64,000 bases of DNA from a virus. The notes below the pieces were generated by a model, which was given only the letters and a program-made list of their open reading frames with translations, did not search any database and was not told the DNA's origin. The first letter of the stretch is position 1. Each line of letters begins with the position of its first letter. The translations under genes were made by a program, and so were the position numbers. The stretch covers positions 15,815 to 79,814 of the IMG/VR virus record IMGVR_UViG_3300042549_005585. One strand, given 5' to 3'. Positions 1-64,000 of the stretch are shown here, piece after piece.

Positions 1-307
1 TATTTTGAGGTATAATTACATTACGCCCGTAATCATATACGGTAATTTGTGGCGTAAGCGTGTTTAAATTGTGGGTAAACGTCCAAGTCGATGCTGATGC
101 CGCCTGCGTAAAGGTAGTCGTAGTACCCAAGTTAGGTGCGACTGCTGCATATAAAGCGTATGAGGATGTAAGTGCGTAAGAAGAGCTGCCTTGAAGAGAT
201 CCTGTAAAATTTCCACTAAATGTTGACGCTGAAATGTATGTGTTTACATTAAGCGAATTCAGACTGGCATCCGAGCCAGACACGATGACTTTCTTCCAAT
301 TTGGCAT
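1..307 (-). CDS. Tail fibre/virion appendage protein, N-terminal part (runs off window; not in ORF track)
   Basis: ATG at 307 gives MPNWKKVIVSGSDASLNSLNV...TWTFTHNLN, open to the window edge; N-terminus paralogous to 653..1813. Confidence 0.8.
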   Translation of the reverse strand, partial: MPNWKKVIVSGSDASLNSLNVNTYISASTFSGNFTGSLQGSSSYALTSSYALYAAVAPNLGTTTTFTQAASASTWTFTHNLNTLTPQITVYDYGRNVIIPQN

Positions 308-311
308 GTTC

Positions 312-378
312 TCTAATTACGGTTGGTTACTTAACGACTTGTTAAGCCCACTTCTCCTTGCGGAGACGCATAATCAGA
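312..378 (-). ncRNA. Candidate structured cis-regulatory RNA (three-way junction) in 5' leader
   Basis: 10-bp P1 (TCTGATTATG/CGTAATTAGA), P2 TCTCC-GCAA-GGAGA with GNRA loop, P3 CTTAAC/GTTAAG; ends 4 nt before ATG at 307. Confidence 0.55.
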
Positions 379-422
379 TTCTATCACTAGAAACTAATTA
401 AAATGGCTAGTTATAAATATGA

Positions 423-662
423 TTAGGGCGTACGTTCAGAAATCTCGTTATACATTGTCTGTAATTTATTCACGAGGTTGTACACGGATTCAATGGTGTC
501 GCCCTTGAATGTTGATTGGCGTACCATCATTAACAATAACTTAATTTCATCTGACGTGAATGGAGTAGTAGTAGAAGGAGCCTCTGTAGGTACAGAAGCT
601 CCTCTATTAATAACGTTCTTTAAATTGATCATAACAGTTTTAAAAATATTAATTAAGCCCAA
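423..662 (-). CDS. Small hypothetical protein (possible fibre assembly chaperone)
   Basis: ORF in strand context between two fibre-like genes; true start may be slightly downstream. Confidence 0.55.
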   Translation of the reverse strand: MGLINIFKTVMINLKNVINRGASVPTEAPSTTTPFTSDEIKLLLMMVRQSTFKGDTIESVYNLVNKLQTMYNEISERTP

Positions 663-1813
663 ATGTATATATCTGATGTTGATGTATTAACCCACATATT
701 ACCAATACCATTTGTTGTACTACCCCATGTTGGTGGAGTTGCGTCTGATGGATCAGCAGATGTAAATTTAGTTGTGTTCATATATTCATCTGCAACAACT
801 GATGAAGCAGAAGCATGAACATCATAAGCAACAGCAAAACGACCATATGCTCCAGCAGTAGCTGATTCTACAAAGAATGCAGATCCTGAAATACCACCAC
901 CTCCAGTTGAAGAGGCAATAATAATACCACCATCAGTCAATGAAGTAGAACCAGAAGCAAACACCGCGAATCTATCAGCAATTAATAAGTTTTGAGTATT
1001 ATTAAAGCTAGCTGTACCTGCAACTGTTAAGTCACCTGTAACAGTTAAATTACTATTAACAGTAACTGGAATACCTGAACCTATTGAAACAGCACTGCCG
1101 TTATCTGTAATATTTGAATTTACTAATTGTCCATTACTACTATCCCATTTAGTTACAATGTTGTTTGTTAATGAACTTGCATTCTTTAATTCTACAGTTT
1201 GAGCTGTTGAACCATCAAATGTGAAAGTAGTAATACCAGTACCTTGAGTTAATGATGCTTTTGTAGTATCTGCAATACCAGCTCTTTCTGAACGAGAAGC
1301 ACTAGTTGCAAATGAAGCACTTAGTGAATATACAGCGGAAGAAGCAGTTAAAGCATATGATGCTGAAGTAGCATTAGTAGCAACACCAGTTAATGATCCA
1401 CTAAATGAACCAGTAACACCAGCAAATGTAACTTGAGCGTCAGTTTTAATACTTTGAGCTAAGTCAATGCTTACTGTATTGTTTGCAACACTAACATACA
1501 AACCTTCTAAAGTTGAACCAGAAATAACTAAGGCTTCATTTCTAAGATTAATTACGTCATTGCTATCACCACCACCAATAGCATTAGATGCTGAAATGGC
1601 TAAAGATGAAGCTATACCTGTTAATCCTGTACCATCACCAGTAAATGAACCAGTAAACGAACCAGTTAATTTAGTAGATGCTTGAGCACTTGTTATGATT
1701 TGGTTAGTACTAACTAGTAACGAACCCGTTACGCTTACGTTAGCATCTACCTGTAGTGATTGAAGTTGGGCGGCCGAGCCTGAGACTACGACCTTTTTCC
1801 ATGTTGCTGCCAT
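653..1813 (-). CDS. Ser/Thr/Gly-rich tail fibre-like virion protein
   Basis: WKKVVVSGS N-terminus, TGSFTGSF and ATSAS repeats, GDLTVAGT beta-repeat. Confidence 0.7.
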   Translation of the reverse strand: MAATWKKVVVSGSAAQLQSLQVDANVSVTGSLLVSTNQIITSAQASTKLTGSFTGSFTGDGTGLTGIASSLAISASNAIGGGDSNDVINLRNEALVISGSTLEGLYVSVANNTVSIDLAQSIKTDAQVTFAGVTGSFSGSLTGVATNATSASYALTASSAVYSLSASFATSASRSERAGIADTTKASLTQGTGITTFTFDGSTAQTVELKNASSLTNNIVTKWDSSNGQLVNSNITDNGSAVSIGSGIPVTVNSNLTVTGDLTVAGTASFNNTQNLLIADRFAVFASGSTSLTDGGIIIASSTGGGGISGSAFFVESATAGAYGRFAVAYDVHASASSVVADEYMNTTKFTSADPSDATPPTWGSTTNGIGNMWVNTSTSDIYIWA

Positions 1814-1855
1814 GTTCTAATTTTAATTTTGTGTTGTGCAATGATAAATATGATA

Positions 1856-2302
1856 TTATTCTAGACCAACATAAAAGTTAGATGCGGAATATATCAATCC
1901 CCCACTATACGCTTGTGGCGTTGTGAGTTGGTCTCGTAACACAATCGTACCACTACTATTAATCTTGAACAATGTCTCGTTTGAGGTGCGATTTTTTATA
2001 ATGAAGAAATCATCAACTGTACTTTCCATTGATAACACTACACCTTGGTTTTGCACAAATGCAAATGAACCATTAGTATTAGTTATGGATAGACTACCTG
2101 TTAATGATACTGTATCGTTTCTATATGTTAATGCTTGTGAACCAGTGGCGTTACCTGATCCATCTAATGTGACAATAGCATATGGTGAATTAATAGATAG
2201 AGCAGAAGCAGTTACATTGGCAAATATACCATTAAAACTACCACTAAAACTACCCGTTAAATGGACGGGGTTCTCTATCTGTTCACTTCTTATTAATGCC
2301 AT
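1856..2302 (-). CDS. Virion structural protein (fibre-associated)
   Basis: TGSFSGSF motifs; located in the neck/fibre cluster. Confidence 0.55.
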   Translation of the reverse strand: MALIRSEQIENPVHLTGSFSGSFNGIFANVTASALSINSPYAIVTLDGSGNATGSQALTYRNDTVSLTGSLSITNTNGSFAFVQNQGVVLSMESTVDDFFIIKNRTSNETLFKINSSGTIVLRDQLTTPQAYSGGLIYSASNFYVGLE

Positions 2303-3534
2303 TATGACGAGAATTTACCTATTAATGTTATAATATCTGTTGATTTCAATGTGTATCCTAATATTGTAGTGTTAAATGTTACTGTTACAGGACCATCAGT
2401 TATACTTGTTACTGAACCAGCAGGAGCAAATTGACCGTTTACAAATACTGTAAAGTTAGTAGCTGATGTAGTTGGTAAACTTGGTGGGGCCGGAGCAAAA
2501 CTTCTACCTGTAAATACGGCTGTATTGGTTGTTATTATATCAGCATCATGTTGAATATTAGTATTCAAGTAATCTATAGTTGATTGATCCACACCTGATG
2601 TTTGAGTAATAAGTACATTTGTAGCTCCACCTGAAGTAATGTTTACTGTTGGTGGTGCGGAACTTCCTAGTCCACTTAATACAGTTTCACCGTTAATAAT
2701 TACTTTAGTAACACTATAAGCTAAGTCTGAGTTTGCTTTGTATCTGTTTATAGTGTCAGGTACTAAGTAACCACTTAAAATAATATCAAAATTAGTTTTA
2801 ACTGCCCTATCATTATCATTAACAACTTCAGTTACTGTATTGAATGAGTTAATTCTAGCTCTAAAATTAAATTTATTAGGATCACCCCAATATGAGTCAG
2901 AAGCAAATTCAATTGCTTCAACTATCTTATTCATTTGTTCTACAAAATCTGTGAATACAACACAGTTGTAGGTGATAGTAACGTAGTCAGGTATTACACC
3001 TACTACAAATTCTTTTTCAGGTAATTGTCCTCTCAACACACTAAAATTATCATATATGTTTCTTTTAGTATATCTCTTTTCAAACAATTGAACGTTATGA
3101 ACAATATTACCGTCTAATTTGTTTCCTAGTTCTCTATTCTTCTCAATAGTATTTCTCTTATACATGATAAGAGGTACCATTCCTTTTCCGTCTTTGTCTC
3201 TGTAATAACCATCTGCTTGAACTGATTTCCAACGTTCAGGTGAGCCATAAATTACAGGTACATGTATTTGAGAGCCATTGTTATAAACAGTTGGCTTAAT
3301 AACATTATCAAAATAATATTTAATAGTCTCATCATTATCCTCTAAACTAATAGAAAACTTTTTAGTGTCTTCATTTTTATGAGACATTTGTAATGCTCTA
3401 TTAATTTCAGGAGCGCCAGGTACAAGAGGTTCACTCTCAATTTGGTTAGGATTACCTATGTTTTGATCATAGGGCATAACCAAAGTATCGAGAAATTCTC
3501 TTCTATTCTGTGGGCGTGGTTTATAGTTAGACAT
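2302..3534 (-). CDS. Tail terminator/sheath stabiliser, T4 gp15-like, with C-terminal extension
   Basis: VPVIYGSPERW motif; follows gp13/gp14-like genes. Confidence 0.65.
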   Translation of the reverse strand: MSNYKPRPQNRREFLDTLVMPYDQNIGNPNQIESEPLVPGAPEINRALQMSHKNEDTKKFSISLEDNDETIKYYFDNVIKPTVYNNGSQIHVPVIYGSPERWKSVQADGYYRDKDGKGMVPLIMYKRNTIEKNRELGNKLDGNIVHNVQLFEKRYTKRNIYDNFSVLRGQLPEKEFVVGVIPDYVTITYNCVVFTDFVEQMNKIVEAIEFASDSYWGDPNKFNFRARINSFNTVTEVVNDNDRAVKTNFDIILSGYLVPDTINRYKANSDLAYSVTKVIINGETVLSGLGSSAPPTVNITSGGATNVLITQTSGVDQSTIDYLNTNIQHDADIITTNTAVFTGRSFAPAPPSLPTTSATNFTVFVNGQFAPAGSVTSITDGPVTVTFNTTILGYTLKSTDIITLIGKFSS

Positions 3535-4025
3535 TAAATTCTTTGTTTAGTTATACCTAATTTTTCTGCACGTGTGTAATGGGTAGAGCAAATAATAGAC
3601 CAACTAGAACCAAAATTTTCTAATCCTTCTGAGTAAGCATAATCATTATCTTTACCTAGAATAAGTTGGTTTTGGTTTACTTCATCTACTTCATAATACA
3701 ACTCATTATACATTATAACATCACCTATTTCAGGTACAACGTTTGCGTTTATTAAATCATTTTTTAAAAAACGATACTTTACTGCTCGATCTATATCTTG
3801 ACCAAAATCATCTGATGATGAATTAAAGTCTCCTCTTTCAATAAGACAAGACATTAGTACTGGACCTAGATACATTTTTTCAGTTGACTCACCATATAAA
3901 TTAGCAGGTACATCATTTAAAATTATCTTATAATAACCTATCTCTTGAGATATTACGTCATGTAGTAACTCATTATTTACAGATAAGAATAGATTTATGT
4001 CTCTCGACCTTCCAAACATTGCCAT
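3534..4025 (-). CDS. Neck/head-closure protein, T4 gp14-like
   Basis: NLYGES and PEIGDVI motifs; synteny. Confidence 0.6.
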   Translation of the reverse strand: MAMFGRSRDINLFLSVNNELLHDVISQEIGYYKIILNDVPANLYGESTEKMYLGPVLMSCLIERGDFNSSSDDFGQDIDRAVKYRFLKNDLINANVVPEIGDVIMYNELYYEVDEVNQNQLILGKDNDYAYSEGLENFGSSWSIICSTHYTRAEKLGITKQRI

Positions 4026-4027
4026 AA

Positions 4028-5188
4028 TTAACCTATAAAGATTGGTAAAGGAACATTTTCAAAAGTAGACTTCATAGCAACATTTTCGGCTTGTCTACGT
4101 TCAAGTTGTTTTTGTCTTGTCGCTTCATCTAAATCACCTCTTAATTTCTCTAACAATGCTATTTTTTCTGTTCTAGCATCTGTTAACAAATCAGATTGGT
4201 TTAAAGTAGTTTCAGCGCCAGGAATAGGAACTGTAGTGTACTTACCTCTAATATATCCTAATAATTCTTTAGCTAATGCTAATGTATATAAGAAGATCCA
4301 TTGTCTACCTGGAGCGTTAATTTGCTGATAAGTAGGATTATTAAATGGAACATTACTTATATTAGTAACCATATTAGAACCACTATAAGGCGCTTTAGCA
4401 GGTGCTCCTCGTTCCATACGAGAAATATATTTAAAGATCATTTTTCCTGGTCTATCTGTAGGTACAGGGAATACTTCTAATTTATTATTAACAATGTTAA
4501 ATGAGAAAGCACTCTTTCTAACCTGATCATTCAATTCAATTGCTTGTATTTTTTGAATATCCCAATATATAGGCATCATCATAAAGTTAATACCTGGGGA
4601 ATAAGAACCAAACCCAAATGTATCTAATAATGATTGCACACCTGTACCTGTACCAGCATATGGGTCAAAATATCTTACAATAGCAGGTGGTGCTTGGTAA
4701 AATACTTCTTTAACTTCTATTGTATCGCCTGGTTGTAATGATGCTGATTGTTGAGCCCATACATCTAGGTCATATATTTGTTTTCCATTTTCTAAGTCAA
4801 GAGATCCAGTATGGTAATCTACAAATCCACCAACACCTGCTTCAGTACCATAATCTTCAGCAATTCTAATCATGTTACCAAGATTAGGTGAAATTACAGT
4901 ATTGTTTAATGCTGATCCAGTAGGTGTAGCTTCAAGTGATAAAAAGTTATCACGTATTTTGAACAAGTAAACCTCGTTACCGTATGTTGTTACTGCTTCT
5001 TCGAAGCAAGCGTAGAATGAGCCAGATTGTAATTCAACATCCATTAATGGGTAACCCAAACGAGCTGCACAAAATTTTGATACTTTGTCAGCGTCCGCAG
5101 CGAATGCAGGATCTGTATCGTAAAATCCGAATGGTGTTGAGCCGCTATTAAATGTTGATGAACCGTCCCAAATTGCTATATTGGCCAT
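4028..5188 (-). CDS. Neck/head-tail adaptor protein, T4 gp13-like
   Basis: RLGYPLMDVEL, YTLALAKELLG..RGKY..PG..TLN motifs. Confidence 0.7.
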   Translation of the reverse strand: MANIAIWDGSSTFNSGSTPFGFYDTDPAFAADADKVSKFCAARLGYPLMDVELQSGSFYACFEEAVTTYGNEVYLFKIRDNFLSLEATPTGSALNNTVISPNLGNMIRIAEDYGTEAGVGGFVDYHTGSLDLENGKQIYDLDVWAQQSASLQPGDTIEVKEVFYQAPPAIVRYFDPYAGTGTGVQSLLDTFGFGSYSPGINFMMMPIYWDIQKIQAIELNDQVRKSAFSFNIVNNKLEVFPVPTDRPGKMIFKYISRMERGAPAKAPYSGSNMVTNISNVPFNNPTYQQINAPGRQWIFLYTLALAKELLGYIRGKYTTVPIPGAETTLNQSDLLTDARTEKIALLEKLRGDLDEATRQKQLERRQAENVAMKSTFENVPLPIFIG

Positions 5189-5222
5189 AGTTAGTTATTT
5201 CCAATATAAATATACTTATTAG

Positions 5223-5891
5223 TTATTTCCCATATTCATATTCTAGTATCTTACCTACTAGGTCAGAGCGGTGATTTTCCTTGAGTTTAATCCACTTAAT
5301 CTCGTCAATTTTCTTGGATAATTCAATAGCATACGATAGTCCGTTCATCTCACCTGTCGACGTTTTAATGTCGGTTTGCTCATTGTCTCCATTGATTACA
5401 ATCTTACCATTTTTACCTAAACGTGTTAGTATGGCTAGCATTTCACCCTTAGTTAGGTTTTGTGCTTCCTCAACAATTAATATATCATCAACTGTTTTAC
5501 CACGAATAAATTGTACTGGTATTGCTTTGATTTTCTCGTCTTGAAGTAATTTGGGTACTTCGTTTTTATCAGCGCAGCATTTAGTTAAGTTTTCAACTAA
5601 TGCCTCCATGTATGGGTCAAATTTTTCATTTAAAGCACCAGGTAAGAAACCTAAGCTTCTACCAACCTCAATGGCTGCTCTAGTATTGTAAATGCAATTG
5701 ATTTGTTTTTTCTTAAGAAAATCTAACGCGGCTTGAGCACATACTAATGATTTACCACTTCCTGCTCTACCTGTCACTATAACAACTTGATTTTCTACTA
5801 TTAAACGTTTTGCTTCTTTCTGCTCTTCATTTAACTGCAAAACATTAATTGACTTGATTTCACTTTTTCTCTCGCGATTAGGTTCTCTCAT
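5223..5891 (-). CDS. phoH: PhoH-family ATPase
   Basis: GRAGSGKS Walker A, LGFLPG, RGKT, EEAQN, LTRLG, GD..Q.D, HRS motifs. Confidence 0.92.
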   Translation of the reverse strand: MREPNRERKSEIKSINVLQLNEEQKEAKRLIVENQVVIVTGRAGSGKSLVCAQAALDFLKKKQINCIYNTRAAIEVGRSLGFLPGALNEKFDPYMEALVENLTKCCADKNEVPKLLQDEKIKAIPVQFIRGKTVDDILIVEEAQNLTKGEMLAILTRLGKNGKIVINGDNEQTDIKTSTGEMNGLSYAIELSKKIDEIKWIKLKENHRSDLVGKILEYEYGK

Positions 5892-5922
5892 GTATAACGA
5901 TTTGTTCGATATAAATATGAAT

Positions 5923-5951
5923 AAAAAACCCTACATTTCTGTAGGGCTTTT
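5923..5951. terminator. Intrinsic terminator hairpin, probably bidirectional
   Basis: aaaaaaCCCTACA-tttc-TGTAGGGctttt, with A/T tracts on both sides. Confidence 0.7.
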
Positions 5952-5954
5952 AGT

Positions 5955-6062
5955 TTATTTTTTAAACTTAGAAACTAAATTTTTGATGTGTGGGCCTACC
6001 ACTACACCAACTACTACACCTAACAAAAAATGCCAATGTAGAATGAATGCTAATTGCTCCAT
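5955..6062 (-). CDS. 35-aa single-pass membrane peptide (not in ORF track)
   Basis: MEQLAFILHWHFLLGVVVGVVVGPHIKNLVSKFKK; late-promoter motif at 6117-6125 upstream and terminator downstream. Confidence 0.65.
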   Translation of the reverse strand: MEQLAFILHWHFLLGVVVGVVVGPHIKNLVSKFKK

Positions 6063-6124
6063 GTTTTAATGGGTTTTGAGTGAAAAAATGCAAAACGCGC
6101 ATTAGTTGGTACCATGGATAAATA

Positions 6125-6763
6125 TTAACCTACTCTATTAGCTGTCACTATTAATGACGGTACGGCTGGCCCATAAGTAGGTGAGGCATTATATTGTATT
6201 CGAGCATCAGAAGCAGCAGATGCCCACATTAATTGAATAAAATCATTAGCATTAACATTAACAAACCAGTTCCAAGCAGCTACAGTTTTAGCATTACTAC
6301 CTCCTAATACAGTCACAGCTGTATTACTAATAGGAACATCACTGTTATTTTGTTTTATCCAAATATAAATAATAAAATCAGATCCAGCTGATGTTTTGTC
6401 TAATTGAGCTGAAAATTGAATATCATAAATTCCTGCATTAGTAAACTTAATTTTATCATTAATAGAACCAGAAATAATAACACCTTGAGAAATATCTGTT
6501 GTACTTAAAGACATTGTATTAGCAGTTCCTGGTGCTGGGTTAAGCATTGAAGCTGTATGTAAAAATGAACCATAATAATTAGTCACACCAAAAGATCCAG
6601 TTTGACTAGGTAATATAACTGAATTTGATATTTGGTTAAATACAGTATTACCAACTGCTTGTACAGTTGTTTTTTTAGTTATGCCACCATTAACAATAGC
6701 AAATACATCTGTTGAGGTTGGAGTGACTAGGGATGGTAGTCCGGATATTGGTAAATCTGGCAT
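6125..6763 (-). CDS. Virion decoration/fibre-like protein
   Basis: PISGLP N-terminal segment and beta-rich C-terminal domain (AGIYDIQFSAQL); downstream of the capsid gene. Confidence 0.55.
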   Translation of the reverse strand: MPDLPISGLPSLVTPTSTDVFAIVNGGITKKTTVQAVGNTVFNQISNSVILPSQTGSFGVTNYYGSFLHTASMLNPAPGTANTMSLSTTDISQGVIISGSINDKIKFTNAGIYDIQFSAQLDKTSAGSDFIIYIWIKQNNSDVPISNTAVTVLGGSNAKTVAAWNWFVNVNANDFIQLMWASAASDARIQYNASPTYGPAVPSLIVTANRVG

Positions 6764-6767
6764 ATTG

Positions 6768-7031
6768 TTATTCTTCTATAGTTATGTAAATTTTAGATCC
6801 ATCTTCTTGTAGTATATAATATAAGTCCTCTTGTTGAAGAAACCCACTAGTTATTATACGTTTTGGAGCTGGTCCTTTAGGTTGGGAATTATACCAGTTT
6901 TGGTAGTGTAAATTACTTAGTTGATCAAGATAAGCATTATAACGCTTCACCTGTTCTTGTAACGGTAATTTATTAATATGCGGTTGTTGTTTAAACAACG
7001 GCCATGGCATTTCATCTACAATCAAACTCAT
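6768..7031 (-). CDS. Hypothetical virion-associated protein
   Basis: C-terminal LQQED..ILQEDG repeat; start moved to 7031, downstream of the promoter motif at 7036-7044. Confidence 0.55.
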   Translation of the reverse strand: MSLIVDEMPWPLFKQQPHINKLPLQEQVKRYNAYLDQLSNLHYQNWYNSQPKGPAPKRIITSGFLQQEDLYYILQEDGSKIYITIEE

Positions 7032-7047
7032 ATAATATAAATATGAC

Positions 7048-7080
7048 AAAAAGAGACCCGAGCTTACAGGCTCGGGTCTC
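7048..7080 (-). terminator. Intrinsic terminator after the major capsid gene
   Basis: 11-bp stem GAGACCCGAGC/GCTCGGGTCTC followed by T-run on the minus strand. Confidence 0.85.
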
Positions 7081-7106
7081 AGGTATCTAAACTAGACGGT
7101 TAAATA

Positions 7107-8759
7107 CTAGATAGTGTTTAAGTCTAATACATAGATCTTACCATAGAATTCAGGACGAACCATCTTCTTAGCGTAACGAGTCATGATACCTTTACGTGGA
7201 GTGAAGGTATTTGGATCGTACACTAATGGAGTCATGATCAATGGAATGTATGGAGCGTAAACGGCACCTGATTCTAAGAATTGGTTACCACGGAAGCCCA
7301 TTAAGATAACGTTTTCAGTCATATAAGGATTCTTATAAACTTTGTAACGGCTATTTAATTGACCTACTTTTTGTACTCCAAACGCATACTTCATAGTATC
7401 TGCTGCACCATCTGTATCAGCTGCGAATCCTGGGATTGATTCTAAAACAGTAGCTACTGAAGGAGAAGTAACTAAGAAGTTAGCACCACCACGTAATGTT
7501 CTTTGGTGGATTGTGTTAGAGATCTTTTGCATTTTAGTTCCTAAAGTTTGGAACCAACCACCTTGTGTGTTGTAGTATCCACCAGCAGCAACTGAACTAT
7601 CAACATAAGTGATAGCACCGTTAGCAGCAACAGTTACGAATCTGTTAGACTGTGCAGACCATGCTTCAACAGTTGGAGCTGCTTCAACTAACATATCTAA
7701 GATTTCCAAATCAATCTCTAAAGAGATGTATTCAGATAAGATAGAAGTTAATTCAGCTTCAGCGTCTAATGAATGGTAAGCGTTCAAGTCTTGTGCAAAT
7801 TCTGGAGTCCATTGTGCTTTTAACTTACGAGTTTTAGCAGCAATAGTCTCAGAACGTAACTGAACGTTAATTTCTGGAATAGAAATTGTAGTTGCAGATT
7901 GAGCGTTTGGAACAGCGTATGTAGAACCATCTTCGAAATCACCACGAGCGTTAAAATCAGTTTGCTTATTATAGAAAACTGTTGTAGCTAATGGAGAAGT
8001 GAATGGATTCAAACCAGAAGAAGCAGTAACGAAGAATTCGATATTGCTGCCGTTGATCTTAGTGAACTGAGGTAAAACTTGCTCAGGAGCAATATTACTA
8101 GTAGCTGAGATAACAAATGCACCTACACCTAAAGTATCGTAGTTAGGGATGTTAGAAACAGCAACAACTACTTTCTTAATACCACCTGCTACTTGAGAAG
8201 CAGAGAAGTTAGCATCACCTTGGATATCAGCGAAAGAAGCTGAAGTTACAGCTGAAGCTGTAGCTAAAGATACTACTGAAGATGTTTGGTTCATTGTGTA
8301 ACCATAACGGCCAGCACCATATAAACCACCAGAAGCGAAGTTACCAAAGTTTGTAGATGTAGCACCATATAAAGAATTACCATCTTTGAAAGGATTCTTG
8401 TTAGTTCCATATTGGAAATCTAAGAAGAATACTAAACCAGCTGGTAAGCTCATTGGTTGTACAGAAACGAACTCTTTAGAAGCGATTTGACCAAATACTT
8501 TACGTACTAAAGGTAAGGCAACGCCAGCCCATTGTTCACCAGTCCCTGGAGTGAATGTACCACCTGTACCAGTTTGAGAAGACTCAACAACTAATTGCTT
8601 AGCTTGATTCTCCAACAACATAGCCATAGTAGTTCTGTCTTGTTCGCCAAGACCTTCCAAAAGACCTGATTTTGCCCATTTGCTAGCTAATTTGCTTGCA
8701 TCAGATTGAACTGACTGCCATGGGTTAGCAGATTCGATTAAAGATTGAACAGTACTCAT
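7107..8759 (-). CDS. Major capsid protein, T4 gp23-like
   Basis: VQPMSLPAGLVF, TRKLKAQWTPEFAQDL, YAPYIPL, GIMTRY motifs. Confidence 0.95.
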   Translation of the reverse strand: MSTVQSLIESANPWQSVQSDASKLASKWAKSGLLEGLGEQDRTTMAMLLENQAKQLVVESSQTGTGGTFTPGTGEQWAGVALPLVRKVFGQIASKEFVSVQPMSLPAGLVFFLDFQYGTNKNPFKDGNSLYGATSTNFGNFASGGLYGAGRYGYTMNQTSSVVSLATASAVTSASFADIQGDANFSASQVAGGIKKVVVAVSNIPNYDTLGVGAFVISATSNIAPEQVLPQFTKINGSNIEFFVTASSGLNPFTSPLATTVFYNKQTDFNARGDFEDGSTYAVPNAQSATTISIPEINVQLRSETIAAKTRKLKAQWTPEFAQDLNAYHSLDAEAELTSILSEYISLEIDLEILDMLVEAAPTVEAWSAQSNRFVTVAANGAITYVDSSVAAGGYYNTQGGWFQTLGTKMQKISNTIHQRTLRGGANFLVTSPSVATVLESIPGFAADTDGAADTMKYAFGVQKVGQLNSRYKVYKNPYMTENVILMGFRGNQFLESGAVYAPYIPLIMTPLVYDPNTFTPRKGIMTRYAKKMVRPEFYGKIYVLDLNTI

Positions 8760-8779
8760 TTGTTAATGAAAATTTAAAT

Positions 8780-9925
8780 TTATTTAATAATACCCGCTAA
8801 TTTTTGTAAGCGGTTAATAACAGCATCGCTTTCTACAATTGTTTGCTTAGGAGCATTTCCAACTGCTTTAGAAGCGAAACCAATAGATTCTTTCAATGAA
8901 GACTTCTTAGTCTCACTTACAGATTCTTTTAATGTTGCGTAAATGTTTTTAACCTCATTGATTGTAGTTGCACGATCAAATGCGTTAATAACTTTTACTT
9001 TTTGTGATTCAGCTAATGACTTAGCTTTGAAAATCTTATTAACGTAAAGTAATTTAGCGTTTAATAAGTTCACTTCGTTAATTGATTCTTTCAATGTTTT
9101 GATAACACTGATAGCTTCTTTTAACTCTTTTTCAGCTTTTTCTGCTTTCTTTTCTGCCTTAGCAGCTTTTTCTTCAGCAGCTTTTTCCTTAGCTTTTTCA
9201 GCTTTGGTTTTTTCTTTTTTAGCTTCGTAAAGGTCATCATTAGATTCTTCATCTAATTCAGATAACATTTCGTCGATGTCGGTAATTTCTGTGTCAGAAG
9301 TTTCCATGTCAGTTGGTTCCATATCAGGAGCTTCAGATCCACTTTGTCCCATTAACTCAGCTACAACATCATGAATGATGTCTCTTAACTCGTCAACAGT
9401 TAACTCAGTGATTTCTTCGTCACCTTCTTCTTCACCTTCTTCTTCTTCTTCTTCCTCTTTCAATTCGTCATCTTTAGCTTCTTCCATGGTATCATCTTCT
9501 TCTGCTGCTTCCATCATAGAATCATCATCAGATTTTGCTTCTTCCATGTCAGCGCCTTTGTCTTCTCCCTCTAAAGCTTCAAGTTCAGCTAAGATTTCGT
9601 CTAAAGATTCTTCCATATCGTAAGTTTCGTCCATTTGGTCGTCACCTTCTTTAAGTTTGTCGTCTTCATCCTTATCAGCTGTTTCTTGCATTTCTTCTTT
9701 GTTAGAAGCAGGCTTCTTAATGCGATACTCTTCGATTCCTTCTTCCATCTCATCTTTAACTTCGTCTAATTCTTCCTCAACTTCTTCAGAAAGTTTTAAC
9801 GAAATCATTTCTTTGATTCGTGGAGCAAAGGTTTCTTCAAGAGCGGCTTTTGCATTAGCTAACGCGGCTTCGCGTACAGCTTTAGCATCAGCGATCGCTT
9901 GTGCGAACAATGCTTGATTTGACAT
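8780..9925 (-). CDS. Prohead scaffold/core protein
   Basis: Acidic coiled-coil protein between protease and capsid genes; many L/I-x-E sites. Confidence 0.8.
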   Translation of the reverse strand: MSNQALFAQAIADAKAVREAALANAKAALEETFAPRIKEMISLKLSEEVEEELDEVKDEMEEGIEEYRIKKPASNKEEMQETADKDEDDKLKEGDDQMDETYDMEESLDEILAELEALEGEDKGADMEEAKSDDDSMMEAAEEDDTMEEAKDDELKEEEEEEEGEEEGDEEITELTVDELRDIIHDVVAELMGQSGSEAPDMEPTDMETSDTEITDIDEMLSELDEESNDDLYEAKKEKTKAEKAKEKAAEEKAAKAEKKAEKAEKELKEAISVIKTLKESINEVNLLNAKLLYVNKIFKAKSLAESQKVKVINAFDRATTINEVKNIYATLKESVSETKKSSLKESIGFASKAVGNAPKQTIVESDAVINRLQKLAGIIK

Positions 9926-10056
9926 AATAAAATTTTTGTCGGGGATTGTCTATTTAATTTGAGACAATATAAGGGTATGTAATTAAAACGATAGGATATT
10001 AGAGATCCTATATGGGTATCAATAAATATATGTAGATATGTCTAAGCGATAAAGTC

Positions 10057-10701
10057 CTAGATAGGCTTTATGCAACATATCCCAGTTTGAGAACAAATAA
10101 TCTCAGATATTAACTGGTTGATTTTACCATATTTGCTAGGTTTAGCAATTGTTGTTGGGTCATATGACTCGTTCATTGTTCCACCTGTTGGACGCATAAA
10201 TGCACCTTGTGTAGATGGTGTTGATACAAAATCCCAACATAACAATTCGAAATCGTCTTGTACCTCTACTGTACCTTCACCTAATGGTTTAACTGAACCC
10301 ATACCACGAGATGAAATACCTACAGTAATATTATTAACAAATAACTGCTTTAAGATATTACCACTTGGTGTCGGTAATACTTCGATTCTACCCATTAAAT
10401 CATCTCCGTCCCACCATAATTTAGTAATGTTATGGCATACGTTTTTAAGATTGATAATAGATGAATCTGGGTGATCTAGTTCGCCTAATGCTCTATTTTC
10501 AGCGATAGGTCCACTAACATACTTTTCTACTTCACGTTTTAAAGTATCTTTAGGATAAACACGTCCATTTTGATTTTTAGCATCAGCACGTTGTACCACA
10601 CCCTCAACAATTAAGTTTTTAGATGGATTAAACTTCGCCTCATTCAATGATTGAGGTGATGGCTGGAATGAGAAATATTCTATTAAAACTTGTTTGGACA
10701 T
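10057..10701 (-). CDS. Prohead maturation protease, T4 gp21-like
   Basis: NQNGRVYP, ALGELDHP, GISSRGMGS, WDFVSTPS motifs. Confidence 0.93.
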   Translation of the reverse strand: MSKQVLIEYFSFQPSPQSLNEAKFNPSKNLIVEGVVQRADAKNQNGRVYPKDTLKREVEKYVSGPIAENRALGELDHPDSSIINLKNVCHNITKLWWDGDDLMGRIEVLPTPSGNILKQLFVNNITVGISSRGMGSVKPLGEGTVEVQDDFELLCWDFVSTPSTQGAFMRPTGGTMNESYDPTTIAKPSKYGKINQLISEIICSQTGICCIKPI

Positions 10702-10711
10702 GATTAGTATA

Positions 10712-11851
10712 TTATACGTCTGTTGTTGTTGTTTGAACTCCTTTTTTAGCTAAACTAGCTTGTATGTCTGATACTTGATTATCTGGTACTACATCAATAG
10801 TTGTTCCTGTAGTTTTAGACTTAATAAGTTTAGTTTCTTTCTTTAACTTAGCTTTGATTTTAGCAATATTTTTAGTTTTCTTATCTACTTCTACTTCTTC
10901 GTTCTCAGTTAAAAAAAAATCTTTGAATGAAACACCTTCTTTAACCACTTTTGGTTTACCAGGCATATCCATTACTTTGCTAATTCCTTTAGCTTTCTTA
11001 GGTGTCATAGTCATTTCCTTAACACCTTTTGGAGATGCAGTTCCTTGCTCTTTCTTACCTAAATTATCTTTAACATTTGCTTTAGCATTCTTACCAGCAC
11101 CTTTTTTCAACATTCCATCAGCAGTTGCTTGCATTCCTGGTTTGTTAGTTTCAGTTTCTTTAAAAGTGTAAGGTGATTTTTTAGCATTTAACGTTGTGTA
11201 GTAGTTAGAATCTTTAGCTAAATTTCTTAATGTTTTAGCTTTAGCTTTTTCTAAACCCTCATCAGTATAGTCATCAGAACATTCTAATTCATATTGAATA
11301 CCTAAACGGTATTGGTATGGATTAGCATGATCCGCGTCAAGCGCTTTTGGTTGTTTTTTCTTACCTTCTTGTAATGAATCAGACTCAGCAAATTCTCTTC
11401 TACGAGACTTATATCTGTCTTTGAATCTTAAAACATCCATTACATCGTCAACGTCATTATAGAAACCATAATGTTTCAATAAAGCGTCTTCTTCTCTTTC
11501 ATATAAGTTATTTTCAGCGAAGAATTTACCTAACATTTTTTTATCAACACTTGTACCCAATTCGTCAACATATATTTCAATATCTTCATCACTTACTGGT
11601 TCCAATTTTTCATCTACAGAAGTATCTTCATAAGACATTTCTTCCATAGGTGCTTCTTCAGTAGTATCTACTTTAATTTCTTCTACAGACTCACGGATAA
11701 TACCCTTGTTCTTAAGGATTTTAATAGCATCATCATATGATGTTACACTAATAATCCAAGGTAACTTAGCGTCACGTCTAACCTCGTATAAAAATTTCTC
11801 GCGACTTACCTCGCCTGCTTTATGCTTTTTGTATAAATCTATTGTTGTCAT
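10712..11851 (-). CDS. Putative internal head/core protein
   Basis: In head module; multiple I/L-x-E sites; GIQYELE...NLAKDSNYYT segment resembles the C-terminal module of 38807..40111. Confidence 0.5.
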   Translation of the reverse strand: MTTIDLYKKHKAGEVSREKFLYEVRRDAKLPWIISVTSYDDAIKILKNKGIIRESVEEIKVDTTEEAPMEEMSYEDTSVDEKLEPVSDEDIEIYVDELGTSVDKKMLGKFFAENNLYEREEDALLKHYGFYNDVDDVMDVLRFKDRYKSRRREFAESDSLQEGKKKQPKALDADHANPYQYRLGIQYELECSDDYTDEGLEKAKAKTLRNLAKDSNYYTTLNAKKSPYTFKETETNKPGMQATADGMLKKGAGKNAKANVKDNLGKKEQGTASPKGVKEMTMTPKKAKGISKVMDMPGKPKVVKEGVSFKDFFLTENEEVEVDKKTKNIAKIKAKLKKETKLIKSKTTGTTIDVVPDNQVSDIQASLAKKGVQTTTTDV

Positions 11852-11862
11852 ACTGATAAATA

Positions 11863-11991
11863 TTATCTTCCTTGGCCACGATACGCTTTAGGGCGTGGTG
11901 TGTGTTTGTTAAATGATTTTTGTGCTGATCCTATTTTGCGTTTACCGAATGAAACTTTGGTACTATTGCTTGCTGATTTTGCTTTAGCCAT
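11863..11991 (-). CDS. 42-aa basic protein ending YRGQGR (not in ORF track)
   Basis: MAKAKSASNSTKVSFGKRKIGSAQKSFNKHTPRPKAYRGQGR fills the intergenic gap. Confidence 0.7.
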   Translation of the reverse strand: MAKAKSASNSTKVSFGKRKIGSAQKSFNKHTPRPKAYRGQGR

Positions 11992-11997
11992 TATTTT

Positions 11998-12210
11998 TTA
12001 TTTTGGGTTATATAATCCTTGTCTTACAAGTGATTGGATAATAGCGAATACAGCATCTTGATCACTATACTCATAAAACTTAGCTAAATCCTTTACATAT
12101 CCTAATACTTTAGAATCAAGTTCAGGGTTAACAGCCTCTTTAACTTCCATATTTTCGTTTATGTTAGCCTTAGCGTTAAATACGAATTTTTTATAGTCAA
12201 AATTATCCAT
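11998..12210 (-). CDS. Small putative head protein with NFDYKKF leader
   Basis: N-terminus shared with 17283..17450 and 18136..18984. Confidence 0.6.
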   Translation of the reverse strand: MDNFDYKKFVFNAKANINENMEVKEAVNPELDSKVLGYVKDLAKFYEYSDQDAVFAIIQSLVRQGLYNPK

Positions 12211-12221
12211 TGTTATTTTAT

Positions 12222-12737
12222 TTAATATTCAGGGTTTCTATCTTTTTCATCAAACGCACCTTGTATGTAAGCGTATCTACTTTCATTTCCTCCATCCCAT
12301 ACATTGTAGTTTTCATCATCATCCTTTCCAGTAAAGAAAATAATATCATATACTTCATCATAAAACTTAGTGTCAGTAGCCATTAGTTTTTCAAATTTTT
12401 CTAATGTATTAGGTCTAAGTTTAAATGCTATATAATTATCAGCTCCTGGTTTGTTTATTTTATATTCTTTCCATAATTGCTTATAGTCTATTGCTTTAGA
12501 CTTACGGTTAGGAACAGAAGGAGCATTTGTGAAACCAAAATGAGATACAGCGTAATTATTTTTTACTTTACCTCCAGCAAGTTGTGGAGCGTCTTCTTTC
12601 TTGATTTTTTTAAATGCTTTAGCAGTAGCGATTTGTGGATTGGAAACACCAGGAGCAAAACCAGCACCTGTACCAGTACCAGACATTTCTTTTACTAGTT
12701 GTGTAGTATACTCCTTAATATATTTTCTAATGTCCAT
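12222..12737 (-). CDS. Putative head protein carrying a C-terminal EYKINKP module
   Basis: LWKEYKINKPG at 12447-12467. Confidence 0.6.
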   Translation of the reverse strand: MDIRKYIKEYTTQLVKEMSGTGTGAGFAPGVSNPQIATAKAFKKIKKEDAPQLAGGKVKNNYAVSHFGFTNAPSVPNRKSKAIDYKQLWKEYKINKPGADNYIAFKLRPNTLEKFEKLMATDTKFYDEVYDIIFFTGKDDDENYNVWDGGNESRYAYIQGAFDEKDRNPEY

Positions 12738-13595
12738 TTACTTAGATACTTTTTTTAATTCATCTAGTAACTCATGGTATTGTAATAATGAGATCATATG
12801 CTCATCTTTTACAGTTTTACCTTTAGGAACACCAACCATTAAATTCAATATCTCGTTTAGTTTGATCTGAGTAGTTTTGTCATCTAGTTTAGGAATGAAT
12901 GCTTGTAACTCAGCTTTTAAACCATTAACATTCTTGTTAACAAACTCACGTAGTTGTTCTGTATTAGAAATATTATTGATGAATTCTTTCAACACATTCT
13001 TTTGGGTAGTACTGAAATATGAATATTTGTCATTAAATTTCTCAATAAGTAATTTATAAGCCAAGATACGAATATCTTTATCAGCTCTTGTGAACTCATT
13101 GATGACAGCACTTTGAATTTTTTCTTCAGTCAATGGAATTTTTGTGATATGTTCCAACAATGTTAACTTATTAGTGACAATTGTTTTAGGATCATCAAAT
13201 TCCTTGCTGTTTTTAGACTCAATTAACGTAGAGATAGACGCTAATACTTTGTAATTATTGATCTTAGCCTTGAAGAAATCATCAAGATCGTAGTTCTTCT
13301 TGATCTCTTTGATCAAGTTGTACTTATCTTTGTTGATTTGCTCACGATTCAACTTAGTACTTAAATCAAGTACAGTATTAATCAATGACTCGGCTTTAGA
13401 CTCGCTCAACTTTTCAGCTGAAGCAATAGTATAATATAATTTATGCTCCTTGGCTAATTCGCTGTTGGAGAAAAATTTCTTAATGATTTTAACCGACGAT
13501 GAATCTTTGGCTGATAGCACATCAGATGCGATCTGGCGGACAAGTAATTCAAATAAAATACCTGTATTTTTAAATTTGCTGTGTTTGGCTTTCAT
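12738..13595 (-). CDS. Head-module protein (possible prohead core component)
   Basis: Helical protein directly downstream of the portal gene; own late-promoter motif. Confidence 0.55.
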   Translation of the reverse strand: MKAKHSKFKNTGILFELLVRQIASDVLSAKDSSSVKIIKKFFSNSELAKEHKLYYTIASAEKLSESKAESLINTVLDLSTKLNREQINKDKYNLIKEIKKNYDLDDFFKAKINNYKVLASISTLIESKNSKEFDDPKTIVTNKLTLLEHITKIPLTEEKIQSAVINEFTRADKDIRILAYKLLIEKFNDKYSYFSTTQKNVLKEFINNISNTEQLREFVNKNVNGLKAELQAFIPKLDDKTTQIKLNEILNLMVGVPKGKTVKDEHMISLLQYHELLDELKKVSK

Positions 13596-13629
13596 ATAAA
13601 GTTAATGCGCACTACTTATAAATATGTTA

Positions 13630-15561
13630 TTAATCAAGTTGCTCACGGATATTGTCCTCGTTTAACAAATCGCTCTGTTCAAATAACGTGATCTTGCGAT
13701 TAGCTTTAGGTGCGTTTGCTAATGCTGCTTTAAGACCAGCCAATGTTGATGATGCTTTTGCCTCCATCGCTAATGCTGAGTTGCCTTTGTAGCTAGCGCG
13801 CAATGTACCGTCTTCTTGGTCATCATTGCTCTTCATAAACTTATTACCTAAACGATCTTTACCTAATGGATCTTTTTGAGTACCAATAAATGATGGATGT
13901 TCAGTTGGTCTACCTTGTAATGGTTTAGGTTCGTTTGGATTAGTTTCATCAAATCCTACAGGAACTTCATTATTTGCATTATATCGACCCGTACCGTAAG
14001 CAGTAGCCAATTGTGATGGTGTACCGTAGGCTTGACCAGAATCATATGGATCATTACCCTCAGTTTGTATTTGGTCTAGGCGGAATTTAGTTTTCTTATC
14101 TTCAACCAATTGATCACGTAAGTCATCCATTTGTTCTTCACTCATGTGGAATAAATGCTCATAAATCCAACTAGTTGGCATTAATTCTTTATCAATCATG
14201 TTACCTGCTAAGTCAACCTTTTGAGCGAGTAACGCCATACGTTCTTGATCATATATAATTGATGGTGTAGTTAAGTCTAACTCAAAGTTAGTTAATGACT
14301 CACCTTCATATCCCTGAACATATAAGTGTACAATAGCGATTTTGTATAATTCTGATAGTACAATACGTTGAATACGTTCAACTGTACGAGCAAAACGAAT
14401 ATCTTCAGCGGCAAGTGTTGCTTTACCAGATAAATCTTTCTCGTAACCCATAAATGCTTTAGGTATCTTAAGAGCAGCAAATAACTTATCACGTAAGTAA
14501 GCAACGTCATCAATACCATTATATTCTAATCCTTTAGTAGTATCAATACGAGTTGAACTATCATTACCACGAACAGGAATATAAAAATCCTCCATCGTGT
14601 TCTGCATATTGTACTTAAGATTGTATTGGCCAGTTTGAGGATCAATATAAGGAACTTTCTTCATCTTATTGACCATCTTCTGCATGTAGTTTTCTACTTC
14701 ATTTGGTGGGATAGAACCTACGTTAACATAGAAAACACGTTTTTCAGGAGCGCGAACAATTCTATGAATCAACATTGCATCTTCCATCAAAACATATTGT
14801 TTGAATATTTTACGTCCTGGTTCTAAGTAACTTCTGCCATATGGTAAAAAGTTAACATCACTTAATAGACGGAAGTGAGCCATTTCATAGTTCTCAAAGT
14901 AAATACCTTCAGCTCCACCTAACATAGCATTTGGAGGTATAACTCCATATCCCATAGTTGTACCAGCAACCGATGTAGGATCGTACTTAAAACGCACATA
15001 GGTTGGGTTTTTAACGTCTACTCCCTCCTCTCGTATAATTGCATATGCTGAGAAAGGTATGACGTTATATACGCCGAATTTTTCTGATATTTCTAATTTA
15101 AGATAAAAATCACCGTACTTACACATGTTTCTAGTCCATGACCATAAGTTAAACTCGATGTTTAACACGTCATAAAACAAGTTACGTAATATTTTCTGTA
15201 CGTTTTCGTCTGATGATTTGATATGAATAACTTCACCGAAGTCATTCTTTAAAGTACATTCGTCAGCAATGATATCAAGCGCAGATGCTACGATAGCGTC
15301 TGTATCCATTGCTTCATAGTCTGTGTATAATTGAACACGTAAGGTTTGGTAGTTTAAAACGTTGTTAAGGTTATAAACTCCTGCGCCTGATGTTGTATAT
15401 ATTTTGGTAAAGCGGTCAACTAATGCGTTTGTTTGCAACGCACCTAACGATTGTATTCGGTCAGTATCAACTACTTTTAGTTGATCACCACCAACGTTTC
15501 TAATAATAACATCAGATGAGAATAATCGTTTTAACCTACCAAAGAGTGATGTATCAGCCAT
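13630..15561 (-). CDS. Portal protein, T4 gp20-like
   Basis: MEDAMLIHRIVRAPEKRVFYVNVG, EDFYIPVR, EDIRFARTVERIQ motifs. Confidence 0.93.
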   Translation of the reverse strand: MADTSLFGRLKRLFSSDVIIRNVGGDQLKVVDTDRIQSLGALQTNALVDRFTKIYTTSGAGVYNLNNVLNYQTLRVQLYTDYEAMDTDAIVASALDIIADECTLKNDFGEVIHIKSSDENVQKILRNLFYDVLNIEFNLWSWTRNMCKYGDFYLKLEISEKFGVYNVIPFSAYAIIREEGVDVKNPTYVRFKYDPTSVAGTTMGYGVIPPNAMLGGAEGIYFENYEMAHFRLLSDVNFLPYGRSYLEPGRKIFKQYVLMEDAMLIHRIVRAPEKRVFYVNVGSIPPNEVENYMQKMVNKMKKVPYIDPQTGQYNLKYNMQNTMEDFYIPVRGNDSSTRIDTTKGLEYNGIDDVAYLRDKLFAALKIPKAFMGYEKDLSGKATLAAEDIRFARTVERIQRIVLSELYKIAIVHLYVQGYEGESLTNFELDLTTPSIIYDQERMALLAQKVDLAGNMIDKELMPTSWIYEHLFHMSEEQMDDLRDQLVEDKKTKFRLDQIQTEGNDPYDSGQAYGTPSQLATAYGTGRYNANNEVPVGFDETNPNEPKPLQGRPTEHPSFIGTQKDPLGKDRLGNKFMKSNDDQEDGTLRASYKGNSALAMEAKASSTLAGLKAALANAPKANRKITLFEQSDLLNEDNIREQLD

Positions 15562-15599
15562 TAATTATTTTGTTTGTATGAGTATAAATATTTACCGTA

Positions 15600-17192
15600 T
15601 TATCTAATCAACCAATCCATATCCTCCGTACCATGACCTGTGTCCATCTGCCATGGGTTTAAGTAACTTCCATTAGATGTATGGCGGTATACAGAATTAT
15701 CATTATATCCTGTTTTCATCATACCTCCTACACTCACTTTAGATAGATCTAAACCTGTTTGTCTATAACGTAATGCTGTATCTCGTAAGAATAAACCAAT
15801 ACCTAAAGACATCACCAAGTCATCATTATAGCCATCTAAAGCTTGTGCTTTACCATTCTTCCATACAAATGTTCTTAGTTCCTCAAGTGTACGTTTTGAT
15901 TGAATAACGCAACTCTTCTCGTGAATGTATGAAACCATCTTTGAGATAACAAGTGGTCTTGTCTTTAAGGAGTTAGTAAATCCAGGAACCATACCTTCAT
16001 CACGATCAAATCTATTCAAATACATTTCAACGTTAGTCATAGCAATATCTGAACGTGGTGAGTAATATAAATTGCGATATCCACGCTCAATAGCAGTTTG
16101 GATAACATCCCAACCAATATTGGCGTTTTCAATTACTAATAATGCGTCATTATATTCAGTGGCTAATCCAATTAAGAAATTTCCATAGTCACGAGTACCA
16201 ACTTGTCCTTTATATTCAGCTACTTGTTTAGCATCTTCTACATCAATAACATGACATGCAGAATAGTCTTTACTATCACCTCTAGCTACGTCAGCTACAA
16301 CCATATATGTTTTAGAGTAGTCTGGTGATTCCCAAATCCATAAGTTTCCATCAAATCCTCTTCTTTCCATAGGCTCAACCATAAATGTTTCCATATAAAA
16401 GTTAAGCATAGGAGGTTCTACTACTGTATCTCCTGAAGTACTAAAGTCACAATCACACTCCTGAGCAGCGTTTCTAAGTCCTAGAATATCATCTTGCTCA
16501 TCTCTCCATTTTTGATCTCGTTCTGGGTGTACAGTCCAAGGTAATTTAATAGCAATAAAGCCATTTGATCCTTGTTCAGCGCCAATAAACGTTCTATGGA
16601 ACCAGTTACCTGTACCATATGGAGTTGATATAGCAATACATTGACCTCCAGTGGCTAAGGTTTGTTGAGCAGAAGCGAATATCTCATCAATACCCTCAAT
16701 GAAGGCAGCCTCATCTAATAATAGTAAGGACACGGCTTCAGATCTACCTGCATCTGCAGTTGCACCAACAGCTTTAATTTGAGAACCATTTGATAAACGG
16801 AGTGATAACTTATTATCCTCATCTGCTTTTACTTTAAGCCAATTAGGTAAGTTATTATAGGCAAAACGCACTTTAGTAACCATATTTTTAGCAGTTTCCT
16901 GCTTAGTAGCGATACAAAGTATATTCTTGTCCTTATGAAATAACATTAGCCATAAAGCATATGCTGATGATAAGGTAGAGATACCTAACTGTCTTGATTT
17001 ATTTACTACGTTGTAAGTATTCTTTTGAAATAAACGTAATACTTTTTCTTGGAAAGGATATAAATTAAATTGGATTCTACCACGCTTAGGGTGTTGAATC
17101 ATATAATACTTCTTCATGAAGTGAACAGGATCTGTAGCACACTTAATATACTCCTGTTTAATTATCTCCTTAATATTTTGCTGTTCGCTCAT
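15600..17192 (-). CDS. terL: Terminase large subunit, T4 gp17-like
   Basis: KSRQLGIST Walker A, LLLLDEAAF Walker B, STPYG, DVARG and DDLVM nuclease motifs. Confidence 0.95.
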   Translation of the reverse strand: MSEQQNIKEIIKQEYIKCATDPVHFMKKYYMIQHPKRGRIQFNLYPFQEKVLRLFQKNTYNVVNKSRQLGISTLSSAYALWLMLFHKDKNILCIATKQETAKNMVTKVRFAYNNLPNWLKVKADEDNKLSLRLSNGSQIKAVGATADAGRSEAVSLLLLDEAAFIEGIDEIFASAQQTLATGGQCIAISTPYGTGNWFHRTFIGAEQGSNGFIAIKLPWTVHPERDQKWRDEQDDILGLRNAAQECDCDFSTSGDTVVEPPMLNFYMETFMVEPMERRGFDGNLWIWESPDYSKTYMVVADVARGDSKDYSACHVIDVEDAKQVAEYKGQVGTRDYGNFLIGLATEYNDALLVIENANIGWDVIQTAIERGYRNLYYSPRSDIAMTNVEMYLNRFDRDEGMVPGFTNSLKTRPLVISKMVSYIHEKSCVIQSKRTLEELRTFVWKNGKAQALDGYNDDLVMSLGIGLFLRDTALRYRQTGLDLSKVSVGGMMKTGYNDNSVYRHTSNGSYLNPWQMDTGHGTEDMDWLIR

Positions 17193-17223
17193 ATAACGGG
17201 GTTGTGTATATAAATATATAAGA

Positions 17224-17275
17224 GGAGCCTAACCTTAGCGGTCAGGCTCCAGAGCCATAATACTGAGACTATGGC
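17224..17275 (-). terminator. Tandem hairpins (terminator or structured RNA) upstream of the terminase promoter
   Basis: GCCATAGT/ATTATGGC and GGAGCCTGACC/GGTTAGGCTCC stems. Confidence 0.55.
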
Positions 17276-17282
17276 GGGGCAA

Positions 17283-17450
17283 TTATTTTCCTGAAAGACG
17301 TTGTTTAATCCTGTTTGGATCTATTTTTTTAGTGTCTGTTTTTGTACTAGTTAGGGGCTTTTTTGTTTCAGCTGTTTCCTTCATTGCTTTAGAATAAGGA
17401 CCTAACTTATTGTCTTGTAAATACTTCTTGTAATCGAAATTGTCTGCCAT
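17283..17450 (-). CDS. 55-aa basic protein with NFDYKKY leader (not in ORF track)
   Basis: MADNFDYKKYLQDNKLGPYSKAMKE...RLSGK, translated by hand. Confidence 0.7.
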   Translation of the reverse strand: MADNFDYKKYLQDNKLGPYSKAMKETAETKKPLTSTKTDTKKIDPNRIKQRLSGK

Positions 17451-17455
17451 ATTGT

Positions 17456-18130
17456 TTATTTTGCAATCATTAAGTATACTAAACCACCAACTACAACTCC
17501 AGCTCCAATCTTAGTGATTTTGTTTTTGAACTTAAGTTTCTGGTTTTGTAAGTATATTTGATTGTATTGGTTTTTCCAATCTTTGATCTGTATGTCTTGA
17601 TTAAACATAATATTTTTGTATGTGCCTTCTTTTTTAGTAAATAAAGCAATAACACTATCTTTACCATTTACTCTTGATTCAGTTAATGCAATAACACTAT
17701 CTTTAAATGTAATTATTTGTTTTGCACCATCTAATTCTACCAAATCCTTAGCAACATACGTTAATACTGGTTGTGCTATAGGTAATTTATTAGTTACAGT
17801 ATCTTTAGGGTAGCGGTTGTTGAAGAAAGTAACTAATTCTTTTTCATTGTATGTATCAACTGCTGCTTTAGATGAGTCAACAAACTGAATTACTTTAATT
17901 ACTTTACCTTTAGCATGAACTAACTTGTCTTGTAATTGTTCATCAACTACTACTAATGAATCTATTGCTTTATCTTTTTCAGCGATATCTAATTTCATTG
18001 AGTCAACAGCTTGTACTAAACTGTCTTGTTTTTGTATAAATTCTTTTGACAAACCAGCATCTCCGATTTTGTCAAATACAATATACCCTACTACTAGTAA
18101 GGCTAAAATTCCTAAAACTACTTTTTTCAT
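17456..18130 (-). CDS. Membrane-anchored coiled-coil protein (spanin-like candidate)
   Basis: N-terminal TM/signal segment, coiled coil, C-terminal hydrophobic segment. Confidence 0.5.
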   Translation of the reverse strand: MKKVVLGILALLVVGYIVFDKIGDAGLSKEFIQKQDSLVQAVDSMKLDIAEKDKAIDSLVVVDEQLQDKLVHAKGKVIKVIQFVDSSKAAVDTYNEKELVTFFNNRYPKDTVTNKLPIAQPVLTYVAKDLVELDGAKQIITFKDSVIALTESRVNGKDSVIALFTKKEGTYKNIMFNQDIQIKDWKNQYNQIYLQNQKLKFKNKITKIGAGVVVGGLVYLMIAK

Positions 18131-18135
18131 ATATT

Positions 18136-18984
18136 TTATTTTATAATTCCAGCGTAATATTTCATTTTATTAATGATATACTCATCTAATTGTTCCTCAT
18201 CACTTGGTTCTTCTCCTGGTTCTTCAATTGGTGGAGGTGGAGGAGCTGATTGAGCATCTATTTTTTGCAGATATGATGATTTAGATACTAGATCAGCAAT
18301 ACGTTGTTCTAATGATACTTTCAAGTCACGTAAACGTTGTAATTCATCACTTGGTCTATCCTTAATATCTCCAGCTGTTGGTCTTGATTTTCTTAATGAT
18401 AAGATATTTCCTCTAGTCGCAGCTAAACGACGTTGTAATTCACTATACTTTAATGAGTCCTCAAAATCTTGATCTGATATTTTAGGAGCAAGGATTGGTT
18501 CTGCTTTTTCTATCTCATCATCTGATGGTTCCTCTTCTGGTTCTTCCTCGTCTGATTTTCTTTTGCTTAGTTTAGTTGTACCAACAAACAAATCATCTTC
18601 ATTATCAGGTAAATCTAACACATCATCTTCGCTTGGTTCTTCTTCTGGTTCTTCTTCTGGTTGAACTGAAGTTGAGCGTAATAGATTTTGTTTTAGGTCT
18701 GGGATTAGAGTGAATGACTTTCCAGGTACTGTTTCTTTCTCTATTTTACTCTTTAACAATTCAATCTCCATTGGTTCAACACCTTGATCAGCTGCTTGTG
18801 AAACAAAATAATTGATGATTTGTTGACGTCTATCATCCTTGTAATCAGATGGATTCTTAATTCTGTTTTCCAAGTCAGGAAACTCAGGATTAAGTTTATA
18901 TTTTTCCTTTGCTATTCTAGCCAATTCACTAACGCGAAATGACTGCTGCTCAGTTACGAATTTTTTATAATCAAAATCTGCCAT
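18136..18984 (-). CDS. Acidic putative internal head protein
   Basis: DFDYKKF leader, EEPEEEP repeats, scaffold-like C-terminus (YAGIIK). Confidence 0.55.
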   Translation of the reverse strand: MADFDYKKFVTEQQSFRVSELARIAKEKYKLNPEFPDLENRIKNPSDYKDDRRQQIINYFVSQAADQGVEPMEIELLKSKIEKETVPGKSFTLIPDLKQNLLRSTSVQPEEEPEEEPSEDDVLDLPDNEDDLFVGTTKLSKRKSDEEEPEEEPSDDEIEKAEPILAPKISDQDFEDSLKYSELQRRLAATRGNILSLRKSRPTAGDIKDRPSDELQRLRDLKVSLEQRIADLVSKSSYLQKIDAQSAPPPPPIEEPGEEPSDEEQLDEYIINKMKYYAGIIK

Positions 18985-18993
18985 GATTTGTGT

Positions 18994-19512
18994 TTATATA
19001 TTTTTTAATATTGTTTGCATTCTATCATATGTTGAACCACTAATAACAACTAATTTCTTAGGTGGAAATAATGATAACAAACGAAGTATTTCTTGGTTGA
19101 TATTAGTTCTGTACTCTAAATTAGTTTCACGTACACCATTATCTTCCATATTAGTACCAATAGGATCGATATAAAATACGACATCATATTGATCACGCAA
19201 TAACATTGCAGTGTTAACTAACGTCGATTTATACGCGCTATCTACCGATTTAGCCAGCATAGTAAATGCAGATACATCCCATACTGTTCTATCTGTAATT
19301 AAATCTTTATGTAGTAACTCACCAGAACGTTCAGCGATGAATAATAGTTGACCGTTTATAGTTGAATCTGTATTTAATGGTACACCTAAGTCACGCAAAT
19401 ACTTGCTACGTTCAGTAGCAATATGATAATGTTCAAGTTCAGGTAGTTCAGCCAACGCTTTTACAAGTGTTGTCTTACCAACTGACATAGTTCCGCATAA
19501 TCCTATTTTCAT
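18994..19512 (-). CDS. P-loop nucleotide kinase/ATPase (NadR/AAA_28-like)
   Basis: GTMSVGKTT, ITDRTVWD, EDNGVR motifs. Confidence 0.8.
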   Translation of the reverse strand: MKIGLCGTMSVGKTTLVKALAELPELEHYHIATERSKYLRDLGVPLNTDSTINGQLLFIAERSGELLHKDLITDRTVWDVSAFTMLAKSVDSAYKSTLVNTAMLLRDQYDVVFYIDPIGTNMEDNGVRETNLEYRTNINQEILRLLSLFPPKKLVVISGSTYDRMQTILKNI

Positions 19513-19542
19513 AATGTGTATTTGGTAATGTATAAATATTGA

Positions 19543-19779
19543 TTAAAGACGTGTTTCAAATTTCGGATCTTTTGCTGGTGGTACACCATTCACATCACGT
19601 TTACGATCTGTCCATTGATCTTTAGTGTATTGAAACCCAAATAACCAATATTCTTTTTTACCATCTGGATGTATGACTGCAACGTCATCCCAATTGTGCA
19701 ATTTACCATTCCAAACATAAACGACAGTTCCATCCGGTTTCTTTAGTCGTTTTGTTGGTTCTAAAATTTTCTTCGCCAT
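19543..19779 (-). CDS. Small hypothetical protein (GKLHN...PDGKKEYW repeat type)
   Basis: ORF with an upstream host-type promoter. Confidence 0.6.
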   Translation of the reverse strand: MAKKILEPTKRLKKPDGTVVYVWNGKLHNWDDVAVIHPDGKKEYWLFGFQYTKDQWTDRKRDVNGVPPAKDPKFETRL

Positions 19780-19788
19780 ATTTTCTTA

Positions 19789-19820
19789 TAAAGGTAGGAA
19801 AAATAGTGTTGAAGGCCAAA
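19789..19820 (-). promoter_or_regulatory. Bacteroidota-type sigma70 promoter
   Basis: TTTG-N20-TACCTTTA on the coding strand. Confidence 0.6.
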
Positions 19821-19824
19821 CTAT

Positions 19825-20811
19825 CTATTTGTTGGAAATTTTACCTAATGTATCTTTAGCCCACTTCTCTTGACCAGCACTTAACTCACCATTAATAGCG
19901 TTTTGAATGAAGTCACGTAGTTGTGGATAAGGTAATTCAACTAATTTAGCAATGAATATATCACGAACATATGGATCACTAACATTGCTTTTGTTATAAA
20001 ACTTATTGATGGCATCTGAAATAGCATCTAACATGAATTTACCATAACGTAAATCGTCTGGTTCGTTTCTTAGTTTATCAACACTAGCAACTGATGCTTG
20101 GTTTAATGCTTTATTTTTACTCCATCCTCTTGATCCAATAACTGAGTATATTCCTTTAACTATTTCATGTATTAGAATAGGAAAGTTAATAGCGCGTGCT
20201 TTTACTATCCATTGTTTGTTTGCTTTATCATATACAGGTAAACTACTACCTCCAGGCATGTTATTATCATTAGCAATACCAGCTAATATTTGAGCGATAA
20301 AATTCTCATCATCATATCCACCTAAAGCAACGTCTAATATTTTACCATATTTGTCTACTAATGTTGGGTCAACACTATCCAAATAATCTTTCATTAATAA
20401 AAATGAACGAGAACCTCTAACACCAGCACCTTGAGTTAACGCGTTTATTAAACGACGTTTAGCATCCATATCTTCTTTCTCTTCAGGTGAATATCCTTGT
20501 TCGCCTGGTTTGTCTTGGAATTCACCTCTAGGAATAGCGGTGTTTTGAGACATTGGCTCTATCTTAGCATCAATCTTGATATTGTATTTGTCAACAATTG
20601 GGTAAGCATCTTTAACTACCTCAACTGCTAATTGCTCCAATTCATCTTGGTATCCACGTTCTGCTCTAGCAATTTCACTTGCTAAACGCATTGTTTCACC
20701 ACCATAATTTTTGGCGCCTTGTTTTTCTCTAGCTTGTTGAGATAGTCCCTTTAGCTTCCCCATTGTTTGGGGAGTGAACATTTTTTCGTATTCCTTCTCC
20801 TGTAATTTCAT
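19825..20811 (-). CDS. Hypothetical protein (head-associated candidate)
   Basis: KRRLINALTQG and FPILIHEIVKG segments; no firm family assignment. Confidence 0.5.
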   Translation of the reverse strand: MKLQEKEYEKMFTPQTMGKLKGLSQQAREKQGAKNYGGETMRLASEIARAERGYQDELEQLAVEVVKDAYPIVDKYNIKIDAKIEPMSQNTAIPRGEFQDKPGEQGYSPEEKEDMDAKRRLINALTQGAGVRGSRSFLLMKDYLDSVDPTLVDKYGKILDVALGGYDDENFIAQILAGIANDNNMPGGSSLPVYDKANKQWIVKARAINFPILIHEIVKGIYSVIGSRGWSKNKALNQASVASVDKLRNEPDDLRYGKFMLDAISDAINKFYNKSNVSDPYVRDIFIAKLVELPYPQLRDFIQNAINGELSAGQEKWAKDTLGKISNK

Positions 20812-21071
20812 TACTTACCCGCTTTTAAACGATTGAATATTTTTTGTATGCCTGCTTTCTCGTTTTCACGCATACGAGCTTTTGGATTCTCGTCAGGTAA
20901 AGCGTCAGGATCCATTGGTTCAAGTGGATTTTCCTCTGGCTCAACTTCTGGCTCTTCTTCTGGTTCAGCAATTTCAGGACTAGGATATGGTTTCCTAATT
21001 GGAGCCACAGATGGCAATGTATATTCTTTTATAATATCGCGTACAAGTTCGCGTAATTGTGCTTTGGTCAT
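20811..21071 (-). CDS. Small Pro/Glu-rich putative head protein
   Basis: LRELVRDIIKE amphipathic leader. Confidence 0.5.
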   Translation of the reverse strand: MTKAQLRELVRDIIKEYTLPSVAPIRKPYPSPEIAEPEEEPEVEPEENPLEPMDPDALPDENPKARMRENEKAGIQKIFNRLKAGK

Positions 21072-21073
21072 TA

Positions 21074-22384
21074 TTACCTATTTGCCAATAAATATTCAGA
21101 TACGTATATTCCATGCGCACCACTTACTGTGATACCACGAGCAGATAAAGCATCACCTACAAAGTGTACATTTGGATAATCATTTAATGACAAATCATTA
21201 TAATTAACTAACGGTTCAGGGCTCAAATACTTTACTTCAGGTACATACATTCCCCAATCATCACCAAATTCAAATACAGTATTCATATTATCAATAAAGT
21301 CAGTAATATAAGTTAAATATTCTCCATAAGCTTCAGCTAATGGTACTAAAGTATCTATTGGATAAGATGTCACTGTAGTACCTTCTGATGTTAATCCTGG
21401 AATACGAGTACGATTAGGTGAATAGTATAATCCTTTTCCATTGACTTGTAATTTAGATACTGCATCTCTACACCACTTAAATGGATCATCAATACCTTTA
21501 ATTTCCATTAAGATACCAAAGTTAGTCATATCATTTCTAAATTCCTCACCTTTCTTAGCGTGACCATTATAACTTAAATCACCATATGTTTCTTCTACCG
21601 CTACATAAGCTGCATTGTTGTTAGTACAAAATGAGCGAATAGAAACATTATCATGTTTTTGATATAACTTAAAATCATAAGATACATCAATCAATTTTTG
21701 GAAATATTTTTGTGGCGCTTCAAATCGAACACCAATTTGTACTGCTTTAGCTTCAGTTGGCAATTTGTAAGTGTCAGATAATTGTTGAGCAAAATCAATA
21801 CCTGATTTACCTACTGCAAATATCAATTCATCATAAGCATTTAACGCTACAAACTCATCTTCACCTTGTTTATACTTGATAATTAAGTCTTGAAAATCAA
21901 TATTAGTAATAGTAGTGTTCCAACTAAAGTTAACACCTTTATCTAACAAATATTGATACCAGTTTTTAGCAATCTCATGTAAATAGTTTGAACCAATATG
22001 CCATACAAGCGACATACGTAAGTCAAAATATGGTTTAATAAAGTCAGGTTCTTGTTTAGGATCAGAACATGATATGTCTTCTGGTTTAGGGTGGAAACGA
22101 GTAAAATTAGCTACTACTTCATTCATTAATTCCATAGCTTTTTCTTCACCACAATACTTGGACAATTGTCCACCTTGTACTGTTGATACTACTAATTTAC
22201 CATCTGACCAACCACCAGCACCTAACATTCCTGTCATTACCTCTTCAGGTAAACGATTAATTGGATCATTACCTCTATCAATGATAGTGATTAATTCACC
22301 AGGGTATCCATTATCTACTAATTTAGTTGCCGCATTAATACCAGCTACTCCAGCTCCAACAATTAAAATTCTTTTATTTTCCAT
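21074..22384 (-). CDS. FAD-dependent oxidoreductase
   Basis: IVGAGVAG Rossmann motif, GAGGWSDGKL, IGVRFE, RSFC, FVGD...RGI. Confidence 0.85.
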   Translation of the reverse strand: MENKRILIVGAGVAGINAATKLVDNGYPGELITIIDRGNDPINRLPEEVMTGMLGAGGWSDGKLVVSTVQGGQLSKYCGEEKAMELMNEVVANFTRFHPKPEDISCSDPKQEPDFIKPYFDLRMSLVWHIGSNYLHEIAKNWYQYLLDKGVNFSWNTTITNIDFQDLIIKYKQGEDEFVALNAYDELIFAVGKSGIDFAQQLSDTYKLPTEAKAVQIGVRFEAPQKYFQKLIDVSYDFKLYQKHDNVSIRSFCTNNNAAYVAVEETYGDLSYNGHAKKGEEFRNDMTNFGILMEIKGIDDPFKWCRDAVSKLQVNGKGLYYSPNRTRIPGLTSEGTTVTSYPIDTLVPLAEAYGEYLTYITDFIDNMNTVFEFGDDWGMYVPEVKYLSPEPLVNYNDLSLNDYPNVHFVGDALSARGITVSGAHGIYVSEYLLANR

Positions 22385-22736
22385 TTAGTCTTTCATTTAT
22401 ACGTTGTCTAATAATTTGTTCATCTTGTTCTGTTGGAGTATAGTCATTCATAAATTGTGATGGGACTCCTTCCCAAGCACTACCATAGTATGTCATATTA
22501 AATCCTCTATTGAGGCATTCCTGGTATATTTCTTCATATCGATTCTTAAGATATAATAACTTATCGTAAAAGAATGCTACATGTCCTTTACCTAGTGTAA
22601 ACATAGGAGGTATACTTTTCAAATTATACCTACCTCTAGTGATAAGATTAGGTACACGTTTAATTTCACGATGTTCTGCAATTAAGTGTTTATTAGTTAA
22701 TTGCTGTGGTGGTATTGCTACATTAATTCTTGTCAT
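22374..22736 (-). CDS. denV: Pyrimidine-dimer DNA glycosylase/endonuclease V
   Basis: MTRIN N-terminus, HLIAEHREI, FTLGKGHVAFFYDKL, E..RG. Confidence 0.92.
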   Translation of the reverse strand: MTRINVAIPPQQLTNKHLIAEHREIKRVPNLITRGRYNLKSIPPMFTLGKGHVAFFYDKLLYLKNRYEEIYQECLNRGFNMTYYGSAWEGVPSQFMNDYTPTEQDEQIIRQRINERLNGK

Positions 22737-23086
22737 AATATTCTTAATTCAGTTAATATTTCATTTAATGGTTTAGTAATTAATTTACTAAATTGATATC
22801 TAGCATATTCAGAATATATGTTAGTTTGTCCAGATGCTGGTGAATTTGATTCTTTTCTTGCAAAAACTATTAATTTTCCATTAATAAATCCTTCAATATA
22901 AAATGATTTAGATCCATTTTGTCTATGTCCTATATAAACAGTTGATGGAAGAAATTGTGTTATGTTTGATAATTTAGCAATATTACTAAATGTTGTTTTG
23001 GTTAATTGTTCCAAACCATTATCCTCAACAGAATATGATACAATATCCTCATCACGTCCTAACTTATATTTGCCAACTATAATCAT
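22733..23086 (-). CDS. Hypothetical protein
   Basis: First gene after a host-type promoter; overlaps the denV start. Confidence 0.55.
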   Translation of the reverse strand: MIIVGKYKLGRDEDIVSYSVEDNGLEQLTKTTFSNIAKLSNITQFLPSTVYIGHRQNGSKSFYIEGFINGKLIVFARKESNSPASGQTNIYSEYARYQFSKLITKPLNEILTELRIL

Positions 23087-23090
23087 ATTA

Positions 23091-23122
23091 TAAAATTAAC
23101 TATAATGTTGAGGCTAGCCAAA
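23091..23122 (-). promoter_or_regulatory. Bacteroidota-type sigma70 promoter
   Basis: TTTG-N20-TAATTTTA, 4 nt before ATG 23086. Confidence 0.6.
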
Positions 23123-23128
23123 CTAAGA

Positions 23129-23151
23129 TGGCCCACCTTTTGGGTGGGCCA
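23129..23151 (-). terminator. Hairpin terminating the cargo operon/small RNA
   Basis: 9-bp GC-rich stem TGGCCCACC/GGTGGGCCA followed by TCTTAGTTT. Confidence 0.7.
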
Positions 23152-23213
23152 CTACTCCGAATTATTTTATTGATGCGAACAGGTAATGAATCTGTTCTGT
23201 ATGAGTATAAATA

Positions 23214-23615
23214 TTAGTCTTCTATAAGATAATATTTAATAGAAATAGGATTATAATGGTCTTCTTCAGTTTTATAGGCAATATCTTTTAAAAATGATCC
23301 TTTATTTTCTTCAACATATTGATCCCATTCATTTTCTAAATACTCATCTTCTTCTTCCTGTTCCCAAGTTTCAAAACCTTTACCCATTATTGTGATCACC
23401 ATAGAATTATCATTTTCATCATCATCACTAACATCAACAAGCCATTCAAATGGTTCATAAGAATCATTTTTAACATTATCTGAACAGTATTTATCATTGA
23501 TTATAGCACCATATTCTCCATCAGTTGTTTGGTCTGGTTCTACTATTTTTAGCTTATACTTTTTAGATGGGTTATTTATTTTATATTCATTAAGTATATC
23601 TATTAATTTGATCAT
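23214..23615 (-). CDS. Acidic candidate capsid-cargo protein (MIKL...E|YKINNP leader)
   Basis: MIKLIDILNEYKINNP; D/E-rich body. Confidence 0.7.
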   Translation of the reverse strand: MIKLIDILNEYKINNPSKKYKLKIVEPDQTTDGEYGAIINDKYCSDNVKNDSYEPFEWLVDVSDDDENDNSMVITIMGKGFETWEQEEEDEYLENEWDQYVEENKGSFLKDIAYKTEEDHYNPISIKYYLIED

Positions 23616-23616
23616 A

Positions 23617-24207
23617 TTATCGTTTTAATATTTTAAAGAAATCTTTAGTTGTGTCATTGTACTCCCACCAACCTTCACTTACATCTTCTTTCCATTGTCC
23701 TTTAATACATTCATAGTAATATTCATCATCTTCGTCTTTTTTTAATTCCCATATGTCACCAACAACAAATAAATGAGCAAAATTATCAAATATTTCATCT
23801 TTAGCATAATACTCATCTTCACGTGTTCGATCAGTACATAGGTATATATCTTTTACTACTTCTATTAATGCTGGTGGGCGTGAGCCTGGTTTGTTAATTT
23901 GGTATTCATCTAATTCTTCGTCTTCATCATCATCTTCTTCTTCTTCATCATAAACACTTTCATCACCTCCACTCTCAACATATTTCCAATTTTGTTTTAT
24001 ATAATAATATTCACTTGTGTCATCTACATAACTGGTAAAAAATTCAAAAAACTCATCTTTACTTATATTTTTTCCTTCAGGAAATGTTTTAAGAAAATCA
24101 GCCATTATATCTTCATCTTCATAACTTTTAACAATATCTAATACTAATTTATAATTACTATTAGGTCGATTAATTTTATACTCATTGAGTAAATCTATTA
24201 GTTTCAT
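23617..24207 (-). CDS. Two-module acidic candidate capsid-cargo protein
   Basis: MKLIDLLNEYKINRP plus internal LDEYQINKP (23887-23907). Confidence 0.7.
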   Translation of the reverse strand: MKLIDLLNEYKINRPNSNYKLVLDIVKSYEDEDIMADFLKTFPEGKNISKDEFFEFFTSYVDDTSEYYYIKQNWKYVESGGDESVYDEEEEDDDEDEELDEYQINKPGSRPPALIEVVKDIYLCTDRTREDEYYAKDEIFDNFAHLFVVGDIWELKKDEDDEYYYECIKGQWKEDVSEGWWEYNDTTKDFFKILKR

Positions 24208-24208
24208 A

Positions 24209-24568
24209 TTATTTATCTTTTACCATGTAATAAGTTGTTTGTCCTCTATCATCATCATAGTCATCCTCAATTGACACATCAAAATTTTTCAATGCTCTTA
24301 ATATTTCTCTATCTTCAATCCATTCCCAATAACCATATTTCATCATTACTCGATCTAATGATGGTGATAATCTAAGTGAATCATCAAGTCTATTTTCTAC
24401 TGGTTTTAGAGCGTTATAAACACGAATTAGTAATGATAATTCTTTATTATCTATTTTACGTAGTTTTGGATTGTAATCAACCCATAACTTACCTTTAGAT
24501 GAGTCAGTATTAAATAGTATTGGTTTGTTTATTTCATACTCGTTGAGTAAATCTATTAGTTTGATCAT
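24209..24568 (-). CDS. Candidate capsid-cargo protein
   Basis: MIKLIDLLNEYEINKP leader. Confidence 0.7.
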   Translation of the reverse strand: MIKLIDLLNEYEINKPILFNTDSSKGKLWVDYNPKLRKIDNKELSLLIRVYNALKPVENRLDDSLRLSPSLDRVMMKYGYWEWIEDREILRALKNFDVSIEDDYDDDRGQTTYYMVKDK

Positions 24569-24571
24569 AGT

Positions 24572-24931
24572 TTATACTATTTGTACATTAAATATTCTTT
24601 TTAAATCATCTATATTAGCTGTTACTCCAACATAATCACCTAATGCTTCAATCTTACCATTAGCTTTATCTCTAATAACCTTAAAAACTTCAGGAGCATA
24701 TTCTTCAAAAGCGTCATCTTCATCCATAAAATCACTAATATCATTATTTAATATTAATCCATATGAAACATTATTATCACTATCTATATCACCTGTGTAT
24801 TCTCCACTATATTCTTCATTATCAACATCTAATAAAGTTTCTCCATCATCATATATAACAAGAGTAGCGTCTGGGTATTTGTATGGGTTATTTACTTTAT
24901 ACTCGTTGAGTAAATCTATTAGTTTAATCAT
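24572..24931 (-). CDS. Acidic candidate capsid-cargo protein
   Basis: MIKLIDLLNEYKVNNP leader. Confidence 0.7.
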   Translation of the reverse strand: MIKLIDLLNEYKVNNPYKYPDATLVIYDDGETLLDVDNEEYSGEYTGDIDSDNNVSYGLILNNDISDFMDEDDAFEEYAPEVFKVIRDKANGKIEALGDYVGVTANIDDLKRIFNVQIV

Positions 24932-24934
24932 ATA

Positions 24935-25414
24935 CTAAAAATAGTTAAAAAGTAAAACAACTACTCCTCCGTCTCTAAATCCTTCCTCATCAGTTACAAT
25001 AACACCATCTAATTGATCATATTCGTTAGGTGATAAACGATCCCACTTAGTGATAACAGCATATCGTTCTTCACCTTGGTAACGTGTTCTTACTTCAGTA
25101 TCACCATCTCCTTTAACAACAAGCATAGGCATATCCATATTCATTGAACCATGAACATATCCTTCGTCTTTAAGGAACTTATCAGCCAAATGTATTGCTC
25201 TAAAGTCTTCTGTTGGTTTAAACTCAACAGCGTATTGTACTGGTTTGTTAATTATAGCTGCTGTATTTAGTTTGAGTTCAGGATGAGCAGATTTAATTTC
25301 AGCGGGTGTTTTACCCACTAAATCCTTTCTAACTATTGGTTCATCAGGATTACCTAGTTGATTTACAACATCATCACCGAATGCTTCTTTAAGTATGTCT
25401 ATTAGTTTTTTCAT
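24935..25414 (-). CDS. Candidate capsid-cargo protein (leader without YKINKP)
   Basis: MKKLIDILKE leader. Confidence 0.65.
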   Translation of the reverse strand: MKKLIDILKEAFGDDVVNQLGNPDEPIVRKDLVGKTPAEIKSAHPELKLNTAAIINKPVQYAVEFKPTEDFRAIHLADKFLKDEGYVHGSMNMDMPMLVVKGDGDTEVRTRYQGEERYAVITKWDRLSPNEYDQLDGVIVTDEEGFRDGGVVVLLFNYF

Positions 25415-25773
25415 TAGTATAAAATTAGTAAAAGTATATTATCGTCTTCTTTAATAATTAGTTTAGAATATTTTCTTATGTCCATATCAACATTACCTAT
25501 ATCACTAGCTTCATCTTGTCCATCATATAAATAAGCTGCGAATTTATGATGAAAATTTTTGATAACTTGTTCCATTTTATTGAATTGTTCTTCATTTATA
25601 CCTTGATCATCTATAAACTTTTCTTTATCATCATATCCCCAAGTTTTTAACATATCTTCTATGCTGTTAGCTTTTGACATAGATGGATACCAATAAAATA
25701 ATTCAGGGTCGTATTTGAATACAGCGGGACTATTTATTTTGTATTCGTCTAATATTTCTGCTAGTTTAATCAT
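25414..25773 (-). CDS. Candidate capsid-cargo protein
   Basis: MIKLAEILDEYKINSP leader. Confidence 0.7.
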   Translation of the reverse strand: MIKLAEILDEYKINSPAVFKYDPELFYWYPSMSKANSIEDMLKTWGYDDKEKFIDDQGINEEQFNKMEQVIKNFHHKFAAYLYDGQDEASDIGNVDMDIRKYSKLIIKEDDNILLLILY

Positions 25774-28211
25774 AGTTTAATTGTTTTAATATCAACAAAG
25801 TCTCTTTCAGTTTCATCATATACTCTTACATTAGCGTATAAACCATCAATTTCAGGATCTAAATTTATCCTTTCAATTTCAGTGTAACGAGGTATATTGT
25901 CATCTCCTAAATTTTGTTCTATTACAGCCCAATATTCATAAGATTTTCTATATAAGTATTGTCCTTTTAGTGTATCTAAAGCTAATTTCTCAGCATTAGT
26001 GAATGTTGTTTCAACTTTTTCCTGTTGGAATTGGTTTGGTCCTTCATACCAAGATATTCTATAGTTTCCTGAGTTTGGTTTGTTAATTTTATACTCATTT
26101 AAACCATCTTTAAATGGAAATTCATCTGGGTGTGATGTTAAGAAAAAGCTCATTTCTGATGTGGCAAAATCTTCAATATCTTCATCTGTAGCGTTTTCAA
26201 AATCAAAGTCACTTAATCCATTTAATGTAGATTCTTCCCAACCTTCTTCATCACTCATAAAAGTTTCTACATCATCAATATATTCAGGATCAATTACTGA
26301 TTCAAGGTAACTATGTATTAGACCTTTATCTATAACATAGTATCTGTTTCCATCTTCATCTTTTTCTAAACTAATATACTTGTTACGTTTTGGTTTATTA
26401 ATTTTATACTCTTTAATTTTGTTTGAATCTCTAATAACATCTGTTTTAAGTAAGAAATCAATTAAACCATCAAGTTCTCCTATCCATATGTTTTTTCCTA
26501 CTTCACTTTTTAACCAAGTATCAATTTCATTAGTGTTTACTGTTTCTACTTGACTTATATCAACTATATCATTTAACATTAAGCAAGCATCAGCTACATC
26601 CTCACCATATAATCTGTTAACATTATGATAATCATTCATACCATACTCATACTTAACCCAATCAGCTACTTTATATGTTTTAGATGGTTTGTTGATTTTG
26701 TATTCATTAATAAAGTCAGACTTAAGTAAAGTATTGTTTACTTGTTGAACAAAATCATTCTCATTAAATATCTCAGATGGTTCTATATAGTAGTCCACTA
26801 CTTTTTCTATAAGAAGTGGAATATATACATCATAATAATCTTTTGTATTGCGTGTATGAGGAAGGTCTGGGTGTTCTTTAGTTTTGATATAGTTGAATAC
26901 TTTGTTTCGTATTTCATTTATATCAATAGCTTCAAAATATGCTTTCCAAATAACTTTGTTTATATAACGTTTTAAGTCAACATTATCATTAAGATAGTCT
27001 AATACATCCTCACCACTAATTGTACTTACATTCAATGGGCTAGCAATAATTTCCTTACCATCTTTTTCAAACTCATAATGGTTAACAACCATATGTTCTT
27101 TGATAAAATCAATTATGATGTCGTGAGTATCATACTTCTCATCCTTAACAAATTCAACAGCAGGAGTATCATAATATTCTTCATGGTCTTTAACTAGACT
27201 AACTATATGTCTGTTAATAGCATCCTTCACATCGTTCATAAAGTCAGATGGAAGTGAATCAGTAGGTTTATTAATCTTATATTCGTTAAGTGGCTGATTT
27301 TTTTTAATTAACACCATACCAAGTAAGTACTCAAGTATTTCATCTATTGTGTTATCTTTCAAATTACTATGAGGAGCATTTTTCCAACGTTCAATATCAG
27401 CTTTAGTTACTGTGTTACGGTCAAAAATATTCATATTGAAATACAATATAGTTAACGCGTTTAATTCGTCTGAGTATGGACCTAAACGATATTCTGCTTT
27501 GTCCCAATCAAGTTCATATGGATCTTCAGTAAAATAATTATACACCCAATCTGCTATTTTATATCCAGGATCAGGAGTGTTAATTTTATATTCTTCAACA
27601 TTTTCATTAAGGGCATTGGTGTTTGTCATTAATATAGTGTCATCAATAACAATTGCTTTTACATCACGTTCACGTAAGTGTTTAACAATTCTATTTAATA
27701 CACTTTCCTTAAATGTATTTGACATTAATGAATTATCAGGATAATATCCTAAAGCATCATCATGTTGTAAACGGTATTGAGGTGAGTTATCAATTCTTAA
27801 CTCAACAAACTTAGTGTTAGGCATTACTTTATAACTAACATTATCATACCCATCAATGCTGATAGTTTTCTTTTCGTTGTTAGTATTAGTAATTATATTC
27901 TCATTAATGTTGTTGTATGGTTGTAATTCTTCTTCTGTCCACCATGTTGGACTAGCATCTTTATTATGCTCTAACCATTGAATCAAATACCAAGGTTCAT
28001 TTATTGTATTATCATCTTCATATGGATGTTGAAATATATATTCCCGATTAGTGGGATTTGATATTACCGCTTCCCAATTAGGTCTTCTATCTAATATTTT
28101 ACATGATTCTTCATCACCATATAATTCACGTACAATTTCACCTACCTTATACTTGTAAGTAGTAGGTTTGTTTACTTTGTACTCGTTTAATATTTCTGTT
28201 AGTTTAATCAT
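25770..28211 (-). CDS. 813-aa candidate cargo polyprotein with six EYK(I/V)NxP junctions
   Basis: Motif Glu codons start at 28184, 27593, 27284, 26705, 26411 and 26096. Confidence 0.75.
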   Translation of the reverse strand: MIKLTEILNEYKVNKPTTYKYKVGEIVRELYGDEESCKILDRRPNWEAVISNPTNREYIFQHPYEDDNTINEPWYLIQWLEHNKDASPTWWTEEELQPYNNINENIITNTNNEKKTISIDGYDNVSYKVMPNTKFVELRIDNSPQYRLQHDDALGYYPDNSLMSNTFKESVLNRIVKHLRERDVKAIVIDDTILMTNTNALNENVEEYKINTPDPGYKIADWVYNYFTEDPYELDWDKAEYRLGPYSDELNALTILYFNMNIFDRNTVTKADIERWKNAPHSNLKDNTIDEILEYLLGMVLIKKNQPLNEYKINKPTDSLPSDFMNDVKDAINRHIVSLVKDHEEYYDTPAVEFVKDEKYDTHDIIIDFIKEHMVVNHYEFEKDGKEIIASPLNVSTISGEDVLDYLNDNVDLKRYINKVIWKAYFEAIDINEIRNKVFNYIKTKEHPDLPHTRNTKDYYDVYIPLLIEKVVDYYIEPSEIFNENDFVQQVNNTLLKSDFINEYKINKPSKTYKVADWVKYEYGMNDYHNVNRLYGEDVADACLMLNDIVDISQVETVNTNEIDTWLKSEVGKNIWIGELDGLIDFLLKTDVIRDSNKIKEYKINKPKRNKYISLEKDEDGNRYYVIDKGLIHSYLESVIDPEYIDDVETFMSDEEGWEESTLNGLSDFDFENATDEDIEDFATSEMSFFLTSHPDEFPFKDGLNEYKINKPNSGNYRISWYEGPNQFQQEKVETTFTNAEKLALDTLKGQYLYRKSYEYWAVIEQNLGDDNIPRYTEIERINLDPEIDGLYANVRVYDETERDFVDIKTIKL

Positions 28212-30261
28212 TCTTGATATTAGCTAATTGTTTTAACCTATCCGCTTCTTCTTTTAACACACTAGAGGCAGGTGAGCCATTAAGTGTTACTTCTTTAGCG
28301 CTATAAACACGTTTAGGTGATTCATTGTCTGAGAAATATCCTCCACTTATACTTTCATCATTAATGAATGATTCATCACCATCAATATTTGATTCTACTA
28401 CTTTACCATTACTATCTAATAATACCCAATTTGTGTAACGTCCTTCAGTTTCTTCTACTGGTAGTAGAGTATAATAGTTTCCTCCTGATTGGATAAAGAA
28501 TGGTAATGCGTAAAGCATTGTTAAGTATTTTTGATCCCCATTCACCTTATTAGCTAGATCAAGTAATGTTTTTCTTTCTTGTGGTGATAATGTAAGCCAC
28601 TGTTTAGCTAAAATAGGAGCAGGATCTACATCTTGGTTTGGTGAATCAAAAAATGTAGCCATTTTCTCTTCATCAGGATTAAGATTTTCTCCAAATTTCC
28701 AGTTAACAAATAACTTACTATATATTGAAAATAAATTTTTTAATTTATCATTATCAATGTACTTGATAGCAGATGGAGGTAAGTAATCTAATTCTTTAAG
28801 ATGTTTCTTAACAAACTCCTTAGATGATTTTTCTCCAAAATATTTTTCTACTAACTCAAGAGATAAAACATTATCATAAGCATCCATATACTTTTCCTTA
28901 GCAGGCTCATCTAGATACTGAATGAAAGGTAATGGTATAGGTGTTTTACTATAGTCTGTATGTCTAAAACGATATATAGCATAACGACTAGCTAATGATG
29001 GATAATCTTTTAAGTCAGCGTAAGTGAATTTTTGACCACTATCAATAGCAATATTAGCTAAAGTAGTAGTTCTACCTTCAAGTGAAATCTTATATTTAGG
29101 TAATATGCTTAGTATGTCTTGTTTCAAAGCGTTTTTCATTGCTTTAGCTTGAACATACATTATTTTCTCATCTTGAGTTAATTCCTTAAATTCATCAACA
29201 GATAAATTTTTACCTTGAGCAAACTTTCTAGCACGTTCACTACCTGATAACGCTACTGGTTTGAATAATTCTTTTAAGTTTTTAATTTTAGCCCAAGTGT
29301 CAGCAGGAACAATTTTAGATATATCATCCCAACTAGCGGCTTTATTATCTCCAGCATTATCAGCATTAGTGACTACATATGATTTACCATCAGCATTAGC
29401 TTGCAAAGCGATTGCATGGTACGGATCATCAAAATAAGAATGTTCAGGAGCTGATGTTTTACTACGATCAAAAATAAAATAAAATGTAGGTGCTTCTTCT
29501 TTGAATCGATAATAATCGTAGTTAGTATTTCCGGGTTGTGCGACACACCAACCATATTTTTTTCTGTTAGTTGATGCTACTGTAGGATTGTATTGAATAC
29601 ACTTATGTACTTCATCACACTTATAAACCTCAATATCTCCTTTACTATATATCTTATCAGCGTCAGTTTCAGCTAAGTTTTCACCTTCCTCTCCAACTTT
29701 AATTTGTGTTGGAAATAAAGCATCTAGCATTTGCTCTAAACTTTGCCATCTGTAATTACGAGGATCTAAATATAAATCATTAGCTAACAAACGAGCAGGT
29801 ATAAATTTCTTAACTTCCTCCTTAGTGAATCTTTCATCTTCAGTACCATTCTCAACAGCATACTTTAAATCTTTCTTCTTATTCATGAAGCGAGCCACGT
29901 ATGATTGAGCTGTAGTTTTGTCTATTTGCTCTTTATCAACAAATTTCTTAATGGCTTCTTTCTTAATTTTCTCCTCGTTTTGAGGTAAAGACTTAAGTAA
30001 GTTTACCATATCATTGTAAGAATACTTATCAATGTTAAGATAATTATTATTTTGTTTTAAATCATCTGGTAGTACAATTATGTCTAGTTTCTGTGCTAAT
30101 GATGATTTCTTTTGATCAAATTGTTGAATTAATTGACGAGCAGCATTAACAGCGGCTTTATCATTAGAATCAATACCCCATCTAGCAATAGTATCATTTA
30201 TTGTCTTTTCTGTGTATTCTCTTAGCAAAACTTCTTGTAATATATTGGATAATCGCGTCAT
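28204..30261 (-). CDS. 685-aa putative internal head protein
   Basis: MTRLSNILQE leader; GWCV...YFIFD segment; scaffold-like C-terminus RLKQLANIK. Confidence 0.55.
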   Translation of the reverse strand: MTRLSNILQEVLLREYTEKTINDTIARWGIDSNDKAAVNAARQLIQQFDQKKSSLAQKLDIIVLPDDLKQNNNYLNIDKYSYNDMVNLLKSLPQNEEKIKKEAIKKFVDKEQIDKTTAQSYVARFMNKKKDLKYAVENGTEDERFTKEEVKKFIPARLLANDLYLDPRNYRWQSLEQMLDALFPTQIKVGEEGENLAETDADKIYSKGDIEVYKCDEVHKCIQYNPTVASTNRKKYGWCVAQPGNTNYDYYRFKEEAPTFYFIFDRSKTSAPEHSYFDDPYHAIALQANADGKSYVVTNADNAGDNKAASWDDISKIVPADTWAKIKNLKELFKPVALSGSERARKFAQGKNLSVDEFKELTQDEKIMYVQAKAMKNALKQDILSILPKYKISLEGRTTTLANIAIDSGQKFTYADLKDYPSLASRYAIYRFRHTDYSKTPIPLPFIQYLDEPAKEKYMDAYDNVLSLELVEKYFGEKSSKEFVKKHLKELDYLPPSAIKYIDNDKLKNLFSIYSKLFVNWKFGENLNPDEEKMATFFDSPNQDVDPAPILAKQWLTLSPQERKTLLDLANKVNGDQKYLTMLYALPFFIQSGGNYYTLLPVEETEGRYTNWVLLDSNGKVVESNIDGDESFINDESISGGYFSDNESPKRVYSAKEVTLNGSPASSVLKEEADRLKQLANIKND

Positions 30262-30275
30262 TGGTAGTAATATAT

Positions 30276-30284
30276 TATAAATAT
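30276..30284 (-). promoter_or_regulatory. Late-promoter motif ATATTTATA heading the cargo operon
   Basis: One of ~21 intergenic copies; 14 nt upstream of ATG 30261. Confidence 0.65.
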
Positions 30285-30289
30285 GTAAT

Positions 30290-30321
30290 AAAAATGCGCC
30301 TTATTGTTAGTAAGACGCATT
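30290..30321 (-). terminator. Intrinsic terminator
   Basis: AATGCGTCTTA/TAAGGCGCATT stem followed by T-run on the minus strand. Confidence 0.65.
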
Positions 30322-30349
30322 ATTTAACGTTAATTTTTGAATATGGTAA

Positions 30350-30736
30350 TTATGCTGGTTCGTATTCTTTACCGCCAATTTTAGCGAATAAAATCGTTTT
30401 AGTGTTGATTATACGATAACCGTCGGACGTTTTAGCGGCGATCGGATCCCATACAGGCAATAAACCTTTAGCTACTGGATCGTACGGCAATTCACCACCA
30501 TGTAGATATTTTTTAACTCCCAAGCGACAGTTCATGGTGCGTTCAGTACCATCTTTCTTAATAAACTTAACAGTGAAAAATGCACCTTTAGTATCCTTAA
30601 TTAACTGAATGATATCATCCAATGGTAATTTAGTTGGTCCACTAGTGGGAGTTGAAGCAGGTGCTTCTTCTTCTTCACTAAGTATTTCCTTAATGATACT
30701 TTTTACTATTTGTCTTTTAATTTTGTCGCTTGCCAT
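30350..30736 (-). CDS. SH3/WYL-like fold protein with amphipathic IIKE leader
   Basis: FTVKFIKKDGTERTM...VWD...GYR motif. Confidence 0.55.
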   Translation of the reverse strand: MASDKIKRQIVKSIIKEILSEEEEAPASTPTSGPTKLPLDDIIQLIKDTKGAFFTVKFIKKDGTERTMNCRLGVKKYLHGGELPYDPVAKGLLPVWDPIAAKTSDGYRIINTKTILFAKIGGKEYEPA

Positions 30737-30747
30737 ATTGATAAATA

Positions 30748-31527
30748 TTATTCTTCTACTTTCGCTTCCTTAGCGGTTTTAGCTTCATAAACTCTGTTAG
30801 AAACAGTATGATACTTATGACACTCATTACATTGTAATTGAATACGTGGTGTACCAGTTGCAGTATAGCGTTTTTGTGAGAAACGTAAATCTTCAGATCC
30901 ACATTCAGGACATGAATACTTTTCACCACCATTTGCTACACCATAATGTGTTTTATGGGGAACATAGTTAGATAATTGATCGTGTACTTTTTCAAGTATA
31001 GTAACATCATTTTTACAATATGTTACCATTTTCTCTAATGATTCCTTATCCTTATTTAAGACAATTTCTTTCCATAAGTCGAAACCACCAGTCTCTAATT
31101 TTTCACCTACCTTCAAATACTGAGCGATATAGTCTAAACGATTCGAATTGAATCTAAATTTAGAGCGTGAGTGTTTTAAAGTGTCAATTGTAGTGTATGT
31201 TGGGAAAACAGGTATACGATGGAATAGGCAACGTGTCCTAATCCAAGGTAAATCAAATTTATCTCCATTATGACCCACTAATTCAGATGCTTCGTTTGCG
31301 ATGCTTATGAATTTTTCTAACATTTTTTTGTCGTCTTGGTTGTTATCCCAAGTTAATGAATAAACCTTATCTTCACCTGCCCATTTATAGCAGATACAGA
31401 TAATGGCTCTTTCTTTGATAATATTGCTGTATGGTACATTTAATTTGTACCCTGCAGACCAAAAGAATCCGATGTTTGGACTAGTCTCTATGTCAAAGAA
31501 TAGTCTTTTCTTCTTGTTTTCTATCAT
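30748..31527 (-). CDS. RNase H-like (DEDD) 3'-5' exonuclease with C-terminal Zn ribbon
   Basis: FFDIETS, HNGDKFD, YCKNDV; CPECGS...CNEC. Confidence 0.85.
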   Translation of the reverse strand: MIENKKKRLFFDIETSPNIGFFWSAGYKLNVPYSNIIKERAIICICYKWAGEDKVYSLTWDNNQDDKKMLEKFISIANEASELVGHNGDKFDLPWIRTRCLFHRIPVFPTYTTIDTLKHSRSKFRFNSNRLDYIAQYLKVGEKLETGGFDLWKEIVLNKDKESLEKMVTYCKNDVTILEKVHDQLSNYVPHKTHYGVANGGEKYSCPECGSEDLRFSQKRYTATGTPRIQLQCNECHKYHTVSNRVYEAKTAKEAKVEE

Positions 31528-31546
31528 AACGATATATTGGTTAACA

Positions 31547-31578
31547 TGAAAATAGCTGCCCTTATTTGGGCAGCCAAG
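31547..31578 (-). promoter_or_regulatory. Overlapping terminator hairpin and Bacteroidota-type promoter
   Basis: CTTG-N20-TATTTTCA in which the spacer is the hairpin GCTGCCC-aaataa-GGGCAGC. Confidence 0.55.
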
Positions 31579-31587
31579 CTTGTTTAT

Positions 31588-32535
31588 TTAATCTATGTCA
31601 AGATCGATTGAGTCATCGTTCTTGTCTACTATAATGAAATCCTTGACTCCACTATCACTAGTCATGTAGATTCGAATATCATTTCCGTACGCTTCAATTT
31701 TAGTGACAGTAACTTTATCTCCTTTAGAAAAATTACCCATTCCACTTGCTACAGTAAATGTATCTCCATCTTTGATATGAGCGGCAGATACCGCTTCGTT
31801 TGTTTTTTGTTTCATAACCTTGTTTATAATTCTTTGTTTAATTTCTTTAATAACACTACGTCTTCTCTTTTGCTCAGCCAACGGAGCCTCTTCCTCACCT
31901 GGTAATGCTAAACTACCTGGTTCACCTTCACCTTCACCAGGCGCTGGTGTTTCAGGAGCTGCTTCAGGTGCTGTTTCACCTCCTATAGGTGTTTCAGGAG
32001 CAGGAGCTTCAGCTGATGTTTCTGTTCCTACTGCTTCAATAGGTTTAGGAGAGCCTATAGATAATAGAGTAGCAATTTTCTCAACCGCGTTCTCAAACTC
32101 ACCTAAATTAAGTAAGTAATAACGTCTACCTCCTGCTTTTATCTCATATGTTTTACCCATAAACTTCATATAGAAGGATTGGTTATTATGAAGTACAACT
32201 TTAAAAGTAGTTGGTTTAGGCGCTATAATATAGATACCTGTAACGTAATTTCTAAAGTCAGGAGTCATTAAATCCTCAATAGTACGATTAAGTGAAGGGT
32301 ATGTCTGTAAAATATATTCCAATGGATTAGACTCAAAAGTGATAGGTTCATCTTTTGGTTCTTCAATAGGTGTCTCTTCAGGAGTATCTACAGGTGTTTC
32401 TTCAGGTGTGTCTACAGGTGTTTCTTCAGGAGTTTCCTCATCAACCTCCATAAGATCTACATCATGTCCTTTGATACGCTCTTGAACTTTTTGTATTATT
32501 GCATTACGCAATATGTCTTTTTTAGTTTGTTCCAT
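31588..32535 (-). CDS. Pro/Glu-rich putative head-associated protein
   Basis: ETP repeats flank a globular core. Confidence 0.5.
   Translation of the reverse strand: MEQTKKDILRNAIIQKVQERIKGHDVDLMEVDEETPEETPVDTPEETPVDTPEETPIEEPKDEPITFESNPLEYILQTYPSLNRTIEDLMTPDFRNYVTGIYIIAPKPTTFKVVLHNNQSFYMKFMGKTYEIKAGGRRYYLLNLGEFENAVEKIATLLSIGSPKPIEAVGTETSAEAPAPETPIGGETAPEAAPETPAPGEGEGEPGSLALPGEEEAPLAEQKRRRSVIKEIKQRIINKVMKQKTNEAVSAAHIKDGDTFTVASGMGNFSKGDKVTVTKIEAYGNDIRIYMTSDSGVKDFIIVDKNDDSIDLDID
32368..32437 (-). repeat. 24-nt coding tandem repeat (TPEETPVD, ~3 copies)
   Basis: ETPEETPVDTPEETPVDTPEETP. Confidence 0.8.
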
Positions 32536-32897
32536 TAGTATGTTTCTTCATTGTTTTTTTCAGTCATATACTCAGTTACACTGTGTATGTAGTCTGAAGC
32601 TAATGTAATGTAAGCTGATATCCAACCTGGAAGTTCAGTTCCTGGTTGTATCATTCTGTATGCTTTAGCTCCATTCATAAGCATATCTCTTAATTCACCT
32701 TTAGCCATTGTAGCTTCATGGTCAGATGATGGTTGACCTAAAACATCTCCACCTTCGTTAGTTGTAGCTTTGCTAATTGCTTTACGACGCTTAAGAAGAT
32801 ATTTGTCTGTTTTATCTACTTTTCCATCATTGTTGATGTCAGAATCTTCTTGTCCTACAGGATCCATTGATTCTAATATTTTGGATAGTTTAATCAT
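32535..32897 (-). CDS. Candidate cargo protein with EF-hand/dockerin-like loop
   Basis: MIKLSKILE leader; [14 protein letters not shown]. Confidence 0.6.
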
Positions 32898-33496
32898 TAC
32901 GATAATAAATTATGATATTCTTTAAAATGTTTAATACGATCAGCTAAACCGATAGTTCCTCCATTCACACGCTTAGTAATTGAAGTTACTACAGCATCTG
33001 TAGCACCACCATCAGCCATTATATGTAATTTGTTCTTATTAAAGAACCAAGCCGCTGATAATAAAGCGTATTTGTCTGCAACTACTGTTGGGTTAGCAGC
33101 TATGTCTTCGTTTATTGATTTACCAAATGCTGTGTAGTTATCTTTACCTGTTAATTGGATATAGCCACGACCACAGTACTTAGCTCCATCACCAGTAGAT
33201 TCAGGACCGTTACCCATTCTACCACCATACACTTTATTAGCAATTTTTTCAGGTTTTCTTTCATAAGGCAAAGCTGATTCTAATGTAGGAAAATATTTTT
33301 TAAAAATACCATTTAATCCTTTTGCTGAATAATTTAAATTCTCTTTTGTTAATCTAAATCCACCACTTTCATGTCCACATTGAGCTAAAAAATGAGCTAA
33401 ACGTAATGGGGTATTGATTTGGAACTTTTCCATTACTCCTGGAATTTGTTCAATTACTTTGTCAGGTATGTGTCCTTTTAATTTATTTAAGTTCAT
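32897..33496 (-). CDS. Glycoside hydrolase family 19 endolysin
   Basis: [32 protein letters not shown]-type [10 protein letters not shown]. Confidence 0.92.
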
Positions 33497-33515
33497 ATTA
33501 TTTTATATAAATGGT

Positions 33516-34703
33516 TTAATTTTTATCCATAACCACCATAGCTTGGTAATTACCATTTGGCAATTGCCACATAGCTTCATCTACTATAAAACTACCAAAA
33601 CTAGCTTGGTCTGTTTTCATTTTTTTAAAAATTTGAGTTCTAGCATTTGCACGAGCTGCCATTCTTGCTGCTGATTCTGTTTGTCCAACAGCTTCACCAA
33701 ACGCTTTAGATGTAGTAGAATCACTATTATACCCACTCCATTCTTTTCTTATTTTTTCTAAATCTCTATCTTGAGTTCGTTTGCCAGGTATCATTACAGT
33801 TTTTGGCTCGTCTTGTTTCTTTTGTATTTTACTTTGAACAAAAGATACACCTTGCTTAACCTTATCTTTTAGTCCTTGAAAATTTTGCGCTTGTCCTGTT
33901 TTAGGAGTACCTAATGACATTAAAGTAATTCCGGCTCCAGCTAATGCTTGTTTCCAATTCATTTCTGTTATATTTTCTTTTAATGATTTATCATCATTGT
34001 AATTCTTAACAAGGAAAGCATCTATAGTTGATTTCTTATAACCCAATAATTCACCCATACGTTTAGTATCTTCATATGATGCTTTAGAAGAAGCATACCC
34101 ACCGTATCTATTAATTATATTAGTAAATTCTTTAGCATCTGCTTCAGCTCCAGGAACATACACTACATATACTTCAGCCCCTGGTCTTTGGTCTATACCT
34201 ATTTTTTTAAGTCCGTTATCATTAATTATTTTAATAGTTTCAGCAGCATCAGATTGTCCTCTTAAAGCAATCATAGCTACTTTTCTTTTACCATTAACTA
34301 ATGTTTGAACAGAGCCAACATTGCTGTACGCCTCAGATGGATCAATATTTTCTTTCATTTTATTTAAACGTTGTGTTTTTGCTTTAGATGCTTCTCTACG
34401 TTTTTCAATATAGTCTAAAGCACGTTTTAAACGAGATTTTACATCAGGATCTTTAGCTTTACTATATGCTGCTCTTACACGTTGATGAATTACATTAATA
34501 ATTTGTGATTTACGAGCATGTGGTTTAGACTTAAATGATGATTTTGATAAAGTATCTTTTATATCTTGAGTTGTTTTAAATTTAATACTTACAGTATCTT
34601 TTGGATTTTCATCAGTATATAAACGACGGCCTGATCCTTTAGGTTTTTTTCCTGTACCTACTTTAGGATCTGTTTCATTTAATATATCTAATAACTCGTT
34701 CAT
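33516..34703 (-). CDS. Multi-module candidate cargo protein
   Basis: Start moved to MNELLDILNE (34703); basic RRLYTDENPKDT module, middle module, and terminal module with a signal-peptide-like segment. Confidence 0.6.
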   Translation of the reverse strand: MNELLDILNETDPKVGTGKKPKGSGRRLYTDENPKDTVSIKFKTTQDIKDTLSKSSFKSKPHARKSQIINVIHQRVRAAYSKAKDPDVKSRLKRALDYIEKRREASKAKTQRLNKMKENIDPSEAYSNVGSVQTLVNGKRKVAMIALRGQSDAAETIKIINDNGLKKIGIDQRPGAEVYVVYVPGAEADAKEFTNIINRYGGYASSKASYEDTKRMGELLGYKKSTIDAFLVKNYNDDKSLKENITEMNWKQALAGAGITLMSLGTPKTGQAQNFQGLKDKVKQGVSFVQSKIQKKQDEPKTVMIPGKRTQDRDLEKIRKEWSGYNSDSTTSKAFGEAVGQTESAARMAARANARTQIFKKMKTDQASFGSFIVDEAMWQLPNGNYQAMVVMDKN

Positions 34704-34704
34704 A

Positions 34705-35070
34705 TTACCATTTTCTACAAGACCAATATCTAGCTTTAGTACGTGGTCCTGGGTTTTTACAATTATGTCTAGCTCTAAATGCAGCACGACGTTTAGGATT
34801 ATTTTTCTTTATATTCATTCCTTTAGCGCCGAAATTAACTTTAACTACTTTGCCAGCAGGATTTTTAACATATACTTTAAACTTCTTAACATCACCTTGC
34901 ATTGGTTTACCTAACGCTACTTTACGACCACGGTATTCAGCTTCTGTTATATCAGACTCATCTAATTGTTTAACGTATTCTCTTATGAATTGAACAAACT
35001 CTTTAATATCATCTGCGTTTTCAACATCATATTCATCTATTTCATTAATATTTGATTCTGGTGTTTTCAT
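34705..35070 (-). CDS. Basic phage protein (KVYVK...FRARH.C...YWSCRKW family)
   Basis: Acidic N-terminal part ending ITE, then a basic Cys/His/Trp domain. Confidence 0.6.
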   Translation of the reverse strand: MKTPESNINEIDEYDVENADDIKEFVQFIREYVKQLDESDITEAEYRGRKVALGKPMQGDVKKFKVYVKNPAGKVVKVNFGAKGMNIKKNNPKRRAAFRARHNCKNPGPRTKARYWSCRKW

Positions 35071-35075
35071 AGTTT

Positions 35076-35528
35076 TTATTTATTAAATTTAACTTTTGCT
35101 TTTTTAGTGTTAGGTACAAATTGTTTTCCTTGTTTAGACCCAGCTATTTTTTTACGAGTAGTAGCGGCACGCTCAGCTTTAGTTAAACTTTGAGCTTTAG
35201 CTTTAGGTAAACAACGTTGTGTTGGTTTACCTTTAGGCATTGAACCACAATCACCAGCTATATTTCCTTGAGTGTCAATTCTAACCCACTTTTCTTTATC
35301 AAACCAATTCTTTAATGACTCATTCTCAATTTCTTCCTTCCAAGTTTTTTGTTTTTTACCTTTAAACTTAATACTACCCTTACATACTTTAACGGCACGA
35401 CCAGATAGATAAGCAGATGATTTCTCACCAGCGGCTTTACGAGCTGCAAGATATGCTTTACCACGAGGGCAAAGTTTACTCTCAACAATCTCAATAGCTA
35501 ATGATTCAACAATTCTTTTTATGTCCAT
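35076..35528 (-). CDS. Basic Cys-containing phage protein
   Basis: Start moved to MDIKRIVES (35528); SLKNWF..KWV...CG...CLP module. Confidence 0.6.
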   Translation of the reverse strand: MDIKRIVESLAIEIVESKLCPRGKAYLAARKAAGEKSSAYLSGRAVKVCKGSIKFKGKKQKTWKEEIENESLKNWFDKEKWVRIDTQGNIAGDCGSMPKGKPTQRCLPKAKAQSLTKAERAATTRKKIAGSKQGKQFVPNTKKAKVKFNK

Positions 35529-35529
35529 G

Positions 35530-35763
35530 TTACTTATTAGTTGGATGCCACCAATTGCAGCAATATTCATCAGCGGGATATGGAACTTCAGCTTTATCAT
35601 CATTCCATTGTAGCCAATATTTGTTATTACATTTGTTACCTTTTGCTACCCAATATTCACAGTTAGCACACATAGAACCACCTTTAGTCACCCTCATACC
35701 AGGCTGATGGTCAGCTGGGTATTCAATTGGTCCTTCTAGTAGTAGAGCGTCTATTAGTTTCAT
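35530..35763 (-). CDS. Small HiPIP-like Cys-rich protein with MKLIDALLLE leader
   Basis: CANCEYW...C...YCCNWW. Confidence 0.5.
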   Translation of the reverse strand: MKLIDALLLEGPIEYPADHQPGMRVTKGGSMCANCEYWVAKGNKCNNKYWLQWNDDKAEVPYPADEYCCNWWHPTNK

Positions 35764-35954
35764 TATTTCTTTTTGTCTTTAGCAGATAAATAAGCGGCTA
35801 CAGCCATTTTTTGTCTTTTCTCTTTAGACTTACCTCTAAATTGAGGTGCTTTAGATTTTTCAAAATCAGAAATGTACTCACCTGCGCCCATTGAGGGTTT
35901 AAGTTTTTCTTGAATGATTTCTTTTACTAAAGCGCGTAATTTACTATTTGTCAT
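35763..35954 (-). CDS. Small putative head protein
   Basis: Start moved to MTNSKLRALVKEIIQE (35954); DF..S.APQF.GKSK..R..MA.AAY module. Confidence 0.55.
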   Translation of the reverse strand: MTNSKLRALVKEIIQEKLKPSMGAGEYISDFEKSKAPQFRGKSKEKRQKMAVAAYLSAKDKKK

Positions 35955-36150
35955 TTTTGCGTTTTTTATCTTTGATTCTGTAATACATTTGTACACATAG
36001 CCATCCTATAGAAGCAATGTAAAATAATCCTGTTAGGATAGGATTAAACATTTGAAAGAATGTATTTAGCGCCGCTAGGCATGTTGTTACTAATCCAGCT
36101 GTATTTGCTTCAGGTGTGTTCACTGCATTTAATAATTTAAGTAGTGTCAT
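35944..36150 (-). CDS. Small membrane protein (holin candidate)
   Basis: Hydrophobic helices and a basic C-terminal tail; 2.5 kb from the endolysin. Confidence 0.45.
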   Translation of the reverse strand: MTLLKLLNAVNTPEANTAGLVTTCLAALNTFFQMFNPILTGLFYIASIGWLCVQMYYRIKDKKRKNDK

Positions 36151-36160
36151 TTGGTTAACT

Positions 36161-36580
36161 TTATTTTTTTATCCAATGATATGTGTCAGCCATTGTCACT
36201 AATTTATATCCATCAGGTAAATTCTTTTCCATATATGTTTTATATACACGAGCACGTTTTTGTTCTGTGGGTCTAGCTATAAAATCATCTGGTTGGTGTT
36301 TTTTGACAAAGTCTAATCCTATTTCAAATACTGTAGACAACACACGTAATGCTACATTCTCTTGAGTATCTCTTCCCATTTCCTCAACAGTATTAAATAA
36401 TAATTCATATGTGTTATTACCATTCCAAGTGATACCAACTGTGTATTTGTTTTCAGGAGTACGAAATGAATAGAAGTAGTTACCATCATCATCAACAAAA
36501 TCATATTTCCATTTATATGGGTTTTGGATTTCACCAACTTCAGTTAGTACTTCTTGTAATATGTTAGTTAACTTAATCAC
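36161..36580 (-). CDS. Candidate cargo protein, paralog of 38437..38805
   Basis: GTG start, MIKLTNILQE leader. Confidence 0.6.
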   Translation of the reverse strand: MIKLTNILQEVLTEVGEIQNPYKWKYDFVDDDGNYFYSFRTPENKYTVGITWNGNNTYELLFNTVEEMGRDTQENVALRVLSTVFEIGLDFVKKHQPDDFIARPTEQKRARVYKTYMEKNLPDGYKLVTMADTYHWIKK

Positions 36581-36936
36581 TAATATGGTTTTGTTAATTG
36601 AACGTTACCAATAGGAGTAAAGTTTCTTACTCCTTCAATTCGTTTAATATCGTTAACTATAGTTTTAAGTGTTTGACTTGAGAATCCTTTATATGGATGG
36701 GGGTCAATCTTTAGATTAAGTTCTGTCTTATAGAATTTAGCACCTGTAACATCTCCTGATGTAGGCAATTCCTTAGATGTTGCTACTGTAACACCTGCTA
36801 TAGAACGTATATCAGATAATATTTCTGTTTGTCCGCGGTTTTCAGTATCAGTAATTAAAATACCTCTAAACTTGTAAACGTTTGGGTTTTCCGCTTCGGA
36901 TAGTAACTCCGCTAATATGGTAGATAATTTAACCAT
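36580..36936 (-). CDS. Candidate cargo protein
   Basis: MVKLSTILAE leader; DIRSIAGV/DIKRIEGV internal repeat. Confidence 0.55.
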   Translation of the reverse strand: MVKLSTILAELLSEAENPNVYKFRGILITDTENRGQTEILSDIRSIAGVTVATSKELPTSGDVTGAKFYKTELNLKIDPHPYKGFSSQTLKTIVNDIKRIEGVRNFTPIGNVQLTKPY

Positions 36937-37343
36937 TAGTGTAGGTAGATTAACTTATATTTAGTGGATTCAATTAACGCTATAAGCTCATCAATTTGGT
37001 TCTGGATGTATGAGTCTTGTGGGAGCAATGGTCTGTTTTTCTCAACATACATGCAAAGTGCTTCAAAGTATTTAACTACTACATTTTCATCATATTCCAA
37101 CACATCAGCCATGCCTTTGTATCCCTTTAATACACCGTAACGGCCTTGATATGATTCTATTAAACTGTCAACTAAATCAATGATACTATCATAGTATTTG
37201 TTTAGTGCTTTATGAGCAGCGAATGAATTAGTTTGTAAATGAAAAGTGTGCGCTTGAGTACGAGAATGAAATAATGTTGAAACAAAGTTCGCCATTACTT
37301 CAGTAGGTGCGCCTTGAGGAGCCGTTGAGATATTAATATCCAT
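36936..37343 (-). CDS. Ferritin/Dps-like four-helix protein
   Basis: H.FHLQT.SFA.HKAL..YY...D...E.YQG; NQIDE...TKYKL. Confidence 0.7.
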   Translation of the reverse strand: MDINISTAPQGAPTEVMANFVSTLFHSRTQAHTFHLQTNSFAAHKALNKYYDSIIDLVDSLIESYQGRYGVLKGYKGMADVLEYDENVVVKYFEALCMYVEKNRPLLPQDSYIQNQIDELIALIESTKYKLIYLH

Positions 37344-37391
37344 ATTTGTGAAATTTCGTATATAAATATAAATATGGAATAATGGAATATG

Positions 37392-37973
37392 TTATATCTG
37401 TGTATCCCTGAATTTCTTGATGTTTTCTTTTAGTTGTTTTATAGCTTCATGTCGATTTTCGCCGCCACTCCACTGTTCAATATCACCTGCTTCAGTAATA
37501 AACGCATCATCACGTTGATTAGCCCAATCATCTAGCATGGCTAGCATATCATCCATCTCAGCATTTTTGTTAAGATTAAGTAATCTACTCTCATATTCCT
37601 TGTATTTTCCCTCAAGTTTCAGTTTAGATTCCATCCTAATCACACAATCTAGACACATCCCATGGATAAAATACATTTTACGTATAGTGTCACTATTTTT
37701 CATGGGTTTACTACAGTTAGGACATAGTAACGGTACTACTGATAGTTTCTTAATAGCGTCAAACTTAGTTACAGTTTGTTTGATACCGTTTTTAATAGTC
37801 CATTTTCTACCATCTTCTTCCCATACTTCACCTTCACTATGTTCTACTACTTGTTTAGTATAACCAGATTGGATGCCAGTGGCGTCACCAAATTTCTTAG
37901 TAAGTAAGTTTCTAGCACGGTTTACATCACGTTGACTAAATTCTTTTTTTAATGTATTATCATTTACACTCAT
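37392..37973 (-). CDS. Zn-finger hypothetical protein
   Basis: CPNC...CLDC. Confidence 0.6.
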   Translation of the reverse strand: MSVNDNTLKKEFSQRDVNRARNLLTKKFGDATGIQSGYTKQVVEHSEGEVWEEDGRKWTIKNGIKQTVTKFDAIKKLSVVPLLCPNCSKPMKNSDTIRKMYFIHGMCLDCVIRMESKLKLEGKYKEYESRLLNLNKNAEMDDMLAMLDDWANQRDDAFITEAGDIEQWSGGENRHEAIKQLKENIKKFRDTQI

Positions 37974-38440
37974 AACCCTAATTCTTTAAGTTGTTTAATA
38001 GTATCTGCTGTTGATGTGTGGTGAATGCCAACGCCACCTTTAGCGTTCCATTCCTCAATAGTATTAGCCATGTCATCTATTAATATTTTATTTTCACCAG
38101 AAAAATTTTGTTTTTCATGTCTTGGATATAGTAACAATGACTTATAGTCAGGTTTTAAATTCATTCTCACCCAAGCGTCTTTACCTATTCTAGAGCTATT
38201 ACTTCGTGATGGAGATGATAGAATATGTGGTTTATAACCTTTAATATAATCCCATAATAATTTTCCATCATTCATCCAATTCAAAGTAGCCCACCATCTT
38301 GGTCCTTCTCTATCAACAGGTATCCAAAATTGAGGAGTACTTGGTTGGTATTTTGATATGTTTAAGCCTGTTAACTTAAAATATCCACCAGCGAAATCAA
38401 CTAATACTCCATCTAAATCGCAATAAATTGTATAACTCAT
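37970..38440 (-). CDS. HAD-family 5'(3')-deoxyribonucleotidase-like protein
   Basis: DLDGVLVDF, GK..W, ILIDD, W...GG.GI.H. Confidence 0.85.
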   Translation of the reverse strand: MSYTIYCDLDGVLVDFAGGYFKLTGLNISKYQPSTPQFWIPVDREGPRWWATLNWMNDGKLLWDYIKGYKPHILSSPSRSNSSRIGKDAWVRMNLKPDYKSLLLYPRHEKQNFSGENKILIDDMANTIEEWNAKGGVGIHHTSTADTIKQLKELGL

Positions 38441-38805
38441 TTTTTAACCATTTTTATTATATCGGGTCTGAAATAGAAATGATAGTCGTTAGGTGAAAAA
38501 TTATTGTCTATAAATAACTTATACAACTTATGTCGACGCCCATCTCTGGGTTTGAAGGTAAGTGCTTTATATGGATAAGCCGCAATAAAGTGCTGAACTA
38601 TTTCTAGTATAGTAGCCATAACTTTAAATTGAACACCTTCGTTAGTTGAGTCTTCAAGTTTATCAACAGTTTTGAATACTACATTGTAGTCATCATTACC
38701 TTGATTTTCAAATTCAACTATATACTTGTTACCTGGGGTATTAAAAGTATAATTGTTAGGTGCTATTTCAATCCAATCATAACCATGAAACTTTTTACCA
38801 ACCAT
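38437..38805 (-). CDS. Hypothetical protein, paralog of 36161..36580
   Basis: Start moved to MVGKKF (38805); F.TP.NKY.V...T.E.V...V..T..EI...R..LY shared. Confidence 0.6.
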   Translation of the reverse strand: MVGKKFHGYDWIEIAPNNYTFNTPGNKYIVEFENQGNDDYNVVFKTVDKLEDSTNEGVQFKVMATILEIVQHFIAAYPYKALTFKPRDGRRHKLYKLFIDNNFSPNDYHFYFRPDIIKMVKK

Positions 38806-38806
38806 A

Positions 38807-40111
38807 TTATAACTTAGCTTTAGCCAATTTAGTGTAATATTTTGGGTCTTCCCATAAATGATCAATAGCAATTTTAAGTGCTGTTTTCTTATCTTTAGTA
38901 TGTTCCATTTCTACATTAAGACCTTTTTTAAGTTCTTGTTTAATAACATTAATATCAACACTATGATGCTTAGCTATATCTTCTAAATTCTTGCCCTTAC
39001 CAACACCACTTAAACTTTCATATATTTCTTCATGTTGTTCACCATACTTTCTTAACAACACACCAGCCATAGCGTTAGCTTCATTTTCTTCAGGTGAGCC
39101 TGTTAAGCCTGAATCAGGATTAAGTTGGTTGTCTTCATCTTGTTTACGGTGTACTAATTCATGAGCGATAGTTCTTAAAATATCCGCTGTTAATCTATTA
39201 TTAGTGATAACTAATAGTTTATTACTAGATGGATTATAACCACCTAATGAACGCATATCCTTAGCCATACTTGAATCATCAAGTAATTCTATTTGAGGTA
39301 GTACTTTTAATCCTAATTCTAACCTAGCAAAGTCAATAAATTTATGTATTGCTTGTTCTTTTTCCTCATTTTCATTTAATATTCTCTTCCACCAACTAAC
39401 ATCAAATGTATTTTCTTGTAATTCATCTACAGAAATATAATCAATACCTAATACACGCATTATATCATCAAAAAATCCTTTTTGCATAACAGCATCAGGA
39501 AAACAATTCTTAAATTCCTCTAGTGTGTTAAGATATCCATTTCTAGCTTTACTAAAGTCAGTTGTATCTCTTTGTGTTGAACGAACTGCGGCAGCGTATT
39601 GATTAAGTCTAACTATAACTTCTCTAACATATGTGCTTGAGATAGGAGCGCCATTAACTAAAAATTTCTCTTGAACATATAATGGCATTACTCTAGTACC
39701 AAATGCTTTAGTAAGTGCTTGAATATAACTCGCATCATCAGCCTCACCAGCACCCAATGCAACATATGCTTTTAAATTCAAATCACCATCAAATGCTTGG
39801 AATATGTCTTGTATTGGTGTTTTGTTATTTGATAGTCTAATTTCTATTTTTGGATTTGGGTTAGCTTTTAAGAATATATCCCAAATAGCCATACTTTCAT
39901 CAGGTGTGATATTGTCATTAGTTTTACTACTAATAATAACAATAATTTTGATTGTGTATGCTCTAGCGGCCAATTCCATAACAGATGCATAGTGTCCCTT
40001 ATGTGGTGGTTTGAAGTTACCAGGATAGAATACTATTCCCGCTGGGTTAGCGAGATTATTAGATTCTTCTTCTTTTAATAATGAAGACAATGATATATAG
40101 TTAGATGGCAT
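38807..40111 (-). CDS. Fusion: HIGH-type nucleotidyltransferase + HExxH metallopeptidase-like domain + small C-terminal module
   Basis: PGNFKPPHKGH...ISST.VR; AHELVH...E.EAN; GLNVEMEH...DHLWEDPKYY. Confidence 0.7.
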   Translation of the reverse strand: MPSNYISLSSLLKEEESNNLANPAGIVFYPGNFKPPHKGHYASVMELAARAYTIKIIVIISSKTNDNITPDESMAIWDIFLKANPNPKIEIRLSNNKTPIQDIFQAFDGDLNLKAYVALGAGEADDASYIQALTKAFGTRVMPLYVQEKFLVNGAPISSTYVREVIVRLNQYAAAVRSTQRDTTDFSKARNGYLNTLEEFKNCFPDAVMQKGFFDDIMRVLGIDYISVDELQENTFDVSWWKRILNENEEKEQAIHKFIDFARLELGLKVLPQIELLDDSSMAKDMRSLGGYNPSSNKLLVITNNRLTADILRTIAHELVHRKQDEDNQLNPDSGLTGSPEENEANAMAGVLLRKYGEQHEEIYESLSGVGKGKNLEDIAKHHSVDINVIKQELKKGLNVEMEHTKDKKTALKIAIDHLWEDPKYYTKLAKAKL

Positions 40112-40139
40112 ATTGTTATTTTTAACTGACGATAAATAT

Positions 40140-40928
40140 TTACTCAGCTAATTTAACAGTTGTAGGTAACGTTTCAGTAGCAGGTTTAGCGTCAGGGTTT
40201 TCAAGTCTATATATCTCGTATATATTTTGGAATATCTTGAAATTAGTATCGATGTCACTAATATGTTTTAATTCCCAACCTTTACCTTGAACTTTCTCGC
40301 CTTTTTTATCTTCTCCACGTGTATTTGCTTTTAACCATATAATACCTGTTTCCTCAATTTTCTCATTATGTGTTTCATTCCACGCTTTAGCATACGCAGC
40401 TAACTGTAAATCGTACGAAGTATGTAGTGAATTTGACGTTTTAACATCCATTAACCACAATTTATCACGGAATTTAACAATTAAGTCAGCAGTTCCAGCG
40501 TATTTGTGTTCATCTGAGAATAAATGGTACTCAGCAGCCACTAATTCTGGTTTAAATCTATTCCAAAAGTCAGCAAATTTAAGTATCATCTTCCATACAT
40601 CTAGTGAATACTTAGCATTACCATACTCATCAATCCATGAAATTTCCTCACCATTGATAAATGATTCAACCGCGTTGTGTACTTGAGTACCTTCAGCGGC
40701 GGCTTTATTAGCAATAATATCACTATTATGCCCTACATCCTTTAACCATGAATGGAAAAATTGATTCTTAGGAAAATAATTCAATATACTAGATACTGAT
40801 GGGTAGTAAGCATCATTTCGTCTATAGAAACGTTGGTCTAATACATTTATTTGTTTGTTGTCTTCACTGTACTCAACAATCCTTTTAATCTTAGGATCCT
40901 TGATGATGTTTGCGTTTTTGTCTATCAT
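40140..40928 (-). CDS. PD-(D/E)XK exonuclease
   Basis: YPSVSSIL, GTQVH, AGTADL, DVKTS, QLAAY. Confidence 0.85.
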   Translation of the reverse strand: MIDKNANIIKDPKIKRIVEYSEDNKQINVLDQRFYRRNDAYYPSVSSILNYFPKNQFFHSWLKDVGHNSDIIANKAAAEGTQVHNAVESFINGEEISWIDEYGNAKYSLDVWKMILKFADFWNRFKPELVAAEYHLFSDEHKYAGTADLIVKFRDKLWLMDVKTSNSLHTSYDLQLAAYAKAWNETHNEKIEETGIIWLKANTRGEDKKGEKVQGKGWELKHISDIDTNFKIFQNIYEIYRLENPDAKPATETLPTTVKLAE

Positions 40929-41863
40929 GATAGTTCTATTTTTTTATATATTAATTCACTTAATGTTAGTTGTTCTGCTTTATGGACTAATGAGGTAAAT
41001 TTCTCAAAACCCATTTCAGATGGATCCTTATCATCTAAATCCACCAGATAAACGTCTTTACCCAAGTTAAGTAATTCCTCAGCGTATTTCAAAGCATCCT
41101 TAAGAGCATCCTTATCTAACGCTATATAAACTGTTTTAACGTTAGTTTCTACTAGTTTCATCATCAATGCCTTAGGAATTGTTTTACCAAATAATGGTAT
41201 TACATTACGCTTAATAGCAATAGCATCAAATATACCTTCACATAGTATAACTGGTATATCCCAATTAATAAAATATTCTAGTCCAATAATAGCGTTTTTA
41301 TTACACTTAGGACTATCATACTTGCGTGATGGATCTTTTTCAAATGAACGAGCAATAAAATAATTAATAGACCCATCTTTATTATACGATGGTACTACAA
41401 TCATATTTTTGTAACGTCCTTCCTCACAAAAACCAATATTATATTTGAGAATATCTTCTTTAGTAATACCTCGTTTCTTAAGATATGCTAATGCATGTTT
41501 AGCTGAAATATCTGTACGTTGTATACTGAGTAATGATTTGTATTCTTTGGGTAACTCTATTTTAGTAATATCTACTTCTTCCTCATCCTTCTTATCAGTG
41601 TAGTTGAGTATAGAACGTAACTCAAGTATTTTGTCTTGAGGTACCTTAAGTTTCTTGAATAAACCAAGTAAGGATTTGCCTTTAGCGTTGCAAACCCAAC
41701 AATGCCAAAAGTTCTCACCTTTGGAGTTAGGTACTAGATTAACCTCTAGTTTTGGCTTATGATGTTGACAGAATGGACAATGGTACGCGTAGTTATTACC
41801 ACTTGTTTCTTTTCCCTTACCCAACACACTATTTACTGTACTTACTAATGCGGCATTTAGCAT
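40925..41863 (-). CDS. DNA primase (Zn finger + TOPRIM)
   Basis: CPFC...HCWVC, EGIFDA, ALDKD, KDP. Confidence 0.88.
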   Translation of the reverse strand: MLNAALVSTVNSVLGKGKETSGNNYAYHCPFCQHHKPKLEVNLVPNSKGENFWHCWVCNAKGKSLLGLFKKLKVPQDKILELRSILNYTDKKDEEEVDITKIELPKEYKSLLSIQRTDISAKHALAYLKKRGITKEDILKYNIGFCEEGRYKNMIVVPSYNKDGSINYFIARSFEKDPSRKYDSPKCNKNAIIGLEYFINWDIPVILCEGIFDAIAIKRNVIPLFGKTIPKALMMKLVETNVKTVYIALDKDALKDALKYAEELLNLGKDVYLVDLDDKDPSEMGFEKFTSLVHKAEQLTLSELIYKKIELS

Positions 41864-41867
41864 GCAT

Positions 41868-41899
41868 AGAAGTTAACGTCTTATTCCTGCGGGGCCAAA
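41868..41899 (-). promoter_or_regulatory. Bacteroidota-type promoter for primase
   Basis: TTTG-N20-TAACTTCT, 4 nt before ATG 41863. Confidence 0.5.
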
Positions 41900-42342
41900 T
41901 CTTTACGGAAGAACTTGCCTAAAATGTTATCATTATAGCAATTCTCGGTATGTAGAACTCCATATACAATTTGATGATATATCTCATAATATGTTTGTTG
42001 TTTTTTAGTATCACAGAATTGTAATATAACACGTTCAAATTGATCTTCACCTAATTGCTTCACATCCGCGAGTAATTCTTTAGAACTGCCCCAATATGCT
42101 TTCCATCCACTATCTACCTGTTCGGTTTTAGTAGTTGACCTACGTCCTGGTCCGGATTGTTCAGCTAATTCTTTTTTGGTGAGTTTCTTCTTCTTGTTGT
42201 GGAAGAATGCTTTTTTACCTATATAAAACTTATTATTTGTTTTATTTCGGATAATATAGATAAAACCATAATATTGTGGTTCTAATATTTCTGGCCACTC
42301 AGCGAGTGTACCATCATCTAGGTAATGCAACCATTTATTCAT
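41881..42342 (-). CDS. GIY-YIG endonuclease (Seg-like)
   Basis: GFIYIIRN...KFYIGKK, YWGSS, E...YN. Confidence 0.85.
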   Translation of the reverse strand: MNKWLHYLDDGTLAEWPEILEPQYYGFIYIIRNKTNNKFYIGKKAFFHNKKKKLTKKELAEQSGPGRRSTTKTEQVDSGWKAYWGSSKELLADVKQLGEDQFERVILQFCDTKKQQTYYEIYHQIVYGVLHTENCYNDNILGKFFRKDLAPQE

Positions 42343-42354
42343 AAACTTTAATTA

Positions 42355-42738
42355 TTACTCACCTTTTGTGATATTTTCATCTGGGACTATGATAGCATTT
42401 ATGCTTGATAAACCTGCGAGTTTAGCTGCAGTATATCTATGGTGACCATCTAAAATTTGAAATTTATTTCCTTTTTTACGAACTAATATTGGATCTATTG
42501 TTTTGCCACTCTTATATTTACTAACTAAGCGCTTAACAATTTTAATAGATTCAGGTGATTTCATCTTTATAGCGGGTTCATAGCGAACCAGCTTGCTAAG
42601 GGGTATCTGTACTTTAGGAGCATTCTTAATATCTTCATCAGAAAAATCTAAATCTGCTCCTACATCTTTCCCTTTATTATATAAGACTATTTTAATATCT
42701 TCTTTTATCTCTTTTAATATGTTTATTAATTTAATCAT
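42355..42738 (-). CDS. ParB/sulfiredoxin-like domain protein with MIKLINILKE leader
   Basis: PILV...ILDGHHRY.AA. Confidence 0.75.
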   Translation of the reverse strand: MIKLINILKEIKEDIKIVLYNKGKDVGADLDFSDEDIKNAPKVQIPLSKLVRYEPAIKMKSPESIKIVKRLVSKYKSGKTIDPILVRKKGNKFQILDGHHRYTAAKLAGLSSINAIIVPDENITKGE

Positions 42739-43625
42739 TATGTATCAAATTTAACAACAAATGTCATATCAGTGTTAGATGGTATAGGAATTGGAGTACT
42801 AAGCTTAGCTACAGCAAGTAACTCATTAGTATCATTATATAAACCAACAGTTGTTGCGTATGGATGAAAATAAGATTGTGTAGCAAATGAATACATTGAA
42901 CCACTACCATCTGATATGATTGATGGGTTTAATGACATGTTAAAGTCATTTTCATTGATATTACAACGTATTTCGTTGTTATAAATGGTAGTATCACCCT
43001 TAAATGCCAAATTAAATGAACTAGTGAAAATATTTTGATATAATTGGTTAGTTATTACGGCTATACCGTGAGAATACGCGATATTACCGACTAAAACATC
43101 AGAGTCATACAAGTTGCCGTCCCCATCATCAACAACGTTATACGCGCTACTATTGACAGTAAACGACGCAGGTACTATATTATTTCCAAATATATTGTAT
43201 GGAATAGACAATATTTGGATAGTTTCGTTAGATCCTGTAGGGAAATATTTTTTTACCTCATTTCCTGTACCATATCCCGCAGTTGACGTATCATAATTGT
43301 CATATGATGACGATGACTGCAACCATGAACTGGTTAGGTAATTTTGGTAGTATAGTTGTTTGATTGAACGATAAACTAATGCTTTATATTCACCATTAGT
43401 TGTGGTCGCGAAGGTAGATGGATTAAATACAGGTCCACTGCCTACATAGTCGGCTAATCCTGATGGGTTAGTTCCGCCATATCCTTGTACAGGAGTATTT
43501 AAACCTTGAAAAACAGTTATGTTGTAATCACTTAAAGACGCACTTGTTATACTCCACTGTTTATTAGCGGAATAGGGAACGATTGTAACGTCCGACTGTT
43601 TTAATGTTTTGAAGGCTGAACTCAT
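42738..43625 (-). CDS. Baseplate/tail structural protein
   Basis: DDGDGNL; C-terminal TTVGLYND..ELLAVAKLS.PI shared with the neighbouring gene. Confidence 0.65.
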   Translation of the reverse strand: MSSAFKTLKQSDVTIVPYSANKQWSITSASLSDYNITVFQGLNTPVQGYGGTNPSGLADYVGSGPVFNPSTFATTTNGEYKALVYRSIKQLYYQNYLTSSWLQSSSSYDNYDTSTAGYGTGNEVKKYFPTGSNETIQILSIPYNIFGNNIVPASFTVNSSAYNVVDDGDGNLYDSDVLVGNIAYSHGIAVITNQLYQNIFTSSFNLAFKGDTTIYNNEIRCNINENDFNMSLNPSIISDGSGSMYSFATQSYFHPYATTVGLYNDTNELLAVAKLSTPIPIPSNTDMTFVVKFDT

Positions 43626-43628
43626 TCA

Positions 43629-44633
43629 TTAGAAATCTAACTTAACTCGAATTAATGCTTCCTTAGTAAAATCCTTAACTAATGGTTTACTCATCTTAGC
43701 TACTGCTAACAATTCGTTATTATCATTGTACATACCAACTGTTGTCATGTATGTTTGAGGATTATTAACTAAAGTTGGGAATACTAATTCACCACTACCA
43801 CTTATAAATGATGGGTTAGTTGTATAGTTAAATTCACCATTCTTTACTCTAACAAACAAGTAGTTAGATGATATTGTTTCTTGGCTATTCATTTGGAATG
43901 AAGCTCCTAATTTAATAGCGTTGAATAATGTTTCATTATTATTGCCTGGTGCATTACTTGATTGGCTAACATTTAAACTCATACCACCATTTAATGATGT
44001 AAGAGCTAATGCTGATGGGTTTAAAACAATTAAACCTACATCTGGTAAGAACTTACCATAAACGCCAACTGATGTAGTTGTAGTTAAAGCTGAACCGTTA
44101 CTTCCAGTAACGATATTATATATTCTACCAGCATCACAGAAGTTAATAACTGTTGAGTCATTACTATCATCTGTTAAATGTAATGTTGCAGGAGCACCTA
44201 AACTAGAACCTGAAAGTACCAAGTTGAAAGTACCAGGCATTAAAGATTCTTTATAACGAGCTCTATTAACATTAATCACAAATGCATCTAATGATGCTGT
44301 GTTACCAGTACCAAAGTTGAAGAATGAATTTTCATCACCATAGATTAAGTTTCTATATTGACCATAAGTTGTTCTAGTAGGTGAACTACCAGTAACTAAT
44401 GGATTAAATAATATTGAACCTGATCCTTTGTAGTTACCATATGCGATTGAAAACTGAGTTTCCGATCCAGAAGCACCAGGGACTAGATTATATATATCTA
44501 AATAAAATGATGATGTTACTGATGACCCTGTAAAAAAGGCATTCAATACTGGAGTGTTACCTGTCCATAATGGAGCGGTTACTGACTCAGCACTTATTAC
44601 AAAATCTTCAGGGTTAAACCTTACAAAGCTCAT
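43629..44633 (-). CDS. Baseplate/tail structural protein (paralogous C-terminus)
   Basis: TTVGMYNDNNELLAVAKMSKPL. Confidence 0.65.
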   Translation of the reverse strand: MSFVRFNPEDFVISAESVTAPLWTGNTPVLNAFFTGSSVTSSFYLDIYNLVPGASGSETQFSIAYGNYKGSGSILFNPLVTGSSPTRTTYGQYRNLIYGDENSFFNFGTGNTASLDAFVINVNRARYKESLMPGTFNLVLSGSSLGAPATLHLTDDSNDSTVINFCDAGRIYNIVTGSNGSALTTTTSVGVYGKFLPDVGLIVLNPSALALTSLNGGMSLNVSQSSNAPGNNNETLFNAIKLGASFQMNSQETISSNYLFVRVKNGEFNYTTNPSFISGSGELVFPTLVNNPQTYMTTVGMYNDNNELLAVAKMSKPLVKDFTKEALIRVKLDF

Positions 44634-44642
44634 AGTTTATTA

Positions 44643-45302
44643 TTAAGTTGTTACTTTAGTTACTACAATAGGAACGCTTATTCTAGCTCCAGAATCTCTA
44701 CCAATCACAGTTAATGTAGTGTAAAGAGATGTTTGAGAACCAAATAATGAGTTAACAGTAGTTGCTGTAATATTGATTGTAGTACCTACGATTGTTTTAC
44801 TTACGTTAGTACCAATAGTTGGAGTTGAATTTAAAGCTTGTGCTTCTGCTGTGTTGATACCAACACCTGTGAAGTTAGAACTTAATCTAACATCACCAAT
44901 AACAGCGACATAACCTGATGATTCAAATGTAGCTGATGCTCCTAAATAGTTTAATGTTTGAGGAGTGATTGCTAATGAAGCACCTTGACGTAATGAAATA
45001 TTTGAATAACCAATATTAATAATTGGTAATTTAGCTGTACCTCTTGGTAGAGTAACTAACTTATATTTCATGATTTGTGTCTCGTCAGGAAACGCTTCAA
45101 GCACAGGCATCGCTTCAATGGCTTCGCCATAGAAAGCAGATCCTGATGGATGGTTTGGATTATACAAAGTGTAATCTACCTCATCATCAGACAATGCAAA
45201 TTGCGTGATTTGAAATGACCCGTTATTACGAGCTAACAGTTCTCTACCTTTTTTCGTTAAGATAGCGTCTACGGTTACTGTTGAATTATTTAAATATCCC
45301 AT
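44643..45302 (-). CDS. Baseplate/tail-collar structural protein
   Basis: ILTKKGRELLA...ITQFALSDDEVDY. Confidence 0.6.
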   Translation of the reverse strand: MGYLNNSTVTVDAILTKKGRELLARNNGSFQITQFALSDDEVDYTLYNPNHPSGSAFYGEAIEAMPVLEAFPDETQIMKYKLVTLPRGTAKLPIINIGYSNISLRQGASLAITPQTLNYLGASATFESSGYVAVIGDVRLSSNFTGVGINTAEAQALNSTPTIGTNVSKTIVGTTINITATTVNSLFGSQTSLYTTLTVIGRDSGARISVPIVVTKVTT

Positions 45303-45346
45303 AAATCTTGTTGATTGCTATTATAAATATATATTAGTTACGGATT

Positions 45347-48300
45347 TTACGTTATTAAGTTTTGTGCTTTTAATTCCTTAACGATATTACCTGCTTGATC
45401 TCTTAATTCCTGTGGTATGAATTCTGGTATAATAATACCTGATGAAGTCCTACCATCTTGTTTTTGGTAGTCAAGTACCACATTAGTTTCATCAGGTTGT
45501 TTCTTTAACACAATAAATCGATTAATTAGACGAGCATTTTCCAATGTTGTGCCAGGAACAACAGCTTCTTCGCAAGCATTCGATGGTATGACATCATTTA
45601 ATTCAACCAATATACGTCTTCCTAGTCGGACAACCTCATCTGTTCTTGGAACTGTGATAGACTTAACTTCACGCTCAAATGCTCTTGGGAATGTGTTAGT
45701 TGTAACATCATAGAATCTAATCATATCTCCTGGTGTTAATAGGAATGGTGTTTCAATTAATTCATATGAACCTGATAATGAATATGACACAGGTGTTGAT
45801 CCTGAAACTCCAGTATATGAAGATGTAAATGAATTAGCTTGAGTAAACCCACCATACCAATATGACATTGATAATGAACCAGACATAATTGCTTTATTAT
45901 TCAAATCACGTAAAAAGAAACCTTTAGATAATGGTGTATCAACAACTTGAGTGGTCAATACTGTGTTTAAATTAGTTTCAATAGGTACAAATAATGAAGC
46001 TGATGATGGAGGATTAGAATAAACACTACTTGTCACATCATATATAGCAGAAGCAGATGGTGGAATTGCTGTACTTCCACTATAATAACTCGCTGTATAT
46101 TCATAATTTCCAGGTTCATTAGTATATCTCCATGAGCCAGATATTGTTAATTCTCCTCTGTTAAATGGTTCAGGATATACAGCTCCTACTACAAGATCTC
46201 TAAGTGAACCTGTGTACTCAGTAACAGTAGCAGGTATTCTTAATGTAGTATTAAATATATAAGATGCACTTAATGGAGATGTTAATACAGGATTACCCAA
46301 CCATTCAGTCACAGTTTTAGTACTTGTTGCTACAAAAGATCCAGTGACATGAACATCAATATCATAATTAATAAACACTGTTAATAAATCAGTTAATCTA
46401 GCAGCTGATGAAGAAATATAGTGATATCTATAATCTGCTATACCTAAATCATCTCCTAATATTAAATTACTACTTGTTAATGGGTTTGAACCAATATAAA
46501 GTTCATTTGAAGCACTAGTGGCTGGGAATATACCAATTGATACACTTGAAGTTGGGATGTAAGATACAGATGAAGTTAAAGTATAAGTCAATGTTGGTTG
46601 ACCAGGTGCTGTTGGGTTATAAAGTATAGGGGCATATTTAAATCCTCCAGCAAATGTTTTCTTAAGACCATCCAAGAATTTTTGGTTGCTTGGGTTTTGG
46701 TTGTCTGTTAATGATATAACAACATTGTCTCCTGATTTGAAGATATTTTGAATATCATTTAAATTCTTATTTTGGCGATTCAATTCAACTACATCAGATA
46801 AAATGTTAATTAAGTATGTAATGTAAACATTTGTTCTACCAGGTAATGAAGAACCTGTTATGTACGCTTCATTAAAATAAGCGAATGTTACAGGATAGTG
46901 ATCAATAGCGGCTGTCTGACCATATGAAGTATCTCCTTTAGTATAAACATTATATCTAGCGCTTGTAGTTTTAGAACCTAAATATCTTGGGTTAATAATT
47001 CTAGCTGTTGTGTAGTTACTATCTTGAACATCTGCTCTAAAAATACTATTGTCATATTCAGGTGTTGAACCAGAGAATGACCAGCTTAATAAGTAACCAA
47101 AATCAGTAGGTCTAGTACTCACACCATTGTAATCAACAACAGTAAATTTATTAGTAGTTCTACTACCACTAACATTATTAAGTAATGGCTGGAATGGTAA
47201 TAATTGGTAATTGTTACCTATATCTTCACTTGATCCTGATGGTAAAGTATTTCTTTCAAATATAATATTTCCTGCTGATTGTGTATAAACAGTTAATGTT
47301 GTACCACCAAAATCACCATTAAATAATTCTCTATTGTCATTTCTAACTAAGTATGTTTTAGAACCTGATGGGGTAGTAAATGAAGCAGTGTAAGAAGTAT
47401 TATATTCTCTACCTGTAGCATTTGAACCAGTGATGGTCTCCATCTCAATAGATCCTGAAGGTGAATTATATTGTGGTATAACACCCGGTTCATGGCGTTC
47501 TATTTTACTTCTTTCAAGTATAGTAGGTTTAACTACAATACCTGTAGAAACATTAGCTCTACCAGGAACAAAATCCTTAATTAATTTAAATAATGAGTTG
47601 TCAAAATATTTAATTAAACGAACAAAATCTTGTACATTGTATCTATTAATGTATTTCTTTAAGTAGAAATCATTTAAGTCTGTTAGTTCTGGGTAAGATA
47701 CTTTACTATTATCTCTAGGATCACCTATATAATTGTCTAGATTAATATAACCTAATTGGTCAATAATATCTCTATCAACTTCATTAGATGGAGAAAAAGC
47801 AACTTCTACAACATGTGAGTTAGGATTTTTCTCAAATGTAGGTTTAACTGTACTAGTAAATAAAGATAAAGTACTTCCTGAGATAAGTGGATTAGATTGG
47901 ATTCTAATCTTATCGCTTACATTTCTATTAGCAGCATTAGGTGTACTAACTATTTCATAATAATTTGTTTTCTTGAAACTATTAGTAATAGTACTAGCAT
48001 AGCTCCAACTAATATCACCATCAAAGAATGATTCAGAAATAGGTAAACCATTATTAATATAAGATGGATGTATAGAATGACTAACATCAACTGTATTACT
48101 ATAAACACTATTTAATGGGAGTCTAAATCCTAAAGTAGAATATGATGAACTATAAGTGTTACCAACATATGATGATGGGTTTAACACATGAATATCAAAT
48201 ACTGATTCATTTAGTGGTTCAGCCCAATATCTAAATTCTTGGAAGTAACCATTAAATAAAGTATTGTTTAGACTAATAATATTGTTGTTACCTGTTCCTC

Positions 48301-50701
48301 CTAAATAAGCATTGAATGAATCAACTTGGTCAACATATTTTTCAAGAACATATCCTTCAGAAACATACTCACTATTAATATTGAAGTTGATCCAAGAGTC
48401 ATTATAGGAGGAAGATGCACTGTTAATATAGATACTAGATGAACCTTGGAATCCTAAGTTTACACCATCGTACCCATCATACAATGAGTTTTTAGCATAT
48501 AACCAATATCTGTTGTCTTCAGTATTACTTGTTATAGATCCGGTCTCACGTTTAATCATTACGCTCCACCATCCCTTATCAAAGAATGGAAGTGTAATAG
48601 CACTACTTGTAGTGTAAACAGATGAAGTAGCATTATTAAATAAGAACAATTTTAAACTACCATATTCAGTATATGAACCTGTACTTGTATTAGGATTATA
48701 ATTTAATTGCACTCCAAACTTCATAGCACTACCTGATCCAACTTGGAATATAGATTGACTATAGTATGTACTATTAGGTGTACCTTCAGTTTTGAAACGG
48801 AATTCAATAGTGTCTGGTGTGATTAAATCATCAACATAGCCAGGTAAGGTATAGTTACTATTAACATAACTACCTACCCAATCATTGGCAAGTAATGGGG
48901 CCCATGGTAATTTTATGTTGTAAGAACCGGAAGTATAGAAAGAATACGCTGTTTTTTCCTTATAAACATTAGGATTAGTGGATGTTTTATCAGTTCCACC
49001 ATATTCATTTACAGAAAGTATTGAGTCAGGAATACCATATAAGTTAATTAAAGCACGAATTCCTTTCTCAGTTCCCTTAGATTTAAGTAAATAAGGTAAA
49101 TTATGATATAATCTCTTATAAATCTCAGATGTAATGTCAAAAGATGGTATTGTTTCATTAGAACCAGTAACATAGTCAGTAATTAATTCTGAACCAGTAG
49201 CAGGTAATAATGATCCTGATGGTGTTAGTCCAAGGTATGAGCTGTATAGATCATCATTAGTACTAGTATTAGTGTATAATTTAATACCAAATGATTGTAA
49301 AGCATCTGCAACTAAATCACTAGATAAACCATAATCAGTTCTATTATCAGTATTGTACTTATCAGTTATAGCTTTGATATATAACCATATCTCATCAAAT
49401 TGTTGACCCATCATAGAAACAAACGTCCATACGTTTGCGTTAGTGGCATCATCTTTGATGTATTGAGGTAATAGATTAAATAAATAATTTTCATTAGTTA
49501 AGTCATGAGTTGACGCACTAACAGATTGGCTAACATAGAAAGTAGATCCTTGAGAACTGCTCACTGAGTATAATAAGTAAGGAGCAGTTGAATTTATTTT
49601 AGGCCAAGCATATGAGCTAGACTCAAAATATAAGTAATATTCATATTCATCAAACTTAGTTATAATATTATCTAACAACGTTTGTGTTGTGACAACACTC
49701 GCTGTAGTGAATATTTGATTAGCTGATGAAGTAAGATTAGATAAAGTATTTAAGTCATTTTGGTATGACTCAATTAAACTTAACTTTGTTACAAAATTAT
49801 CTAAACGCTTTTGAGCGGATGAAAAATGAACAAAATTAGTGTAATTAGAAAAATCAATATTAATATTTGCTCCTTTAACATCTAAATAACTCTTAAGTTG
49901 TTGTACAGATGATGAAACAGGAGATGAAAATAATTCTGTATAGTTAAAATAAGGAGTAGCTTGACTAGCTTTCTCATTAACATCAATATTAAAATTAGGT
50001 CCTTTTAAAGGTACAAATGTAGTACCAATAGGTGCTTCTTCAATTGTACTAGTTACTTCAAAAGTAATAGGATCAGAGATTTTATCAACAACCCAAAAAG
50101 TATCTTTCTTACCGAATCGAGATGGTAAGGGTTCGTATAACTTAATTAATAAGTAAGATTGAATAGGATCTTCAACATATGCTACATTGATACCAATAAG
50201 ATTAATACCATCACCAAAGTTTAAAAGAAAATCTTGGTAGTATGCTTTAGAAACAAATAATGTATTAAATTCAAAGAATAACTGTTGTAATTCTAAATTT
50301 GATAAGTCGTTTCTATATACTTTTAATTCTGTTCTATCAGTAGAAATATCCTTGATCCAAAACAAGTTTTGTAAACCACTCTTAAATAATTTTCTAAATA
50401 CATTATAAGTGATTTGAACTTTACCTGTGGTGAAACCTTCACTCTTAACATCAAATTCAGGGTCGAATTTAATTGTAGTATATAAGTTAGTTTCAGGATC
50501 AGGATCAACTGTTCTAAAAGTATCTACGTCATATGTTGTAGTAAGTAAAACACCTTTAGAGTCAAAGATATTATACTCAACGTAATCTTCAGGTTGACCA
50601 AAATTACGAGATATATATACTGATTTTATCAGGTTCTCATCTTGTGGATTGTAGAGCTGATAAACGTAAGCGTCGTTGATATTTTTAATTGTAACTGCCA
50701 T
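45347..50701 (-). CDS. Large baseplate wedge protein (1784 aa)
   Basis: LLKSKGTEKGIRALINLYGI wedge-type motif, LamG-like beta region, IKDFVP.RA...GIVV. Confidence 0.65.
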   Translation of the reverse strand: MAVTIKNINDAYVYQLYNPQDENLIKSVYISRNFGQPEDYVEYNIFDSKGVLLTTTYDVDTFRTVDPDPETNLYTTIKFDPEFDVKSEGFTTGKVQITYNVFRKLFKSGLQNLFWIKDISTDRTELKVYRNDLSNLELQQLFFEFNTLFVSKAYYQDFLLNFGDGINLIGINVAYVEDPIQSYLLIKLYEPLPSRFGKKDTFWVVDKISDPITFEVTSTIEEAPIGTTFVPLKGPNFNIDVNEKASQATPYFNYTELFSSPVSSSVQQLKSYLDVKGANINIDFSNYTNFVHFSSAQKRLDNFVTKLSLIESYQNDLNTLSNLTSSANQIFTTASVVTTQTLLDNIITKFDEYEYYLYFESSSYAWPKINSTAPYLLYSVSSSQGSTFYVSQSVSASTHDLTNENYLFNLLPQYIKDDATNANVWTFVSMMGQQFDEIWLYIKAITDKYNTDNRTDYGLSSDLVADALQSFGIKLYTNTSTNDDLYSSYLGLTPSGSLLPATGSELITDYVTGSNETIPSFDITSEIYKRLYHNLPYLLKSKGTEKGIRALINLYGIPDSILSVNEYGGTDKTSTNPNVYKEKTAYSFYTSGSYNIKLPWAPLLANDWVGSYVNSNYTLPGYVDDLITPDTIEFRFKTEGTPNSTYYSQSIFQVGSGSAMKFGVQLNYNPNTSTGSYTEYGSLKLFLFNNATSSVYTTSSAITLPFFDKGWWSVMIKRETGSITSNTEDNRYWLYAKNSLYDGYDGVNLGFQGSSSIYINSASSSYNDSWINFNINSEYVSEGYVLEKYVDQVDSFNAYLGGTGNNNIISLNNTLFNGYFQEFRYWAEPLNESVFDIHVLNPSSYVGNTYSSSYSTLGFRLPLNSVYSNTVDVSHSIHPSYINNGLPISESFFDGDISWSYASTITNSFKKTNYYEIVSTPNAANRNVSDKIRIQSNPLISGSTLSLFTSTVKPTFEKNPNSHVVEVAFSPSNEVDRDIIDQLGYINLDNYIGDPRDNSKVSYPELTDLNDFYLKKYINRYNVQDFVRLIKYFDNSLFKLIKDFVPGRANVSTGIVVKPTILERSKIERHEPGVIPQYNSPSGSIEMETITGSNATGREYNTSYTASFTTPSGSKTYLVRNDNRELFNGDFGGTTLTVYTQSAGNIIFERNTLPSGSSEDIGNNYQLLPFQPLLNNVSGSRTTNKFTVVDYNGVSTRPTDFGYLLSWSFSGSTPEYDNSIFRADVQDSNYTTARIINPRYLGSKTTSARYNVYTKGDTSYGQTAAIDHYPVTFAYFNEAYITGSSLPGRTNVYITYLINILSDVVELNRQNKNLNDIQNIFKSGDNVVISLTDNQNPSNQKFLDGLKKTFAGGFKYAPILYNPTAPGQPTLTYTLTSSVSYIPTSSVSIGIFPATSASNELYIGSNPLTSSNLILGDDLGIADYRYHYISSSAARLTDLLTVFINYDIDVHVTGSFVATSTKTVTEWLGNPVLTSPLSASYIFNTTLRIPATVTEYTGSLRDLVVGAVYPEPFNRGELTISGSWRYTNEPGNYEYTASYYSGSTAIPPSASAIYDVTSSVYSNPPSSASLFVPIETNLNTVLTTQVVDTPLSKGFFLRDLNNKAIMSGSLSMSYWYGGFTQANSFTSSYTGVSGSTPVSYSLSGSYELIETPFLLTPGDMIRFYDVTTNTFPRAFEREVKSITVPRTDEVVRLGRRILVELNDVIPSNACEEAVVPGTTLENARLINRFIVLKKQPDETNVVLDYQKQDGRTSSGIIIPEFIPQELRDQAGNIVKELKAQNLIT

Positions 50702-50702
50702 A

Positions 50703-51041
50703 TTATACTGCTGCTAATAGATCTGCTATTGTCTGGTTAGCGTTGTTTACTTCTTGTCTTAATTGGTTAATTTCAGCTAATAAAGCTTGTACTTCAGATG
50801 ATTGTTGTAAAGCACCAACATAGTCTGTACTTTTTTGAATCAAATATTTGTGTGAGTTTACATTACCATCAATTGGTATTTGATAAAATAGATCATCATA
50901 AGCTATAAAAAAATCTTCAACTGAGACAGTAGGGGCATCAATAGGAGCAGGGACAACAAACTGGCGAAAGTTAGTGTCAATAACTCTAGGATATGTCCCT
51001 TTACCAAATACTTGCCTAGCTAATTTAACATTATTGGCCAT
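50703..51041 (-). CDS. Small baseplate-module protein
   Basis: Synteny; C-terminal coiled coil. Confidence 0.55.
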   Translation of the reverse strand: MANNVKLARQVFGKGTYPRVIDTNFRQFVVPAPIDAPTVSVEDFFIAYDDLFYQIPIDGNVNSHKYLIQKSTDYVGALQQSSEVQALLAEINQLRQEVNNANQTIADLLAAV

Positions 51042-52159
51042 TACTTAACTATTTTAAAATAATTCTCATCATCTATAATAACAGTTTCAGTATCACTTAA
51101 TACTGATTTAATTATTATTTTATAATATCTTTCTGGTTCTAAACCATTCATATACACATCAAAATAGTTACTTGTTATGTCAGCACTTATTTTGGTGTAA
51201 TTATTATCAAAGTCAATAACTATCTCATTTGTCTTATTGTCTACAATAGACCAATATGAAGATGTAGGTAGATATTTGTTATTTAAATATACGGAAGATG
51301 TACTGAATGTCCTAGTAGGGAACTGATCTCTGTTGTAAACTCTAAAACGTTGTTTTGAGTTCATATTGTAAGTACCTTTATTATTAGATAAAGATGATAC
51401 AAAGGTACTATTAGTTAATGTGCTACCTGATCCAATACTATATGTTGAATCATCCCATCTAATTTCCAATTCTGGGGGATAGATAGTATGAGTATCCATT
51501 GAGAAATAAGCTGTAGAGAAAAATGAAGATGTACTAAATTCAATAGCAGTGTCTTGTTTAACTATAAATCCACTATTAACTATAGTGCCTGTTCGCCACA
51601 ATGCAACAGCGTTAGTGACGTCAATACTTAAATCTTTATTAGTTGTATAAGTGAATGATTGAGAAGCTTCTAAATTAGTACCTCCTGAACCTGTATACCA
51701 GTTACCACCTCCAACTACTGAGCCATATGAAGCTGTTACTCCTGCTGTTGATGGAGATGTTGGCCAAGATGTAGCACTGTTAGCATTATCTCTATATCTC
51801 CAACTTACACCATTAGTTGTAATAGGTGAATCACTTCTTCTACCTGTACCCATGTTCCATGCTCCTGAAACAGGATAAGCATAAACATTGTAATTAGTAG
51901 GTACATTAGAACCGTTAGCTAAAAATAATTTTAAATATGCTTTATATGATCCTGTAACACTGTTATTAATCAAGTTATTTATTTCGCTTGATGGGAACTG
52001 TACTAAAGCACGAGCGGCTTGTGGATTCTCACCTAAGCCCTGTATATTTAAAGAGTTAAATGAAGATATGTCTAATATTTCATCCCTACCTGTGTTTTGA
52101 GTAGGTGCGTCAGAGTAAATCGTAGCGTCTTTTTCAGAAAATATTTTGTAAACGGCCAT
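51041..52159 (-). CDS. Virion protein with DNRLRE-like beta-sandwich domain
   Basis: KDATIYS...NTG.DE, RALVQF, W..G.G..VSW, IDVT..V..W, P.LEI. Confidence 0.6.
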   Translation of the reverse strand: MAVYKIFSEKDATIYSDAPTQNTGRDEILDISSFNSLNIQGLGENPQAARALVQFPSSEINNLINNSVTGSYKAYLKLFLANGSNVPTNYNVYAYPVSGAWNMGTGRRSDSPITTNGVSWRYRDNANSATSWPTSPSTAGVTASYGSVVGGGNWYTGSGGTNLEASQSFTYTTNKDLSIDVTNAVALWRTGTIVNSGFIVKQDTAIEFSTSSFFSTAYFSMDTHTIYPPELEIRWDDSTYSIGSGSTLTNSTFVSSLSNNKGTYNMNSKQRFRVYNRDQFPTRTFSTSSVYLNNKYLPTSSYWSIVDNKTNEIVIDFDNNYTKISADITSNYFDVYMNGLEPERYYKIIIKSVLSDTETVIIDDENYFKIVK

Positions 52160-52201
52160 AATTAAGAGTATTCTAAATATAAATATAAATTAGTTGGACT
52201 C

Positions 52202-54067
52202 TTAGTATGTAACTACTCTACCTTGTATGTCGGTATCTGGGTATTTTATTTCAAAAATTGACGGGTCTAGCGATGGATATACTACATTTTTTAATGTAGC
52301 GCCGTTAATATCATAAGAATATTGTGAATAACCAGCGCCTTCACCAACTAAGTTATTAACACGTACGTTTTGTACTAATTGTACACCATCAATTGTATCT
52401 AATAAACTATATACTTCACCTAATATAATTGGTTGGTTAACTTGCCATTTACTAATATCAAAATATGATTTTAATGCGTCTATACAATTAGCTAACACTG
52501 TTCTATTAACGTAGTTAGGTCTTACAACAATATCAAAATCAAGACCAATATTAATAATGAATGCGTCTTTAATTAAAACTTCATCACTTAACATTCTATA
52601 TTGTGATAGGTATGTTCTTAAATTTTCTTTAAGAGCAGGTGAGGCTGGTGTTAATTGATTGTTAATATTATAACTTAACAAGTATAATGACAATGATAAA
52701 GGATCTGTATTACCACCTGATTGTAAATCTTGAGTTACATATGCTTTAGATATAACACCATACTTTGAAGGTAAACTTAAAGCTCTAATTAAGTAGTCAT
52801 CTTTAGTCACAGCACGCAATTGTGTTGGGAATTGAGAAATAGTATTAAATCTTAATTCATTTACATCATCTCCATCTCCACCTCCTGTAGCGGCTGATGG
52901 GTTAGTAAAGGCAAGAGATGCTTCTACTTGGCCAGATAATGTAGAATTTAAATTAGTACCAACAAATGAAGTTGTCACGTTTCTTGGTACAGTTAATGTG
53001 TTAGCTGATGTATTTGAAACAGCACCGCCTCCAACTAAATAATTAACAGTTAATGTTGTATTTGAAGGAGCAATACCATAAGCATCACTTACTAAGAAGT
53101 TAGAAGGATCAAAAGCAGTAGTTAATTTATTGTTACTACCGTAAATTCCTATACCAACATTACTTTGATCAGGTACAATTTCTTTATTATCATTTGTAGA
53201 TAAACCTGCTCCAAACTGTAATTCTAACTGATTAGATGAATTAAAGCGTGTTACAAAACGTTTACTGGTTTGGGTTAGTCTTAATAAATAACTAACATTA
53301 TTGTTATATTGAGATAAATTAGGATCGTTTGCACCTGTATTTTGAACTTCATCATAAATTGTAGATTGAGCTAAATAAGGTACTTCATACCAAGTATCAC
53401 TATCATCATCTGTTACACTTGTAATCTCAATAATATTAGTATCTGCTACAATTACTGTAGGAAAACTAGCAGGAGCACCAAATGTAAAAGTAGTTGATTT
53501 AGGTGTACCTGAAATAGCTTCAACTGATTTTTTCAATAGGTAAAAAGTAGGAACGTTATTATTGTCTACACTATAAATTGAAGCAGATGTAGGACTATAT
53601 GAACCAGATAATGAAAAATCTACTTTATCTTTAATATAGAACACAACATCAGAGTTAGCATTAGATTGAAGTTGACTTCCTTCTTGTATAATTAATGAAT
53701 AATCAAAATCAGGAGTAACAACTGAGCCTGATGTTTTAGCAGGTACAATTTGGTAAATGTCTACATCAGTAACAGCGGCGTTAGTCACTTTTGGTTTATA
53801 ACCAAACATATAAGCTAAAGTATATAAATTATTTCTTTGTTTAGCATATTGTAAAAAGTTCTCTTGTATTTGGCTATCAACATAATAAGATAAAACGTCA
53901 CCAACATACGATGCCATTTCAATAAGCATAGTACCTGGTGAGGCTGCTGAGAAGTCATTGTAAGTACTAGGATAGTAAGTCTTAGCAAAGTCTACCAATG
54001 CTTGTCTAAATGTATTAAAATCTTTATTTAAATACGTTACTGATTTATTGCTATTGACTGTTGCCAT
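52202..54067 (-). CDS. Baseplate wedge protein, T4 gp6/J-like
   Basis: DF...L......YNDF, YVGDVLSYY.D, GGGDG, QLRAVTKDDY. Confidence 0.85.
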   Translation of the reverse strand: MATVNSNKSVTYLNKDFNTFRQALVDFAKTYYPSTYNDFSAASPGTMLIEMASYVGDVLSYYVDSQIQENFLQYAKQRNNLYTLAYMFGYKPKVTNAAVTDVDIYQIVPAKTSGSVVTPDFDYSLIIQEGSQLQSNANSDVVFYIKDKVDFSLSGSYSPTSASIYSVDNNNVPTFYLLKKSVEAISGTPKSTTFTFGAPASFPTVIVADTNIIEITSVTDDDSDTWYEVPYLAQSTIYDEVQNTGANDPNLSQYNNNVSYLLRLTQTSKRFVTRFNSSNQLELQFGAGLSTNDNKEIVPDQSNVGIGIYGSNNKLTTAFDPSNFLVSDAYGIAPSNTTLTVNYLVGGGAVSNTSANTLTVPRNVTTSFVGTNLNSTLSGQVEASLAFTNPSAATGGGDGDDVNELRFNTISQFPTQLRAVTKDDYLIRALSLPSKYGVISKAYVTQDLQSGGNTDPLSLSLYLLSYNINNQLTPASPALKENLRTYLSQYRMLSDEVLIKDAFIINIGLDFDIVVRPNYVNRTVLANCIDALKSYFDISKWQVNQPIILGEVYSLLDTIDGVQLVQNVRVNNLVGEGAGYSQYSYDINGATLKNVVYPSLDPSIFEIKYPDTDIQGRVVTY

Positions 54068-54473
54068 TATTAAATTCTAGTGTTAAAGTATCGGTTAAGT
54101 TAAGGTTCGGAACGGTATATTTTATAATTACATTTATAAGATAAGCATCAATAGATTGTAATACATCAATGTTATCTATAACTACATTAGGGAAGTAAGT
54201 ATTTAAACTATCTTGTAGTGAAGATTTTATTTCACTAATAGTTAAATCATCATTTGCTTCAAATAAGAATTGTCTAAGATTAGCTCCAAAATTAGGTTGG
54301 AACGGTCTTTCTCTTTGAGCAGTAGATAAAAAGTTAAGTATATTATTTCGGAATTGATCCTTAGTAGTATAATTAAGATTGAATCCAATTGGACCATTAA
54401 AAGGTAAAGATAATCCAATACCTGTACTAGGTTTCAGATCTAATGGATTAATATTTTTAATTATACGTGCCAT
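54051..54473 (-). CDS. Baseplate protein, T4 gp25-like
   Basis: N.LST..RERPFQPNFGANL..FLFE. Confidence 0.85.
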   Translation of the reverse strand: MARIIKNINPLDLKPSTGIGLSLPFNGPIGFNLNYTTKDQFRNNILNFLSTAQRERPFQPNFGANLRQFLFEANDDLTISEIKSSLQDSLNTYFPNVVIDNIDVLQSIDAYLINVIIKYTVPNLNLTDTLTLEFNNGNSQ

Positions 54474-54937
54474 TATATTTTACCGTTTTCTTTAAATTTA
54501 CCCATTATAGCTGAGAAGTCAGGTACAGCGTTGATTTGCACTGCATTGATATCAGAAGTAGGAGCAGATGACGCTAACATACCTTCTACAGATTCAACTA
54601 CAGGCACTGCTTGAGGCATACTGCTACGCATCATACCAGCAAAGTTAGGAGCCATACTAGCATCGGCATCAACTACTGTTCTGTAGTCATCTCCTGTCAT
54701 ACTCATAGCAGTTTCGTTAAGAATACTAGCTAATAACGGATTTTTCACGTCAGGTACAGGAATATTCCTTTTAGGTTGTGTTTTTGGCGGTAAAATACTA
54801 GAAAGCGTTGAAGAAGCACGTTTAGTTTGTGTTGGTTGTTTAACCTCATTTAACGTTTCTAGTCTACTATCTAACGCGATCTCTATTTCTTCACGTATAA
54901 TTTTACGTAATTCTTTTAAAAATTCTGCACTTTTCAT
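54473..54937 (-). CDS. Hypothetical protein with LRKIIREEI leader
   Basis: Own late-promoter motif; ILNETA site. Confidence 0.55.
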   Translation of the reverse strand: MKSAEFLKELRKIIREEIEIALDSRLETLNEVKQPTQTKRASSTLSSILPPKTQPKRNIPVPDVKNPLLASILNETAMSMTGDDYRTVVDADASMAPNFAGMMRSSMPQAVPVVESVEGMLASSAPTSDINAVQINAVPDFSAIMGKFKENGKI

Positions 54938-54950
54938 ATATATAAATATT

Positions 54951-57047
54951 TTATACTAAATTCTCGATGCTATATCCTTTATTTTTTAACAAATCTGTTA
55001 TTTCTGCCTTAGTATATCCAATATTAAGCAATGTTTTAACAATTCTGTCACGTTGTGTTGTATTAATAGCTAACTTCTTAGTTGTTGTTGTTAATACACT
55101 CTTTAATGCTGGTATTTGTATTAATTGATTTTTAATATCAGCCATGGCGCTATTTTGAGTATTGTAGTTATTAGCTTGTGATACAACACCTGCTCCTAAA
55201 TTACTTATTTGTCCTTCAACATCTGATGGATTGCTACCACTTTGTTCACCTAATTTACCTACATTAATTCTAAAAATAAGTTCATTAAATATTACTTCAA
55301 TATTAGTAGCGAATGTTGGGTCAGTAGATGTGACTAATATACTCTTTCTATCTAAAGCAATACCGTATCGTCTTTTTAAAGTGATACCATTATCTACTAT
55401 TTCCTCAACAATTATTTTTAAAGTTAAACCTTTATAATATCGGATTAAACTATTTAATTCTGTTTGATTTCTTTTATCTCTTTGTAAACGATTAATAATA
55501 TCAAGTAAGTCTTGACGTTTTAAATTATTTAAATTATTAACATTACGATCACCGGTTTGTCCTAAGGTACTATTCTTATTTAGATTTCCCAAACCTATTC
55601 TATTTAACCTATCTAAGTCATTAAGACTATATCCACCATTATCAAATGATAAACCATTACCTCCACCAGGAATAGTTGTTGGTGTTAAAGTTCCTCCTAT
55701 ACCATTTCCCGCTAGTCCATCAGTATTAGTTTTGATACCATTTAAATCATTAGCTCCAGGATCTAATAGAGCATTACTATTATTAAAACCAAATTGACCT
55801 AATAGTACTTCATTTAAGGATTTTCCTGGGTTTCGGTCTAGTAAGATTTGAAGTACAGGATTTTGATTATTAAACTGATTATCGTTAAGTAAAATATTTT
55901 TTATTAAAGCGTCTGAAGCACTTGTGTTTCCTCCTAAGTCATTAAATCTTTGATTTAAAGCGTCATTGATGCCTGGGTCTGTGTTTCCCGCTGTGAAATC
56001 AAATATAGCGGAATCAATGTCTCTTAGATTTCCTAATAGAGATGCTATAGTATTTCTAAAATCTACTAATAAATTAGACACACTTAAATCACTACAATTT
56101 TGAAGTTGATTTATTATATCAAGTAAAATAGATATTATCTTACTTAAGAAGTTTTGTATAGAGGTTAAAATACCTATAACTAAAGCTAGACCATTATCAA
56201 TTTCAGTTAATACTGCTGTGAGTGGATCTAGGATATTTTTCTGAATAGTTTTAAGTATTTTTTCAAAACCTAGTACTATACCAGCGGTTAAAAACATTGT
56301 AGGTAAAACAGCAGTAACAGCATATATAGCTAAAATTACTCCATTAATAACACTAACTATAGTTTTTAATAAATTAACTATGTTTTTAATTGATTGTAAA
56401 AAGTTAATTATGACTTGTATAACATTAGATATACCACGTAGTAAATTTAATAATAAAGTTAAAAAAGGAATTAACTTAGCTGGGTCAATAAACTTTTGTA
56501 GTTTACTTAAATCTAATTTGATATTCAATAAACCTAATAGATCAGCTGGGCTGGCAATACTAGCTACTGCTTGTAAAGTACCTCTAATACTCTTAATTAG
56601 ATTAATAACAGTATTGATACTTCTAGGAGTTAGATTTTTAGAATCAGTAAATGGAGTTAATTTATCAGCAGCGGCTTTAAATAGATTATTAATCTTAGGT
56701 CCTTGAGGAATAACATTAGATTCAATTGTAGGAATTGAATTTAAACTATTAACTACATCTTGTATTTGTTTAGCTTGAATTAATGGAGTAGTTAATGGAT
56801 ATGTTTTTTCAAATGTGTTTATAAAATTATCAAGTGTACGAGCTAATGTTTTTACATCATTAATAGTTTTATTATTACTAATAGCGGCTGTTCCTACTTG
56901 GTTAGCAATATATTCTAATATATTACATAAATCAATATCTTTAATTTCATTAACATTTTTATATACTTTATTAATAGTTTTGTTAAGGTTAGCCTCAGCA
57001 TCAACAATGCCCTTAAAGATAGTTTGTGATAATTTAGCGAATGCCAT
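54951..57047 (-). CDS. Long amphipathic/hydrophobic helical virion protein
   Basis: Extended I/L-rich helices with a TM-like hairpin; adjacent to hub genes. Confidence 0.5.
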   Translation of the reverse strand: MAFAKLSQTIFKGIVDAEANLNKTINKVYKNVNEIKDIDLCNILEYIANQVGTAAISNNKTINDVKTLARTLDNFINTFEKTYPLTTPLIQAKQIQDVVNSLNSIPTIESNVIPQGPKINNLFKAAADKLTPFTDSKNLTPRSINTVINLIKSIRGTLQAVASIASPADLLGLLNIKLDLSKLQKFIDPAKLIPFLTLLLNLLRGISNVIQVIINFLQSIKNIVNLLKTIVSVINGVILAIYAVTAVLPTMFLTAGIVLGFEKILKTIQKNILDPLTAVLTEIDNGLALVIGILTSIQNFLSKIISILLDIINQLQNCSDLSVSNLLVDFRNTIASLLGNLRDIDSAIFDFTAGNTDPGINDALNQRFNDLGGNTSASDALIKNILLNDNQFNNQNPVLQILLDRNPGKSLNEVLLGQFGFNNSNALLDPGANDLNGIKTNTDGLAGNGIGGTLTPTTIPGGGNGLSFDNGGYSLNDLDRLNRIGLGNLNKNSTLGQTGDRNVNNLNNLKRQDLLDIINRLQRDKRNQTELNSLIRYYKGLTLKIIVEEIVDNGITLKRRYGIALDRKSILVTSTDPTFATNIEVIFNELIFRINVGKLGEQSGSNPSDVEGQISNLGAGVVSQANNYNTQNSAMADIKNQLIQIPALKSVLTTTTKKLAINTTQRDRIVKTLLNIGYTKAEITDLLKNKGYSIENLV

Positions 57048-57067
57048 ACTTTAATAAATAATATTTT

Positions 57068-57994
57068 TTATAATTCTTCAGTTTGTGATGGTTGTGGATT
57101 ACCTGTATTTCTATCTAGTGTATCTTTTGATCCTGGAGAAAAATTACGTGGTTGTGGTTCATCATTAGCTCCTATGCCTTTACCTTCTGCGTTTTCAAAT
57201 CTATCAGATTTATCTTTTCTATCTTGTTGGTCTGCTCTATTTTGTTGATCACCTTTACTAGTGTAACCTCCTTCTGAATTCCCTGGGGTTGATTGGGATG
57301 GTTCTTGTACTTCTTCAGTTACTGATGGGGCAACAGTAGTGACAATATTTTTACCTACAAACACAACATTAGATTTTAGATCTGTTTTTATTGTGTTTAA
57401 TTCTTCTAATTTTTTTACTAAACGTCCTGCTTGTATGTTTACACCTTGGAAAGGACTATTATTGCCTGTGTTGAATACTTTTTCTAATTCTTTAGCTAAA
57501 TCACTAAGACCAGTTGATAATTTATCTAGATATTCTATTAATGGTTCGCCTAAAGCAACAGACGCTTTATCACCTAATCCTAATTCAATTCTAGGGCTAT
57601 TAACAATATATTTTAAACGACTATCAAAATTTAAAGTACCATCTGATGACAATGCTATAGATCTTTTACCAAATAACATTGTTGAATCAAACTTAGAGTT
57701 AAGTAAAACTCTGCCAGAATTTAGTATTAATTGATCACTTAAATATGGAAATGCGGGGACATAGTCAGAACTAAAGTCTTCAAATTGAAGTATTCTTCCT
57801 CCTGGACCCCTAGTAGCGTTAGGGTCAACATTAGGCGAACCTACATCACCCCCAGCTTGAGCGGCGGCGGCATCTGCTTCAGCCATAGCAGCATTAGTCT
57901 GCGAGTTAGCTTGAGAATCTGCTTGACTACTTGCCTGATTAGCGGCGGTAGTGGCGGATGCTGCGGTTTTTTCTGCTTTTTTCTTACCTGACAT
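57068..57994 (-). CDS. Baseplate spike-like beta-helix protein
   Basis: QLILNSGRVLLNS...IALSS..LNFD...IELG beta-strand repeats. Confidence 0.5.
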   Translation of the reverse strand: MSGKKKAEKTAASATTAANQASSQADSQANSQTNAAMAEADAAAAQAGGDVGSPNVDPNATRGPGGRILQFEDFSSDYVPAFPYLSDQLILNSGRVLLNSKFDSTMLFGKRSIALSSDGTLNFDSRLKYIVNSPRIELGLGDKASVALGEPLIEYLDKLSTGLSDLAKELEKVFNTGNNSPFQGVNIQAGRLVKKLEELNTIKTDLKSNVVFVGKNIVTTVAPSVTEEVQEPSQSTPGNSEGGYTSKGDQQNRADQQDRKDKSDRFENAEGKGIGANDEPQPRNFSPGSKDTLDRNTGNPQPSQTEEL

Positions 57995-58004
57995 TGTTTA
58001 ATTT

Positions 58005-59684
58005 TTAACTATAAAACCTTATACTTCCTTTAGCTGTTCCTGTTCCATCTAATAGATCACTTACTTTTAAAATAGTATCTACAGATGCTACTTTACTATT
58101 AGCAGGATCATTTAATAATACTTCACCTTTAGCATTTAATCCCTTTACAACAATAAAGTGTGTTCCGTTTTGTCCTTTACTACCTATACTCTTTTTACAA
58201 AGTATGAATGGTTTTCCTGTTGATTTAATAAAGTCAACTATTTGTTTATATCCAGCACTTCCACCAGATATTGGCTTAGTGTTTATACTTCTTTTAGCTT
58301 CTTTAGTAAATAAACGAGATGAATCTAATAAACCATCCTTATTATAATTTTGTAAAATATAATTTTGTGATATACTAATCTTTAAATATTTTAATATCAT
58401 AGTACAACTAGCTATAAAGCAAGCGGTGCTATTAATTTGTTTTTCTCTAGGTACATCATAATAATAAACTCCATCCTTAGCTAAATTATTTTCAGATTCA
58501 CCACTAGAACTATAGTCAGGAGCATCAATTGCTTTTTGTTCTTCTTTATCTAATTCAGCGTACTGAAAATCAGATTGGAATTCTTCAATTTCACTAGGTA
58601 ATAAATCTTCCTCACCAATTGGATTATTCTTAGAACCTGCCTCTAAACCAGTTGGAGATACTGTCACTGATCCTGTTGGTAAAGCACTTATACTAGGATT
58701 AACACTAGATGCTGGGTTAGAAGGAGTAGCACTACCTGATGTAGTTGTAGGAGTTTGGAATACTTTATCTGACAGTTGAGCAGCGCTAAGAGAACTATTA
58801 TCAGACTCATTAAGAGGAATTTCAGCTCCAATAGGCGAATCTGTCAATTGTAATGTAGACTGTATAGGTGTTTGTAATTGAGCCCCAAATGAATTTAAGT
58901 TGGTAGAAGATAATTGTATATTAATTTCTTGACCACTACATAAATAAATTGATGAACCATCTGAATTTATATCTTCAAGAATAGGGACCCATCCTTCACC
59001 TACTAATGCTTTGTTTTGACCATTTCTAATTATAGTAATAGGTTCGCCTTCTCTACTTTCAGTATTAGCACTCCAAAAGTTAGGTATACTTTTATTTTTT
59101 GATGTACTACCAAATCTAATTGACTGACCAAATCTACCTTGCATTATAACATCACCCTCATAGGATACAATGTTTCTAATATTAGCTCTTTCTTTAAAAG
59201 TACTTCCTAATCTTAAATCTGAACTATTGTCTCTAATTTTTCTAATAGATCCTTCAGCTACAGTTAAATAATCTTTTCTAATAGCGTCTGGTAGATTAGA
59301 GGCATTTCTAAGATCAGGGAATCCATTATGGTGGGCACTGTTCCAAAAGTTAAAAATATTTAAATAAAAATAATCTTTAGCATTTGGATCATTAGTTAAT
59401 TTAGTTGATGGACCTTGAATTACTAGTACAATTTCCTCTAATAAAGGAAACTGAGTATGGTTAGAAGAAATAGGTTTAGCAAAGGGTAAAGATACAGTTT
59501 TGCTAGGATCAGCTGTTTGATAAACAGGAGAGAATTTAATAAAACCTAAACTAGCCCAACCACCATACTTCTTAAACTCAGGATGTTTATCATCCATAAT
59601 GATATCCTTAACACGTCCAATTAAGAGAGGACTAGTTATATTACCAACTCCAGTAGGTTTATCTAGAATATCAAAAAGAGGCAT
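58005..59684 (-). CDS. gp5-like baseplate hub with C-terminal C39-like cysteine peptidase
   Basis: OB-fold-like N-terminus, QGRFGQSIRFGS; Q...ACFIAS..M, THFIVV.G, NDP catalytic motifs. Confidence 0.65.
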   Translation of the reverse strand: MPLFDILDKPTGVGNITSPLLIGRVKDIIMDDKHPEFKKYGGWASLGFIKFSPVYQTADPSKTVSLPFAKPISSNHTQFPLLEEIVLVIQGPSTKLTNDPNAKDYFYLNIFNFWNSAHHNGFPDLRNASNLPDAIRKDYLTVAEGSIRKIRDNSSDLRLGSTFKERANIRNIVSYEGDVIMQGRFGQSIRFGSTSKNKSIPNFWSANTESREGEPITIIRNGQNKALVGEGWVPILEDINSDGSSIYLCSGQEINIQLSSTNLNSFGAQLQTPIQSTLQLTDSPIGAEIPLNESDNSSLSAAQLSDKVFQTPTTTSGSATPSNPASSVNPSISALPTGSVTVSPTGLEAGSKNNPIGEEDLLPSEIEEFQSDFQYAELDKEEQKAIDAPDYSSSGESENNLAKDGVYYYDVPREKQINSTACFIASCTMILKYLKISISQNYILQNYNKDGLLDSSRLFTKEAKRSINTKPISGGSAGYKQIVDFIKSTGKPFILCKKSIGSKGQNGTHFIVVKGLNAKGEVLLNDPANSKVASVDTILKVSDLLDGTGTAKGSIRFYS

Positions 59685-60049
59685 TAGTTAAGTTGTTTTA
59701 CAGGTTCTATTTGTTTAACTGGCTCTATTTGGATTTTACTTATTTCTTCAAATAGTAATTCTTTGTCTCTGTCAGACAATAATCCTTCTTCATTTGTGTT
59801 ATTATTAGTCATAGCGCGTTGAACAATACCTGCCATTTTAATCAAGGCATCATCATTCTTAACGGATATTTCCAAGTATTCTTTTAATAACGGAACAATC
59901 ATAACAGCATCACCCGGTTCATTAATGAACTCTTTAAGTTGCGCTATCATCGCGGATAGTTGTTTTTCTTTGTTCTTTGAGTTGGTATAAATGTCCTCAA
60001 GTAACGTAGAGAACGTTTTTTTACCGAATATAACTTTATCAAAATCCAT
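59684..60049 (-). CDS. Helical hypothetical protein
   Basis: Own late-promoter motif at 60065-60073. Confidence 0.55.
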   Translation of the reverse strand: MDFDKVIFGKKTFSTLLEDIYTNSKNKEKQLSAMIAQLKEFINEPGDAVMIVPLLKEYLEISVKNDDALIKMAGIVQRAMTNNNTNEEGLLSDRDKELLFEEISKIQIEPVKQIEPVKQLN

Positions 60050-60093
60050 GTATTACATATTTGATATAAATATAAAGCTATAGAAATTTTCGG

Positions 60094-60855
60094 TTAATAC
60101 TTAACGTACCCATGAGTATGGTACTCATTATATATACTCTTGTAGTGAGTCTTTAATTTCTTGATAATTTTTGTTACTTGTGGTGTAGACGCGTCAGTTA
60201 TTTCACGAATGTATATATAAAGCGCCTTCTTATTGAATATATCAATGTTCTCACGTTTACGAAATAATTCCATAATAGCATCAGCAATCTTAGCATCATT
60301 TTCCTTAGGGAAGAACGAGTATAAATTTTTGTCGATATAGCCGACATAAGCGTCCATAAAATTGAGTTCCTCGTCAGGTAAACGAAAGTTGTCAGTATTA
60401 TTGATAATGTCGGTAACTATGGTTTTATCGTTGTCTATTTCATCAATACCTGCTCTATTCTTTAGCTTCTTATAATTGGCATTGTTATATAAAATAAGGT
60501 AACGTTTAGCAATGGTTCCAAAGTATGAGAACGCTTTACCTTTGTCTGGTTTATATAAGTGTAGTTTTTCAAGTAAGAAATAAACAACTTCATGCTGTAG
60601 CTCAGGAATAGTATCTACTTCAGTATAATAGAACTTGAATGTATGAATAATATTCTCTGTTAATTTATGAAAAGCATAGTTAATACGTTCATTAAAGATC
60701 TTATTACGTTCAACCATATCAGTAGCTTTAACATACTCAATAATAGCGTCTTCAGTATCTTGTGTGAAATAAACGTTTGCTGTCTTAGGTTTACGCCTGC
60801 GTATAGTTCCTTTCTTAGTAAGTTGGACTTCCTTATCATCAATTAATACACTCAT
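60094..60855 (-). CDS. Late-transcription sigma factor, T4 gp55-like
   Basis: Sigma region-2-like Y.PDKGKAFSYFGTIAKRYL. Confidence 0.65.
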   Translation of the reverse strand: MSVLIDDKEVQLTKKGTIRRRKPKTANVYFTQDTEDAIIEYVKATDMVERNKIFNERINYAFHKLTENIIHTFKFYYTEVDTIPELQHEVVYFLLEKLHLYKPDKGKAFSYFGTIAKRYLILYNNANYKKLKNRAGIDEIDNDKTIVTDIINNTDNFRLPDEELNFMDAYVGYIDKNLYSFFPKENDAKIADAIMELFRKRENIDIFNKKALYIYIREITDASTPQVTKIIKKLKTHYKSIYNEYHTHGYVKY

Positions 60856-60859
60856 ATTA

Positions 60860-61132
60860 TTACTTAGGTCTAAATTCGTTTAATGTTTGTTGAATGCCTT
60901 TAACTGTTTTAAAGAAGAAACCAACTTCATCATCAGATGAGAAGGTCCCTCGTTGATCAATTTCAACAATTAAACGATCTGATTCAGCAATAACAGAATA
61001 TATATCTTGTAATTTTTCTGCTTGTTGACGAATAATGTCTTCCTGACGTTCCATCTTTTTAATAGCATTGAAGGCAATAAAACCAATAATGGTTAATACC
61101 CATACTACAATTGATATAATACTTAGTATCAT
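60860..61132 (-). CDS. Small membrane-anchored protein
   Basis: N-terminal TM helix; SDDEVGFFF. Confidence 0.6.
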   Translation of the reverse strand: MILSIISIVVWVLTIIGFIAFNAIKKMERQEDIIRQQAEKLQDIYSVIAESDRLIVEIDQRGTFSSDDEVGFFFKTVKGIQQTLNEFRPK

Positions 61133-61902
61133 AAGTTTTTAATTAAATCCGCTAGACCTGGGTTTGACTTACCTAAGCTACTTAGCGCCTTCTGTTTAGC
61201 GGCTGGGTATTTAGGAGTGGTTGTAGGTTTAGGGGTTGGTTTAGTATTGTTATTGTTTAATAATTTAGGTAACCATTCACGTTCAAATTCAACTCGAGCA
61301 GCTAATAAGTCGGCCTGATGTAGAATAAAAATGATTGAAGTACGAGGTTTAGTTTCTGGCATGAAAGATAATAGGTAAGGCTTGTTAGCATCATCATACA
61401 ATCCATCATGTAACTTAATAGCTAGCAACTCATTCTTTGTCACTGATATGCCAGCTTCATTTAGTAACCACAAACCACGATCAGGAACAGACATATATTC
61501 TAGTCTATCGTTGAACATATATGTTTCATTCAGTTTATCTCGTCTCCATTGGTCAGTTTGTTCAATGTACGACGCCTGTTCAGGAGTACCAAATTTACCT
61601 AGATCATGATTGATAGCAGCGAAAACTAGTTCCTCAGTAGTGTAAGTATCAAATACACCTAACTCACGCCATACAGCGTCTATCTTCAAAGCAGCAGTAA
61701 CAACACGATTAACATGATCTACATACCCACCAGGAAAACAGTTATGATATTGTGCCTTATTAGAGGCAGGCATCATAACAAAACGTTCCTCATGTTGAAG
61801 GTAGAAATCAAGTAACTTATCTGCTCGCTCAGGAGAGATATAGTTCCTAATGTTCCAAATAAAGATATTCCAATTCGATTGGATTTGTTCAGGTGTAAGC
61901 AT
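61129..61902 (-). CDS. HD-domain phosphohydrolase
   Basis: PAS...H..PGG..DH, HDLGK, HDG, QAD. Confidence 0.85.
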   Translation of the reverse strand: MLTPEQIQSNWNIFIWNIRNYISPERADKLLDFYLQHEERFVMMPASNKAQYHNCFPGGYVDHVNRVVTAALKIDAVWRELGVFDTYTTEELVFAAINHDLGKFGTPEQASYIEQTDQWRRDKLNETYMFNDRLEYMSVPDRGLWLLNEAGISVTKNELLAIKLHDGLYDDANKPYLLSFMPETKPRTSIIFILHQADLLAARVEFEREWLPKLLNNNNTKPTPKPTTTPKYPAAKQKALSSLGKSNPGLADLIKNL

Positions 61903-61905
61903 AAC

Positions 61906-62205
61906 TTATTTATTTTGTAAGATCTTCAATAGTATCTCAAGTGCGTCTTGTACCTTATTGAATACATGAACGCGTTTAGAAGTACCATAGTACTCCTCCG
62001 AAGGTGTGATGTAATGTATAGTATCGTTCAAATGGACCTCTAAAAGGGGATAGGCTGCTTCACCTGTTAAACTTGCAATCCTTCTATCATCTTTCTCATC
62101 TGCTTCCTTGTACTCATACTCAATTTCCATTTTCTGCAAAGCCCCTTTTAACCATTGACAATATATACAATCTTTCAATCCATATAACACTAATCTTAAT
62201 TTCAT
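61906..62205 (-). CDS. Glutaredoxin-like protein
   Basis: CIYC active site, YP cis-Pro motif. Confidence 0.75.
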   Translation of the reverse strand: MKLRLVLYGLKDCIYCQWLKGALQKMEIEYEYKEADEKDDRRIASLTGEAAYPLLEVHLNDTIHYITPSEEYYGTSKRVHVFNKVQDALEILLKILQNK

Positions 62206-62234
62206 ATTGCGAGTTTGAAGTTACGGTTTCTTTC

Positions 62235-62555
62235 TTACGAAGCCAAATTTTTCTTTAAAATTTCGATATAACCTTTAACTTCCATTAATTTCTCGGGTTT
62301 ATTGAATTGAGTGAGCATAGGAATGTATTGGTCCTCAAACATGCGAATCATTTCTTCCTTTTGATCTTTAGTCATAGTTTTCAAAACAGCGTACTCTGCT
62401 TGTTCATCTTGTTTAAATAACTCACCAAATACTTCGGTTGTGTTGAATATCATGTCTACGATTGGACTAAGGTCGACAGTGATTTTTTTCTCGATAGCGG
62501 ATATTTCTTTTTCTAGTTTTTGAATATCTCGCAAATTAGCGTCTAAACTTTTCAT
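62235..62555 (-). CDS. Hypothetical protein
   Basis: ORF with an upstream conserved motif. Confidence 0.55.
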   Translation of the reverse strand: MKSLDANLRDIQKLEKEISAIEKKITVDLSPIVDMIFNTTEVFGELFKQDEQAEYAVLKTMTKDQKEEMIRMFEDQYIPMLTQFNKPEKLMEVKGYIEILKKNLAS

Positions 62556-62598
62556 TTATTATCATTTATATATGTATATACGCGCCCCGCGCAATTTC

Positions 62599-62847
62599 TT
62601 ATAACTTCTTCTTTTTTCGTGGCTTTATACCCTTAGCACGAGGGGTTGAGATGGAATCCCATATTAAATTCTTTTGGGACCATCTCTTTAAACCTATTAA
62701 TTGAGATTCAGTTTGGATTGGTTTTGCTTCCGCAATATCATACGTCCAAACAAATTCTCCAAACATCATACCGGCGAAGAACATTCCGTCTTCATCCATA
62801 ACTATATAGTCATTCTTGTCGACTAAATCGGCTACCTTTACAAACAT
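62599..62847 (-). CDS. Hypothetical protein
   Basis: ORF in strand context. Confidence 0.5.
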   Translation of the reverse strand: MFVKVADLVDKNDYIVMDEDGMFFAGMMFGEFVWTYDIAEAKPIQTESQLIGLKRWSQKNLIWDSISTPRAKGIKPRKKKKL

Positions 62848-62889
62848 AATAAAATATATTATAAGATGAAGGTAACGAAAAAATCCGGG

Positions 62890-63447
62890 TTATACGGCGG
62901 AATTATCGCCAGATTCTACGTCGTCGGTGGATGCTTTGTTAATTTCCTCCATAATATCAGCTGGGATATTAACAATAAACCGTTGTCCTAGTTCTTCTAC
63001 CACAGATTGCGCGGTAAGTGAGTCGATTTGGAACATTTCTCTGTTGGATGCAACACGGAATTGTTCGAGCTTTTGGTGGATTTCCTCCTCTAAATAACGG
63101 GCTCCTACGCACTTGAATGAGAAAACTGGGAACCATGGTGTGGGAACTCCCGTAGATTGGTTAATTTCCTTGGTTCTTTTGGGAACAGACGTAGTTGTAA
63201 ACCCAATTTTACACATTCCCGGTATGGATCTGTTGACTAAAACGTAAATCCATTCGGGCTTACGTATAGATCCCGACGCATCAAAAATTGCTTCGCTGTA
63301 GTAATTCACATCTTCCCAACCTTCCCAACCCTTCTCTGTGCAAGGTGTGAGAAGATACGCATGTGCGTTACGACAAACGTATATAGGATCGTATCTATCT
63401 GACAATTTGACGTGAAATTGTGCTTCTTCGCGTGTTAGTTGTTTCAT
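62890..63447 (-). CDS. T5orf172-family (GIY-YIG superfamily) protein
   Basis: WIYVL.N...KIGFT...R..E...TGVP, E..IH..L...R...REMF. Confidence 0.8.
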   Translation of the reverse strand: MKQLTREEAQFHVKLSDRYDPIYVCRNAHAYLLTPCTEKGWEGWEDVNYYSEAIFDASGSIRKPEWIYVLVNRSIPGMCKIGFTTTSVPKRTKEINQSTGVPTPWFPVFSFKCVGARYLEEEIHQKLEQFRVASNREMFQIDSLTAQSVVEELGQRFIVNIPADIMEEINKASTDDVESGDNSAV

Positions 63448-63710
63448 TTGTCAATATATTTGTGTAACTTATTTCTATATTTGTCGATTTGTAACTGGCA
63501 ATACCATTTTCCCATCCAACTACTTGCATTCTTGTACCTATCTTGCCATTCTTCGATTTTAGCGTGGATAGGTTTGTTGAATTTTTCTAAAATATCGATA
63601 TCATAGTAGCTATGGTCCTCATTTAGTTCCTCTTGTGTTGGGACGGGACGGGGCCTATCAAAATATTCTTGTTTTAACTCTTTTTTTCGTTGTTTGCTTG
63701 GTTTATCCAT
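63444..63710 (-). CDS. Hypothetical protein
   Basis: ORF overlapping the next start. Confidence 0.55.
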   Translation of the reverse strand: MDKPSKQRKKELKQEYFDRPRPVPTQEELNEDHSYYDIDILEKFNKPIHAKIEEWQDRYKNASSWMGKWYCQLQIDKYRNKLHKYIDK

Positions 63711-64000
63711 AACATTGGTTGTTTATAATATATAAGTATATACGCGTCGATGCGAAAATCCGTATTCGATCTAAAAATACATGGAAGGGTGGCCACCACT
63801 AACGGTCCTCTATATGGACATCAACGCGGCGTGGGGTCGACATGACCCCGATCGCGATTCGATATCGATACGTGGTTTATTCGTCCCCGTCTAGGTCATC
63901 CAATCCTCTATCGTACACGCCGTTTTCTATGTTGGCTATTAATTCATCCAATTCATCGATCGTTTTTTCGAATGATGACCCAACTGTGTCGTACGCGTCG

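What the first reader, a model, noticed from the sequence alone, without database searches (positions are those of the whole stretch)
25770..28211. Polyprotein of concatenated cassettes joined by E|YKINKP protease-like junctions
Seen: this one ORF contains the motif six times (LNEYKVNKP, VEEYKINTP, LNEYKINKP, INEYKINKP, IKEYKINKP, LNEYKINKP). The motifs delimit segments of 197, 103, 193, 98, 105 and 108 aa, i.e. about 100-aa units or doubles. The first segment has an extra INE site midway. The same junction begins the neighbouring stand-alone genes, and 23617..24207 is a two-unit version. Inference: a single targeting leader imports the whole chain and the prohead protease releases 6-7 separate proteins, most with the same YKINKP N-terminus. 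Polyprotein processing of this kind is unusual for dsDNA phage cargo.
Basis: partly seen in the sequence, partly recalled or inferred. Interest (0 to 1): 0.9.

Follow-up and report, generated by a model that had tools for sequence, protein, structure and literature searches.

The report
Protease-punctuated phage head-cargo polyprotein
A T4-like phage (nearest cultured relative infects Flavobacterium) encodes an 813-residue chain of small, unrelated acidic modules, each preceded by the cutting motif of the phage's own head protease plus a fixed six-residue tag; one address label therefore probably loads many interchangeable small proteins into the capsid, but no cutting or packaging has been measured.

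Summary
ORF 25770-28211 (-) carries [LIV]-x-E|YK[IV]N-x-P six times, at the stated spacing. The same motif ends the 10-residue leader of five neighbouring genes. The phage has a T4-type head module with an S77 (gp21-like) protease, which in T4 cuts after L/I-x-E. The leader has its hydrophobic residues and Glu at positions 4, 7, 8 and 10, the positions that matter in the T4 capsid-targeting sequence.

Comparative data show that the junctions bound independent cassettes:
- Modules are gained, lost, reordered and swapped exactly at junctions.
- The same module is a stand-alone gene in one phage and an internal module in another.
- Modules are also appended to head-operon proteins.
- AlphaFold puts every junction in a low-confidence linker.

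Across about 80 distant relatives the P1 Glu is constant. The tag after it is lineage-specific and mostly uniform within a protein or genome (YKINKP, IKVNNP, ARVTPV and others).

Cleavage and packaging are inferred, not shown. The tag is not explained by protease specificity, because the capsid protein's predicted site lacks it.

This is a new variant of the T4 internal-protein/CTS system. The scan has noted similar protease-punctuated cargo polyproteins in other T4-like phage genomes. I found no paper that describes this junction tag.

The parts
30277..30284 (-). Promoter-like ATATTTAT motif upstream of the p685-polyprotein-array unit, preceded by a terminator-like hairpin
   Evidence: All 23 copies in the window are on the coding strand. 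They lie upstream of the TerL, portal, p379, scaffold and tail genes among others. None lies inside 30261->23215. The function is inferred.
28204..30261 (-). 685-aa leader-bearing protein (MTRLSNILQE...), first gene of the unit; in relatives it is a carrier of junction-linked modules
   Evidence: The L001 homolog is 817 aa, with an extra 133-aa module after IHE|YNINKP. The G003 homolog (49% identity) is 792 aa with two junctions. No Pfam or PHROG hit.
28182..28211 (-). 10-residue leader MIKLTEILNE of the polyprotein (candidate capsid-targeting sequence ending in L-N-E)
   Evidence: L4, I7, L8 and E10 fall on the positions that matter in the T4 IPIII CTS (PMC9026906).
27900..28181 (-). Module 1a (res 11-104), ends at the tag-less junction NNINE|NIITN
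   Evidence: Homologs carry one or two copies. It sits near the C-terminus in P0016 and is appended to p328 homologs in P0020/P0021.
27591..27899 (-). Module 1b (res 105-207), ends VEE|YKINTP
27282..27590 (-). Module 2 (res 208-310), ends LNE|YKINKP; paralog of module 4
   Evidence: pLDDT about 70
26703..27281 (-). Module 3 (res 311-503, 193 aa), ends INE|YKINKP
   Evidence: Distant homologs occur in proteins of up to 1967 aa.
26409..26702 (-). Module 4 (res 504-601), ends IKE|YKINKP; absent or replaced in some homologs
   Evidence: Absent in P0011/13/14. Replaced by a 133-aa or 140-aa module in P0012/P0010. pLDDT about 80.
26094..26408 (-). Module 5 (res 602-706), very acidic (net charge -20), ends LNE|YKINKP
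   Evidence: Widespread domain. It is found inside p379 homologs (P0039, P0047, P0052, P0055) and in the p171 homolog P0063, and behind other leader classes.
25773..26093 (-). Module 6 (res 707-813), constant C-terminal module
   Evidence: pLDDT about 84 in the full-length model.
25414..25773 (-). Stand-alone leader + tag + 109-aa module
24935..25414 (-). Stand-alone gene with leader MKKLIDILKE but no YKINKP tag
   Evidence: conserved in L001 and L005
24572..24931 (-). Stand-alone leader + tag + module
   Evidence: homolog at L001 7198-7557
24209..24568 (-). Stand-alone leader + tag + module that is an internal or terminal module in relatives
   Evidence: Fused as the last module of L001 8424-9233 and L005 1913-2986
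23617..24207 (-). Two-module protein with an internal junction LDE|YQINKP (Glu at residue 101)
   Evidence: Its second module is stand-alone in L001 (9235-9567 and 9569-9907). It is the terminal module of a polyprotein in P0035.
23214..23615 (-). Stand-alone leader + tag + 123-aa module, last gene of the unit
12222..12737 (-). Head-operon protein (between portal and protease) with junction LWKE|YKINKP (Glu at residue 91) and an appended 80-aa module
   Evidence: The homolog P0063 carries other modules after the same QLWE site. The syntenic immuto gene is only 73 aa, with weak similarity.
10712..11851 (-). 379-aa head-operon protein next to the protease; carries junction-linked modules in relatives
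   Evidence: P0039/47/52/55 contain module 5. The G003 homolog has two KLKE|IKVNxP junctions.
10057..10701 (-). Prohead protease, Peptidase_S77 (T4 gp21 family), the proposed cutting enzyme
   Evidence: PF03420 at 8e-30; phrog_207 at 3e-55
8780..9925 (-). Scaffold-like acidic protein with many h-x-E sites and a degenerate tag IEE|YRIKKP at residue 66
   Evidence: position between protease and capsid gene as in T4
7107..8759 (-). Major capsid protein (Gp23 family); predicted maturation site LLE50|N or VVE59|S, without the tag
19825..20811 (-). 328-aa protein that carries junction-linked modules in relatives
   Evidence: L001 homolog is 446 aa; P0020/P0021; G003 homolog is 622 aa with three junctions

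Best explanation
The 813-aa protein is a head-cargo polyprotein. It is a polycistron-like version of the T4 internal-protein system.

Proposed steps:
1. The 10-residue leader MIKLTEILNE works like the T4 capsid-targeting sequence and brings the whole chain into the scaffolding core of the prohead (inferred).
2. The S77 prohead protease (10057-10701) cuts after Glu of each [LIV]-x-E junction. This removes the leader and releases six or seven small acidic proteins of about 95-195 aa, most starting with YK[IV]N-x-P (inferred from the motif match).
3. The pieces stay in the head and enter the host with the DNA. There they plausibly act against host functions, as T4 IPI* does (speculative).

What is shown:
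- The junctions bound independent, exchangeable cassettes.
- The junction grammar (P1 Glu plus a lineage-specific tag) is shared by leaders and internal junctions across many genes and phages.
- The same grammar attaches modules to proteins encoded in the head operon.

The six-residue tag after the cut has a further, unknown, cargo-specific role. Protein-level selection keeps it uniform within a genome, yet the capsid protein's cleavage site lacks it.
For: 1. The phage has a T4-type head module: Gp23 capsid protein, Gp20 portal and an S77 protease. T4 gp21 cuts after L/I-X-E. The T4 CTS is the first 10 residues, with positions 4 and 7 serving targeting and 8 and 10 serving processing (PMC9026906). 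Here L4, I/L7, L8 and E10 are the near-invariant leader positions in about 12 genes.
2. Cassette behaviour. In about 20 close homologs, modules are inserted, deleted, duplicated or reordered exactly at junctions. Three modules occur stand-alone in one phage and fused in another.
3. Link to the head. Junction-linked modules sit on p171 and on p379 homologs, which are encoded between portal and protease. Module 5 is embedded in p379 and p171 homologs.
4. P1 Glu is constant while the tag changes by lineage. Tags seen include YKINKP, IKINKP, ARVTPV (12 sites in one protein), IVVKP, IEVGIP, HIISIP, LQINKP and AFINAP. A complete 175-kb relative has 25 E|IKVNNP-type sites in 14 proteins.
5. All three near-complete IMG/VR records with tag-bearing junctions encode an S77 protease.
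6. In the AlphaFold model, every junction lies in a stretch with pLDDT below 50 between better-folded domains, and pTM is 0.28.
7. Mixed synonymous codons indicate protein-level selection.
8. The unit is preceded by the same promoter-like motif as the head and tail genes.
Against: - There is no proteomic, biochemical or expression evidence for packaging or cleavage.
- The predicted capsid-protein site (LLE|NQAKQL) lacks the tag. It is identical in a relative that uses a different tag. The tag's conservation is therefore not explained by the protease alone.
- All modules are acidic (pI 4.1-5.2). From my own knowledge, T4 IPII/IPIII are basic.
- One carrier, p328, has no recognisable leader.
- The promoter-like motif also precedes genes that are not obviously structural.
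- The structural model has low overall confidence (mean pLDDT 57.6).
- In one lineage, P3 is often Thr rather than L/I/V.
Confidence: 0.6

Rival explanations
1. The protein is an uncut modular protein. The junction is a conserved linker that serves as a cassette boundary for recombination, or as a short docking strand that binds a partner without being cleaved. The protein acts as beads on a string, inside or outside the virion.
For: - Cassette exchange at the junctions is the only thing directly shown.
- The tag is not needed at the capsid protein's predicted cleavage site.
Against: - Synonymous sites in the motif are scrambled, so DNA homology is poor and selection acts on the peptide.
- P1 Glu with a mostly hydrophobic P3 is exactly the S77 rule, and it stays constant while the rest of the motif changes.
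- The same site ends the 10-residue N-terminal leaders, which a linker role does not explain.
Confidence: 0.2
2. The protein is cut at the junctions but is not delivered cargo. Either the pieces are accessory core or scaffold material that is degraded or expelled during head maturation, or the chain is processed in the cytoplasm by another Glu-specific protease and its products act late in infection.
For: - T4 core proteins gp22, gp67 and gp68 are cut into several fragments that mostly leave the head (PMC9026906).
- The modules are acidic like the scaffold.
- Junction-bearing proteins lie in the core-gene positions.
Against: - The modules are predicted to be folded domains of 95-195 aa, which I infer are too large to leave through capsid pores.
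- Turnover is rapid. A relative with 62% capsid identity has homologs of none of the cargo modules. This fits host-facing accessory proteins better than assembly parts.
- No second protease was seen. Only part of the window was searched against family libraries, and the contig is incomplete.
Confidence: 0.12
3. The motif is a DNA- or translation-level signal: an embedded promoter, a recombination site, an internal start, or a 2A-like ribosome-skipping peptide.
For: - The coding sequence of the motif is AT-rich and contains TATAAA-like strings.
- The motif recurs at gene starts.
Against: - Codons differ freely between copies.
- There is no Met at the junctions.
- Lineage variants such as ARVTPV, IEVGIP and HIISIP share neither DNA nor an NPGP-type skip motif.
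- The phage's own promoter-like motif is a different sequence, ATATTTAT, and it is intergenic.
Confidence: 0.03

Closest known systems
T4 internal proteins IPI, IPII, IPIII and Alt with their capsid-targeting sequence, processed by gp21
   Same: - T4-type head genes and an S77 protease.
- A leader of about 10 residues that ends hydrophobic-x-Glu, with key residues at positions 4, 7, 8 and 10.
- The leader is shared by unrelated small proteins in a hypervariable locus (PMC9026906, PMC3012670, PMC2839356).
   Different: - Here many modules are concatenated in one ORF, each behind its own cut site.
- A conserved six-residue tag follows the cut.
- The modules are acidic.
- Several leader classes share one tag.
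- There is no sequence similarity to T4 IPs.
T4 core proteins gp22, gp67, gp68; inner-body and ejection proteins of phiKZ and SPN3US
   Same: One head protein is cut at several x-x-Glu sites by the gp21-family protease. Paralog families of head-internal proteins vary in number between phages.
   Different: As reported, those proteins are single functional units or lose long propeptides. They are not strings of unrelated, exchangeable cassettes with a repeated junction tag.
Polyvalent proteins of phages and conjugative elements (Iyer, Burroughs, Anand, de Souza, Aravind 2017, PMC5512222)
   Same: Many disparate domains sit in one polypeptide that is predicted to be packaged and delivered with the DNA. 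The authors draw an analogy to RNA-virus polyproteins.
   Different: Polyvalent proteins are defined by known enzymatic or effector domains and often by embedded peptidase domains that release them. Here no known domain or embedded peptidase was detected, and release would be by a protease acting in trans at a repeated motif.
Polymorphic toxin cassettes demarcated by short motifs (CdiA VENN, Rhs PxxxxDPxGL); comparison from my own knowledge
   Same: A short conserved peptide marks the border where variable C-terminal modules are swapped onto conserved carriers.
   Different: The delivery route is different. No toxin or immunity pairs are evident, and many modules are joined in series.

Membership tests
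T4-type CTS / internal-protein system | Phage has a T4-type prohead with a gp21-family (Peptidase_S77) protease | tested here: met
   PF03420 at 8e-30, with Gp23 and Gp20 families in T4 gene order
T4-type CTS / internal-protein system | N-terminal propeptide of about 10 residues ending L/I-x-E, with targeting residues at positions 4 and 7 and processing residues at 8 and 10 | tested here: met
   Pattern M-x-K-L-x-x-[IL]-L-x-E in about 12 genes. The T4 rule is taken from PMC9026906. This is a sequence-pattern match only.
T4-type CTS / internal-protein system | Unrelated mature parts share the leader in a hypervariable locus | tested here: met
   29 module families. Content differs between the window, L001, L005 and G003.
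T4-type CTS / internal-protein system | Leader removed by the prohead protease; mature protein present in the virion and ejected | not testable with these tools
   Needs virion proteomics or biochemistry
T4-type CTS / internal-protein system | Sequence homology to T4 IPI/II/III or Alt | tested here: not met
   No Pfam or PHROG family. No tblastn hit in 50,697 phage records. T4-family IPs are themselves unrelated to one another, so this test is weak.
Polyvalent proteins (Iyer et al. 2017) | 2-15 distinct domains in one phage polypeptide | tested here: met
   Six to seven modules separated by low-confidence linkers
Polyvalent proteins (Iyer et al. 2017) | Domains drawn from the characteristic effector/enzyme set, often with an embedded peptidase | tested here: not met
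   No Pfam hit at E<=0.01 for the polyprotein or for the stand-alone modules tested
Viral polyprotein (strict sense) | A protease recognition site at every domain border | tested here: met
   [LIV]-x-E at all six borders and INE at the seventh
Viral polyprotein (strict sense) | Demonstrated cleavage into mature products | not testable with these tools
   The complex prediction gave no verdict (see Tried and rejected)

The most novel reading that the evidence does not exclude
T4-like phages of this aquatic, Flavobacterium-phage-related group use a two-part 'junction code': a head-protease Glu site followed by a lineage-specific tag that a co-evolving partner reads. The partner could be a protease exosite, a core adaptor or the ejection machinery. 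Any module placed behind the code, alone or in series, would then be loaded, cut free and delivered. That would make a natural plug-and-play system for a fast-evolving library of injected anti-host proteins.
Probability: 0.35. Interest if true: 0.85.

Novelty: new variant of a known kind. Interest (0 to 1): 0.7.

Why it matters
T4's internal proteins show that phages inject proteins that defeat host defences, but each known one is a separate gene with its own address label.

If this reading is right, a whole group of uncultured T4-like phages packs many exchangeable small proteins behind a single label. They would do so by stringing the proteins together with protease sites. That would explain how the ejected-protein repertoire turns over so quickly.

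It would also flag hundreds of orphan modules as candidate injected effectors. And it would offer a natural multi-cargo design for phage-capsid protein delivery.

The lineage-specific tag is a defined, testable handle on what, besides the protease, recognises head cargo.

Tried and rejected
The contigs of homologs P0002-P0111 could not be fetched. No test of tag-versus-protease covariation beyond G003 was possible.
- **Complex prediction**, protease plus junction peptide (res 294-330): no verdict, score 0.00. This is evidence neither way.
- **Foldseek** of the full model against PDB and BFVD: nothing at E<=0.001.
- **VIA wide search:** best Z 6.6. Module 6 matched AcrIF9 at Z 6.6 (rmsd 3.1, 70 aligned) and T4 Dmd at Z 6.3. 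Module 3 matched Ocr at Z 5.0. All are under the tool's noise line of about Z 8 and were not used.
- **Module 6 folded alone** gave pLDDT 40.6 and was unusable.
- **ESM Atlas:** no usable hit.
- **Pfam and PHROGs:** no family for any cargo module.
- **tblastn against cultured phages:** no hit for the polyprotein. Only weak metagenomic hits for p685 and p328.
- **Metagenome scan:** a single locus.
- **'Shorter' homolog search:** mostly contig-end fragments, not true stand-alone genes.
- **Literature search** for the motif strings: none found.
- **Rejected readings:** DNA-level repeat or promoter (codons vary); 2A-like ribosome skipping (variants lack NPGP); a single solenoid fold.
Full report
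**Setting.** The window is the right-hand 64 kb of a 79.8-kb phage contig. Nearly all genes are on the minus strand.
- It carries a T4-type head module in T4 order. The genes are large terminase (15600-17192), Gp20 portal (13630-15561), three small or medium genes, a Peptidase_S77/gp21-family prohead protease (10057-10701), an acidic scaffold-like protein (8780-9925) and a Gp23 capsid protein (7107-8759).
- The nearest cultured relative by capsid protein is Flavobacterium phage immuto, at 57% identity.

**Observation.**
- ORF 25770-28211 (-) is open for 813 aa. It carries E-Y-K-[IV]-N-x-P six times, with Glu at residues 10, 207, 310, 503, 601 and 706. The segments are 197, 103, 193, 98, 105 and 107 aa.
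- The window holds 13 copies, all in ORFs on the coding strand. Five end the 10-residue N-terminal leader of neighbouring small genes. One is internal in the two-module gene 23617-24207. One is internal in the head-operon gene 12222-12737.
- A degenerate DNA pattern matches 10 times against 0 expected.
- Codon choice differs freely between copies (GAG/GAA 6:7, TAT/TAC 9:4, AAT/AAC 6:7). The peptide is conserved, not the DNA.
- A broader leader, M-x-K-L-x-x-[IL]-L-x-E without the tag, starts at least six further genes. These include the 685-aa gene just upstream.

**Match to the T4 rule.**
- T4 gp21 cuts after Glu of L/I-X-E. The T4 capsid-targeting sequence is the first 10 residues of IPIII. 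Positions 4 and 7 serve targeting and positions 8 and 10 serve processing (PMC9026906; also PMC7411985 and PMC3012670).
- The leaders here keep L4, I/L7, L8 and E10. P3 at the six tagged junctions of this ORF is L, V, L, I, I, L.
- The capsid protein's mature N-terminus, placed by alignment to mature T4 gp23*, falls near residue 52. That is next to LLE50|N or VVE59|S, so the phage's own capsid protein appears to follow the same rule.

**The junctions bound independent cassettes.** This is the strongest result. About 20 close homologs of 511-951 aa exist in metagenomes.
- They differ by whole modules that are inserted, deleted, duplicated or replaced exactly at junctions. Module 4 is absent in P0011/13/14 and is replaced by a 133-aa or 140-aa module in P0012/P0010. 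An extra N-terminal module is present in P0003/5/10. P0016 carries the usually N-terminal module near its C-terminus.
- In the syntenic IMG/VR locus L001 and the metagenome locus L005, the window's stand-alone gene 24209-24568 is the last module of a two- or three-module protein.
- The second module of window gene 23617-24207 is two stand-alone genes in L001 and the terminal module of a polyprotein in P0035.
- A further module family occurs in three places: in a small two-module protein, appended to the homolog of window gene 19825-20811, and inside a polyprotein.
- The homologs of the 685-aa and 328-aa window proteins carry extra C-terminal modules behind IHE|YNINKP and LKE|YKVNKP.

**Structure.** AlphaFold2 with 14 homologs gives a low global score (mean pLDDT 57.6, pTM 0.28). 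Every junction, and the tag-less INE site, lies in a stretch with pLDDT below 50 between better-predicted domains (about 70-84). This argues against a single repeat fold with the motif as a structural element. It fits beads on a string with exposed linkers.

**A wider junction grammar.** An exhaustive HMMER search found 82 relatives.
- In nearly all multi-module proteins among them, the most-repeated 6-mer, found without reference to Glu, is the junction.
- Glu at P1 is constant. The six residues after it are mostly uniform within a protein and differ between lineages. Variants include IKINKP, ARVTPV (12 sites in a 1320-aa protein), IVVKP, LKVNNP, IQINKP, IEVGIP, HIISIP, LQINKP, AFINAP and IKVNxP (9 sites in a 1967-aa protein).
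- In L005, leaders and junctions of three different genes mostly use IKINKP-type tags, with I, or once T, after the Glu instead of Y. One junction of its polyprotein keeps YKINKP.
- In IMG/VR, the IKINKP tag follows three different leader classes, each ending hydrophobic-x-E.
- All three near-complete tag-bearing records encode an S77 protease.
- One of these, G003, is a complete 175-kb syntenic relative (capsid 62%, protease 61% identity). It has 25 E|IKVNNP-type sites in 14 proteins. They include the homologs of p379 (next to the protease), p328 and p685, and a 959-aa polyprotein.
- None of the window's cargo modules has a homolog in G003. Carriers and grammar are conserved while the cargo turns over.

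**Link to the head.**
- In the window, the 171-aa gene between portal and protease carries LWKE|YKINKP and an appended 80-aa module. Its homolog P0063 carries other modules after the same site.
- Module 5 of the polyprotein is embedded in four homologs of p379, the gene adjacent to the protease.
- The whole unit from the 685-aa gene to 23214 has no intergenic gaps. It is preceded by a hairpin and an ATATTTAT motif. All 23 copies of this motif lie on the coding strand, among others before the TerL, portal, p379, scaffold and tail genes. This is weak support, because the motif also precedes other genes.

**Interpretation.** The best reading, at confidence 0.6, has three parts.
- One capsid-targeting-type leader brings the chain into the prohead core.
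- The S77 protease cuts at each junction.
- Six or seven small acidic proteins remain as head cargo.

Only the modularity, the grammar and the head-operon associations are shown. Targeting, cleavage, retention and function are inferred.

The tag needs its own explanation. It is under protein-level selection and is homogeneous within genomes, yet the predicted capsid-protein site LLE|NQAKQL lacks it. That site is also identical in G003, which uses a different tag. The tag is therefore cargo-specific. It may be an enhanced or exosite-read cleavage context, a contact with a core component, or a function of the new N-terminus. I cannot tell which.

**Rivals.**
- An uncut modular protein with a recombination or docking linker (confidence 0.2).
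- A protein that is cut but is not delivered cargo (0.12).
- A DNA- or translation-level signal (0.03; disfavoured).

**Function of the modules.** All modules are orphans. All are acidic, with pI 4.1-5.2. Fold searches gave only sub-threshold resemblances. An anti-defence role by analogy with T4 IPI* is speculation.

**Novelty.**
- The CTS/internal-protein system, multiple gp21 cuts in core proteins, and polyvalent packaged proteins are all known.
- I found no description of cargo polyproteins built from exchangeable cassettes with a repeated cut-site-plus-tag junction. I also found none of these motif strings in the searchable literature.
- Other agents of this scan have reported similar protease-punctuated cargo polyproteins in other T4-like phages. 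These are unchecked AI notes, not independent evidence.
- This case adds four things: the extended lineage-specific tag, the stand-alone/fused toggling, the fusion of modules to head-operon genes, and a genome-wide census in a complete relative.

**Limits.** The complex prediction gave no verdict. The contig is incomplete.

Noticed in passing
window, 23 sites, e.g. 413-420, 10022-10029, 13618-13625, 15584-15591, 17210-17217, 30277-30284, 45323-45330: ATATTTAT occurs 23 times, always on the coding (minus) strand. In the sites examined it lies in short gaps just upstream of genes, often after a hairpin. It is probably this phage's main promoter element. The total count is not above chance, but the 23:0 strand bias and the placement are striking.
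   Followed up: partly
window 11998-12210, 17283-17450, 18136-18984; L002 (immuto) 18763, 32588, 33589: A second N-terminal leader class, M(A)DNFDYKKF.../MENxFDLKKFLVENKL, is shared with cultured Flavobacterium phage immuto. In IMG/VR one such leader runs directly into LLQE|IKINKP.
   Followed up: partly
window 20811-21071, 35763-35954, 54473-54937; L002 17251, 17837, 28145, 38312: A third leader-like class (M..xQLRELVRDIIKE / MKKSQLRxIIKE) occurs in the window and in immuto. A fourth class (MNEIKRLQQLAGIITE|) dominates in relatives such as G003 and many hits.
   Followed up: no
window 42355-42738: A leader-bearing 127-aa protein (MIKLINILKE...) has a ParB_N domain (Pfam 6e-08). If the leader marks head cargo, this is a candidate packaged DNA-binding protein or nuclease.
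   Followed up: no
window 32535-32897: A leader-bearing 120-aa protein carries a dockerin/EF-hand-like [12 protein letters not shown] calcium-binding motif. The same motif recurs inside the 842-aa immuto protein at L002 28963-31488.
   Followed up: no
window 8780-9925 (about 9710-9730): The scaffold-like protein carries a degenerate copy of the junction, IEE|YRIKKP, at residue 66. The G003 scaffold has no such copy.
   Followed up: partly
G003 (L099-L107), 127741-130620: In the complete 175-kb relative, a 959-aa protein starts with an HxGH nucleotidyltransferase-like region. It continues through four E|IKVNxP junctions, so an enzyme is joined to modules by the same grammar.
   Followed up: no
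G003 142679-144547 versus window 19825-20811: The p328 homolog in G003 is split by about 155 inserted residues and carries three junction tags. Modules can therefore be inserted inside a carrier, not only appended to it.
   Followed up: no
window 25773-26093 (module 6): In the full-length model, module 6 is a small alpha/beta domain. Its best structural neighbours are anti-CRISPR AcrIF9 (Z 6.6) and T4 antitoxin Dmd (Z 6.3). Both are below the tool's noise line, so this is a lead only.
   Followed up: partly
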